NCBI RefSeq assembly: GCF_006345805.1
Contig: NW_021833011.1
Coordinates: 27,017 to 91,016 of the forward strand
Direction: 5' to 3'
DNA from: Octopus sinensis
Taxonomy: Eukaryota
Length of the DNA: 64,000 nucleotides
Shown: one piece after another, positions 1 to 64,000 of the stretch
Position numbering within the stretch: position 1 is the first letter of the stretch
How the letters are laid out: the number at the start of each line of letters is the position of its first letter
Program-made: the position numbers and the translations under genes
Notes under the pieces: model-generated
What the model saw: only the letters and a program-made list of their open reading frames with translations
What the model was told of the DNA's origin: nothing
The model's database searches: none

Positions 1-359
1 GGCAAAATGTGGAACCTCAAGACTAAAACAATACCTGTTGACATAGGTGTCCTAGAAATGATAGCAAAAGGGGCTGATTCCTACCTAGCTCTGATATCAG
101 GAAACCCCAAATAGCAGAAATTCAGATGATAGTGCCTATGGGAACAGCCCATATCCTACATAAGGTACTGTCTATGTAATCTCAAATGTTAAAACACTCA
201 TAATTTTCTTATGTTTTCTTAAACATTCTCTAGAAGAATACTTTGTGCAAAACCAAATATGTGACACACTAAGCATAATACTTCAAACTTGTTGTCTCTC
301 GAAATCTCTGGGTGAGACTTGGAGTCAACTTGTACAAATACAAAGTAAAAGTCAAACAT
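1..359 (+). mobile_element. Dong/R4-clade (RLE-type) non-LTR retrotransposon, 3' end and 3' UTR
   Basis: Translates as KMWNLKTKTIPV.IGVLEMIAKG...AHILHKVLSM*, matching the C-terminus of ORF 16069..16455; same 3' UTR as ~16560-16637; ends at (TAA)n 360-402. Confidence 0.85.
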
Positions 360-544
360 ATAATAATAATAATAATAATATAATAATAATATAATAATAA
401 TATAAATCGCTACATAGATAAGACATAAAAATATCTATAAACATCTCAAAGTTTTAGTAAACATAGAAAGTAATAGAAAAGGTGTACAGATTTTTGGGGG
501 AGAGCTGTTAAATTGCCATCCTGTCGTATTTCGTAAATTTATAT

Positions 545-795
545 ATCTTAGTTATGCTAGGTCCTCTCAAAATTTAGATTTCTATACATAAATTCGTCCA
601 TACGCTAGAATTTTGGCTAGCTTAACTGCCTGCTACCCCTTCGTCTCCTCTCTCGCGCCTTTACCTTTCCACAGATCATAACCCAACTTTGTTTTCTGTA
701 GTATTTCAATCAAGAGAATATCAGTGGGGGGGACACTGTTCTCCTGGAAGATTCTTCTCCTGATTTTCACCTCTTCGATGATGATAAAGATGTAG
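545..795 (-). mobile_element. Inverted RT segment of a Dong/R4 LINE
   Basis: Minus ORF 633..860 contains IRRRIFQENSVPP (degenerate RGIFQGDSLSP) followed by a MDD-like motif; abuts the + strand element. Confidence 0.6.
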
Positions 796-2059
796 TTCAG
801 ACTATCAAAATGTGCTGCGATGGCGATGAGACGAGGAAGGCTTGCCAGAACAGAAGGCATATGGCTACCAAGTGGTGAAACGATGAACGCAGTTCAACCA
901 CCTCACCAACTATAAATACCCGAGAATACTTGATGCGGATGGACTCAAATACCACGACATGAAGGAAAAGACAAAAAGAGAGTACATGCAGAGAGTGAGA
1001 AACTATTGGCCTCAAAACTGCACACCAGAAACAAAAACTTCGGCAATAAACACATAGTCACAGTATTTCGGTATGGCGCTGGAATCCTGAAGTGGACACA
1101 GGATGAGCTAAAGGAGATGGACAGGAAGTCAAGAAAGCTCCTGACGATTTATGAAGCCCATCATCAATGTGCAGACATTGATCGTCTATACATGAAGAGA
1201 GTAAATGGAGGAAGAGGACTGATAGTTATGGAAGACTGCGTGCGTATCAAACTTGAGCGCTTAATGAGATATTAAGCCCAAAGTAAGGAAACCTTCATAG
1301 CGACAGTTAGGAACGAGTGAGTATTGATAGCAGTGAGAAAAGGGAAAACAAAGGAAGAAGTACCAAAAGGGACATGAGGAAGAATTACGCAAGAAGGGAC
1401 TACACAATCAATTCCATGTAGCCACAACAGAAGTTGCTGGGAAAAGTAGGTGGGATGGGTTGATGAAAGGAACCCTAAAAAAAGAGACCGGCAGCACAAG
1501 ACCAAGCTTTGGCCACGAACTGAAGGGTCAACCTAGGAATGAGCAAGTGTCTCTTTTGTGCCGAATCTGCAACAGAGAAGGAATGCTTAAGATTTGCCCA
1601 CAAACCACTAGAAGTCGTGGCGATACTACCAGGTAGTGAAAGTGCTACATTGAAAAGTGGGGGCTAGAGAGAGGAAAGACGTGGTATGAGAACAAACCGC
1701 AGGGAGTGGCGGAGACGGAGACTAACAAAATCCTTTGGGATTTCCCAATCCAAACAGATCAGGTACTACTGCATAATAGACCGGACTTACAGTAGTGGAC
1801 AAGATGCACCACGTATGCTCTACAGTTGAAGTTGCATGCCCACGAATAGTCAATAAGGAAGGTGAAAAGATAGATAGACAGATAGATAGATAATAGATAG
1901 ATAGATGATGGATGGATGGATGGATGGATGGATGGATGGATGGATGGATGGATGGATGAGATAGATAGATAGATAGATAGATAGATATAGATATAGATAG
2001 ATAGATGGAGATAATAGATAGAGATGGATAGATAGATAGATAGATATGATAGATAGATA

Positions 2060-2136
<77 letters not shown>

Positions 2137-2420
2137 CAATCATCTCTTGTAATATAATGCCAGGCTTTGGAAAATGGTGAAGACGATAGTGCCAATTATT
2201 GTTGGTTCCTTGGGAACAGTATCAGAAGGCATTAAGAGGAAAAATAGGAAATTGGTATAGAGTGTCCAGTAAACTGTTACAAAACGTTGGCCTCCTTGGC
2301 ATGACCAGAATAATCAGGAAAATTATTAGCTGAAATGAACGAATAGCATGGTAGCGTAGGTTGGGTAATAAGGCCGCTACGCATGCAAGACTCCACAAAA
2401 CCTGTGACAATGAGCAAATA
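796..2420 (+). mobile_element. Degenerate Dong/R4 LINE (RT thumb, zinc knuckle, RLE, 3' UTR)
   Basis: FRLSKCA; ORF 1006..1275 DRKSRKLLT..HHQCADIDRLYMKRVNGGRGL; ILWDFPIQTD..HNRPD; IVPIIVGSLG. Confidence 0.85.
1869..2136. repeat. Compound (GATA)n/(GGAT)n microsatellite inside the LINE RLE coding region
   Basis: Directly visible; source of spurious IYLS-rich ORFs 1722..2195. Confidence 0.97.
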
Positions 2421-2904
2421 AAATGATAATACCAATGGGAGCAAACAAATTTGTAGCCTTAATTCCTGGAATCCTAAAGTAAGTGAATCACAAATGACCA
2501 TACACATAGTGACCTCATATATATTACGTAAATTCCTCTCAATGTTATTGCAGTAGTATTCATTCGGCTTGTATTATGAAATTTTAAAAGAAATTTTTTA
2601 GATATATTTATTTATAACACACGGACATCAATTTGTTTACAACTGCAAATTCGGCTTTAGGTGAGGTTATATTTTCACATAATTATGTCAGCAAATATTA
2701 CACGATTTACTAGAAATAATTATGCGATTATCAGAAATAGCAATATCAGTCAACACTTTAATCATTTTAATTACATCAGCAATCATGGGAATGCATCAAT
2801 TAGGAAATTACGAAAACTGGAACTTATATAGGATACAAGATAAAAATTTGGGTAAATGGATACAAAGTATTTCTAAATACAGAAAATTAATAATAATCCT
2901 TTCA

Positions 2905-3080
2905 ACTGGAAGCACAAGGCTCAAATTAGTACCAGTGCATAACTGCTACTAATTTTATCATGCCCGAAAGGATGAAAGGCAAAGTCAACCTCGGTGGAAT
3001 GTGAACTCAGAACGTAACAGTAGATGAAAAACACTAAGCATTTGGTCCGGCGTGCTAACGATTCTGCTAGCTCGCCGCCT
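2905..3080 (-). mobile_element. tRNA-derived SINE (Meta-domain-like core)
   Basis: Reverse strand shows A-box-like and B-box-like (GAGTTCACA) motifs followed by a CCTTTCATCCTTTCGGG core; homologous to 4520-5100. Confidence 0.75.
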
Positions 3081-3377
3081 TAATAATACAAGTAATTATT
3101 AATAATGATATAATAATAATAATATATTAGTTAACGATAAGCATCCTTGTCCCCAAAACATTCTGTTTCCTGCTTCATTTCACATTCTGATTCCTGCTTC
3201 TCACATATACACAAGTCAGTGTCCAATGTAACTTTTCATCTTATAAAGCTTATGTCAATCCCGGCTCAACTGCGCTGATTGTTACATTTTATAAATCTAC
3301 TAATCTGAATGTTTCAAGGTAAAATTACCTTTTCGCACTATCCATTGCTTTCACCCTCCGCTTCTTAGCACCCTGTC

Positions 3378-3391
3378 TGTCTGTCTGTCTG

Positions 3392-3481
<90 letters not shown>

Positions 3482-3482
3482 T
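3378..3482. repeat. (CTGT)n(CT)n(TA)n microsatellite
   Basis: Directly visible. Confidence 0.95.
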
Positions 3483-3489
3483 AATTTTG

Positions 3490-3622
3490 AAAAAAATCAC
3501 CTTTTATCAATTCAAAATCAACAATTAAATTACACCATCTAATTACATATATGTAATTTTTCTAGATGATGTAATTTAATTGTTAATTTTTTAATAAATT
3601 TGAATTGATAAAAGGTGTTTTG
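3490..3622. repeat. AT-rich fold-back (palindromic) repeat, MITE-like
   Basis: CACCTTTTATCAATTCAAA...AACAATTAAATTACACCATCTA mirrored on the right; central palindrome ATTACATATATGTAAT; single-arm copy at ~47320-47385. Confidence 0.75.
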
Positions 3623-3744
3623 TTTTCTAATTTTTTATATATATATATTATATTTTGTGAAATTTGATTTAGTATTTTCAAATTGAGTTTTTCCTGTAAG
3701 TTAGGTAGGAATATTCCCTCAAATATTATTATTATTATTATTAT

Positions 3745-3782
<38 letters not shown>

Positions 3783-3880
3783 AAGGTATTGTTATTCGCT
3801 TGAAGCATTGTATATTGTTTGTAAAATATAATGTGACTTGAATGGCACAACAATGCACTAAACTAACAATGTTACAATTT

Positions 3881-4010
3881 ATCATCCATAGTCTGATATA
3901 ATATTTGGAATATCAAAATTCCTAGGGATTAGCAGTGACTCATGAATTCCTAGGGATAACTGAAGAAGGAATTTCTATATTCCGAAATATTATATCAGAC
4001 TATGGATGAT
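3881..4010. mobile_element. 130-bp MITE-like element with ~42-bp terminal inverted repeats
   Basis: ATCATCCATAGTCTGATATAATATTT..GGAATAT..AAATTCC at 3881 and its reverse complement ending at 4010. Confidence 0.75.
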
Positions 4011-4067
4011 TTAATTATAGCAGTTATTATAGTCCATTGTTGTTATTATGGTGTTGTGCCATTCAAG

Positions 4068-4068
<1 letters not shown>

Positions 4069-4100
<32 letters not shown>

Positions 4101-4230
4101 ATATATTATATATATATATGTGTGTATGTATGTATGTATGTGTGTATGTATGTATGTATATATATATATGTGTGTGTGTATGTATGTGTGTGTATATGTA
4201 TATATATATATATGCATGTATGTATGTATA
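4069..4230. repeat. (CA)n/(TA)n/(TATG)n microsatellite
   Basis: Directly visible. Confidence 0.95.
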
Positions 4231-4519
4231 TAAAGGAATACAAAAAAAGGGACAAGGACGCAAAACATCCAGACAGATGATACGAAAAAGAGACAAGAAT
4301 AAAAGGACGGGTCATCTCAAGTGACATACCATGCATAAGAAAATACCATAATTAATAATTAAGAATGCTACAAGTATCACCAGCACGCTAGAAATGGCAG
4401 TCAGAAGACAACTATAACCACAAAACAATTATTTCGTTATTGGGACAGGGACTCATTGCCCCGTTTTCAATTAATATGTGTCAGAGAAATTTTTTGGTTG
4501 TAGTCGTATTGCTCTTAGC

Positions 4520-5100
4520 ACTCTTAATTATTCTTTTCTACTCTAGGCACAAAGACCGAAATTTTGGGGGAGGCAGCCAGTGGATTAGAATAACCCCACC
4601 ATGCAACTGGTACTTAATTTATAGACCCTGAAAGGATGAAAGGTGAAGTCGACTTCGGCGGAATTTGAACTCAGAACATAGCGGCAGACAAAATACCTAT
4701 TTCTTTATTACCCACTAGGGACTAAACATAGAGGAGACAAACAAGGAAAGACAAACGGATTAAGTCGATTATATCGACCCCAGTGCGTAACTAGTACTTA
4801 TTTTAATCGACCCCGAGAGGATGGAAGGCAAAGTCGACCTCAGCGGAATTTGAACTCAGAACGTAACGGCAGACGAAATACCTATTTTTTTACAACCCAC
4901 AAGGGGCTAAACACAATGAGGACAAATGGATTAAGTCAATTATATTGACCCCAGAGAGTAAGTGGTACTTATTTAATCGACCCCGAAAGGACGGAAGGCA
5001 AAGTTGACCTCGGCGGAATTTGAACTCAGAAACGTAACGGCAGACGAAATACCGCTAAGCATTTCGCCCGGCGTGCAAACGTTTCTGCCAGCTCGCAGCC
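4520..5100 (-). mobile_element. Tandem array of ~3 partial tRNA-derived SINE units
   Basis: Three copies of GAAAGG..AAAGTCGAC.TCGGCGGAATTTGAACTCAGAAC..GGCAGAC.AAATACC about 180 bp apart; only the last keeps the full tRNA-like head. Confidence 0.8.
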
Positions 5101-5429
5101 TAAGCACCCTAAATTATGTATATGTGTGTGTGCGCGCACCATTCATTTTTGATATTATTTACACCTGACATTGAATTTTGTCAACATTTAATCATTTAAA
5201 CATCGTTCTCTACTTCGTAATTTTAAACCCTGTTAAAATCGCTTTGTTTTCTATACATTTGTATCATTGATAAACAAAATATTGCTGAAACTAGTTTGGA
5301 ATAAATAAATAAATTTATTTAAAAACAATTACAAGTTTTTCAAATTCTGGTGCGTTTTCACAAACATCTTCTCCTCTATTTCTTCCTGCAAGAAATACAC
5401 CTCTTCTTTCCATATGTATAAATATATAT

Positions 5430-5930
5430 CATCATCATCATCATCATTTAGCGTCCGCTTTCCATGCTAGCATGGGTTGGACGGGTCAACTGGGGTCTGT
5501 GAAGCTGGAAGGCTTCGTCAGGCCCAGTCAGATCTGGCAGTGTTTCTACGGCTGGATGCCCTTCCTAACGCCAACCACTCCGCGAGTGTAGTGGGTGTTT
5601 TTTACGTGCCACCTGCACAGGTGCCAGACAGAGCTGGCAAACGGCCATGAACGGATGGTGCTTTTACGTGTCACTGGCACGGGGCCAGGCGATGCTGGCA
5701 ACGGACGCGAACGGATGGTGCTTTTACGTGCCACCGACACAGGGCCAGACAGAGCTGGCAAACGGCCATGAACGGACGGTGCTTTTACGTGTCACCGGCA
5801 CGGGGGCCAGCCGAGGCTGGCAACGAACACGAACAGATGGTGCTTTTACGTGCCACCGACACGGTTGCCAGACAGAGCTGGCAAACGGCCACGAACGGAC
5901 GGTGCTTTTACGTGTCACCGGCACGGGGCC
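5430..5930 (-). mobile_element. RTE/BovB-family 3' UTR with ~60-bp VNTR and (GAT)n tail
   Basis: Reverse complement of the 3' UTR that follows the RTE ORF at 29640-30175. Confidence 0.85.
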
Positions 5931-6330
5931 ATATATATATATTTATATAAAGCTGAAGTTGTCTGTGTGTGGCAGGTTTGGTAGCCTTCAACTAACACTA
6001 TCTCCTCCAAGACCCTGCGGCGCAAGTTGACCAATATTGAGAGTATGATAGAAGAAGGCTTGCTCTACCTTCCGTAGAAGATAAAATTCAAATCGGACCA
6101 TGTTAACACCAAAAATTATTTACATCAAAAAGGTGCTTTTTTTTCTATGAAAATACCTATTTTTTTACGTCTTTTTGACTGCTTTGTCGCCATTTGTCGG
6201 TGTATTTCAACCAGAAAAATGTTCACTTAAAGAGAATAACAAGCTACATCATGGAAAAATTTTTACTTTTCAAAAATTCCAATTCTAAAGGGTCGAAACA
6301 AACCTGAGCAACGCCGGGCGATACTAATAG
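5931..6330 (+). mobile_element. Non-autonomous Helitron-like element
   Basis: 5' ATATA..TATATAAAGCTGAAGTTGTCTGTGTG; 3' hairpin CCTGAGCAACGCCGGG followed by degenerate CTAG|T (ATAG|T). Confidence 0.55.
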
Positions 6331-6356
6331 TATATATATATATATATATATATGTA

Positions 6357-6695
6357 CTAGATGACCACATGCCGTCCATAATGATGGCTAATTGTAGTAT
6401 TTTATATACAAATAAGGTACAAAGTAAGGTACATAATAATCACACATACAAACTCCCTTTGTACACGCACACACACACACACACACACAGATGAACGCTA
6501 TTTTTTTCACCCCTTCCTTCCTTATTCAACTATCACTCCTTCCTTTCTTTCATTGCTATTACTTTCTCTCACTCCCTCTCAGTCAGAGTTCTTACTCTCA
6601 CCACTTCTTCACTGAATTACTATTTTCTCTCCTCTCCGCGTCCGACGTGATTCTGGACAAATATACAAAACACTACGCTCATTATTATATTAGGA
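6357..6695 (-). mobile_element. Non-autonomous Helitron-like element
   Basis: Minus strand reads A|TCCTAATATAATAATGAG...hairpin (CCGTC/GATGG)...CTAG|T, the canonical Helitron termini and AT target. Confidence 0.6.
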
Positions 6696-6727
<32 letters not shown>

Positions 6728-6734
6728 TTTACTT

Positions 6735-6950
6735 GTTTCAGTAAATATGACTAAGGCCATGCTGGAGCACCGCCTTTAGTCGAGCAATCAACCCCAGGAC
6801 TTATTCTTTGTAAGCCTAGTACTTATCCTATCTCTCTTTTGCCGAACCGTTAAGTTACAAGGACGTAACCACACCAGCATCGGTTGTCAACGATGTTGGG
6901 GGGGGATAAACACAGATACATAAACATTTACACACACACACATACACATA

Positions 6951-6999
<49 letters not shown>

Positions 7000-7140
7000 G
7001 ACGGGCTTCTTTCTGTTTCCGTCTACCAATCACTCAAGGCTTTGGTCGGCCCGAGGCTATAGTAGAAGACACTTGCCCAAGGTGCCACGAAGTGGGACTG
7101 AACCCAGAACCATGTGGTTGGGAAGCAAGCTTCTTAACAC
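6735..7140 (-). mobile_element. tRNA-derived CORE-type SINE with internal microsatellite
   Basis: Minus strand: B-box GGTTCAGTCCC, CORE-like GGCACCTTGGGCAAGTGTCTTCT, then (TA)n(TG)n and 3' segment. Confidence 0.75.
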
Positions 7141-7399
7141 ACACACACACACAGACACACACACATACTCACACGCACACACATATTTGCATATATGATA
7201 GTAGCCGACTCGATTTCAAGTAGAGCCATTTCCTGATTTATTTATGCCCTAGAATATCATCAATGAGCTGCACGAATGTGATCTTTGAGGCCTGCCAAAG
7301 ACTTGCATGTTTGTTAACAATTAGCGCAAGAAAACTTGGTAATTGTATAGTTTACATCTCCATGAACTTTACTGTGCCTCTTCAAGCCACTTTTCAATC

Positions 7400-8190
7400 T
7401 GCATACTTTATGACAGAGGATGCATTCGAAATCTTTTGTCCATCTATAATCAATGCGCGGTTGTGCCATGTGGGATTTCATGTGGCTCTTAACCCAGCCT
7501 TACTAAGACAACTCTTTCCACGTTCATCCCCATGTATGATGACCACGTCATCAATGTTTGTTAGAATATCATTCCTGTCACTTTGTTTCATTTTTCTTTG
7601 ATCTTGCCATGCTCCATTCTCTTTCTTTCAAATTCATTTTTGCCTTCATACGAAATTTTTTCCATTTTCTTGGCAATGCGCTAAATCTTCACAGTTGTCA
7701 ATTGGAACGTTTATCTTATTCAATCCTGACTTCAGACAATCTTTGTACCACATCTTTGGTTTGTGGGACGGCGCTTACCTGTCACCAATTCTCCGTAAAA
7801 AAGCTGTTTAGGCATTCTGTTGTTTGTCATTCTCGCTAGTGTTCACTCCATCTCATCTGTACTGCAATAGCAAAGCTTCAATACTGAAGCATTTCCCTCT
7901 TCAAGCCTCTTCATCGTCACTCACAAACATTTTCCAGCTGATCCTCAAAATCCTTCTCAGACATTGTTGATGAAAACGTTCCATAAGTTTTAAGTGCTTA
8001 CGATACCAGTCCAGGTTTCCCAAGCATTCAACAAAGAGGTTAAGATACATGTATTGTATACCTTAATCTTGTCGCATGTCTAGACCATAGGCGGTCTTCT
8101 AATTTGCCAAAAGCAAAACTGAATTTCTGAATGCGTAGTGACACTTCATCATCAAGATTCGCTGATGTGTTAATGTATATCATCATGTTT
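7400..8190 (-). mobile_element. Degenerate RTE/BovB-like LINE, post-RT region
   Basis: Minus translation NLDDEVSLRIQKFSFAFGKLEDRLWSRH...MRWSEH with stops and frameshifts. Confidence 0.7.
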
Positions 8191-8559
8191 TACCCCGTTC
8201 GTGACAGAGATAGGCTCCGACATAAATACACGTTATGTTATTTTTGCATTATCTCAAATGGAATACCCACAAATCTTATTGATTGAAATCCCAATAACTG
8301 AACTATTATTAATTTATATTATTATATATTTTTTATATTTCTATATAAATATATATTATAATCACGACGCCACTGCACGATATGGTGATGTTGAATACAC
8401 GGTATATATATTCTCCAGATTAAAATGCATATAATGTTTAAGAGTGTGTACCTGGTCAATTTGGAAATTCGTTTTCCCACATTATTCAAATATATACTTA
8501 CACCACACACATATATATATATATATAAATAGATCGTTAGCCACTGCACACATTTTTTT

Positions 8560-8700
8560 CTCTCCTTGTTTTTGTGTATCCTTTTCTGTAGAAGAGCGTA
8601 GGCTCGAAACATACAAATCTTTTTCTATTCCTAACCGTTATATTAATACATTTGTTTGTTTTGTACACCACCTGTCTTTGTTTTTTTGTTTTTTTTGCAA
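8560..8700 (+). mobile_element. Penelope-type terminal-repeat fragment with hammerhead-like motif
   Basis: CTGTAGA-A-GAGC(GTAG)GCTC-GAAAC at 8586-8610; homologous segments at ~21685 and ~34475, the latter downstream of a Penelope ORF. Confidence 0.5.
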
Positions 8701-8707
8701 ACTCTCC

Positions 8708-8749
<42 letters not shown>

Positions 8750-9357
8750 AAATAGATATGTATATGTATAACACACAGCAAGCAAAAAACCAACAAAACA
8801 CAACATACGAAAACTAGACGAAAACATAACAAATGGGAAACTGGACCAGATCAAGACACATGCAATAGTCGCAGCTGATTTCTCTTCCGTCAATGGCCGG
8901 CATGTCCTAACAGTTTCGCGCTTTTTAACATTGCTTTCGTCTAAAATTTTTATAACTATTTATTTATTTTATATTCATACATTTATATTTTCATTTCAAA
9001 TATCATATCACTTGATTCAGCAGTGATGTTAATTTTGCTCTTTTGATTAAAATTATATAATTCTTGAACTAGGAAACAACACATTCCATACAAGATCTGT
9101 CATTTCTTGTGCTCCAATAAATTAAATAATCAACAAACCTGGAAATGTTAAAGATAGATAATTAGGGGTGTGGAAAATGCAAAATACAACTAAAATATCC
9201 AGACATTATATTTATATTTAAAATTGAAAAAAAAAAAAAATTTACTTTCAGTTTTATAATGAATATTTTCTGTTTGAAATATCTATGGAGTAATGAACCT
9301 AAAATGAATCTTCATTGTTTTATGTATTCTATTTTCTTTTTATTACAGATAACGAAT

Positions 9358-11530
9358 ATGGCTGCCATGCAGACGACAATAACAGCAACCAGTTCTCTTA
9401 TTCTTTCAATCATTCTTATTATCACACTGACATCACTAAACATCGATGCGAAGGAACTCGACAATGCTTGTGAAATTAAAATCCCTCCCAATGTCAGTGA
9501 GATTTATCTCGTTTAGTAAAATTGGAAAAAAGGGTTTTCAATTTTGAATTCCATTTATCAAACAAGACACTGATGACCTTCTTAATCCTGTACCATTGGA
9601 TTATTTTGCAAACGCGAGACAATTTACCTGGATTCCAGACGAACCAGACGGTTTAATAGCATATAAAAATTTCTACTATGATTTTTCAATTTACTCTTTG
9701 AATTTGTTAGTGTCTATATTGCTTATCCAAGAATTAATATCGATATAAAATGTAGAAAACAAAATATTCACAGACGCGAATAATATATTTGATTTTCAAG
9801 GATTGAAGAAACTCGTATTTATCGATAAATTGCAAATGGGAAAATCAGGATACATGTGTTTTTTTGTAAATTTGTCTCAGAACATGAAGAAGAACAGCCC
9901 TCACGCATATGAAGCTTGCAGTAGAATTGGTATAAATCGGGAGATAGTGAAGAACTATTGCTGTAAACTCTATAAAACGAAAGTAATCTTTATCACCCCA
10001 AATCTATTTGTTTAGGAAATAATATTGAAAATAGTATGTTTGTCAATTATGAAATATTGTTGGAACAGTTTTGTGGATATTTTTCCCATTGCTTATTAGT
10101 TTTGTTTCAAAAAGCCAAATTACCTTCATATTACTATCGAAACACAATGCCATACGAATCAGAATGGATCAATGGAAAACATAGTATTTACAGTTTCTCT
10201 CATTTTCTGTCTTGCTTATTTTGTTTCCATTATTCTTCTTTCTTTGCCTCAAGACTAAGAAGATTCTTTTGCATTATGTTTTTTCTTTCAGTAATTCTCT
10301 GGATCTTTTGATGTATTACTTCTTTTATATGAAACAACAAAAATATTTATACAAGACCGCATACCATTAGGTTTTCGTGCCCTAATATTAGGAATTCCAG
10401 AAAGTTATGAAAAATACAGGTGGCTTCTCGGGGGTCCCTTTTTGTGGTTCATCGGCTACATATTTTTCAACTGTATTCTCTTCGTTCTTCCCAGTCGTTT
10501 AAGTGAGACTCTCGCATATTATACATTACATCAAAGATCCACTTGCACGTTTCTCATTCAAAATATCAGATTATTAGAGAAATATGGCAGCTTAAATATT
10601 CTACAGAACAGGATTATGATCTACTTTATGCAATAATGAAAGCTAATATTTCTACTGCTTTAAACCAAATTTCTGGCATTTAATAGTTTATACTGGATTA
10701 CCGTATAAGAAAATTTGGTTATATTACTACAACAGAAATATTTTCTGGAAATTCCTATTGCTTTGGTTTTTTATTGCGATCACAATTTTATTTGCTATAT
10801 TTTCTGTCTGTGAATTATTTCTGTGCCTCTGTTTATTACGGAATCCCAATTGTTTATTGGATTTTAACTTTACCATTAAGTTATTCCAAAGTTTATATTT
10901 CCCACTCTATCTGAGTCCCAATTATATTTTCAAGATAGTTGCTGTACCTTTAACATTTCTATCGTTGCCATTTATATATCATGGGCGATTTGTTCAATCT
11001 ACATATTTCTTGTAAGTTTTCAAATCTTAAGCAACTACATATTCACCATAGCTATCGTAGTACTTGCTAAACCCGATTGTGTAGGTTACATATGGTTTCT
11101 TGCCATGTTTTTCGTTATGGTTTGCAATTGTGAACGCCTTTCTAAAGCGGTATCAGTCAATAATATTTCAGTCTATAAAATTCACTAAAATGTTCCGTCC
11201 AAATTTAGTTCAGAAAAATACGGAGAGGAATTCATAAATGCTAAATTGCTCAAGACAATTGTTAGCCATCATTTTCCTTTGAGATACGAGATTGGTAAAT
11301 CCATTGTGAAACTGTTTCTAATCGTATCTTTCTTCTTTGCTTGCAACAATATAATATCGAAATGATCTGACTTATCAGTTTTCACAAAGATTACTTTGAT
11401 ATTGATGACTTCTTGATACCTAAATTATTGTCAATATTAATATTAAATTTGATTTTGCCATTTCTCTCTCAGACAACTTATTGATACAATTAATATATTC
11501 GAAGATGAGAATGCGCCACAGACCAGTGTG
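9358..11530 (+). pseudogene. Frameshifted single-exon gene for a signal-peptide, Cys-ectodomain, multi-pass membrane protein of unknown function (pseudogene or uncorrected indels)
   Basis: Acceptor TTTCTTTTTATTACAG at 9348, ATG at 9358, hydrophobic leader SSLILSIILIITLTSL; successive ORFs in different frames (9259, 9803, 10036, 10442, 10758) give coherent protein (FTWIPDEPDG..YDFSIYSLNLL, KNYCCK, SRLRRFF, LLGGPFL, YYGIP, FPLRYEIGKSIVKLFLIVSFF); AATAAA at 11553. Confidence 0.75.
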
Positions 11531-11689
11531 TTAATTTCTAATATTTGTGGTAAATAAAACTGTTAAACCTTTTTAGTAATTTGTTTGAATTATTTAATCA
11601 CATTGTATAATTTAATAATAGTGATCTGCATTAGTCTATACAAAAAACGGATATAAATACCTATAAAGAATCATACAGGCTCGGCCATA

Positions 11690-12290
11690 TCGGGAGTTCA
11701 GCTGAAGTGTGTGGATAATTACGAGTACCTTGGCAGCACAATCTCCCCCAATGGATCACTTGACATAGAAATTTCACCCAAAATCCCCGAGGCCAGCCAG
11801 GTATTTAGAGAGACTGAAAGTGAAAGTACTCCAGCAGAAAGGCATCAGACTGTCAACAAAGTTTAAGGTCTACAAGGCTGTAGTTGTCTCTAAACTGCTC
11901 TTTTGGTGAGAAGCATAGAACCCATGCCGCCGGCACATCAAACAGCCAGGACATTTTCGCACAAGGACCATAGGCATTTGCTGATAAGACAGGATGGCAG
12001 ACCACGAAGTGCTGCAAGGAACTCGCTCATGAAGCTTTGAGTCCATATTACACTGCACTGGCCATGTTATCAGATTAATTGCTTCGGCTGAGATTAAATA
12101 ATATAAATTGTCCTATTGTAAAAAAACGAATTGTATATGGCGAGCTCACGTACAGTTCACACAAACAAAGAAGGCCTTAACTGAAGTATAAGGACACTCT
12201 GAAAAGCAAGCACAAACGGAGCAGCATTAGTCCATAGATAACTCAGCGTGGCATCTCTCACTTCACGAGCAGCAGCTGTCTTCAAGGTAT
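11690..12290 (+). mobile_element. Degenerate RTE/BovB-like LINE fragment
   Basis: QLKCVDNYEYLGSTISPNGSLDIEI...KVYKAVVVSKLL motifs. Confidence 0.65.
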
Positions 12291-12339
12291 AAATATATAC
12301 ATACATACACACACACATATACATGGATACATACATACA

Positions 12340-12370
<31 letters not shown>

Positions 12371-12425
12371 TATATATATATACACATACATACATATACA
12401 TTTCAAAATAACATATATGCGCATT

Positions 12426-12496
<71 letters not shown>

Positions 12497-12639
12497 GTTT
12501 GTGTTTGTTTGTGTGTGTTGTGTGCATGTGGGACAAAAAAGTGAGTAGAGTTGAAGAAATGAACATGAGTGGAAGTGAGGCCTCCATCGGGTGTTATTTT
12601 CGTTCAGGAAGAAAAACCCAACGCGTCGGACAGGTAGAA

Positions 12640-14700
12640 AAATAAACTTGCCCGCAGTCACAGTAGTTCAGTATGTCGCTGGAATCCTGAAGTGAGCAGA
12701 GGAGGAAGTAAAGTTGATGGACAGGAAGTCAAGAAAGCTCCTGATGATGCATGGAGCCCATCATCAACGTGCAGACATTGATCATCTATACACGAAGAGA
12801 ACAAATGGAGGAAGAGGACGGATTGTTATGGAAGACTGCGTGCGTATCGAACTCGAGAGCTTAATGAGATATTAAGCCCAAAGTAAGGAAACCTTCATAG
12901 CGACAGTTAGGAGCGATGGAGTATTGTCCAGTGGATATAATTGCTTACTTTGTCATGTCTGTATATATATTCAGACATGGCAAGGACTGGGCAATCCGTA
13001 TCTGTGTTGATTGCACATTCAGCATTTGGTTGAGGCCTGTTTTATAATTGTTTGGAGTTAGGCATTGGTCTTCTGCAATGAGAATCAGTCCTACCGTTTC
13101 GGCTTTTAGTCCAGAGCTTTTGAACCATTGTTGGATTTTACTTAGGCTCACTTCCTCTCTGTCAAGCCTTGCAGGGTATTGGCCATGAAGTCATTTTTCT
13201 CTCCATTTCTCTCCATGGACAATCCTTACCACATTGTCATGATGTCTCTTATATTCTTTCTGGGCTAGTGGCGTACATTGATTGATAATATACCATATGG
13301 TTTCACCATTTTTTCCACAAATTCTCCATTAGGATGGAAGATTGCAAAGATAAAGCATTGTACAAGCAATTGAGAATGAATGTAATTGAAAATAGGTGAG
13401 TAAAGAAAACAATGCATGGACAATTTCATGGGGATGTTGAAGATAAGACAGACAGAGAAAAACGATGGCTATGGATGACTAAATGTGATTTAAAACCGGA
13501 AACGAAGGCTCTAATCTGTGCTGCCTAAGATCAAGCATTAATAACCAATTATATCAAATATAGAATAGACAACACATCAGAAAATGATAAGTGCAGAATT
13601 TGTGGAAAAAATGGTGAAACCATATGGTATATTATCAATCAATGTACGCCACTAGCCCAGAAAGAATATAAGAGACATCATGACAATGTGGTAAGGATTG
13701 TCCATGGAGAGAAAAATGACTTCATGGCCAATACCCTGCAAGGCTTGACAGAGAGGAAGTGAGCCTAAGTAAAATCCAACAATGGCTCAAAAGCTCTGGA
13801 CTAAAAGCCGAAACGGTAGGACTGATTCTCATTGCAGAAGACCAATGCCTAACTCCAAACAATTATAAAACAAAATACTGAAAACAGGCCTCAACCAAAT
13901 GCTGAATGTGCAATCAACACAGATACGGATTGCCCAGTCCTTGCCATGTCTGAATATATATACAGACATGACAAAGTAAGCAATTATATCCACAGGACAA
14001 TAGGCCAACATTACATCAAAATTGACAACAGGTGGTATAAGCATGTGCCAAGCAACGTCCAAGACAACGATCAGGCCACAGTCATCTGAGATATGCTGTT
14101 TTAACTGACAAAGAAATATAAGCTAATCGCCCAAACATAATAGTCAAGGATTGGGGAAAAAAACACCTGCTTACTGATAGACATTGCAGTTCCTTCAAAA
14201 TAGTGTCAAAAAAGAAACAGAGAAAAGCTCTAAATTGAAGTATTCAAAATATGGGGCATGAACGCAAAAACAATACTAATAATAATAATATCATTGGGCA
14301 TGATAAAAAAAAATCATAAGAATAAAAATGTAAAAGCTTTATCTGGATCCTCAACACTACAAACTGTCCCAAAAATAGCCCTGCTAGGAACAGGCCACAT
14401 CCTATGCAACACACTATCAATCCAATAATGAAACCTAAACAAAACAACTCACAGGTACAAGACACACTCTATACAGCATTTACCCAGGGAAATAAACTCC
14501 CACCAGCAACCTCGGGAACCAACGCATTGCACACTCAACACACAATACAAGCAGTAACACAATAAAAGACAGCACCATACCTCAAGGAAAGAAAAAGCTA
14601 ACGCAATACTGTACCGGAAGAATTCGCACACTCCCAGCAGCAGAAAAGAACATGCAATACTACACAGACCCCAGCAACTCGGAGGTGTTACAAGTGATGC
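12640..14700 (+). mobile_element. Rearranged mosaic of Dong/R4 LINE fragments from at least two subfamilies
   Basis: 12640-12921 closely matches 1060-1320; 13400-13700 MHGQF..ETKALICAA*DQAL..CRICGKNGET; 13720-14440 SGLKAETVGLI..EDQCL..NRPNIIVKD. Confidence 0.75.
12922..14002. repeat. ~400-bp inverted duplication (arms 12922-13325 and 13595-14002, 269-bp spacer)
   Basis: Arms compared by eye: about 2 substitutions, a 10-nt duplication in the left arm and a 14-nt deletion in the left arm. Confidence 0.9.
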
Positions 14701-14764
14701 AATAGAAATTTCCTTCCAGTCTACTAAATATTGAACAGTTATATAATATGATAATAATATTGTT

Positions 14765-14990
14765 TAGTCCTTCGGAACAGTATCAGGAGGCATCAAGAAG
14801 AATATAAAGGAAATTGGAATAGACTGCCCAGTGGAATTGTTAAATAAGGTCTGCTTCCTTGTCTCGGCCAGAATAATCAGGAAAGTATTAGATAGGTGAA
14901 AAGAACGAATAACAGGCACTGTAGGCTGCAGGTAGTAAGCCCGCTACGCATGCAATACTCCAGGATCTCAAACAAAACCTGTGATAAAGC
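14765..14990 (+). mobile_element. Dong/R4 LINE 3' end
   Basis: Homologous to 2205-2415; ends at (ATA)n 14994-15005. Confidence 0.7.
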
Positions 14991-15004
14991 GATAATAATA
15001 ATAA

Positions 15005-16637
15005 TAGGGCTTACTGGCGATTGTCAAACAATTCAGTGATGACATCAGAATGCAATTTGGCCTCGATAAATGTGCAAAAGCTACCTTTATCAAAGGAAAA
15101 ATGACAGAAACATCTAACGTTAACCTTGACCAGCAGAATGTTATAAAAGAAAATTAGACCCAGCAGAGAAATACAAGTACCTAGTGGTATTTGAAGGGGA
15201 CGGAATAAGGCATTCAGAGATGAAGGAAAGGATCAGGAGAGAATGCTATCACAGATTAAGAGCAATACTCAAGACAGAGCTGAATGCGAGAAACAGGATC
15301 TAAGCGATCAATACATTAGCCATACCAGTCGTGACTTACAGTTTCAATATCGTTAACTGGTCAATTACTGAAATATGTAATCTTGACAGAAAAATACGAA
15401 AACTGTTGACAATGCATAGAATGCACCACCCTAAGGCAGATACAGAACGACTTTATCTGCCAAGAAAAGAGGGAGGCTGTGGACTTTTACAATTGGCAAT
15501 AACAATGAAGATTGCTACAATTGGCCTAGACACCTACCTGAAAAACTCTGAGGACTGGATGTTAAAACTTGTCTCAAAACATGAAAACAAGAAAGCATCA
15601 TACTCAGTAACAAAACAGGCAAAGGAATATCTAAGTGAATTCCGAATACAACAAATTTTGGAATTAGACATAGACATACAAGAAACGGGCACAGAAAAAG
15701 CTAAGCGCATGAAAACCCGTGCTGAAACTGCGGCCTTAGATATTCTGAATGATAAATGGCAAGAAAAATCTCTCTATGGCAAATACCCAAAGAGAGCGAA
15801 TAATGCAGATGTTGACAAAGCCCTGACCCATCAATGGCTAATGGCCTCTGGCTTAAAATCTGAAACAGAGGGGTTTATCATAGCAGCTCAAGATCAATGC
15901 CTACCAACAAGAAACTACCAGGCCAACATATTAAAGAACAGCAGTAGCCCAACATGCCGTGTATGTCAACAACAGGCATGATAGACCTGCATAATATATT
16001 CACTGGGTAATCTGCAAAAACCTGGATTTGCCCCATGAAAAAACTGGTGGGAGCACAAACCACCCCCAGTGCTTAAAAATGACCACATCTCACTCCACTG
16101 GAACTTCCCCATTCAAACTGACAGAAAGATAGATGCAAATAGGCCAGACATCATATTGAAAGACTTCAGACAAAGAACATGCCTCCCCATTGATATGACT
16201 GTCCCAATCGATATAAACGTATCTGTCAAAACCTACCAAAAACTGAGCAAATATAAAGATCTTGAAATAGAAATCAGCAAAATGTGGAACCTGAAGACTA
16301 AAACAATACCTGTTGTCATAGGTGCCCTGGGAATGATAGCAAAAGGGGCTGATTGCTACCTAACTCAGATACCAGGAAACCCCAAAATGGCAGAAATTCA
16401 AAAGATAGTGCTCATGGGAACTGCTCATATCCTACGCAAAATACTTTCTATGTAATCTCAAGGTTTAAAACAAACATTTTTTTTAGACATCCACTAGTAC
16501 AACACCAAAAAAAACAACCAAATATATGGCACACTAGGCATAACAACAACGTGAACTTCCAACCTGTTGTCTCTTGAGGTCTCTGGGTGAGACTTGGAGC
16601 CAACTTGTACAAATATAAAGCAAAAGTCAAACATGGA
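15005..16637 (+). mobile_element. 5'-truncated Dong/R4 LINE (RT thumb to RLE and 3' UTR)
   Basis: FGLDKCAK, ORFs 15331..15981 and 16069..16455 (CRVC, ANRPDIILKD, QKLSKYKDL, PVVIGALG); (TAA)n on both sides. Confidence 0.92.
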
Positions 16638-16664
16638 ATAATAATAATAATAATAATAATAATA

Positions 16665-16697
<33 letters not shown>
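16638..16697. repeat. (TAA)n followed by (TTA)n microsatellite
   Basis: Directly visible. Confidence 0.95.
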
Positions 16698-16724
16698 CTA
16701 TCTCATGATAGCACTGAAACATAA

Positions 16725-17210
16725 ATTCCCACAGGTTCTTTGCATCATCATCGAAAATGATAATGTAAAGATCCTGTGGGATTTTATGATTCAGTGCGAC
16801 CATGAGATAAAGAATAGGAAGCCAAACATAGTCTTAATTGAGAAAGAAAGCAAACGATGCTGGATCATAGATACAGTATGCCCAGCAGACAATAAGGTAT
16901 GCGACAAGGAAAAAAGAAAAGTCGATAGATATGAGGTTAACTTGGGAGGTTAAGCAGTTGTGGTTGATGAAAAAGGTGGTAGTAGTAATAATAATTGTTG
17001 GAGCCCTGGAAATAGTGAGTAAAAATCTTGAGAAGTACATGGAACAAATAGGGGCTGCAATAACGGTGGAGCACTTGCAGAAAACAGCACTTCTTGGAAC
17101 CGCTTGAATACTCTGGAAGGTGCTCGAAAAATAAGAGGTGTTACCTTAGTTCACAGGTAGTGAACATGTGACACCGTGGTACATCTCCCGTGTTAAAGCT
17201 GTGCAAAGGA
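16725..17210 (+). mobile_element. Dong/R4 LINE RLE fragment and 3' UTR
   Basis: ORF 16705..16953 VKILWDFMIQCDHEIKNRKPNIVLIEK; ends in (TAA)n 17211-17233. Confidence 0.8.
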
Positions 17211-17233
17211 AATAATAATAATAATAATAATAA

Positions 17234-17725
17234 ATTCGTTTATTGGCCACAAGGGCTTACATAAAATTACATTAAACATATACAACATAAAAGACGATAC
17301 AATGGGTTTTGCAACAATTTAAAACTCCCAATAGGGGAAGCGCATGAAGGGCCTTGTGAAAAAAAACCATACAAGCCACAGGTACCTGAACGACAAGGAA
17401 AGAACCCTTCTTTTGTTTACAGGTCCACGCTCAGAATTGGTCCTTTCACACTGGTCATTATTCCACCATTCACCCACCTTTCAACAAACTTGCTACAAGG
17501 CAACACTTCCCTCTCCACCCTCAATTTCCTTTTCAAATGAAACTTGAAAAAGTTGATGTGGACTTGGCTAAAGAGAAAGGCACCTGTCTTTATCCCTTTC
17601 AAACGGATCCACCATACTACCTCTTTCGCTACAGCCACTAGACAAATAAAAATTGCCTTCCTCTCCCAATCAAAAGAGAGCGGCGGGGCAATCTTCACAA
17701 TGGATTCAGCTGATAGCCGGATCCA
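17234..17725 (-). mobile_element. Tx1/L1-like LINE 3' fragment
   Basis: Minus ORF 17417..17698 FICLVAVAKEVVWW.R...FF..HLKRKLRVER..L..FVERW resembles Tx1-type C-termini (from recall); (TAA)n on both sides. Confidence 0.5.
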
Positions 17726-17757
<32 letters not shown>

Positions 17758-17759
<2 letters not shown>

Positions 17760-18930
17760 TGCTTAACTGGAATACCAGTGAAATAATGAAAATTGAAAGA
17801 AGAATTCGCAAGCTACTGACTTGTAATAAGATGCACCATCCAAAGGCAGACGTGGATCGCCTTTACCTTCCCAGAGCTCAGGGAGGACGAGGTTTGATCC
17901 AGCTTGAACTTACATACAAAACCACCACAATCGAACTGGCCAAATACCTTGAAGCAACCAACGATTGGATGCTAAAACTTGTTGAAAAACATGAAAGACC
18001 GAAAAAAATTCACTCTATTCTCAAAGAGAGCAAAAAATTCGCTACTGATCTCTTAGATACCTACCAGATTGATCAGGCTGAAGGAAATGCGCCAACTGCT
18101 GCTGCAAAGAAAATAAAATTAATTGCAAAGACAAAAGCGCATGAAAAATTAGCTAGCAGATGGGAACAGAAACCTCTCCATGGCAAGTATGTGGCCTGTA
18201 GCAAACAAGCTGATGTCGACCAGAAACACACGCACCAATGGTTACGAAGCTCAGGGCTAAAAGCAGAGAGTGAAGGTTTCATATTAGCTGCTCAAGACCA
18301 ATGCATATTAACCCGGAACTACCAAGCCAATGTGATAAAAAATGGAGCTGACCCAAAATGCTGATTCTGTAACGATGAGATTGAAACAATAGACCACCTA
18401 ATCTCAGGGTGTAGAGTCTTAGCACCTGTAGAATATAAAGCAAGACATGATAGAGTCAGCCGGTATTTACACTGAACAATATGTCGGCATTAGAAAATCA
18501 AAACCGCTGGCAAATGGTATAAACACCATCCTGAAGCTGTGACTGAAGAAGAAAATGTGTCGATTCTATGGGACTTCCCCGTGCAGACCGACAAGACTAT
18601 AAAAGCTAATAAACCGCATATTATCATAAAAGATCAAACAAAAAGGATGTGTTTATTAATTGACATGAGTATTCCTTGCGATCACAATATAGCAGCGAAA
18701 GATATTTGACATGATTAGTAAATATAAATAGACTTGCTAATAGAAATTGAAAAAATGTGGCATCTCAAGGTGACTACATTTCCAGTGATTGTGGGATCTC
18801 TAGGAATGATTTAAAAAAAGGTACTGAAACCTATTTGAAAATGATACCAGGCTTACCATCCCTACAGGAAGTGCAAAAAATCGTGTTAACTGGAACGGCT
18901 CATGTACTGAGAAGAGCACTATCGCTGTGA
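17758..18930 (+). mobile_element. 5'-truncated Dong/R4 LINE
   Basis: ORF 17759..18364 (HHPKADVDRLYLPRAQGGRGL, SGLKAESEGFILAAQDQ) then degenerate RLE; begins right after (TAA)n 17726-17757. Confidence 0.9.
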
Positions 18931-19210
18931 AAACAACATCCATTCAGGAATTTATTTATTTATTAATTTTTTAAATACATATTTTACCTGTGAATTTGCG
19001 TGTGTAATCTGGGAATGCATACAATGAGCTTCTCTGCCCTAGGTGTACGGAAAACACTTGCCGAGAAACAGAAGAAAATTTGAAGAAAGAAGGAATGATG
19101 ATGATGATGATGATGCATCAAGAGCAATATAAAGAAAACTGTAGAAAACTGTGTAGTAAATAGACTGTCATCTAAATTACTCAAAAATGAAAATAACACT
19201 GTCATCTCAT

Positions 19211-19752
19211 TTTAACAGACATATTTACCAAAATTACATAAAAATATCTTGAAATAATAAAGAGTAAATTTACTCAATAAAATCGCCATTGGCTTCAACC
19301 ACAGCCTCCAAATGACTTCGGAATCTTCTGCAACTCTTCTCTACGGTCTCCTTGTATAAGTTGGCGAATACTGCTATAATCCTTGCCTTCAGTTCATACT
19401 TGGTAATACAAGGATTTTTATTGGCTTCTCGCTCAACTGCGTCCCACACATAATAGCCAAGTGGATGGCAATCTGGGGAGCTAGGTGACCAGACTTTAGG
19501 AGTGATGTGGTCGCAAGAATTGTCTGGCAGCCTCATGAGGCTGCCAAACAATTGTATTACCAAGTATGAACTGAAGGCAAGGATTATGGCAGCATTCGCC
19601 AACTTAAACAAGGAGACCGTCCAAAAGAGTTGCAGGAGATTCCGAAGTCATCTGGAGGCCATGGTTGAAGCCAATGGCGATTTTATTGAATTTATTTACT
19701 CTTTAGTATTTCAAGATATTTTTATGTAATTTTGGTAAATATATCTGTGAAA
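19211..19752. mobile_element. Fold-back structure built from a Tc1/mariner transposase 3' end
   Basis: Opposite-strand ORFs 19270..19611 and 19502..19729 both end ITKYELKARI..CRRFRSHLEA.VEANGDFIE; WSPSSPDCHPL motif; arms ~19211-19411 and 19552-19752. Confidence 0.85.
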
Positions 19753-20299
19753 GGTTTCTTTCAGAGTAATTTCCTCAGAGTAATATGTGACAAAGTGAAA
19801 TGAAAGTGTTTTTGTTTTAAGGACTGAAACGTCCGTTGGGAATTGAGCAGGGAATAAACTTGGGCAAAAGGGTTTGAGAAATGTTATAAGAAATTCTGGG
19901 AATCTTTTCTTCGCTGTAAATCCATAAATTTCTCGAAACATAGATCCGTCAATGCCAGACCACTTCATATCGCCCAAATGACCCAGCGATATACTTCGAC
20001 TATCTTCTGATTCGGGGGGTTGCGGTAATCTCTGGTTTTTTTTTTTTGGTCTTCTTTAATTGAAATTTTACAAACAGTTATTCTTTTCAAAATCGGAAAT
20101 CTCCATAGCCGAAAACGTGGGATTCCATAAAAACAATTTTTTTTTATCTAAAGGGGCAGACGGGTCCCTTTATGTCTCTGCCATGTGTACGTTCAGTGAA
20201 TTTATGGAATTTACCAAATGCCATCTCATTCTTTTTTTTTTCTTTTCTTTTTCTTTACTACCCACAGAGGGGACAAACATAAAGGGGGTCTTTTCCTTT

Positions 20300-20760
20300 T
20301 GAACGGCAGTTTTCAACACAGTTTCTAGTTAACTAAACACTCTAAAACTTCGTATACTGGTAGAATGTGTCAAAAGAAAACATTATTTGGATCTTTTCAG
20401 TTTGAATGGCAGTTTTTAACATAGTTTCTAGTTAACTAAAAAATGTTAAACTTCGTATACTGGTAGAATGTGTTTATAAAACATCTTTTTCTCTTGGCTT
20501 TATTGAGAAAATTCTATGGTTTGTAAGATATTTGATCTTTAATTTCTTCAATTTCTGCAATTTCAACCAATCACTGGCATCTGTTGAGTTAAAAAGCATT
20601 CTATGCCATATGAATATGTCCCTTGTTTAAGAAACACATTGGGTTTATTTACATTTGTGAAGAAAAAAAGATACCCTTCCCCCACCCCTAACCCTAACCC
20701 TAAAACAGATTGAAAGACAATAGATCGATACTAGGGTCATAATTATGGGTGACACCGCTA
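20300..20760. repeat. Interspersed repeat with internal ~100-bp duplication and (CCCTAA)3
   Basis: GAA.GGCAGTTTT.AACA.AGTTTCTAGTTAACTAAA..AAACTTCGTATACTGGTAGAATGTGT occurs twice; CCCTAACCCTAACCCTAA at ~20686-20703. Confidence 0.5.
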
Positions 20761-20774
20761 GAACAAACATAGAT

Positions 20775-21270
20775 CCAAGTGTGGTTGAGAAGCTAACTTC
20801 CTGATCACGTGGTTTCAGGTTCAATTCCACTCACAGCATTTTGGACAAGTGTCTTCTGTTATAGGTCAGTGGTTGGCCAAAGCCTTGGGAGTGGATTTCG
20901 TTGATAGAAACTGAAAGAAGCTCATCATTTATACATACATATATACTTTTTTATAAAAGGTGTATACAGCTCATTGGAGCACTTCTATTTCCAGTCCGTT
21001 GTATATCTTGAGTGTTGTTGTCACTCAAGATATAACTTTATATTTTGTAATACATACATATATATATGTGTGTGTGTGTGTGAGGGTGAGTAGCCAGGTG
21101 TTGACAGCACACGATGGTTGTAAATGAACATCACCATCACACAAGTGATGTTGTGTCATTTCCAGTCTTCCATGAAAAACATGTCTGACCATGGAGAAAT
21201 ATTCCCTCATTTGGAAACATGTGGCACTTGGCTACAGGAAGGACACCCAGCCATGGACACTAAATTATGG
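20775..21270 (+). mobile_element. CORE-type SINE, CpG-decayed
   Basis: B-box-like GGTTCAATTCC, TTGGACAAGTGTCTTCT, internal (TG)n, 3' segment shared with 35640-35850 and 36690-36930. Confidence 0.65.
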
Positions 21271-21744
21271 TGCACAGACACACACACACACACATATACA
21301 TACACATGTACGTACCAACACGCATGAACACACACACACAGTATACATGCACACAATAGCTTTATATACATCCACTTGCTTGCACACACAGTTACATCGC
21401 ATAGCCTTATACACACACACATAAACCAAAGGCATGGACATACATACACTCATGCATAGATACTTATACACAGTAGTCTCATACACATGTGTGCTCACAT
21501 ACACGTGCCAAGTTCATTGTTGTCTCCCTTGTTATTCGTACTTCAAATCAGCTCTCATAGATGTCTCCCTTGGTTGCCAGAGCCACTGACACCTTCAGCA
21601 ACCTCTTCCTCCTCCCATCATTTCAGCTTGTAGTGACACTCTGACATGGGTTTCTTCTCTTCTCTCTCTCTTCTTCTATTCTTTCTGTCAAAGAGTAGGC
21701 TCAAAATGTTAGACACTTCCAATTTTCTCTAAGCATAAAGTTGA

Positions 21745-24135
21745 TACACTTCTGCTGTGGAGGTCAGGTCTTCTTGAGCACAGCAAGGCACCAGATATCT
21801 CAGTCCTTTGTCATCTCATCCACAAGGTTCACCGTTCGGAGGTTCTCCTTCAGAACTTCGTCCTCTGTTTTACTGGGTCTCCCTCTTACACAAGTTCCAT
21901 CCACTTTGAATGTACGGCACTTTTTGTGGAGCTGTCAGCATCCATCCACATCACATGGCCAAACCAGCACTGTCTTCTCTCACAGACTGCATCCAATTCT
22001 TCTTCTGCCAAACTTCTCTCTCAATACACTAACAGTCTGTTGTATATATGTGTTTCTTTATTGGCCACACGAGGCTGAATACAGAAGGGACAAAATACAA
22101 AGTAGAGCTTTTCTTTTTGGAAGGAAGTAGAGAAGAAACCAAAAAAAAGAAGTGGGTCAAATTCCAATCAAAAGGGTTTGTGAAGAAAAAAAATATATAC
22201 ATATACGTGTGTGTGTGTGTGTATACAAGTAAAATAGAATTAAAATGTAATATATATATTGATATATATAACAAAATATATTTTTAATAAAAATAATAAT
22301 AATCATCGTTTAAGATCCGCTTTCCATGCTAGCATGGGTTGGACAATTTGACTGAGGACTGGAAAACCAGATGGCTGCACCAGGCTCCATTCTTGATCTT
22401 GCAAAGGTTCTACATCTGGATGCCCTTCCTAACACCAACCGCTCTGAGAGTGTAGTGGGTGCTTTTACATGCCACCGACATGGAACCCAGTTAGCTTCAG
22501 GCGGTACTGGCAACAGCCACGCTCAAATGGTGTTTGTTATGTGCCAATCCAGTGGCACTCGCAACGACCTCACTCAAATGTTTTTTCACATGCCACCAGC
22601 ACAAGTGCCACTAAGACAACGCTGGTAACAATCACGCTCGAATGGTGCTTTTTATGTGCCACCACCATGGAAGCCAGTTAGCTGCTCTGGCAACGATCAC
22701 TCTCGGATGGTGCTCATAGTGCTCCACTAGCATGGTTGCCAGTCATCGAAATTGATTTCGATTTCACTTGCGTCAACAGGTCTTTGTAATCAGAGTTTAG
22801 TGTCCAAAGAAGGAAAGGTACACATAAGTGGGCTGGTTACACCCCTGGCATAGGACGCAAAGTTATGGTCTCATTTGGCTTGCAAGGTCTTCTCAAGCAC
22901 AGCATATTTCCAAAAGTCTCGGTCACCAGTCATTGCCTCGGTGATGCCTAATGTTCGAAGGTCATGCTTCACCACTTCGAACCAGGTCTTCCTGGGTCTA
23001 CCTCTTCCACAGGTTCCCTTAAATGCTAGGGTGTGGCACTTTTTCACACTGCTGTCCTCATCCATTCTCGCCACATGACTATGTCATCTCTCTTGCACCC
23101 CAATCTGATGCTTCTTAGGTCCAACTTTTCTCTCAAGGTAGTTACACTCTATCGAGTATGCACACTGACATTACACATCCAGCGGATCATATTGGCTTTA
23201 TTCCTTGTGAGCCTACGCATATCGTGAGCAGTCATAGCCTATGTTTCACTGCCAAGTAGCATGGCTGTTGATACACATGCGTCATACAATCTACCTTTTA
23301 CTCACCAGCAGAGGTAAGAGTTCTCTGAACTTTGCCCAGGCTATTCTTATTCTAGCAGCTACACTTTCAGTGCATTCCCACCTACAGCTACTGACATGGT
23401 CACCTAGGTAACGGAAGCTATCAATTACTAGTTTTTCTCCCTGGAATGTGGCAGAAGTTCTTCTCTGCACATTTTCAGTATTTATTGCTCCTGAGCATCT
23501 GCCACATACAAAAACTATCTTCCCAGTTAGCCTTCTTTCGATATTGTTGCACCTCTTATGTGTCCATAGCTTACGCTGGGTACATCTTATAGAGTTTCTA
23601 CCTACGCCATTTCTACAGATCGAGCAGGGCCATCTACCTGAAGGGATTTGTGGTTTGCCTGCCTGATGGGCCAGTGGCTTTCCCGGTCTTCATACTCTTA
23701 ATTGCTTTATCTACCAAGGTACTGTCAACTCGGATAGCTGGTCGCTCTGTGAGGTCAACATTCAGCAGACCCTCTTTCTCCCATTCATTTTCTTTATTCA
23801 GCAACCTTTCATTGTGGCATCTACAAATCTCTCTCTTTGCGGCCTCATTTAGTGCAAGAGAACCATCATCCATGCGAACACATTTCTCTCCTACAACATC
23901 ACGATTCTCTCTCACACACTGTCTTGCAACACGAAATACCTCAAGTCTTTGATCCTCACGGCGCAGAACATTGGCAAATTTTTCCTTATCTGCTTCCCTT
24001 CTGACTAAATAAACCTGCCACCTAGCTTCCCTTCTGGGAGTCTGATACACTTCCCTGCTACCACCGTTCTTCCAGTCTTTCCAAGCCTGTTTCTTTTCTC
24101 TAATAGCCCTGTCAACAACATTGTTCCACCACCAT
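21745..24135 (-). mobile_element. Cluster of RTE/BovB LINE fragments and 3' UTR
   Basis: Minus ORFs 22871..23074 (GRGRPRKTWFEVVKHDL) and 23634..24170 (WWNNVVDRAIREKK); (CAT)n-proximal 3' UTR at ~22300-22760. Confidence 0.85.
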
Positions 24136-24804
24136 CTTATTAAAAATCGAATTGGGGAATCCGAGTGCATGCACTAGTATATATAGGGTGGTGGTGTTGG
24201 TGGAAGAGGAGGAAGTCTTGGCGAGGCGAGTGGTAATCGAAAAAGAGAGAGACACACAGTCAGAGTGAGAGCGAGACAAAGACAGAGAGAGAGGGTGGGT
24301 AGAGATGTTCAGAACACGAGGTAGAAAAATATTCTTTTGGGATTTGTGTGGCATAGTTAATTTAACGAGACAGCAAATGTTGATAAGAGTAAAATAGAAT
24401 TGAAGAATCTGAGAGCCAGTCTAAGACAAAATTAGAGAAATAAAGTGACTGTGTGATAGACTTTCATAGATGAATGAATGAATATGTTGCGGTTAAGGAA
24501 TTGCTTGAGCTAAGGTTATATTAAAGGCAAAAACAGGGAAGACGAAACTATTGAAACTATATTTACATGTCTACATGGTAATGAAATAGGTAGAATAATG
24601 AAAAGAACTAACAAGGGGTTTATGATTTGTGCAGAAATAGAAGAGTAAGTGACGAGGTTGAAAAGACAAAACTTCTTATCTGAGCATCTTCTGAGATTCA
24701 TATTTTTTCGCTGAGGTATTGAAATAATATATTAATATATTACACATATTAACACATATTAACATGTATTAAACAGGAACATAAGAATGCAAATATCTTT
24801 GCAG

Positions 24805-25053
24805 GTGGGTTTGGAATTCAAGCTGAATCTAACAGAATTATGAAAGAAAGAAAGAGTGAACTGACACCTGGAGAAGTAGTGTCAACTAAAGCTGGTAAAC
24901 TCAAATGCAAGGCTATCCTTCATGTTGTTGGACCCGTTTGGAATGATGGACAAACTGAGGAAATTTTTCACCTTTCAAGAGCTGTTCGAAATTGTTTGGC
25001 AGGTCTTGAAGAAATGTCTTATACATCAATTGCAATTCCTGCCATCAGTACAG
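24805..25053 (+). CDS. PARP14-like: Macro-PARP (PARP9/14/15-like) exon A: central part of a macro-1-type domain
   Basis: TTTGCAG acceptor, GTAAGA donor, phase 1-1, open: (G)GFGIQAESNRIMKERKSELTPGEVVSTKAGKLKCKAILHVVGPVW...SIAIPAIST(G). Confidence 0.88.
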
Positions 25054-25443
25054 GTAAGAATTTACCATTTTGTTTCTGTTCAAATTAATTGGCACAGAAA
25101 GAGTAATTACACTATTTAGTGTATAGCAAGGCAACTATCCTGTCCCTCTCTCATGCTCTAACCTCTCCTCTGGCATCCATCCACTTCCCTTGGTTTCACT
25201 CTCCGTCTCAACTAAAAGTCTTTGTCTTACAAGTAACTTGGCAACCCCACTTTTTACGTGGCACCAGCTCCTGTGACGGTGTCCCAGAAAAAGCACCCAG
25301 TGCATTCTCTAAAGTGGTTGGCATTCTGGAAAGGAAGGGAATCCAGCCATAGAAACTATACCAAAAGAGAAAATTGGTACTTGGACAGCTCTCCGGCCTT
25401 GCCAGCATCAAAAACAGAGGTGAAATGATGACAATGATGATAT

Positions 25444-25474
<31 letters not shown>

Positions 25475-26339
25475 AGAAGATGTGGTTGGTTATGGTTAAA
25501 AGGTTGATGTTCCACATGATTTCTGGTTCAGTTCCCTGGCAAGGTATTTTGGGCAAGTCATTCATTATAGACCTGGGTTTGGCCCAAACCTTCCAGTGGA
25601 TTTGGTGGACGGGAATTGAAAAGAGGCCTGTTGTGGCACAGCTGACATTCTAGAAGAACAGTATTTGTTGTTGTTGTGTGAGTGTGTGGCAGTCCTAGCA
25701 CCTAAGCAGACGAGTCTTGTCTGCCAACATATATGAGTGCTTTTATGCACCAGACATCCATATGAGACATCCTCTCATGGTAAATAACGCAGTATTGGTG
25801 CTCAAACACAACATCCACATTTAGTTGGATATAAAAATTGCCTGTTGGTATTACTATTGCTTCTGTTGCTGTTAATTACCTTTTTCATAGACTTGCTGGC
25901 TATTTGCAAAATCAGTGCCTTAACAGATACTGAAATTCTATATATGGTCAAAAGATTTGGCTGTTATGTCACAACTAGATGTCTCCTACTGAAGAATCCA
26001 GGCAAGATGAAATAATGTCATCTAGCAGTAATAGTGATTATAGCAGATGGTTCTCGTCTCTTAAAAATATAAATATGAGTAATTTTATGCACCCAAGGCC
26101 CTGTGGGAGGTCCTTTTGAGGCAAATAATGGAGTACTCTCTGTTCTAACATGACCTCTACATTAAGTTGGAAGTAAAGTTTGCATATGTATATATTATGG
26201 CGGTTTTCGGTTTTAAACCTTAAGCTTTCTCTTAGGTTCTATTATTTATTTTGGCTTTTCTCTGAGTAAGGGAGAATATAATGATTCAACGTCACTTATA
26301 CTCAAGTGTTATCATTATACCTAAAACCCTAATGCTTGC

Positions 26340-26780
26340 AGGTGATGAAAAATCCTATCGGTGCCAAACTTTAGACCTTGGATGCATCCACGTTGTTGTG
26401 TGATCTCCTTTGTGCATAAAGTGAGTGCCTGCGATGTAAAGTCCATGTTTATCGCAAAGCTCCAGCAGCATGAGACCATTGCTATTCATTTTCCCTACTC
26501 CAAAATGCTCTAGAGAGTTCCATGTTTGCCGGTCTGTTCCAACCCTGGCTTTGAAATCTCCCAATAGAATGACTCAGAATTGAGGATTTTCCTAAGTATG
26601 GCTCTCAGCTGGGTATAAAAAATAGCTTTATCTTCATTGCAACTAGTCAAAGCGAGTGCTTAGGCACTTACTAGAGTAGCAAACCACCCACCTTTCAGGT
26701 GCAATCTTACAGTCATTAGACGTTCGTTTATAGGAACAGGAAGCACTCCAACTTCTTCAGGATATCAGATCGAACTGATA
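26340..26780 (-). mobile_element. RTE LINE endonuclease fragment
   Basis: ORF 26355..26564 GDFKARVG...GKMNSNGLMLLELC...TWMHPRSKVWH. Confidence 0.8.
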
Positions 26781-27016
26781 TACCGATGATTAAATAAGGT
26801 GCAAAATGATAAATAAAATGTATATATTTGGTAGAATGACGACACATGTTTCGTGGTTATATTTAAGAAATGATTATAGTAAAAATAGTATTAGTAGTAA
26901 AATCATTTCAATATAAATATAGCCACTCATCAGGTTAAAAATAACTACAATAATAAAATAATTAATTAATATATATACGTAAAGAATCTTTTAAAATAGA
27001 AATATATTCTTTAAAA

Positions 27017-27047
<31 letters not shown>

Positions 27048-27074
27048 ATATATATATATATATGTATGTTGGGT

Positions 27075-30000
27075 GGGAATCTGGTATCTTCACTGGGGTA
27101 CATGGTAGCCATAGTATTGGCACCCGAAACAATGAGGGGACTAGGCCACTGGAATTCTGTGATGCATGTAACCTTTTAATCTGCAACTCTAACTTCAGGA
27201 AGCCAGACAGCCACCTTACAACCTATCAATGAGGAAACTCTGTAAGCCAGATTGATTTCATCCTCACCAGACAGCGGGACGCATGGTTGCTCTTCAATAC
27301 AAAGACCCTCCCGGGTGAAGAATGTACTCCCTAGCATATTAGTGACTTTAGGCTTGAGGCCAGAAGGATACCTAGAAGCAGACCAATCCAGAAAAAAAGA
27401 ATATGGAAGCTAAAGAAGCCTTCACATGGTCAAAGATTTAGGGACATTCTCATCAAGAAATTTGATGACAGGGAGGAGGAGTTACAGATGTCGGACATAG
27501 AAGGTAGCTTGAAATTCCTATGGGACAGCTTACTGAGTGCCACAGACCAAGTCTGTGGATGGTGCAAAGTCTCTTCCAGGCCCAGAATTACATGGTGGTG
27601 GAATAGAACAGTAGACAAAGCCATTAGAGCAAAGAAACAGGCCTGGAAAGCCTTGAAGGATGGTGGTAGCAAGGAACAGTAACATGTAGCCAGAAAGGAG
27701 GCTGGGTGGCAGGTATACATAGCCAAGAGTGAAGCAGAAAAGAAGAAGTTTGCCAATGTCCAGAGACATGAGGACCAAAGAACTGAGGTATTTCGGATTG
27801 CAAGACAGTGTGTGAGAGAAAATTGTGATGCCACAGGAGAGAAATGTGTTCGAATGGATGATGGTGCACTTGCTTTTAGTGATTCTGAAAAGAAAGAGGC
27901 TTGGAAAAGCCATTATGAAAGACTGCCGAATGTGGAGAATGAATCGGAGGAGAAGAGACTTCCAAATGTTGACCCAGAAGAGGGACCAACTATCCAAATC
28001 GACAGCTCCCTAGTAGTTAAAGCAATTAAGGATATGAAGCTAGGAAAAACCCCTGGGCCATCAGGAATCACTGCTGAGATGCTTAAAGCATCTGGTGGTG
28101 TGGGGTATGGCTTAGTCACCTGCATTGTAAACCAGGTAGTACATAACGGAGCTATACCCAATGACTAGCGTAGCAGCACCATATAGTCAACTGCTACAAG
28201 AGTAAAGGTGACGCTCTAGATAGAAATAACTACAGGGATATTAAACTGTTGGATCAGGTGATGAAGGTCACAGAGAGGGTCATAACCCATCTCATTAGGG
28301 AGAGAATTTGCTTAGATGAGATGCAGTTCGGTTTTGTGCCGGGTAGAAGCACCACTGATGCTATATTCCTGGTCCGACAACTGCAGGAGAAGTACCTAGC
28401 TAAAGATAAACCCCTCTACATAGCTTTTGTGGACTTGGAGAAAGCCTTTGACAGGTTCCCCTGATCCCTTATCTGGTGGTCTATGTGGAAACTGGAGATT
28501 GACAAATGGCTAATAAGGGCTGTACAGGCCCTATACAGAGAGGCTGTCAGCAAGGTTAGGATTGGCAACGAATATAGTGAAGAATTCCGGGTAGAAGTAG
28601 GTGTACACCAAGGCTCAGCCCTCAGTCCCCTTTTATTCATCATAGTCCTCCAGGCAACAACAGAGGAATTCAAAACAGGTTGTCCCTGGGAGCTCCTCTA
28701 TGCTGATGACCTGGCTCTCATATCAGAATCACTACCAAAACTAGAAAAGAAATTTTGGGTGTGGAAACAAGGGTTAGAATCAAAGGGCCTTAGAGTAAAT
28801 GTAGCAAAGACCAAAGTTATAGTAAGCAGAAAGGCGAACTCAGCACACACCCCATCGGGCAAGTGGCCCCGCTCAATCTGTAGGAAAAGTGTATGTAGAA
28901 ACTCCATAAGATGCACCCAATGTAAGCTATGGACGCATAAGAGGTGCAGCAACATCAAGGGAAATTAACTGATAAGATAGTTTTCATGTGTGGCAGATGC
29001 ACAGGGACAATAGACACCACAAATACTCAGAAAACAGATTCCATCACACTCCAGGGGGAGAAACTAGAAGTAGTTGATAGTTTCCGCTACCTAGGTGACC
29101 AAGTTAGTAGTGGAGGTGGATGCTAAGAGAGTGTCACCACTAGAATACGAATAGCCTGGGCAAGTTCAGAAAGCTCCTACCCCTACTGGCGACAAAGGGT
29201 CTCTCACTCAGAGTGAAAGGTAGATTGTATGATGCATGTGTGCGAACTGCCATGCTTCACGGTAGTGAAACATGGGTCGTGACTGCAGAGGACATGCGTA
29301 GACTTGAAAGAAATGAAGCTAGCATGATCCGCTGGATGTGTAATGTCAGTGTTAATACACGACAGAGTGTAAGCACCCTGAGAGAACTGCTAGACATAAG
29401 AAGCATCAGATGTGGTGTGCAAGAGCGACGCTTGCGATGGTATGGTCATGTACTGCGGATGGATGAGGAGAGATGTGTGAAGAAGTGCCGCTCCCAAACA
29501 GTTGAAGGAATCAGGGGGAGAGGTAGACCCAGGAAGACATGGGATGAGGTAGTCAAGCATGACCTCAGAGCGTTGGGCTTCACTGAGGCAATGGCGAAGG
29601 ACCGAGATCTCAGGAGATGTGCTGTGACTGCAAAGACCCGGGATGCTTCCGGCACCAGTTCCAATAGCCCCTGGCCATTGAAAGTACCATGGGTCCCAGA
29701 CCATCTCGCTGTGCTTGAGGAGACCTGTTGAGTCAAGTGCATGTACATGAACATCGAAACAAATATCAATGGAAATAGTAGTTGTGATACCTGTGCCGGT
29801 GGCACATAAAAAGCACCATCCGAATGTGGCCGTTACCAGCGCCGCCTCGACTGGCTTCTGTGCCGGTGGCACATAAAAAGCACCATCCGAACGTGGCCGA
29901 TGCCAGCGCTGCCTTGGCTGGCTTCCGTGCCGGTGGCACATTAAAAGCACCAACCGATCGTGGCCGATGCCAGACCCCCCGCTGGCACCTGTGCAGGTGG

Positions 30001-30175
30001 CATGTAAAGAGCACCCACTACACTCGCAGAGTGGTTGGCGTTAGGAAGGGCATCCAGCTGTAGAAACATTGCCAGATCAGACTGGAGCCTGGTGCTGCCC
30101 CTGGCTTCCCAGACCCCAGTCGAACCGTCCATCCCGTGCTAGTGCGGAAAGCGGACGTTAAACGATGATGATGAT
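27075..30175 (+). mobile_element. 5'-truncated RTE/BovB LINE (EN end, RT, 3' UTR VNTR, (GAT)n tail)
   Basis: ORFs 27812, 28249 (QFGFVPGRSTTDAIF, FVDLEKAFD), 28483 (GVHQGSALSP, LLYADDL), 29213; few stops; CpG-rich 3' UTR. Confidence 0.95.
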
Positions 30176-30405
30176 ATATATATATAATAAATAAATATAT
30201 ATATATATATAATATATATATACGTATAAATATATATACGTATAAATATATATATATGTATAAATATATATATACGTATAAATATATATACGTATAAATA
30301 TATATATATGTATAAATATATATATATATATATGTATAAATATATATATATATGTATAAATATAAAAATATATATATGTATAAATATATATATATGTATA
30401 AATAT
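30176..30405. repeat. AT-rich minisatellite, TATATATA(C/T)GTATAAA-like unit
   Basis: Directly visible between tail-to-tail RTE ends; resumes at ~30943-30995. Confidence 0.9.
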
Positions 30406-30940
30406 CATCATCATCATCATCATCGTTTAACGTCCACTTTCCATGCTAGCATGGGTTGGACGGTTCAACTGGGGTCTGGCAAGCTCGAAGGCTGCACCAG
30501 GCCAGTCAGATCTGGCAGTGTTTCTACAGCTGGATGCTCTTCCTAACGCCAACCACTCCGAGAGTGTAGTGGGTGATTTTATGTGCCACCGACACAGGTG
30601 CCAGGCGAGGCTGGCAGACGGCCACGCTCGGATGGTGTTTTTACGTGCCAGACGAGGCTGGCGAACGGCCACGCTCGGATGGTGTTTGTTACGTGCCCTC
30701 AGCACGGAGGCCAGTCGATGCGGTACTGGCTACGGTCACGCTCGGATTGTTTTCTTATGTGCCACCGGCACTGGTACCACACGGATACAAATTCCATTGA
30801 TGTTCATCTATTTTGATTTGGTTTGATTTGATTTGATTGATTTTCACTTGCCTCAACAGGTCTTCACAAGTGTCACAAGAAGGAAGGTATGCACAGGTGG
30901 ACTGACTACGTGCCAGGTAGGGGCCATGGGTTATGGCTTC
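30406..30940 (-). mobile_element. RTE 3' UTR with VNTR
   Basis: (CAT)n then reverse complement of the RTE 3' UTR. Confidence 0.85.
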
Positions 30941-30999
30941 ACATATGTATAAATATATATATATGTATAAATATATATATATGTATATAAATACATATA

Positions 31000-32360
31000 T
31001 TGGGCCGAAAGTAACCAGAGATATACAGCCTAAAGAAAGCACCCGAAATCTCTCCAATCTGAACTTCCACAAAGCAGATTGGAAATCGATCCAAAAAGAG
31101 ATCCTCAGAGAGGACTGGCCGGAATGTCTCTCCACACCAGACATTGAATGAAACTAGAATGTTGTTTCATGTCTTCTGTGCAAGCCGTATGCCAGAAATA
31201 TGTCCCAGAGCACAAGGCCAAAACAAATAGGAGCAAGATTCCAAGAGACAGGAAGATCCTCATGAGATGACGGATGAAGGTTGAAAATTGTCTCAACCAA
31301 CATCCCAAAAGTAGCGAAACGTCTCGCCTAAAAACAACACTGATGGAGATCGAAAAAAGGCTACAACAATCCTATGTGAAGGAGAAAGCAGACAAAGAAG
31401 CCTGGGTTATAAAAAACATTAAATCAAACCCAAAGCCCTTCTTTCATTACGCGAAAGAAACAGTCTCAGTGCACTACAAGATAGGACCCCTCCTCCAAAA
31501 GGATGGCTCCCTCACAGACAGTCCAACTATGATCAGTGAGATGCTGAATGACCAGTTCAAAAGTGTCTTTACCACCCCGCTGGAACACAGACAAGTGAAC
31601 GAACCAGTGGACTTCTTTGCCGCCTCACCTATAAATAGCGAGGCGGTTACAATAGAATGTATTGACATTAGCGAAAAAGATGTCCTACTAGCCATAGATG
31701 AAGTGGACACAAACTCAGCTGCTGGTCCAGACGGTTTCCCAGCCATCCTCCTCAAAGTGTGTAAGCATGCCCTGGCAAAACCCCTCAAGATTCTCTTCCA
31801 GAGCTTTCTTACAAATGGCAAACTGCCAAGCAAGCTGAAGGAGGGAATAATATGCCCAATACATAAAAGGGGAAGTAGAACAGATGCCAAAAACTATAGG
31901 CCTATCTCTCTGACTTCACACATCAGCAAAGTCATGGAAAGGATAATCAGAGGGAAACTATTCACATTCCTTGAAAAAATAACTTGCTAAGTGATACCCA
32001 ACATGGTTTGCGACCAGGTAGGAGCTGCCTGACCCAGCTCTTACAACATTATGATGAGGTGTTGAGGCAGTTACTAACAGATCAAATGGGGACATAATAT
32101 ACCTTGATTTTGCAAAAGCTTTTGCCAAGGTGGATCATGGTATGATATGCCACAAACTGTGTGACTTCGGCATAGCTGGAAAACTTGGAGAGTGGTTACA
32201 TGACTTCCTGAAAGATAGGAGTCAGGCAGTAGTGGCTAATGGAGCCACCTCTATGAACACACAAATAGTGAGCGGTTTTCCACAGGGCACTGTCTTGGGA
32301 CCACTGCATTTTATAGTGGCCCTCTCAGTTATGCCCTCAAATGCCCGGATAGCCACTCTG
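31000..32360 (+). mobile_element. CR1/L2-group LINE RT fragment
   Basis: ORF 31274..31990 (KSNPKPFFHYAK, SAAGPDGFP, NYRPISLTSHISKVMER), then LDFAKAF.KVDH and SGFPQGTVLGP. Confidence 0.88.
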
Positions 32361-32364
32361 GCAA

Positions 32365-32640
32365 TCAGACCTTAAGCTTCAGACACTGGGATAAAAGGAA
32401 AACAACCAATTAATCCAGTTATATATGGTCCTTAAAAGAAAAAGGTGTCAGTTAGAAGATCCACTGGAAGATCTTGGCCAAATGTAAGCCTTACACTAAT
32501 GGCAGTGGAAAGTGCAGTCTTTGCGATATGGAAAGATGGCTCGTTTGGAAAAGTTCTTTAGACCCTACTACATGTCTAAATTCAAGAACTGAACTTTTTG
32601 GGTCATGTCCAAATATAGCGAAACATTTGTTATGTTTTTG
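32365..32640 (+). mobile_element. Penelope-like element, C-terminal endonuclease region
   Basis: SSYIWSLKEK..WKILAKCKPY..CSLCDMER..LNSRTELFGSCP. Confidence 0.75.
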
Positions 32641-32823
32641 CCCCCCGTCCCCCCAGAGCACAGATAGATCCTGCTTTTTATATTATGTCCACATGCAAGC
32701 GTTTCATGTCTTCCCATTTCTTATATTTTATTCCTTTATATATTTTTTCTGTATATTATTTTTCACTCTTTATATTGGAATATGTGTGTGTATGCATGTT
32801 TTATATGTATTATGTTTATATGT

Positions 32824-32878
<55 letters not shown>

Positions 32879-32934
32879 GGTGTGGTGTGTGTGTGTGTGT
32901 GTTTGTATGTATATGTACACGCATGTGTCAGTAT

Positions 32935-34560
32935 GTATATGGGAACAATGTGCACCTATTTGTTGGAACTTTGAGGCCCAAATATTCTCAAGATGCACTG
33001 GTCCCACTCCTGAACTATCATCATCATCATATGGTCGATATTTTGATGACTGTATTGGTGCACTCTACCACGAATACCTAGACGCCTTCCTCTCTTTTGT
33101 CAATCTTCCCATCCTGCCCCCCACTTCTCCTGCACTATTTCCACGGTCAGCATTCATCACACCACTCTCAGCACCTCCAATATAAACATAGACTCACACT
33201 CATACCTCAACTTCTCCTCCTCCCACCCTAAACCACCAAGCTCTCCATCCCCTATTCTCAATTCCTTCATCTACACAGGCTCTGCAGTGACGACCATGAG
33301 TTTGAGACTGAGTCTCAACTCATGGCTTGCCACTTCTTCCTACGTAGATATCCGCTCACCACTATCCACACTGCCCTTGCCAGACCACGTTTGGTGGACT
33401 GTGCGTCTAGTCTCTCCCCCGCCGTCTCCTGTTTACCTCACCTTCCACCCCACCACTCTATCCAACACACCATTCTACGAGCCTTCTGGCGACTCCAGTC
33501 TGACCCCTACCCATTGCACATCTTCCTTAATGGACCTCTCCCTCCTTCAAAAGAACCCACAACCTACGTGACTTCTTGGTCCACAGCCCTAACCCAACCC
33601 GGCCCATTCTCCGGCTCCTTCCCACACGGCTGCACTTGCCCTTACCTCTCTAACATCCCCGCCCCACAGGCATCCATCATCAACCCTAATATATCACTGA
33701 CTCTTCACCTGCACTTTTAGCAACATCATCTACTGCATCTCTGCTCTCTTTGTCCTTCTCTGTACATCAGTCAAATGGGAAGCCGCTTGGCTGACCAGTT
33801 CACGGAACACCTCCGAGACATCAGACTGGCAACGACACCCCAGTCTCATGCCATTTCTGCTCTACCAGTCATTCTTTACAGCACCTGTCTGTGTTCAGAA
33901 TGTCGTTGCACAGGGCCATCCAGGCTTCCGTTTTCCTGTGAACAGGGATTAACCTTCTCTCTTCGCTCCTTTGCACCACATGGGCTCAACTCTCTTTCCC
34001 TCTTCATGAAACCCTCCTCTCTTCCTCTCATATCTATTTCCTCCCACGCACCTCTCCTCTTGCTCTGACACCTACTTCCTCTCTTCTCTCCAACCCACCT
34101 TCTCCCTTCGCTGTAACCCCACCCCTACACAATCCAACCCCACCCTCCCTGTTCATCCAATCCCATCCCACTCCCACATACCCCCTAACACCACATCATA
34201 CCACCCTGCACACACTAGCACTAACCACTTCCCAGAACCCAGCATCATCCATACATCTACACATGCACACACATGTGTCAAGGTCACCAACCCTCATCCA
34301 CATGCACATACACATTCTCACACATATGAGCACATTCGTTTTGGGATCACAACTACTTTATTATTTCCCATTCTTCCTAGCTTTCCTGTGTGACTCCTCT
34401 GTCTAGCATTTGCCATGATAGATCGCTAGTCAACATTTTTTATTTTCTCTTCCTGTTTATTTCTGTGTTTCTTTCTGCGCGTAGGCTCAAAACGTTAAAG
34501 ACTTTCTCACTTCCGGAGTGTTAAACTAATACATCTGCTTGTTGTTTACAGATCTGTCTT
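32935..34560 (+). mobile_element. Degenerate Penelope-like element (RT to GIY-YIG) with terminal repeat
   Basis: YGRYFDDCIG RT motif; IIYCISC.LC.SLYI.Q.G.RLADQFTEHLRDIR; terminal-repeat fragment ~34470-34560. Confidence 0.7.
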
Positions 34561-34597
34561 CATCTTTTATTTTTTGTAAATTCTGACTATATATATA

Positions 34598-35200
34598 TGT
34601 AACGGATTTAGTTGGGTTGATATTGAAATTGTCAGAGTCAGCAGTTGCGACGATGATTATTTGTTGTTATGACAGCATACTGTAGGATGTGAAAGATAGA
34701 CACTGCATGAAGTTTAGAGGAAATGTTTATTTACGTTACGTTAAAATAACTTGCCTCGACGGGCATGTTGTGATAGATCCAAAGGCATGTGAAGTAAAGT
34801 TTGTCTATGTGTCCTCTTCATTGTTAGTAGTAGTAATTACAGAGAGATAGAATGACATTGTAAGGGACAGAATTAGAGCTAGAGAGAATTGTAGGGTGTT
34901 GTCTCACAGTTGCTTTCTCCCTCTGACCAACGTTGGTCAGCCAGACCACGTTGAATCGTCACCAACCGTGACTAACTCCGTTAAGTCGTCATGACTGTGA
35001 TGAACTCACTTTTGCTTGGGGTATGCTTGCTTTATAAAGATCCAGAAGGATAGATATATCATTGAGAACAACAGATTCAGTTGGTGGTCTTGTTATCTCT
35101 ATTCTAGCTTTTGCTGAAGTAGAAGAGGTTAGAAAGGGTCAAGCGGTGAAGACATTATTTCGGCCTAGCTAAAGGCATCAGAAAAATGTAAAACTGCTGT
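34598..35200 (-). mobile_element. Possible solo LTR
   Basis: Begins TGTAAC right after (TA)n; minus-strand TATA-like (~35031) and AATAAA-like (~34725) motifs; other end and TSD not located. Confidence 0.3.
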
Positions 35201-35568
35201 CAGAGAAACACCATTGTTCCATCGTGGGAAGAGTTCTGTAATAGTGTTAATTTAAATTTGGCTATGGTGGATCAAATCTACTTCATGCATGCAAGATTCA
35301 CTACATATATATACACACACACACGTGTTCGTGTGTGTGTGCACAACTGTATGTATATATATATATATATATATGTGTGTGTGCATATGCAGATTCTGAG
35401 AAAAAAGTTTTACTTTCCCTATGCTTATTAGAGTAATTTTCCTTTCTTCAACAGTTTTTTTCATAGCATTTTTGTTTTGTCTTAATAACTGATGAGATGC
35501 CAGAGCAGATTTAAGCCCTGACATACAGAACTCTGAGTTTTATTATGACAACCAACTAATTGTCACAT

Positions 35569-35608
<40 letters not shown>

Positions 35609-36220
35609 GTGGGTGGGTGGGTGTGTGGACTGTGTTAGTACCTGTTTGTCTTTTAATCACATGATATTTGTAAACAAGGATCACCATCATACAAGCAGTG
35701 TCATCCATTTGCAGTCTACAATGAAAACATGTCTGGCCATGGGGCAATATTAGCTTCCTTGGTGTGGGGTGGTGGTGATAGGAATGTCACCTAGACATAG
35801 AAAATTTGCCTCAACCAATTCCACCTGAAACATGGAAAAGGAAACATTAAAACGATTATTATTATTATTATTATTATTGTTATTATTATTATTATCATTA
35901 TTATTATTATTATTTAACTGAAAACAACAAGAAAGAAAAGAAATGTGTTCAACAAGAGAGAAACAAAGTTCTTATTAAATACCATTATATATTAATGGGG
36001 GCTAAAGACCCCACCCCACCCCACCTCGGTCATGAATGGCCATGGTATTGCACCTAGAAATTTGCCCCCTGTCTATTAAAGAATCTTCTAAATGATGGAA
36101 TTGTATTGTTTCTTGGCATTGCAGCTGATAAATTACTGAAATTATATCACAGGTTAATATATATATTTTGAGTAAGAACAATTGTTGGATTAAATATGTT
36201 GTATACTTTATTTATTACAG

Positions 36221-36400
36221 GTACTTTTGGTATACCCATAGAAGAAGGAACTGAATGTATAGTAACAACTATAAAGATTTATCTTGATGCTTACTCAAAT
36301 TCTAAAATAAAACATATTTGTTTGATTGATGAACAGAAGGATGTAATCAGAGCTTTTAGGCATCATCTAGAAACGGTGTTTGGAATCAGTAAAAGCAGAG
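36221..36400 (+). CDS. PARP14-like: Macro-PARP exon B: end of macro-1-type domain
   Basis: TTTATTACAG acceptor, GTAGGA donor, phase 1-1; joins exon A to give SIAIPAISTGTFGIP...KIKHICLIDEQKDVIRAF. Confidence 0.88.
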
Positions 36401-36509
36401 GTAGGACTTGTTATTTGTTTGATATTTTAGTGAAAACTAAATGATTTATTTCAGGTGTTAATTAAGATTTTTCCTCCTTCAGTCAACTTTTATCTGATTC
36501 CTATAATTG

Positions 36510-36945
36510 GTTTATGGGCACAGCCATGGATTTGTGGTTAAAAAGATTCATTTCTAACCATGGTGATTCCTAATGTAAGGGAACTCAAGAAAATATCTTC
36601 TAATATGGCCCTGAGCTGACCAAAGTCTTGTCAACTGGTTTAGAAGATAGAAACTGATACAAGAGCCCCTCATATATGTATTGTGTGTTGTGTGTGTGTG
36701 TTTGTACTCTTGTCTTCAAATCACGTGATGGCTGTAAACAAGCATCTCCAGCATACAAGTGAGGTTGTTTGTTTCCTGTCTTCTGTGGAAACCTCGTGTG
36801 TCCAGGGGGAAATATTACCTTGCTTGGAAACAGGTGAGAGTCAGCATCAGGAAGAGCATCCAGCTATAGAAAGTCTGCCTCAATAAACTAATCTGACCCA
36901 TGCAAGCAGGGAACAATGGATGTGAAATCAAGGATGATGATGATG
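36510..36945 (+). mobile_element. CORE-type SINE with RTE-like (GAT)n tail
   Basis: tRNA-like head, degenerate CORE, (TG)n, 3' CCCATGCAAGCA...GATGATGATG. Confidence 0.65.
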
Positions 36946-37104
36946 TTTAATTTATGGCTGTTGATAAAATATTCTTGTCTCATTCTGTGATTCCCTAACA
37001 AAGGATAATTATAATTATTTATCTGATACATTGTAAACATGACTTTTGTTCATATTCTAATTAATATGAAGGTATAAAGTGTCCCCACCCCCACAAAAAA
37101 AACA

Positions 37105-38780
37105 GACATTGGAGAGTTATCAAATTGTTGGATCAGGTGATGAAAGTCATGGAGAGGGTCATAGCCCAAATAATTAGGGAGAGAGTAAGTTTAGACGAGA
37201 TGCAGTTTAGGTTTGTGCCAGGGTGTAGCACCACTGACGTTATATTTCTGGTAAGACAGCTGCGGGAAATAAACCTCTGTACCTAGCCAAAGATAAACCT
37301 CTGTACTTGGCCTTCATTGACATAAAGAAAGCTTTTGACAGAGTCCCCCAATCCCTTATCTGGAGGTCACTGCAGAAAACTAGGGATAAATGAGTAGTTG
37401 GTGAGAGGTTCAAGCCATGTACAGGGATGCTGTCAGCAAGTTAAAGGTTGGCAACAAGTATAGTGAAAAATTCCAGGTAGAAGTAGAGGTTCACCTCAGC
37501 CCCCTCTTATTCATCATAGTCCTCCAGGCAGTAACTGAGGAAATCAAGATAGGCTGTCCCGGGAGCTCCTCTAAGCTGATGACTTTCCTCTATTAGCTGA
37601 TTGACTACCAGAACTAAAGAAGTTTCAGGCATTGAAGCAAGGTCTAGAATCGAAGGGCCTTAGAGTGATAGAAAAAAACCAAAGTTTTAGCAAGTAGGAA
37701 GGTTGACAAATCACGAATCCCTTCAGGTAGACTGCCCTGCTTGATCTGCAGAAAAGGTGTAGGTAGAAACTCCATAAGATGAACCCAGTGCAAGCTATGG
37801 ACATATAAAAGGTGTAGCAATGTCAAAGGAAGGTTAACCAGGAAGATAGTTGTTGTGTGTAGGTACAATAAGCACTAGAAATGTACAGAAAATAAACTCC
37901 ATCAAATGCCTGTGAGGGAGACCTAGAAGTAGTTGACAGCTTCTGCTATCTAGGTGAACAAATTAGTAGTGGAAGTGAAAGCTCCAAGTGCATAGCTGTA
38001 AGAATAAGATTAGGTTGGGCAAAGTTCAGAGAGCTTTTACCTTTGTTGGTAATGATGGGCCTCTCCCTCAGAGTGAAAGGTAGACTGTATGATATCTGTG
38101 TGCAAATAGCCATGCTATACGGCAGTGAAACATGGGCTGTGGCTGCAGAGGACATGTAAATGCTTGAAAGAAATAAAGGCACTCTGCTTCACTGGATGTG
38201 CAATGTCAGTGTGCATGTATGGCAGAGTGTAAGCATCTGGAAAGAGAAATGGTGCACAAGAGGCATCAGATGTGGTGTGCAAGAGAGAAGACTGCACTGT
38301 GGAGGGGACATGTGGAAGAGATAGACCCAAGATAGACAAGGGACGAGGTGGTGAAGCATGATCCTTGAACATTGAGCTTCATGGAGGCTATGACTAGTGA
38401 CTAACACCTTTGGCAATATTCTGTGCTTAAGAAGAACCATCAAGCCAAGTGAAATTGTAGTTGTGGCTGATGCCAGTGTTACACAAAAAGTACCTTACAA
38501 ACTTTGGTCCACACAGAGATGATAAGTTGCTGAGACCTCTGGCAATTTACCATGCTTGAGAAGACTCATCAAACCAAATGAAATCGTAGACGATGCTGGT
38601 GTCACATAAAAAGCACCCATTTCACTCTTGGAGTGGTTGGCATATGGAAAGGCATCAAGCTGTAGAATCTGTGTCAAATCTGACTGGAACCTGGTGCAGC
38701 TCTCCAGCCTATCAGTTTCAGTCAAGCCATCCAACCCATGCCAGCATGGAAAGTGGATGTTAAATGATGATGATGATGAT
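37105..38780 (+). mobile_element. Degenerate RTE/BovB LINE and 3' UTR
   Basis: Homologous to 28240-30175 with many stops; ends in (GAT)n. Confidence 0.85.
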
Positions 38781-39119
38781 GATTTACATTTTCTACTAAT
38801 CATTCTTTAAGAGAGAAATTTCTTGAAATAAGTGTTTTATTTTCTTACGTCCAATAATGTTGAACCAAGAGTTATAGCGTTGGCTGACTCTAAAGTATTT
38901 ACGAGAGGCCATTTAGCTCTGGAAGCCTTCTTCAACTGAATAACCAAGTTTCTTTCCTTGAACAGGTTACCCTGTAAGAAATTACTTATCACATGACCAT
39001 CAGCCTGAGTCATGTGATGTGGTAAGCAGGTAAATTGTGTGAAGCAGACAACACTGCCATATGAGTGATATATACATGAAACAAAAATTACAAGAAAGGT
39101 TTTAAAATGCACCATATAT

Positions 39120-39150
<31 letters not shown>

Positions 39151-39985
39151 CATACATATATATATATATCCTTGACTAAAATTTTAAAGACTACATGTTT
39201 ATTATGGACTTCTGGTCACACATGTGCAATGATATATAGCAACTAGCCTGAACATTACCTGCACCATGCCTATACATGTGTGTTGCAACGAATTTCTTTC
39301 CTTAAAATTTACAGAAAAGCATATTTTTTGATGAAATTTTTTATGAATATGCTTCAGATGGTATAAATTCCAATTCTACTGGAATTTGAGGTAAAAAATA
39401 AAAAAAGGTTTCAAAACAAATATCTGACACGTATCAGTATTTATGTCTGCAATTTTTATTTTCATATTAAATTCTTTTATTATCATAATATACACACTCT
39501 TAAAGGTACTTGTGGAAATTTTCATTTAAAAATAACCATTTTCCCAAAAGTTATGAGGAAGCAAATTTGACTTGTGTGAATTTTCTGAAACTCCTCTCTC
39601 CACTCCCTCAAAAATATTTTTTTCACACCAAATTCTCAACTTACTGGAATCTACACCATCTGAAGCCTGTTTTAATAAATGTTTTAAGCAAAAACGTTTC
39701 ATAAGAGGGAAGATCACATTTTACTAACCAGTTTCACTGTTTTCAGACTTTGAAAGTTTCAAGTATGTTCTTCAATGTATTTTTAGTCCATGTGGTAGAA
39801 GAAATAGATGGAAATAACGTATATAGCCTTGTTGCTATAAAAAGGTGTGTGGAGGGGGGTGGACTACAAGTTAGCATGTATTCTCTTGCTAAATCATATT
39901 TTCAGAAACGAAATCATTACTATTAATATGGAAATAAAGTAGTTCTTTTAAGAGAGAGGAGAAGAAAGTTTAATGTTATTTTCAG

Positions 39986-40122
39986 AAACCACATAATTCA
40001 ACGCTTCCCTTCTTGGTCCACAACAGAAAGCAGCCCCTACGACACCCAGAACTAATGTGGCATCCGGAGAAAATGCTGGCATCAAAATACAACTATTGAT
40101 TGATTCAATTTCTAATGCATCT
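39986..40122 (+). pseudogene. Disabled duplicate exon C1 (linker and start of macro-2-type domain)
   Basis: 137 nt, colinear with 48900..49036, TTTTCAG/GTGAGT sites; TAA at 39994-39996 where copy 2 has TCA. Confidence 0.8.
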
Positions 40123-40403
40123 GTGAGTAAATAGATTCACTTAACATATTTATATTTAATTGTTATTTCATTTGCAAATGAGGAATCATTACAGTTAATT
40201 AAAAACATTTTCTCAATCTAACTCAAACATTTTATTTCCTTACATCTGATCTCTTGAGTAAATCTTTTGCTAACTTTAACAACCTCAAACTTACTACAAA
40301 CCATTCTGTAGAGCCTTTCTTAACAACAATATCAACTGCAACAATGTATCTCTCTTCTCTCCACTGAATGTTCCTTAGTTGTTTACCATTAAATTCTTTG
40401 TAG

Positions 40404-40629
40404 GTTGATGTCATCATTAACAGCACCAATAAAACCTCCAGCTTAACATTGGTGTTATCTCCAAATCTATCTCAATGCTGCTGGTCCAGAGATACAAGTT
40501 GAATGTAACCAGAAATATCCTCAAGGTATTTCTACATTTGAAATAGCCATCACTAAAGGATATAACCTCAAATGTAAGAAAGTATTTCACCTGGTATTAC
40601 CTCCCTGGGATGAAAATTCATCTGATTCA
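40404..40629 (+). pseudogene. Duplicate exon D1 with two -1 frameshifts
   Basis: 226 nt versus 228 nt for 49312..49539; VDVIINSTN...AAGPEIQVEC...VFHLVLPPW. Confidence 0.8.
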
Positions 40630-40724
40630 GTAAGTATCAATCATATTATATCGATTTATTGAAAGAGTTGTTGTACAACCCTAGGTTATCATTGATCCAG
40701 CATCCCTGTGGCATGAACGGAATT

Positions 40725-42880
40725 GCACCAGGCTCCAACCTGATCTGGCATGGTTTCTGAAGCTGGATGCCCTTCCTAATACCAGCCACTCCGAGATTGT
40801 AGTGGATGCTTTTTACGTACCACTGGCATGGGGGCCAGTCATGTGGCACTGGCAACAACCAAGCTCAAATGGTGCTTTTTACATGCCACCAGCATGGGAA
40901 CAATCAGGCAACACTGGCAACAACCTCACTCGAATGGTGCTTTTTACATGCCACCAGCACAGCTGCCAATCAGGCAGTATTGGCATCCTCTATAACAATG
41001 ATTTCACTTGACTCAACAGGTCTCCTCAAGTGCAGTTTATTGGCCAAGGATTGATGGGTACTCTTAAATGGGCTGGTTATGTTACACTGGCATAGGTCAT
41101 GGTTATCGTCTCACTTGGCTTGCCAGGTCTTCTCAAGTACAGCATATCTCCAAAGGTTTCTGTTGCTTGTCATCACCTCTGTGAGGCCAACATTTTATGG
41201 TCATGCTTCACCACCTCATCCCATGTCTTCCTGGGTCTACCTCTTCTACAAGTACCTTCCACTGCTAGGTGTGACACTTTTTCACACAGCTATCCTCATC
41301 CATTTGCACCACATGACCATACCAGTGCAGTCGTCTCTCTTGCACACCACATCTGATGATTCTTATGTCCAACTTTTTTCTCAGGGTTCTTAAACTCTGT
41401 TGTGTATCCACACTGACATTACACATCCAGTGGAGCATACTGGTTTCATTCCTTGTGACCTTATGCATGTCTTCAACTGTCACAGCCTATGTTTCACTGC
41501 CATGTAGCATAGCTGTTCTCACACATGTGTCATACAGTCTACCTTTGTTACCAGCAGAGGTAGGAGCTCTCTGCACTTTGCCTGGGGTATTCTCATTCAA
41601 GAAGTTCTGCTCTCAGTGCATCCACCCCCAATGCTGGCTTGGTCACCTTGGTAACAGAAGCTATGAACTACTTCTAGTTTCTCCACCTGGCATGTGATGG
41701 AATCTGTTTCCTGCACATTTCCAGTGTTTATCGCCCCTCTGCATTTGGCACACACAAAAACTATCTTCCCAGTTAGCCTTCTTTGATATTGCTGCACCTC
41801 TTGTGTGTCCATAGCTTGCACTGGGTACATCTTATGGAATTTCTACTGATGCCTTTTCTACAGATCAAGCAGAACATCTACCTGAATGGATTTGTGATTT
41901 GTCTGTCTTCCTACTTATTAAGACGTTAGTTTTTGCGAAATTCTCTCTAAGACCCTTGATTCTAGACACTACTTCCACACCTGAAACTTCTTTAGTTCTG
42001 ATAGTAACTCAGCTATAAGAGCAAGATCATCAGCATCAAGGATCTCCCAGGGGCATCCTATCTTGAATTCCTCTGTTATTGTCTGGAGGACTATGATGAA
42101 TAAAATGGAGTTAGGGACTTGGTCCTTGGTGGATCCCTACTCAGAATTCTTCACTATACTTGTTGACAACCCTCACCTTACTGACAGTATCCCTGCACAT
42201 GGCTTGTACAGCCTTCACTAACCATTCATCTATCCCCAGTTTCCGCATTGACCACCAGATAAGTGATCAGGGGACCCTGTCAAAGGCTTTCTCCATGTCA
42301 ACGAAAGTCAGGTACAGAGGTTTATTTTTGGCTAGGTATTTCTCCAGCAGCAGTCTTACCAGAAATATAGCATCAGTGGTGCTTTTCCCTGGCACAAACC
42401 CAAACTGTATCTTGTCTAAACTAACTCTCTCCCTAATTAGTTGGGCTACAACCCTCTCTGTGACTTTCATTACCTGATCCAACAACGTGATACCTCTCTA
42501 ATTATTTCTATCTAAAGTGTCACCTTTATCTTTGTAGCAGTTGACTATTATGCTGCTACACCAGTCATTGGGTACGACTCTTTCATGTATCACCTGATTG
42601 ACTATATGGGTGACTAGGCTATAGCCGACACTGCCAGATGTTTTAAGCATCTCTGCAGTGTTTCCTGATGGGTCGGGGCTTTCCCTGTCTTCATACCCTT
42701 AATTGCTTTATCTACCCAGTTACAGTAAATTTAGATAGTTGGTCTCTCTGTTGGGTCGACATTTGGCAGACTCTCATTCTCCCATTCATTCTCTTCATTT
42801 GACAACCTTTCATAGTGGTATCTCCAAGTCTCTCTCTTTGCAGCATCATTAAATGCAATTGAGCCATTACCCATGCAGAC
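40725..42880 (-). mobile_element. RTE/BovB LINE fragments and 3' UTR
   Basis: Minus ORFs 41265..41483 and 42267..42485 (QFGFVPGKSTTDAIF, FVDMEKAFD). Confidence 0.85.
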
Positions 42881-42889
42881 ACATTTCTT

Positions 42890-43950
42890 TTCCATAAATA
42901 ATGTGATTTTTTCCATTGCATGAACTGAAAGTCGGAGGGGGATGGGAAAAAATACTACCTGCATCAACTTGCTATAAAAGCAGGTAGTAATTTTACCTTT
43001 GAATTATTCTTAATTCAAATTTTGAAGAGTGTAGTTCAATTTTAACAGTCATTTTTCAAAGCTACAATGGAAGTTACAAAGGAGCATATTCGGCATAAAG
43101 ACAATGGAAAGTGTGAGGAATATTAATACAGTATATGAGGATTGGACAATAAGTATAAGCCAGTGTCAATGGTGGTTCCACAAATTCTGTGTTGGAAACT
43201 ACAGCCTAGAAGACAACCCTCATTCTGGAAGATCTGTAGAGCTCTATGAGGATGTCCTGCAAAGCCTGGTGGAACAAAATCCCATCATACTGTTAAGGAA
43301 CTAACAGAGAAGCTTGTATTTGGTCATTCAACCATTCATCGACACCTGCATGCCACCAGACAAAGTCAGCAAACAGCAAATGGTGTCAATGATTTCCTCA
43401 CTAACTTTCTGAGTCTAATCATGCACTGAGAGTGAAGGTGTGCTCTTCTTTGCTGTCACATCTCATGAATGAATCTTTTTTGGACTGAATAGCGACTGGT
43501 GACAAGAAATGGGTTCTCTATAAGAATGTCAAGTACTGAAGTGTGTAGGGAAAGGAGAAAGACCGATACACCAGGAGAAAGAAGGTCTTCATCCATATAA
43601 GGTGTTGTTATCAGTTTGGTGAGATATGAAAGGTTAAGTCCACTTTGAACTTTTAAACCCAAACCAAACAATAACAAAGGAGATCTACAGTGAGCAGCTT
43701 GAGCAGTTAAGTCAGCACTAGAAGAACAACGACCATCTTTGGTTTGAAGACGAAAGGTGTTCTTCCATCAGGATAATGTTTGGCCACATACAGCAAGAAT
43801 GACATTCCAAAGGCTGGAGCAGTTTGAATGGGAAACGATGCCCCACCCACCATATTCATCAGACATTGCTCCATCTGATTATATCATTCATTCTGCAGTC
43901 TTCAAAAATGATTTGGATGTAAAAAATATGAATTCTACAGACGAGGTCAG
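42890..43950 (+). mobile_element. Degenerate mariner transposon
   Basis: MEVTKEHIRH start (~43067), HSGRS, VTGDKKW, FHQDNVWPHTA, PHPPYSSDIAPSDY. Confidence 0.88.
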
Positions 43951-44090
43951 AATAGCAATGAAAAAACAGGGTTTGTGCATAGAAGCTGTGATACAACGGA
44001 AGTAAACTTTAGAAGACATTGTTTTAAACAGTATGAAAGCAATGCGTGAGAGATAATACATGTGTGTGTGTGTGTATGTATATATATAGG

Positions 44091-44124
<34 letters not shown>

Positions 44125-45090
44125 AAAATAATAGAGAGAGATTCATGGTAACAAATAGAGAGAAAGACATTTGTAGTTGAGTTCTCGTTGCAAATTATAT
44201 TTTCATATTATTTATGGATGACCATTCATTGGGATGCAGATTTTGAATATCAAATTCGTTTTTTCTTGAGGATACATCGTTTCAGGGACTTTCAGGGCTA
44301 ACCACACATACAGAACCATATACACTCATATCTATATAATAGATGTACAAGATGTGTGTGTACAGACTAATGTAAATGTCTTGTCTATATATATATATAG
44401 AATATCAGTATATATATATTTTTATAGTAATGTAAACTATATTGTCTATGCATAGATGGATGTAAGCAAGATGGGTGTATATAAACTAAGCGTCATATAT
44501 ACACTTTCTGTATACAATATGTGTTGGGGACAGGAAAAGATTGTTTGGCTAGACCAGTTCCTTTTCTTCTTTCTCCTTTTATCTATACCCACAGTGTTGG
44601 GTACACGTCTGCAGATATACTCTGTAGGACAGTATATATAGCATTGAAGTAAAGCACTGTTGACATACCAGTAATTCACTGGAATTTACTCAAAGCCAGT
44701 CTGTTTCAACAGAAATGTTCTTCTTTTGGTTTTAATCAGTTTTGAAAGTAATGAGGAATTAAGTAAATTAGCTTTGTCATTATTAAGCTGGTGTTTGGGC
44801 ATAACATGGAATCTTGATACCAGTTTCAATTCCATGAATAATTTTTTACAGTCACTTAAACAAGCAAATTTCATTTCCTTTTATTCTGTAAATAAAAATT
44901 CCTCCCCAAACTACAGAATATTCAAAAGCCTGTTCATCATAGGAAGTTATTCTATGATACAATAAATGAAAATATTAATTTAAAACAATATTTGTGATAG
45001 AAACAATGAGTTAAAACATTGCATTGTAATTAACAGAAATTAATTATTTTTTCATTGAGTGATAATGAATTATTTGCTTACTTTTAACAG

Positions 45091-45145
45091 AGATTTAAAG
45101 AATATTTCCAACAAATGTCAGTAGATGGTTCAGATGTATCATCAG
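45091..45145 (+). CDS. Duplicate exon F1 (open; usage uncertain)
   Basis: 55 nt, TTTTAACAG/GTAAAT, RFKEYFQQMSVDGSDVSS(G); paralog of 56156..56210. Confidence 0.6.
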
Positions 45146-46299
45146 GTAAATTCTTTTGTTTTTTTTTTCCTCATCATCATCATCATCAATTATTTTTATT
45201 GTTATATTATTATTGAATGAGAGCAGCAAATGCCATCAAAGTGACAATGGGGTACAAATATACAAAGCGCAGTATCCACATCATTTCTACCCATCTGTTA
45301 AGGGTACACCAGGATCATGCATCACAACCATATGTGCACAACATCGTTATCTCTTATCAAGATAAACAGTGCATGGCCTATCAGGTGGGGGCCCAGTTAG
45401 AATTTCTTCAGGTCAAGTAGTCCATCGCACCCAAAAGGTCCTGAATAAGGTTATTAAAGGATGTTGAGTGAAACACTCTTGTCTCCAGGGTGAATTATTC
45501 AAACCCCAAAGAATCCAACTCACCACATAGCTATGATGCACCCACACTACTTCTGCTCATGATCAGAGAAGCACATATCATCAGCCACTAAGGGACATGC
45601 TCAAATGGTTATGGTCAAACAACTGACAAGAAAAACAGTGCTATGAATGTACCAACACACACGAGTTCAAGACATGACAATCCTCACACACTTCTCCTGA
45701 GGTATTCCAGAAAGAACTTCATGAAACTATTACAAGAACGCTTCCAACCGATTTCAGTAACCATTAGAAGAATAAGAAAACCAACTATAATAGGGACTCC
45801 GTTAGTTCCTAGCAATCTCTGAGGTAGGAATTTTTATAATCCAAAATTATAGACCATGAATAATTCAATTATTTCTAACAGTTATTATAGTCCACTCTGC
45901 ATTGTTGTACCATTCCAGATATGTTACATTGCTTATATATATGTATGTTTCTTTAAGAAAGTCAGATGGAACTTGGAAGGTAGTAAATAGTCATGAACTT
46001 GATGTCTTGAAATGGTGTTTTCTTCAGATGGTTCCCAGAATGGTTGAACATTTAACTTCACACCTTCCAGTTGATGTTGCATTCTACAAACATCCAGCAC
46101 AACTGAATTATGAAAAAGTAAACAGATAAAATCATTCGTTGGTGAGGGATTAGGGGTGAGTTGGGGAGTTCAGTGGGTAAAGACAGAAAAGTATTTGAAG
46201 ACAAAGTAATGTCATTATTATAATACATTAGCAAACAGAAAAATATAATCAACATTTAACTGATACTAAGTAAAGACTATCTCTATTAATTATAACAAA

Positions 46300-47090
46300 T
46301 ACAAGAAACATCACTGGAATGTTAGTTTCAAATTTTGGCACAAGGCCAGCAATTTCAGGAGAGTGGCTAAGTTAATTACATCAACCACAGTGCTCAGCTG
46401 GTACTTATTTTATTGACCATAAACATCACTGGAATTTTGGTTTCAAATTTTGGCACAAGGCCAGCAATTTCAGGAGAGTGGCTAAGTCAATTATATCAAC
46501 CCCAGTGCTTAACTGGTACTTATTTTATTGACCATAAACATCACTGGAATTTTGGTTCAAATTTTGGCACAAGGCCAGTAATTTCACTTGAATTTTGTGG
46601 AACCAGTTGCTCCTGTATGATAAAACTTGATATTTATTTAACTGTCAATCAGTGAGATATTAGACTAAATCAATTGAAGATCAGGCAACAGACTCAGTAG
46701 TTGTCAATTGTATTCTATCATTTATAAATTCAACACAAGAAAGTCTCTTTTCAAGTATGGACTGTATTAAAAACACACACACACAACACCACACACACAC
46801 ACACACACGCACACACACAGAGTTTGACACATGCTTTGATTTTTTGGAAAATACAACATTGAACAAAGGATATTCCAACATTTGAATGAAACCATTTCAC
46901 TTTGATTTGTGGAACCAATTGCTCCTGTATGATAAAACTTAATATCTATTTAATCAGTGAGATATTAGACTTAATCAGTTGAAGATCAGACAACAGACTC
47001 AGTAGTTGTCCGTTTGTATTCTGTCATTTAAACCTCAACACAGGAGAGTCTCTCTTTTTCAAATATGGACTTTATGAAATTTTTACTCAT
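46300..47090. repeat. Local tandem duplications (~124-bp SINE-fragment unit; ~170-bp block repeated ~325 bp apart)
   Basis: AAACATCACTGGAAT..CAAATTTTGGCACAAGGCCAG occurs three times; GGAACCA.TTGCTCCTGTATGATAAAACTT at ~46598 and ~46911. Confidence 0.8.
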
Positions 47091-47148
47091 CATACATTGA
47101 AGGACAAATCTTTCAATTTACGATTTAATATAGTAGAACATTTAATAT

Positions 47149-47204
<56 letters not shown>

Positions 47205-47407
47205 GGTGTTGTGTGTGTATATATACCTGTTATATACATTATATTATTTTTGTAATTTACTTAATTTTTACTTTTTAATTGTCATTTTAATTTTAACTTT
47301 TCTATGGTATGCAATTTTCTAGATGGTGTAACTTAATTGTTCATTTTGAATCGATAAAAGGTGTATTTTTCCTAATATTTTATGTATAAGCATGTATATA
47401 TATATAT

Positions 47408-48854
47408 TAGACCAAAGTTATAGTAAGCAGAAAGGCGAACTCAGCACACACACCCTCGGGCAGGTGACCCTGCCAGATCTGTAGGAAAGGTGTAGGTAGA
47501 AACTCCATAAGATGCACCCAATGTAAGCTATGGATGCATAAGAGGTGCAGCAACATTAAAGGGAAATTAACTGATAAGATAGCTTTCATATGCAGCAGAT
47601 GCACAGGGACAATAGACACCACAGACACACAGAAAACATATTCCATCTCACTCCAGGGGAAGAAACTAGAAGTAGTTGACAGTTTCCGCTACCTGGGTGA
47701 CCAAGTTAGTAGTGGAGGTGGATGCTCAGAGAGTATCACCACTAGAATACAAATAGCCTGGGCAAAGTTCAGAAAGCTCCTACCCCTACTGGCGACAAAG
47801 GGCCTCTACACAGAATGTCACAGGGATGGCCAAAGGTAGATTGTATGATGCATGTGGGCGAACTGCCATGCTTCACGGTAGTGAAACATGGGCTGTGACT
47901 GCAGAGGACATGCGTATACTTGAAAGAAATGAAGTAGCATGATCCGCTGGTTGTGTAATGTCAGTGTGCACGCACGACAGAGTGTAAGCACCTTGAGAGA
48001 AATGCTGGACATAAGAAGCATCAGATGTGGTGTGCAAGAGCGACGCTTGCGATGGTATGGTCATGTACTGGATGGATGAGGAGAGATGTGTGAAGAAGTG
48101 CAACTCCAAAAAAGTTGACGGTATCAGGGGGAGAGGTAGACCCAGGAAGACATGAGATGAGGTAGTCAAGCATGACCTCAGAGCGTTGGGCTCACTGAGG
48201 CAATGGCGAAGGACAGAGATCTCTGGAGATATGCTGTGACTGCAAAGACCCGGGTGCTTCATGCACCAGTTTCGCATAGCCCTGCCCATTCAAAGTACCT
48301 GGATCCCAAACGTCCACTGTGCTTGAGGAGACCTGTTGAGTCAAGTACATGAAGATGAACATCGAAATAAATATCAATGGAAATAGTTGTGATACCTGTG
48401 CCGGTGACAATAAAAAAGCACCATCCGAACGTGGCCGTAGCAGCACCGGCTCGACTGGCTTCTGTGCCGGTGGCACATAAAAAGTACCATCCAAACGTGG
48501 CCGATGCCAGCACCGCCTCGACTGGCTCTTGTACCGGTGGCACATAAAAAGCACTATCTGAACATGGCCGTTGCCAGCGCCACCTTGGCTGGCTTCCGTG
48601 CCGGTGGCACGTTGAAAGCTCCAACCGATTATGACCGATGCCGGACCCCCCCAGGCACCTGTGCAGGTGGCACGTAAAAAGCACCCACTACACTCACGGA
48701 GTGGTTGGCGTTAGGAAGGGCATCCAGCTGTAGAAACTCTGCCAGATCAGACTGGAGCCTGGGTGCAGCCCTGGCTTCCCAGACCCTGGTCGAACCGTCC
48801 AACCCGTGCTAGCGCGGAAAACGGACGTTAAACGATGATGATGATGATGATGAT
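47408..48854 (+). mobile_element. 5'-truncated, young RTE/BovB LINE
   Basis: Closely similar to 28805-30175; CpG-rich VNTR; (GAT)n tail. Confidence 0.92.
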
Positions 48855-48899
48855 ATATATACACACACACACATGTTAATTAATACTTGTTCTTTTCAG

Positions 48900-49036
48900 G
48901 AACCTCATCATCAAACCCATCCCCTCTTCATCCACAACAGAAAGCAGCTTCTGTGATACCCAAAACTAATGTGGCCCTGACAAAGAATCCTGGCATCAAA
49001 ATAAACCTAATGATTGATTCAATTTCTAATGCATCT
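48900..49036 (+). CDS. PARP14-like: Macro-PARP exon C2
   Basis: TCTTTTCAG/GTGAGT, phase 1-0, open: TSSSNPSPLHPQQKAASVIPKTNVALTKNPGIKINLMIDSISNAS. Confidence 0.8.
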
Positions 49037-49311
49037 GTGAGTAAATAGATTCATGTAACTTATTATTTAATTATTATTTCATTTCCAAATGAGGAATCAT
49101 TACAGTTAATTAAAACATTTTCTCAATCTAACTCAAACATTTATTTCCTTCACATCTGATATCTTGAGAAATCTTTTGCTAACTTTAACAACCTCAAACT
49201 TACTACAACCATTCTGTAGAGCCTTTCTTAACAACAATATCAACTGCAACAATGTATCTCTCTTCTCTCCACTGAATGTTCCTTAGTTGTTTACCATTAA
49301 TTCTTTTGTAG

Positions 49312-49539
49312 GTTGATGTCATCATTAACAGCACCAATAAACACCTCCAGCTTAACATTGGTGCTATCTCCAAATATATTCTCCTTGCTGCTGGTCCAGA
49401 GATACAAGTTGAATGTAACCAGAAATATCCTCAAGGTATTTCTACATTTGAAATAGTCATTACTAAAGGATATAACCTCAACTGTAAGAATGTATTTCAT
49501 CTGGTATTACCTCCCTGGGATGAAAATTCATCTGATTCA
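49312..49539 (+). CDS. PARP14-like: Macro-PARP exon D2: first half of macro-2-type domain
   Basis: TTTTGTAG/GTAAGT, 76 codons: VDVIINSTNKHLQLNIGAISKYILLAAGPEIQVEC...GYNLNCKNVFHLVLPPW. Confidence 0.9.
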
Positions 49540-49639
49540 GTAAGTATCAATCATATTATATCGATTTATTGAAAGAGTTGTTGTACAACCCTAGATTATC
49601 ATTGATCCAGCATCCCTGTGGCATGAACGGAATTGTCCA

Positions 49640-49930
49640 TAAAACTATGCACAATCCACAGATGTGTTTTTCCAGTCATACAACACTTCCGTCTGCTTCA
49701 AGACAGTAGCATGTATGTTGATGTCCACTGATGTACAGTATGGGCTACAGTGTGACAGTCTGGACTTGTAGCATTCCTTATAGTTTCCAGATCATGAATT
49801 CTCGGAATGGCCACTGGAAAGATAGGCAACTGCCACCATTGAGGAAAACTGACCTTTTTCCCACATGGTGATGGACGATAGGCAACTGATTACGAATCAA
49901 ATAGCCAATGTTAGGAGCATATTCCATGAG
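49640..49930 (+). mobile_element. Highly degenerate mariner N-terminal fragment
   Basis: YG...SGxP.TA..EEN...HMVMDDR.LIT.QIA-like residues. Confidence 0.4.
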
Positions 49931-50429
49931 ACAGTTTTGTCCTCACCAACCATTCTAATTGTTCCTAATGCTTGCTAACATCCAGTTCGAAATTGATTGA
50001 TATACATTGTATTGTAGATATTCCTTGAACAAACTATTACATTAAAATACAGTCTCTTGTGTGCAGTGTAGAGGATGTTGTATCCCAAACACTGCATCCC
50101 AGGCGGTTCTCTGTGTTGTCCTACCTTGTGGGCTCTATTGCTGCATTTTACAATGTGTTCTCACTCAGATTTCCCTCTTGTAAAGAATCATTAATCTCTC
50201 TTATTACCTGTTGTTGTTTCCATTAATTACAAGAGCCTACTTCAATTACACTGTGTATCCACCTAATCTTACAACATTTCTCTTTCTATTCATGGCATCC
50301 ATATGTTCATTCAGACAGGCTTCCTTCTATCACATGATCTATGTTGATCCTTCTGTCACATGATCTATGTTAATCCAATGATCACGTCGTCTATGAATCT
50401 AGTAATCACTTGATGTTGTTTAAATGTTA

Positions 50430-53240
50430 TTCTAATCTGTAAATCATATACCATTTCAGTTTGCAACAACTAAATATGTCTTGCAAACAACTTGCACATG
50501 CAAGTGCTACCAGTCAAAAGCTCCGTATACCGGAAGCCAGCAAGTGTATGGGGTCATCAGGAGAGAATGCATGCCGTTTCGGGGCCTACCTGTCGACGGC
50601 ATCAATGCGCACCAGCCCCCACCTCACTGATATGAGGCCCCACTTGCTAGATCAGCTGGTTATGAAGTTAAACTCAATATCCTTCTAGCCATCGCTCATC
50701 GTCTCTTTTTAAACCAAATCCAGTGGCTAGCCTTCTCCACTGTAGATTGGATATCGGTCATGGTGGCATTGACTTTACGATGAGTTAGGCCTAGCGATAA
50801 TAACAGTCATCTCACGCTGTGTCCAACAAACCCTCTACAACTGACTTTGATTGGAAAATGTTCTGCTTTCCAGCCTGCGTCTTCACATTCCTCGAGGATG
50901 TTTACATAACGGTTCAATTTTTGAGCCCGAGCGGCGTCCATATTATCTTCATGAGGAACCGTTAGCTCGACTATATTTACAACTTTCTTTCACACCACAT
51001 CAAATATCTGGTTTTTCGTAACTGGGATGGAAAGAAAAACTGGCACCCAGGTAAATCTGCAGTTACCTCCCACTAGCCGTTCCACTTTCCATTTCTCTCA
51101 GGAAGTTTCATGATCTTCTTGAAACAGATCCACTGACCTGGTCGCACTTAGGTAATGAAATCTCTAGATGGTACTTTCAACGGTTTTTCTCAGTGTTGTT
51201 GAGATGAATTTGGTTCTTTATAGCATTTAAGATAACCTTAAGGACCAAGTTGTGCCTCATGTATACCTGTTCAATGCTAATGAACAGTTGGAAAGAATAT
51301 GTTTTAGTGTACCGACCTTTCCACATTTGCAGATGTCATTCTCTGAGACGTTCCATCTTACTAGATTCGTAGTTGATGGCAAAAACATCATAAGATGAAT
51401 GAAACAGAAAACTCAGCTGAGATGTTGTCCACTTCACATCTCATCCCAACTTACCTTCCTCTCAACAACATGTTCTTCCATCTCGTCATTTGACCTTGAT
51501 GAAAACATCGGATCAAATGAAGCTCTCTTCTCTCTGCTTCTCTTGTTTTGACGCTGTTGCTAACAACAGATCTGTGTTCACTCCGCATCATGCTTGCAAA
51601 CAGTCTGAACTGATCTGCGCCAAAACCAAATCCTTTCCGATGGTTCTGGGTATAAGAGAAGAAAAGATGTTGTCAGTTTCTGCCTCTGCTTTCCACTTCC
51701 TGGCTGTTTTCACCTCTGGTGGGTTACGCCTGATTTCCATATCCTTCAATCCTCTCAGCATTATGACCGTCCGTATCTTCCCCAGCTTATATATTTCAAC
51801 TATTGATGCTATTGGTAGCTGCAACGAACCTCTTTAAGATAAAGAGCTGAACTGTTCAACATACAAGGTAGGCCTAGCCACTTTCTAATGAACACATTAC
51901 ATTTTTGTTCAATGATTTCAACTCGTGACAATGCTACCTCGTATATTAAAAGTGGCCATGCAAGTTGCGGGTACAAGCCGAACTGCAAGCACCAAATTTT
52001 ATATTTACCTGGTAACTTCGAATTATCAATCGCTGATAACCCAGCCTCGGCCTGTTTCATAATTTCAATCCCACGACTTCTGTCTGACAATGTTCCAGCG
52101 TATACTCGTCCCAAGCTCTTGACGGGCTCTTCCTTTACTGTTGGAATGCTTCCTTCAGATATTCGATACTTAAATTCTTTCTCCTCTCCCTTAACAATGT
52201 CAGACTATGTGATTTTGCTCTAATCGCATCATTGACCACCTTACAAGTTCGTCTAATCTCAAGAGGGCATTCTGCATGATTTGTTTATCTGTAGCTAAAG
52301 TGTCACGTCATCCATGAAGGCTTTCTTAGGCGATTGTACATGGGCGATTTGTTACGAAAAATCTACACCTTTCAAAATCAACTCCATGACTAAGATAAAC
52401 CACGTGACAGATATTGTACAGCCAGCAGCAATGCCAACCTCCAATCGGTGCCAATCTGTTGTAAAATTCCAGTTGTAAACCTCATTTCGAAAATGTCATA
52501 GTACATCCTCATTATTTTGATCACTTTGTTAGGAATGTGGAAGTGGTCCATGGCTGTTATTAGTAATTCATGTGGCACTGAACCATACCACGTTCAGACT
52601 TTTCTTGTTTGTTTGGCGTCCTGGATCGCTTTCCAAATCGAAAAACAGTGTTCAACACATCCAGGGATCCCGGCCTTTTGAACAGATTCATCAACATATC
52701 CATTACTCTGTAAATATGTCACTGTTCTCCTCGACAGAATTCCCATAAAGATCTTGCCTTCCACATTCAATAAGGATATCGGCCTAAACTGTTTTATGGT
52801 CTTTGCATTGGCCTCTTTCAGCAGGTATATACCTTCTGCCTTACACCAATCCTCTACTATAGTCTCCTCGCGCCACAGTTGTCGGAGTAGGACAAAGAGC
52901 TTCTTTCTCAGAAGATTGCAGTACTTGTGAGACTTTATATGAGAAGCCATCACCTCCTGGGGCACTCTTTGCTCTAGTCTTTCTTACGAAGTCATTCACC
53001 TCTCTGTCCCTGATGTCCCCAATCTGGAATTCAATATCAGGTCCTGAGAGATGATTTAGCCCATGTAGAGGTGGCAGCGGCTGGTTACGGTGCGGATCAC
53101 TGTAGGTTTCCTTAATATGAGCATCCAATTCTTCTTTAGTGCACGATAAATTACCACTCTTCGGTTCAGTGAACAGCTTCTTAGTAAAACCGTACGGGTC
53201 CTTCAGAAACTGCCCCCGAGTCCTTTTACTCTCCTTTCGA
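50430..53240 (-). mobile_element. 5'-truncated Hero-like RLE-type LINE, antisense in an intron
   Basis: Minus ORFs: SAPGGDG, QFRPISLLNVEGKIF, QKAGIPGCVEH, LPGKYKIWCLQFGLYPQLAWPL..RKWLGLP; RLE VELTVP and EVSCRGFVG near 50830-50980. Confidence 0.85.
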
Positions 53241-53382
53241 GGCTCATATCGGTGGAATATGTGGGAAATTTCTTAATCAAAGAATATATTTATTACAACT
53301 TAATGATTTCTCCCTGTAAGAAGAATTGGAAATAGTTCCATAAAATGTTCATTATCAATTACTAAACAATTATTTTTTTTAG

Positions 53383-53610
53383 ATTTTGGCAAACATGACT
53401 CAAATAATAACGACTTGTCTGGAAACTGCTGAGAGAATGGGAGCAAAAAGCCTTGCATTTCCTATATTAGGAGCTGGAACATTGAAGTACCCCATTGAAA
53501 ATCTACCCAGAACAATGTCTGAAGCAGTGAAAAACTACTCAAACCAAAATTCAAGCCAGATCAAAGATGTTTACTTCATGGTTTATCCTCAAGACACAGA
53601 AATAGTAAAG
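53383..53610 (+). CDS. PARP14-like: Macro-PARP exon E2: second half of macro-2-type domain
   Basis: TTTTTTTTAG/GTTGGT, 76 codons: ILANMTQIITTCLETAERMGAKSLAFPILGAGTLKYP...IKDVYFMVYPQDTEIVK. Confidence 0.9.
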
Positions 53611-56155
53611 GTTGGTTGATTTATTTGTTGTTTGATGTTGATATTCTTGGAATTTACCAAAAACCAATATTCCACAATAAAGAAAAGAAATAGAACTGAT
53701 CATTTACTGCCCTTGTTCCAAATATAATTCTCTCCTACAACATCACGGTTTTTCCTCACATACAAAACACCTCAAGCCCTCACGCAATAGAAAGAACTGA
53801 CAAACTCTCTACTTCCTGCTGAGTATACCTGTCTCCTTGTTTCCCTGCTCATATGTTTCTCTATATTACCATCACACTTCCAGGCCTCTTTCTTCACTCT
53901 AATGGCCCTGTCTACTACACTGTTCCAACACCATGCTACCATAGGTCTAATTCAGATTTGACACCACCCACAAAACTTGGTCTGCAGATCTCAGTAAATT
54001 GATTCATGGGAACTTCCCTGTATCTTCTGTGTTACACGTCTGTAACTCCCCTTCTTTTCATTAAATGCTTCACTGAAAATGCATAGACAACTGATATGGC
54101 ATGCCTGATGGGAAATGCTTGCCAAATCCTTCCTCCCAGATGCTGCATGTCATTCTCCTTCTCCATCTTACACCCTACTCCACTCTCCTGAACTTCCTTA
54201 CAATTGTTAAGTGTTCGGATCCTTCATTTCCAGTTGTCTCGTAAGAACTTCTAGCTGTCCTCTATTTTACATGTCTCTATCTCTTCCTGGTTCATGTTAA
54301 AAGTTTCAATTAGGACATCTCTAAATATCCGATCATTCAAAGTTGTTGATGATCTGCCAAAGAATATCATAAAAGCAATCCTTCTGTTCATTGGCAGACC
54401 AATTTGAATGGCATAGGCAGCAGAAATAACTGTTGCCATACAACTCTACTCCGAGCTCAAGTACCCAAACACACACTCTGACTATCTCAGCTACATTATC
54501 ACCCATTTCTCAGCTAGAAGTATGACTACTCCACCTACCCCATCGCTGATGCTTTCCCAGAGAATTTATAGATATGTATTTTGCCTGTGAGGTATATGGA
54601 CGAAGCTCCTCTCCACCTTACTTCTTGAAGGCAGCACACATCGAAACACCTCTGTTAGAACATCTCAACAGACCTAGCTTTCAATGTGTCTACATTGACA
54701 AAGCCAATTGTAGGGAACTTCAGGAGGTTGGGGCAGGGGGTAAGAGGGAGAAAGAGATGACATTCAGCATCTGGGAGGAGGAAGGATTCAGCAAGTGTTT
54801 CCACCAAGCATGCCATATCAATTGTCTATGCATTTTATCTGCCATTATTCATTCATCTTATACTTGCTGCATCTGCCTCAAGTGAGGGCTATAAAAGCAT
54901 TGTTAATACAATAATGAACATATGAAAATAACTAATTAGTTAATCAATTAACGGACTGATAGGTTCTGCATTTTGGTGCAAAGTATAGAAAGTACGACAT
55001 TAGTGTTGCAGTGATATGGATGAGAGGCAACTATGAAGGGAAGGAAGTGGGGAGGGCAGAAGAAGGATTGTTGGGAGGGGGGGTTACAGTAAGAGAATGT
55101 AGGTAATGAGAGCATGAGCGGATGGGCACATCATGAGTAAGGAAAAGATGAAATGATGGGATTTGCACATTTCCACAGCTGATGAAGTAATGGAGATAGA
55201 GGAGAGGTGAGATATATTTACAATAACAGAGATATATATTTACATTGACATTAATAATTAAATGAGGAAATGAGGCATTAGGAGAGAAACTTTGGTGATG
55301 GTGGATTAAATTAAATTAAATTAAAGATGGGTTTGTTTCAACATCATACAAACACAAGCAGGAGATGAATAGAATAATGCAAAAATTAAAGCAAAGAAAC
55401 AAATCATAATAGTTTATCTCTCATATCTTTTCATTGTGCATAGAAGTGTGTAATAGTCAGAGTTGTTATTTGAAATGTCTTGTGTTGATATACAGCATCT
55501 GTATATACAGACTAATGTAAACATCTATAGACTATATTTGTACATATAGACTAATGTAAGTACATTGTTTGTATACAACTATATTCTGTATGTATAGTAA
55601 GCAGCTTGTATATAAACTGAGGGTCATATATACACTTTCTGTATACAATATGTGTTGGGGACAGAAAAAGATTGTTTGGCTGGACCAGTTCCTTTCTTCT
55701 TTCTCCAGTGTTGGGTACACATCTGCAGATATACTCTGTAGGACAGTATATATAGCATTGAAGTAAAGCACTGTTGACATACCAGTAATTCACTGGAATT
55801 TACTCAAAGCCAGTCTGTTTCAACAGAAATGTTCTCTTTTGGTTTTAATCAGTTTTGAAAATAATGAAGACTTAAGCTGATGCTTGGACATAACATGGAG
55901 TCTCGAAAGCAATTACAATTCCATGAATAATGTTTTCTTATTCTTTAAGTAACAATTCCTCACCGAACGACAGAATATTCCAAACCCTGTCCATCGTAGG
56001 AGTTTATTTTATAATACAGTGAATAGAAATGTAAATTTAAAACAACATTCATGATAGAAGCAATGAATAAAACATTGCATTGAAATTAACAGAAATTAAT
56101 TATGAAATTATGTTTTTGATTGAGTGATGATAAATTATTTGTTTACTTCTAACAG

Positions 56156-56210
56156 AAATTTGATGAATATTTCCAAGGAAACACAACAGGTAGTTCAGCT
56201 GCATCATCAG
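56156..56210 (+). CDS. PARP14-like: Macro-PARP exon F2
   Basis: TTCTAACAG/GTAAAT, phase 0-1, KFDEYFQGNTTGSSAASS(G); completes the final macro helix after exon E2. Confidence 0.75.
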
Positions 56211-57299
56211 GTAAATACTTTCTTTTTATTATCTTAAATGTATATTCAAATTATGTCATGTCACACTTAATTGCTACTGGTAACATGTAACGCAGTACAA
56301 CGTATCACATGGTCGGATGGTCAGTGACTAAACTGGCCACTACACTGAGCTTGCTGGGTATTTGTTGGATACCCTGTAGGATGGGAAATTCAACCTGCGA
56401 AAAGGTGAAGGATCTCATGAGTAGACAATGGCCATTCAATAATGTGTATATATGTATGTCTGGTTTGTGTGTGTGTGCACGTGCATGAAAGTATATCTGA
56501 ATTGCGTATTTTCAAAACTTCTTTTCATATTTCTATATTTATACATTTATATTTATATTTTTATGCACCCCTTTTATATTTTGATAGTTTTAGCATTTTT
56601 CTTTTTGATATTTTTGTATTCTATTTCATATTCTATTATATTGTTATATTTTTGTATTTGTATATTTTTGTATTTACATATGTGTAATTTCTTTATATCA
56701 GGGAGGGTTAGTAACTCTTGTGGGAGGTGGTTAATCACATTCCATAGGACTGACAGTACCAGCAGGTTTTGTAGGGTGCATGCTGCATGATGAATCACTA
56801 TGGGCCTCTGGTCATCCCCTGCTGCAGAAACGGTCTCCAACCATAGCGATGTTCCATGCCACTGACTCAAGTATTTTTTTCTTGATGAGAGAGTGCAATT
56901 ATCTTTGTGTAATGGCTTCCAAACTTACAACAATTTCATGCACAGGTGTCTGTGCTTCTCAGCCTTCCAACAGTCAATCTCATACCCTGTGGTGAGGTAG
57001 ACCATTGATGAAGACTGCAGGTGGAGATGAGTGCTCGGAGTTCTAGTCACAAGCCTGCACATAGGAGACCAGCAGACCAGTGGTCACTGTCATTGCATTA
57101 CACATCAGAAAATTTAACAGCAACCTAAGTGACTGAGCAGCGTTATTAGGACCACACTGCACACCCTAGTAAGATAAGGGTCTAGAAAAAGTGCCTTAAA
57201 GAAAGCTTTCCCTGAACAGATCTGGTCAACTACTCGCAGCTGACAGACTTAGCCATTTGTAGTCAATTCAAACGGAGAAAGAAAGACCTAACCATTGCT

Positions 57300-58250
57300 A
57301 CAAGGATTATTCTTAGCCAAAGAATTGTGGCGATACAATATCGACCTAGCAGCAATCTAGGCTGAGGAATGGTCCCTGACAGAATCAGGCAGCAGCTACA
57401 CTTTCTTCTGGAAAGGAAAGACTGTACATGAGAAGAGAATATATGTATTTGGAGAAACCATTAAGTCCTGTCTCCTGAAACAGTCTCCCAACCTTCATAC
57501 AGGTGTAAATGAAAAGCCTATGAAACTCTACTTCCCTATCAGCCACAAACACTTCGTCCCTGTCATGAGTGGGTATGACCCTACAATCTCATGCTCAGAA
57601 GAGATCAAAGAGCAGTTCTGTGCTGACTGGGACACTGTGCTACATCACATGCCTGCTACTGACAAGCTTATAATACTAGGGTACTTCAATGCTGTTGTTG
57701 GCAAGGATAAAGAGTGGTGGAGAAGGGTTAGATGGAAGTATGGAGTTGTGTAAATGAATAGCAATGGTCTTCAGTTGCCGAGCAAATTCGCCGAGCACAA
57801 CCTGCTGATTACCAACATCATCTTCCTGCTGGCTGATAAGTATAAAACATCACGGACACATCTGCATTCAAAACAGCGTGATAGCAGTGACATCCTCATC
57901 ACCAGGAGAATGCATGGGACAGAGTGCTCGACTGACCACAAACTAATAAGAGCCAAGTTCAACATCTGTGTAGTTCCCGAACACCACAATGGCTGAGAGC
58001 TCATTAGACCAGCCTTCAGCATGGCCAGACTCCTATCAGCCAAGTACCAGCAGTAGTTCCAGTCCAGCCTTGATGACAGGTGCGAGGTGATAGGACCACT
58101 GACAAGACTCTTTCACGACAACATAACCGGATATGTTTTTTTGCAATACTCACTGCACCAACTCTTTTGACATCTTCAATGGCCTAAAACATGGCTGTGT
58201 GCTCACCCTGTTTTGTTCAACTTGTTCTTCACACAAGTCCTACACCTGGG
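57300..58250 (+). mobile_element. Degenerate RTE LINE endonuclease region
   Basis: YTFFWKG, LIILGYFNAVVG, MNSNGLQL..FAEHNLLITN, TDHKLIRAK. Confidence 0.75.
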
Positions 58251-59239
58251 TCTATACATAATGCACTGCATTGTCAAGTGGGACACAAAAGTGACAGCAA
58301 TGACACCATCAGCAGTGACATTGGTCCCTCGTCGGTTGTCACCTTTATAGGGTAAGTGGACAGCACAAAGGTAACCTTACTCAGGAAGGGCCATTATAGA
58401 TTTATATATCTTAACCATCAATGAAAACCCCAAGTCCACTCTAGGGCTGTGACCCACGATGAGTTCAGAACCCAAAGCAGTAATTCTAGTGTGCAGCAGG
58501 CAGAGCCTCATGTCACGCTTAACCGTAAAGACTACAATAATTAACTGCGACAACTTAAAACTAATTACCCAAATGATGTGGGGTACGACATGTCACATAC
58601 AACCTTAGAATACTTGTGGGTGCCTTTGGATGCACCAAGTTTCCAGAAGAGATGTGACAAGGAGACACAGTACAGACAAGAGAAACATATAAGGAGAATC
58701 CACCACAACCACCACCACCCTCACACCCCAGATTCACTCAATTGAAGTTCACAGTTCTTTGTGAAACAAAAGAAGAACTGATGGAACCATCATGTGCACC
58801 AAAGAAGACAAAATTAAGCATCCGCAAGTTGAATGAAGAGGAGATGGACTCTGCTCTGATTTTGTGCAACACCCATACAAGAGAACACTAGCAAAAGAAT
58901 CACATGAGCTATCCATGAACCACTAATGTGCAATTTTGTAGAGGATGTGGAATATTCATCCTTGGATAATAGTAAATTTTGTCAGTGTGCACCTTTGAAT
59001 ATAGTAGTTTGAATGAGTGGCAGAAAGTCAATATTGATGGGATATTCTGGTTCAACTTTCTGGTTTGACTTAGCTAAGTTGATTTCTCCCTCTACATGGG
59101 TTGCTTTCCTTAAATGCTTTCCAGGTCTTTGAATTAAATTATATTTTGCTTAAATTATTGTGTTTCATATATGTTTATATATTATTCCTTGTTTATGTTG
59201 AATTGTTATTGTGTTTGTTGCATAATGTGAAAGGGCCTC

Positions 59240-60820
59240 TGAGTCAACTTAGCAAAGACCAAAGTAGGCAAACAGACAGGACTGTAGTCGCTTCAATATA
59301 TAGAAAAGGTGTATGTAGAAATTCCATACAGTGTACCTAGAGGTAGCAGATTGCTTCTGCTCTTTAGGTAGATTAATTAGCAGTGGAGGTGGATGTACTG
59401 AAAGTATAGTTGCTAGAAAAAAAACCAGCATGAGAATGTTCAGAGACCTTCTACTTCTGTTGGTAACAAAAGTCCTCTTCTTCTCAGAACCAAAGGTAGA
59501 TTGTATAATGCTTGTGTGTGAACAGTAATGCTACATGAAAGTGAAACAATAGCCCTGAATCAGAGGACATGTGAAAACTAGAGGGAAATGAAGGCCAATA
59601 TACTCCATTTTATGTGCAATGTCAGTGTGCATGTGTGAACAAAGTATATGTTGAGAGAGACTGGCAAAAGAGGCATCAGATATGACATGCAAGAGAGAAC
59701 GCAGCAGTTGTATGCACATGGGAAATGTATGGATGAGGGTAGCTGTATAAAGAAGTGCTGGTTGCTAGAGAAGGATGGAACCAGAGTTTATTGTAATGAG
59801 ATACCTCTTGCAGACACCTTAGACACATCTATACCAAGGGATATACCTAAACCAGTTGTACAGTATCCCCCATGAGGGATTGATGCTAGATAGGTCAAAT
59901 GATTATTGTGATGAATGAAGATTCTTGTATCAGCTTTTGCGTGGCCGATACCAGTGCCACCTGTACCAGTGGCATGTAAAAAGCATGAACCAAATGTGGC
60001 CCATACCAGTGCCACCTGACTGGCACATAAAAAGCATGTACTACATTCTCAGTGGGTGGCATTAGGAAGGGCATCCAGCTGTAAAATCCTTACCAAATCA
60101 GATTGGTGCCTGGTGCAGCCTCCCAGCTTGCCAGTTGTCAGTCAAACCATCTAACCCATGCCAGCACCGAAAGTGGACATCAAACGGCAATGATGATAAT
60201 GATGTGATGACATATATATGCCTGCTCAGGTATGGTCATGTGATGCATGTGGACAAAGACAGCTGTGTAAAGAGGTGCCGATCTCTAACTGTGGATGGAA
60301 CCTGTGGAAGAGGTAGACTCAGGAAGACATGGGACAAGGTGGTGAAGCATGATCTTCAGATGTAGGCAATGACAGAGGCAATGACTAGTGACTGAGACCT
60401 TTGACGATATGCTTTGCTTGAGAAGACCCTTCAAGCCAAGTAAAATCATAGTTGTAACTGGCACCCGTGCTGGTGACATGTAAAAAACGCCTTTGAAACA
60501 TTGGGCCTTATGGACACAAAATGGCTGGGGCCTGAGGCATATGAAAAGCTCCTTTCAAGTGTTGGGCCTCACGGAGGCAATGACTGAGATCTTTGGCATT
60601 ATGTCATAATTGAAAAGAAGACCCATCAAGCCGAGAAAAATTGCAGTTGTGGTAGATACCAGAGTCATGCAAATTCTTGGAGTGGTGGCGTTAGGAAGGA
60701 CATCCAGCTGTAGAAACCATGCCAAATGAGACTGGATTCTGGTGCAGCCCCTCAGCTTACCATCCCTGGTCAAACTATTTAATCCATGCCAGCATGGACA
60801 TTGGATTTCGAATGATGATG
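59240..60820 (+). mobile_element. Cluster of degenerate RTE 3' fragments and UTRs
   Basis: ORFs 59331, 59648, 60135 (GRGRLRKTWDKVVKHDL); two (GAT)n-ending UTRs. Confidence 0.75.
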
Positions 60821-61185
60821 GATGAATTAGAGAGAATTTAAACTTGAATACAAAAAAAGAAGAAATAATTTTAACAACACTTGACATCATTCACTACGCA
60901 GAGTCTCAGGATGGTAGCAGTGGTCTGAAATAGTCATATTGTAAACATGTACTAGATAGTAATATATAGCAATAATTAAAGAGCAGTTGATATCATTCCC
61001 CACAGGGATAGGTGATAATCTTTTTCAGGTTAACTTCATTATTTCAAGAACCGATAGCTCTTCACTGAACAGAAAAACAGGAAACACTACAATTATTATT
61101 TAATCTTGAAGCTGCACCATAAGAAATCTTCTGCTGCTTGTTTGGTTATTTTTCATTGACAAAATGAATATTTCTTCTATTTCAG

Positions 61186-61366
61186 ATGATGAAGATGAAG
61201 AAATAGAAGATAATGTCTTTGCTGGTCAAAAAGATGTTGGTGTCACATTGAAATTCTTAGCTAAATACAAAATCTTGACAATGCTATAGAAACTGTTAAA
61301 AAGGAGTACAATTCTCTATTAACAACTGAGAAAATACCATTTGATGTGGACTTGACAGAACCTCGA
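61186..61366 (+). CDS. PARP14-like: Macro-PARP exon G (post-macro region); one base short of open
   Basis: TTCTTCTATTTCAG/GTAAGT; DDEDEEIEDNVFAGQKDVGVTLKFLAKYK, then a -1 shift in an A4 run (~61269) restores NLDNAIETVKKEYNSLLTTEKIPFDVDLTEPR. Confidence 0.65.
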
Positions 61367-61490
61367 GTAAGTTGTCCACAACAATACAGGGTTCTTATTT
61401 AATTATTATTGTTGTTATCATTTTCTGATTGAATTTTATTTTCATTTCCAACTGGGTCTCAACCAGAGTCCTAAGGTACATATATATATT

Positions 61491-61720
61491 TGTTGTACGA
61501 CACCCCTGACGAGAGTAGATGGCACCACTTCATATAAATAGAATCTGTCTGATGTAGTCGGGAGTTCACAGTTTGGTCATTGAAGTCCAGATACAGTTTA
61601 GAGTTTGAGTTGGTGTGTTGGAAATACTGATTGTTGGTTCGTGTGTTTTTTTTACTGCTGCTGTTTCTATTTTGTATTGTTATAACACTGTTACGGTGTA
61701 GTCTTTATCTATCATCAACA
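61491..61720 (+). mobile_element. 5' LTR of a Gypsy element
   Basis: TGTTG...CAACA termini, TATA-like CATATAAATA, putative PBS TGG at 61725. Confidence 0.75.
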
Positions 61721-64000
61721 ATATTGGAGGCGTAAAGATATAACATCTCACAACGAGGATTTTTCAAAGCTCACAGAGGTTATTTGTCAATTTGAGCATC
61801 ATACAAATTGTTAAATTATGGAGAAGCTATTAGCAGCAGTAATACAGCTTCAAGAGAAGCAACCAAAACAACTACAGGAGTTACAGAAGCAAATATTACA
61901 ACAACAACAACGGTTAACTGAGTTACAGTGAAGGAAGTTAAAAATTCGGTAAGTTCGTTTACAGCAGACATCATGGCAAACTCAATTTCTGAATTCACTT
62001 ATAATCCAGAGGAGGGTATTATGTTTTCTGCATACCATAGAAGGTACAAGGAAAATTTTAACAAGGGTTGCATGTAATAATCAAAGATCATTATTTATCA
62101 CTCAAATGGAATGTTGGAACTTAATGAAAAGTGATGACTTTATTACATATGCCAGAGAAGTTAACCATATGTGTGAAAATTCTAAACTTTAGGAACTCAC
62201 TGAGGATATGTTTAAATCGCTTATCTTCATAGAAAGCCTTATGGCAAATGAAGATAGAGAATTCAGGCAAGGGTTTTCTAAAATGGAGCAAGCGAACCAA
62301 GGCTGCAATGGTCTACAGACCATTGCAGAAGAATGTCAAACAATGGTAAACCTGAAGCACTGCATGAAAATAATTCAAGAAAAAGATTCTGCAAAAATAC
62401 AGATGTGTCAACCCGGAAAGTACAACCAAAAAACAGTGCCAGGCCCCAATCCATGTTACTGATGTGAAGGCCTACACTTCAGGGAAGCGTGTCCGTTTAA
62501 AAACCAAAAATGCTGTAGGTGTCAGAAACTTGGTGGCAAGAGCTCACACTGTAGGACAAGATTACAAGAGTTGGATGCAAAATGTTTTAAGTGAATGCAA
62601 CACAAAAACAAGAATATTCATACAAACAAAAATAAGCATTAAACAACAGCTGGATACGGGTAGGGATATTTCTATCATTAATGCGGATACATGGGCAAAA
62701 ATTGGGAAACTGAGGTGAGTGAGTAAACGGGCGATAAACTACATTTCATGGGTGAAATGTGTACAGGCATCACATTTCAAGGAGAAACATGCAAAGCCAA
62801 AATATTCTTTGTGGAGAATACAATCAATCAGTTTGGTAAAGATTGGTTGGAGTTATTTGACCTATGGTACCTCCCATAAGTCTCTACTGCAAAAACATAA
62901 ATGGTTGTCCTGTTAGAAATAAATCGTGTGAGGAATTGATGTTTCCCCAAGTACTATCAGTGGACATAGGTCTATATAAAAAGACCAAAGCCTGCTTTTA
63001 AATAAGTTAAAACGCTGTGCCTATATTTAAATCTAACAGAAAAGTACCATCTGCAGCAAGTGAAATCATAAATAAAGAGTTAGACAGACTGGAAAAGAGT
63101 GGAATCATCTAAAAAGTGGATTACTCTAAGTGGGCAGCACCCATGTTGTACATTAAGAAGAAAAATGATAATATTAGACTGTGTGCCAATTATCTCTACA
63201 GGATTAAAGGACTGCTTAAAGATATGCCACCATCCACTCTTGATACCAGAGGACATTTTCGCAAAAATTAAATGGTGGAAAAAATTTCTCTAAATTGGAT
63301 CTGTCTGACGCTTATTTACATATTAAAGTAAATGACAAATGCTCAAAGTATCTGAAAATAAATGTACACAGAGGATTGTACAGACATACCTGGTAAGCTT
63401 TTGGATTAAAGGTTACACCGGCAATATTTCAGCAAATCATGGATGCTATGTTATATGATTGTGAATTTACAGTCCCTTATTTAGACAAAATATTGATTAA
63501 AAGTAATTCATGTGAACAGCATATTGAGCATATAAAAGCTGTGTTCAAGAAAATTAAAGAGTACAGGTTCAATTTGAGTGAAGAAGTAAAATGCAAATTC
63601 TTTTGCCTCAAATTAAGTACTTAGGGCAAAGGATTGATAAAAATGGTAGATGGCCTGATCCATCGAGGGCAGATGCAATAAAGAATGTGCCTGTTCCGAC
63701 AAATATACCAACGTTATAAGTGTTTGTTGGGCTGGCAAACTACTACCAAAACTACATTCTTAACATGCACAGATTAAGAGCTCAATTGAATGACTTATTA
63801 AAAAGGAAGTAAAGTGGAATTGGTTGGTTAAAAATACCAAAATGCAATTGAAAAAATTTGAAAAATTCTAATCGCAGATATTGTGTCTACTGTATTTTCA
63901 TCCTGAAATAGACATTGTTGTAGCATCTAATGCTTTGGAGTATGGAATTGGAGCAGATTTGCTACATGAGTATGAAGATGGAATTAGGAAACCAGTGATT
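61491..64000 (+). mobile_element. Degenerate Gypsy LTR retrotransposon (Mag-like), truncated by window end
   Basis: gag NSISEFTYNPEEG, two Cys knuckles, protease LDTG, RT (LDLSDAY, PAIFQQIMD, YLDKILI), RNase H VVASNALEYGIGA. Confidence 0.9.

Follow-up and report, generated by a model that had tools for sequence, protein, structure and literature searches.

The window analysed here, the terminal 64 kb of Octopus sinensis contig VCDQ01000043.1, appears to cover the middle of a PARP14-like (macro-PARP) gene in which a four-exon macrodomain cassette stands twice in tandem, the first copy being, to judge by its lesions, disabled in the O. sinensis sequence. The source contig is unplaced, repeat-rich and 91 kb long. 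We place the probability of this explanation as a whole, in which a duplication shared with Octopus vulgaris was followed by gene conversion and by damage to copy 1, at about 0.7.

The gene would run from a MacroD-like macro-1 domain (exons A1 and B) through two tandem C-D-E-F cassettes to exon G, beyond which, going by the ortholog, KH-like and WWE-like regions and then a PARP catalytic domain are expected (Table 1). The ortholog is O. vulgaris gene CAI9716753.1 (protein P0020, locus L004), which has macro and PARP catalytic domains and in which collinear, open and phase-compatible exons extend from A1 through the PARP domain. Window and ortholog are collinear (94-99.6% over ~28 kb, 2.1% substitutions), a level similar to that of a second sinensis/vulgaris ortholog pair (2.4% substitutions). 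Exons A1 and B together match Pfam Macro (E=2.7e-23), and A1 is 97.4% identical to its O. vulgaris counterpart. No PARP exon was found in the window, and the contig stops 2.6 kb past exon G; in O. vulgaris the PARP domain (PF00644, E=1.8e-17) lies 12-17 kb further downstream.

Table 1. Features of the macro-PARP locus in the window (positions are those of the window).
Feature	Position	Strand	Description
Exon A1	24805..25053	+	middle of MacroD-like macro-1; phase 1 in, phase 1 out; open; tblastn matches to P0011/P0020 and bacterial macro proteins
Exon B	36221..36400	+	C-terminal part of macro-1; exits in phase 1; phase-compatible with C1, C2 and G
Exon C1	39986..40122	+	cassette copy 1; splice sites intact; in-frame TAA at 39994-39996
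Exon D1	40404..40629	+	226 nt instead of 228; deletions at 40433 and 40469
Deletion junction	40724..40726	.	1,875 bp relative to O. vulgaris (L004 45145-47018), E1 removed; 2-bp TG microhomology
Old repeat block	40726..44340	.	in former E-to-F intron; RT fragment and mariner remnants
Non-LTR reverse-transcriptase fragment	42270-42497	minus	Pfam RVT_1, E=5.8e-9
Mariner Mos1-type HTH	43035-43301		Pfam HTH_48, E=6.2e-7
Possible transposase C-terminal remnant (mariner)	43748-44002		Pfam did not confirm
Exon F1	45091..45145	+	open; splice sites intact; ATG at 45115
Exon C2	48900..49036	+	cassette copy 2; open
Exon D2	49312..49539	+	open; gene conversion/concerted evolution with copy 1, together with the C-D intron
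Exon E2	53383..53610	+	open; C-terminal half of macrodomain, including FPILGAG loop
Exon F2	56156..56210	+	open; protein identical to O. vulgaris F2; exits in phase 1
Exon G	61186..61366	+	acidic linker and start of KH-like region; 181 nt against 182 in O. vulgaris

The first-pass annotation had described an exon set C-D-(E)-F present twice with homologous introns. The exon set was borne out by self-alignment, in which 39974-40725 matches 48888-49635 at 92.7% (~97% from 40100 on) and 44476-45163 matches 55607-56227 at 80-91%, and by the AG/GT signals found at every border of C1, D1, F1, C2, D2, E2 and F2. The claim of homologous introns held in part, namely for the C-D intron (~95-99% identical) and ~600 bp before F (80-91% over 270-600 bp), while the remaining D-to-F intervals are not homologous between the copies. 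Since homology reaches into the introns, a retrocopy or convergence is excluded. Cassette 2 measures 648 nt (137+228+228+55), which is divisible by 3, and is entered and left in phase 1; with B, F and G sharing phase 1 borders, it can, as had been proposed, be added or skipped in frame. Its translation is open over 215 aa and matches Pfam PF01661 Macro (E=7.6e-20, 71.5 bits, cut-off 22) and, the ortholog protein having both Macro and PARP catalytic domains, the view of the module as a whole macrodomain inside a macro-PARP gene is supported. Exon E is itself symmetric (phase 0-0) and so forms a second, smaller unit for in-frame loss.

The label 'macro-2-type' also agrees with the bit scores. 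The best solved relatives of the cassette are human PARP14 macro2 structures (3Q71, 5O2D and 3VFQ domain 2) at 103-106 bits, compared with 47-50 bits for PARP14 macro1 and 49 bits for macro3 (4ABK). Judged from these scores, the cassette is a PARP14-macro2-type macrodomain, a putative ADP-ribose reader; from INSTN...NIGA in place of NAAN...GGG, together with the retained FPILGAG loop, we infer that it may bind mono-ADP-ribose without hydrolysing it.

Because O. vulgaris has both cassettes, the duplication is an old one and no artefact of assembly. At L004, exons C1, D1, E1, F1, C2, D2, E2, F2 and G are all open with good splice sites, and the O. vulgaris chromosome OX597814.1, an independent assembly, has both cassettes, arranged in that order and with introns orthologous to those of the window. 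An unplaced, repeat-rich contig might invite the idea that copy 1 is an assembly duplication, i.e., a collapsed or expanded repeat absent from the genome, but this is ruled out by that chromosome and by C exons that differ between the copies at 19 sites common to both species, and we give it virtually no credence. The comparison of orthologous loci, which had been suggested as a check, thus finds the two cassettes shared and the copy-1 lesions confined to O. sinensis. It also amends the idea that the locus had gained an extra reader domain and was now losing it: the tandem gain stands and copy 1 is disabled here, but the gain is neither recent nor specific to this locus, O. vulgaris having both cassettes, all open.

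Either intragenic duplication or unequal crossing-over between clustered paralogs may have given rise to the two-cassette state, and gene conversion afterwards homogenised the C-D intron and D exon. The divergence between the two copies is as large as that from cassettes of other paralogs. Exon C has 19 orthology-type sites and exon D has one; in exon D, 13 sites are identical in both O. sinensis copies and O. vulgaris copy 1 and differ from O. vulgaris copy 2, and O. sinensis D2 matches O. vulgaris D1 at 94.6%, against 91.4% for O. vulgaris D2. This tract, flanked by the orthologous pattern, points to gene conversion between the tandem copies over the D exon. The direction of conversion is not polarised by these sites; alternatively, another paralog might have converted O. 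vulgaris D2.

Two lesions are central to the state of copy 1. The in-frame stop noted earlier in C1 is present and private to the O. sinensis sequence, the O. vulgaris C1 having TCA (Ser) and the paralog protein P0023 also having Ser at this position. The missing E exon between D1 and F1 was likewise confirmed, as tblastn with the E2 peptide found no E exon other than E2 anywhere in the window, and the deletion junction could be mapped against O. vulgaris, in which E1 is present and open at L004 45871-46099. A microhomology-mediated deletion removed E1, i.e., the C-terminal half of the fold including the second phosphate-binding loop, which kills the domain and preserves the reading frame, and the TCA-to-TAA change in C1 breaks that frame. 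This damage would have arisen in the O. sinensis lineage or in one haplotype; seen in one assembly of such a contig, the stop and the E1 deletion could be haplotype-specific.

The sequence described as 'RTE and mariner' between D1 and F1 does contain reverse transcriptase and mariner matches, the RTE clade being beyond the resolution of Pfam. Displacement of E1 by this block was considered and rejected, because the block is shared with O. vulgaris (97.2%, collinear) and with the paralog L003, which retains E (87-91%).

The two -1 shifts in D1 are a different matter. They are present in the sequence, relative to D2 and both O. vulgaris copies, and are private to O. sinensis, but the background of 1-bp deletions suffices to explain them without genuine mutation. 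Against O. vulgaris, 1-bp deletions outnumber 1-bp insertions by 95 to 34 over 28 kb (p = 7e-8), whereas longer indels over the same 28 kb are symmetric (29 vs 26). The second locus repeats this pattern (62 vs 30 for 1-bp deletions and insertions, 20 vs 19 for longer indels) and also has frame switches within the conserved exon G. From this surplus ~3.7 1-bp deletions are expected in 1.7 kb of exons, and three were observed. The D1 frameshifts are weak evidence because the assembly has this strong excess, and the three coding 1-bp deletions (the D1 pair and the one in G) most likely arose as errors in the long-read consensus and should not be counted. The supposedly 'live' part of the locus is not clean either, as exon G, after cassette 2, has a -1 shift: one C is missing at ~61268-61269, giving a premature stop at 61287-61289, where the NCBI model ends, and G otherwise has zero differences from O. 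vulgaris.

Could copy 1 then really be intact, or in frame, in O. sinensis, its lesions reflecting either errors or, on an unplaced contig, a rare haplotype? The excess of 1-bp deletions is strong and replicated, the second contig has frame switches within a conserved exon, and E loss alone keeps the frame; an annotated isoform of an O. sinensis paralog (P0019) contains an E-less cassette in frame. However, the TAA is a substitution and not an indel, and E1 was lost through a clean deletion of 1,875 bp that shows 2-bp microhomology and has its left end in unique sequence, unlike consensus-polishing errors. A macrodomain without E cannot fold, so the reader domain would be dead in any frame, and we consider an intact copy 1 improbable.

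The only transcript model at hand, NCBI P0001, encodes 260 aa, and its CDS starts at the ATG inside F1. It begins with MSVDGSDVSSG-TSSS, which is the F1-to-C2 junction, and B-to-C2 is not used. The splice from B to C2 put forward in the first-pass annotation is phase-compatible but hypothetical, and the NCBI model does not support it. The gene model of O. vulgaris skips F1, C2, E2 and F2, so that joint use of both cassettes in one mRNA is hypothetical in both species. Because all copy-1 splice sites are intact, C1, D1 and F1 are probably still spliced in, and full-length transcripts would bear a premature stop unless the three were skipped together.

The NCBI isoforms X1 and X2 (the 260-aa and 213-aa models) take their start codons from F1 and C2 and include no upstream exons, and O. 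sinensis has many short macro-only 'PARP14-like' models. Both observations would fit two genes, with a stand-alone macrodomain gene starting in or near F1, downstream of a truncated macro-1 gene. The short models are, however, bounded by lesions (the TAA upstream and the G frameshift) and so resemble the longest segment left open in a long gene that is broken; this pattern recurs at the second locus, where the O. vulgaris ortholog is a macro-PARP of 764 aa, and the collinear, open and phase-compatible exons of O. vulgaris from A1 to the PARP domain also speak for one gene. We therefore give little weight to two genes here and continue with a single macro-PARP gene.

A more serious alternative is that the entire O. 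sinensis locus is a decaying (unitary) pseudogene, with copy 1 most visibly damaged and copy 2 looking intact because the decay is recent. The whole locus, and not only copy 1, may be dead because the 20 kb upstream of A1 showed no sign of the large 5' exon (KH-like region and first third of macro-1) and because exon G is frameshifted, which cuts the ORF short. Homology to O. vulgaris upstream of A1 starts only 36 bp beyond the donor site of this 5' exon, and NCBI annotates only the 260-aa fragment and no upstream gene. For most exons, including A1, B and G, the pN/pS between the two species lies near 1, from very few sites, and it offers no evidence of constraint on copy 2. On the other hand, the G shift fits the error background, in an exon otherwise identical to O. 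vulgaris over 181 nt, the 5' exon may sit in the 27 kb of the contig upstream of the window, and C2, E2, F2, A1, B and F1 all retain an open frame and intact splice sites. We consider whole-locus decay unlikely, while leaving it appreciable weight, and favour a gene in which damage is centred on copy 1.

Vertebrate PARP14, PARP15 and PARP9 follow the same domain logic, with a MacroD-like macro-1, macro2-type readers and then a PARP catalytic domain. Gene turnover is frequent among them. PARP15 is a partial duplication of PARP14 that was lost five times and is without the first macrodomain in elephant and manatee (PMC4038475), and three macrodomains plus PARP are considered the ancestral architecture, with homologs in molluscs (PMC10221186). 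In the octopus, by contrast, the unit gained or lost is an exon cassette within one gene and not a gene copy. The two octopus cassettes are both of macro2 type and have intron DNA in common, so the third macrodomain represents a lineage-specific re-duplication and not the ancient macro3. Single-cassette paralogs have macro-1 and one macro2-type domain only.

Symmetric phase 1-1 modules are the classical substrate of exon shuffling and duplication (Patthy's rules). The octopus cassette resembles them in being phase 1-1, a multiple of 3 nt and flanked by phase 1 neighbours (B, F and G), but it spans four exons instead of one and contains the symmetric 0-0 exon E. Among octopod relatives the cassette number ranges from 1 to 4, with annotated proteins of 1, 2 or 4. 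In O. sinensis XP_029633869.1 ('PARP15 isoform X4'), four cassettes lie between macro-1 and the PARP domain, of which one lacks E (C-D-F) and is in frame, and Argonauta hians GAB1599116.1 has two nearly identical cassettes. Both are annotated as open, whereas copy 1 of the window has a stop, and its E is deleted from the genome and not merely skipped. The octopus case is of a known and familiar type, in which immune genes of a fast-evolving family gain and lose domains, and assembly errors obscure part of the picture.

More tentatively, and with the odds in our view somewhat against it, octopod macro-PARPs may use the four-exon, phase 1-1 macro2-type cassette, including half-cassettes without E, as a copy-number-variable unit that clustered paralogs reshuffle among themselves through unequal crossing-over and gene conversion, with sister species in different states at this locus (three working macrodomains in O. 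vulgaris, two in O. sinensis). If true, this possible reading would mean that, in an invertebrate without an interferon system, an arms race with pathogens over ADP-ribosylation had driven a presence/absence difference of a reader domain within a gene.

Self-comparison of the window places the tandem C-D-(E)-F copies of the macrodomain cassette where the first-pass annotation had read them: 39974-40725 matches 48888-49635 at 92.7% identity and 44476-45163 matches 55607-56227 at 80-91%, and the exon borders are canonical. Cassette 2 is 648 nt long and in phase 1 on entry and exit, as had been claimed, and the duplication of such symmetric phase 1-1 modules is a textbook path of domain accretion. 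It encodes an open Macro domain (Pfam E=7.6e-20) with human PARP14 macrodomain 2 as the nearest solved structure (3Q71, E=1.7e-29), PARP14 macro1 and macro3 scoring about half the bits of macro2 against it. The cassette-2 peptide is a 100% match to P0001, the O. sinensis NCBI model 'PARP14-like isoform X1' (260 aa), whose gene lies on contig VCDQ01000043.1 (91,016 bp) of assembly GCA_006345805.1. The locus retrieved from there is the same as window 35115-64000, which makes the window the contig's final 64 kb. The lesions described for copy 1, namely a TAA in C1, two -1 shifts in D1 and the absence of E1, are all present in the sequence.

Exons of the PARP14-like gene and repeat features of the first cassette (window positions)
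Feature	Position	Remarks
Exon A1	24805-25053	with B, most of the MacroD-like first macrodomain
Exon B	36221-36400	leaves in phase 1; exon B of the first-pass annotation
Exon C1	39986-40122	canonical AG/GT
Exon D1	40404-40629	canonical AG/GT
RT fragment and Mos1-type mariner HTH		between D1 and F1
Exon F1	45091-45145	canonical AG/GT
Exon C2	48900-49036	canonical AG/GT
Exon D2	49312-49539	canonical AG/GT
Exon E2	53383-53610	canonical AG/GT
Exon F2	56156-56210	canonical AG/GT
Exon G	61186-61366	acidic linker; 3' of cassette 2

The O. vulgaris ortholog locus (L004) is collinear with window 20770-63952 at 94-99.6% identity, and the substitution divergence between the two (2.1%) is close to that of a second sinensis/vulgaris ortholog pair (2.4%). 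Each of the nine O. vulgaris exons from C1 to G (C1, D1, E1, F1, C2, D2, E2, F2 and G) is open and has good splice sites. As both cassettes are open in O. vulgaris, the duplication is older than the species split, and an assembly duplication of copy 1 is ruled out. On its exons, the O. vulgaris gene potentially encodes three macrodomains, and a three-macrodomain protein is possible. The annotation of its protein, CAI9716753.1, runs from E1 to a cryptic donor within D2 and on to G (L004 44401-66103), bypassing the open F1, C2, E2 and F2; this gene model is probably wrong.

A recent duplication can also be set aside, since protein divergence between the copies (identity of 69% for C, 83% for E and 50% for F) is at paralog level, high identity being limited to a conversion tract. 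The two cassettes are no closer to each other than to the cassettes of other paralogs; F2 shares 89-94% identity with the final F exon of two O. sinensis chromosome paralogs, and the O. sinensis C1 protein, which has six private differences from O. vulgaris C1, shows 95% identity to the C exon of P0023, a paralog from an O. sinensis chromosome, vs 89% to its O. vulgaris ortholog. The resemblance of C1 to P0023 hints at conversion between paralogous genes and not just between cassettes. Given this divergence and these likenesses, the arrangement is either old or the inferred product of unequal crossing-over between clustered paralogs. The proposed gain of a reader domain therefore holds as far as the duplication goes, but not as a gain specific to this locus, the duplication being ancient and intact in the sister species O. 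vulgaris.

The conversion tract is seen in exon D. In exon C, 19 sites set the two species' first copies apart from their second copies, whereas exon D has one site with this grouping and 13 at which O. sinensis D2 equals both D1s and differs from O. vulgaris D2; O. sinensis D2 is 94.6% identical to O. vulgaris D1 vs 91.4% to O. vulgaris D2. The pattern is that of gene conversion or concerted evolution, spanning both the C-D intron and the D exon, in a direction that the sites leave unpolarised.

The absence of E1 between D1 and F1 is borne out, E2 being the only E-like exon in the window, and its cause is a plain deletion: 1,875 bp corresponding to L004 45145-47018, which holds E1, are missing from O. 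sinensis at a clean junction (40725/40726) with TG microhomology. The RT and mariner sequence reported from this interval is indeed there; O. vulgaris has the block in collinear position at 97% identity, and the single-cassette paralog L003 has it at 87-91%, with E lying immediately upstream of it. Its insertion is ruled out as the destroyer of E1, because O. vulgaris and L003 share the block and both retain the upstream E; the block has long been part of the E-to-F intron. Exon E is 228 nt long and in phase 0-0, so its loss alone keeps the frame, and an annotated paralog isoform carries an E-less cassette in frame. The loss nevertheless takes away the C-terminal half of the fold, which leaves the copy-1 reader domain dead in any frame.

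The remaining lesions differ in how far they can be trusted. Private to O. sinensis are the E1 segment loss, the change of TCA to TAA in C1 (39994-39996), two single-base deletions in D1 (40433 and 40469) and a 1-bp deletion in G. The last is a missing C at about 61268 (TACCAAAAT to TACAAAAT), apart from which exon G matches O. vulgaris over 181 nt; the resulting stop at 61287-61289 terminates the NCBI 260-aa model. Aligned with its O. vulgaris ortholog over 28 kb, the O. sinensis contig shows 95 1-bp deletions vs 34 1-bp insertions (binomial p = 7e-8), while longer indels are symmetric (29 vs 26). A second O. sinensis contig behaves likewise (L005 against its O. vulgaris ortholog L006; 62 vs 30 and 20 vs 19, respectively), and in its conserved exon G (35225-35416) the frame switches twice, the gene model being shortened to 226 aa, against 764 aa for the orthologous O. 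vulgaris macro-PARP. Real mutation cannot yield such an asymmetry between two lineages but consensus errors can. PacBio reads underlie the assembly, going by the Li et al. 2020 title that PMC11202624 cites. Since a surplus of this size would put about 3.7 spurious deletions into the 1.7 kb of window exons, where three are seen (two in D1, one in G), and since G shows no other difference from O. vulgaris, we did not count the D1 and G frameshifts, which on this comparison are probably assembly consensus errors. Neither the E1 deletion nor the TAA belongs to the 1-bp error class. The view that copy 1 is dying thus survives on these two changes, both absent from O. vulgaris, and probably loses the D1 frameshifts as genuine lesions.

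Canonical splice sites are retained in C1, D1 and F1. A splice from B to C2, as the first-pass annotation proposed, is phase-compatible across the 12.5 kb from 36400 to 48900 but finds no support in the NCBI models, and it would mean skipping three exons, all with good splice sites. Copy 1 would be an in-frame linker or a stop-bearing trap, hinging on a single TAA substitution from one assembly. An alternative acceptor in C1 avoiding the TAA (CAACAG, about 40021-40026) is ruled out by a wrong frame and an early stop. NCBI isoform X1 starts MSVDGSDVSSG-TSSS, its CDS running from an ATG at 45115 within F1 through the F1-to-C2 junction, and X2 starts at a Met within C2; each appears to be the longest open run between the upstream TAA and the downstream G shift. 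That the entire O. sinensis locus is a pseudogene seems unlikely to us. A pN/pS comparison of the two species gave values near 1 over very few sites, counts too small to show constraint or lack of it.

The N-terminal third of macro-1 was not found in window 1-24700 with bacterial and octopus macro protein queries. Nor do the 20 kb before A1 contain an equivalent of the large 5' exon (L004 27700-29283), which comprises a KH-like region and the beginning third of macro-1; either the locus is truncated or this exon is in the contig's 27 kb upstream of the window, both being possible. Homology to O. vulgaris begins (breakpoint 20770) at a SINE-like element, 36 bp beyond the donor of this exon, and a telomere-like (CCCTAA)3 lies close by at about 20686-20703. 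An inverted piece of the family's large 5' exon, start codon included (MQHQLEGVKLNVQPFWEPSEENTISRHQVHDYLLPSKFHLTFLKKH), occupies 45936-46121 on the minus strand, in the F1-to-C2 intron and adjoining tandem repeats (46235-46586). Its identity with L004 27644-27904 is about 90%, and the O. vulgaris F1-to-C2 intron, the middle 2-3 kb of which is unrelated, lacks it. The species also differ by a TE insertion, a LINE-like segment in the O. sinensis A1-to-B intron (31329-32348) having its 94%-identical copy in the O. vulgaris B-to-C1 intron (L004 41549-42570).

Querying the full set of protein representatives with a paralog recovered long octopus relatives. CAI9716753.1 of O. vulgaris (P0020, 1402 aa) combines Macro with PARP catalytic domains, XP_029633869.1 of O. 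sinensis places four cassettes (one without E) between macro-1 and the PARP domain, and in a protein of Argonauta the cassette occurs twice, in near-identical copies. These genes therefore form a true macro-PARP family with variable cassette number, and the tandem cassette duplication within such a gene is real. In the O. vulgaris paralog L002, two C-type exons lying just some 175 bp from each other (45901-46341) are a further small-scale exon duplication within the family, and an intact E exon (47404-47628; 3-bp in-frame deletion) is skipped by its gene model, P0011.

Our literature search found nothing on the octopus PARP14 family. Vertebrate PARP14, PARP15 and PARP9 show repeated duplication, loss and macrodomain truncation, with positive selection (PMC4038475); the octopus genes are alike in gain and loss, but the unit is an exon cassette inside a gene. 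Three macrodomains plus PARP are considered ancestral and are found in molluscs (PMC10221186); unlike the ancient macro3 of that architecture, the 'third' macrodomain in octopus is a macro2-type domain that was duplicated again. Several PARP14-like models of the O. sinensis reference are cut to short 'macro-only' proteins by 1-bp deletions that are probably consensus errors, so frameshift-based pseudogene calls and domain counts taken from this assembly need read-level confirmation. In the likely sequence of events, a frame-neutral exon cassette duplicated, its copies stayed similar through gene conversion, and copy 1 was then lost via a small deletion and a nonsense change. Macro-PARPs are fast-evolving antiviral/immune genes whose macrodomain number varies among paralogs and lineages, and this locus is a concrete, datable non-vertebrate case of such a change.
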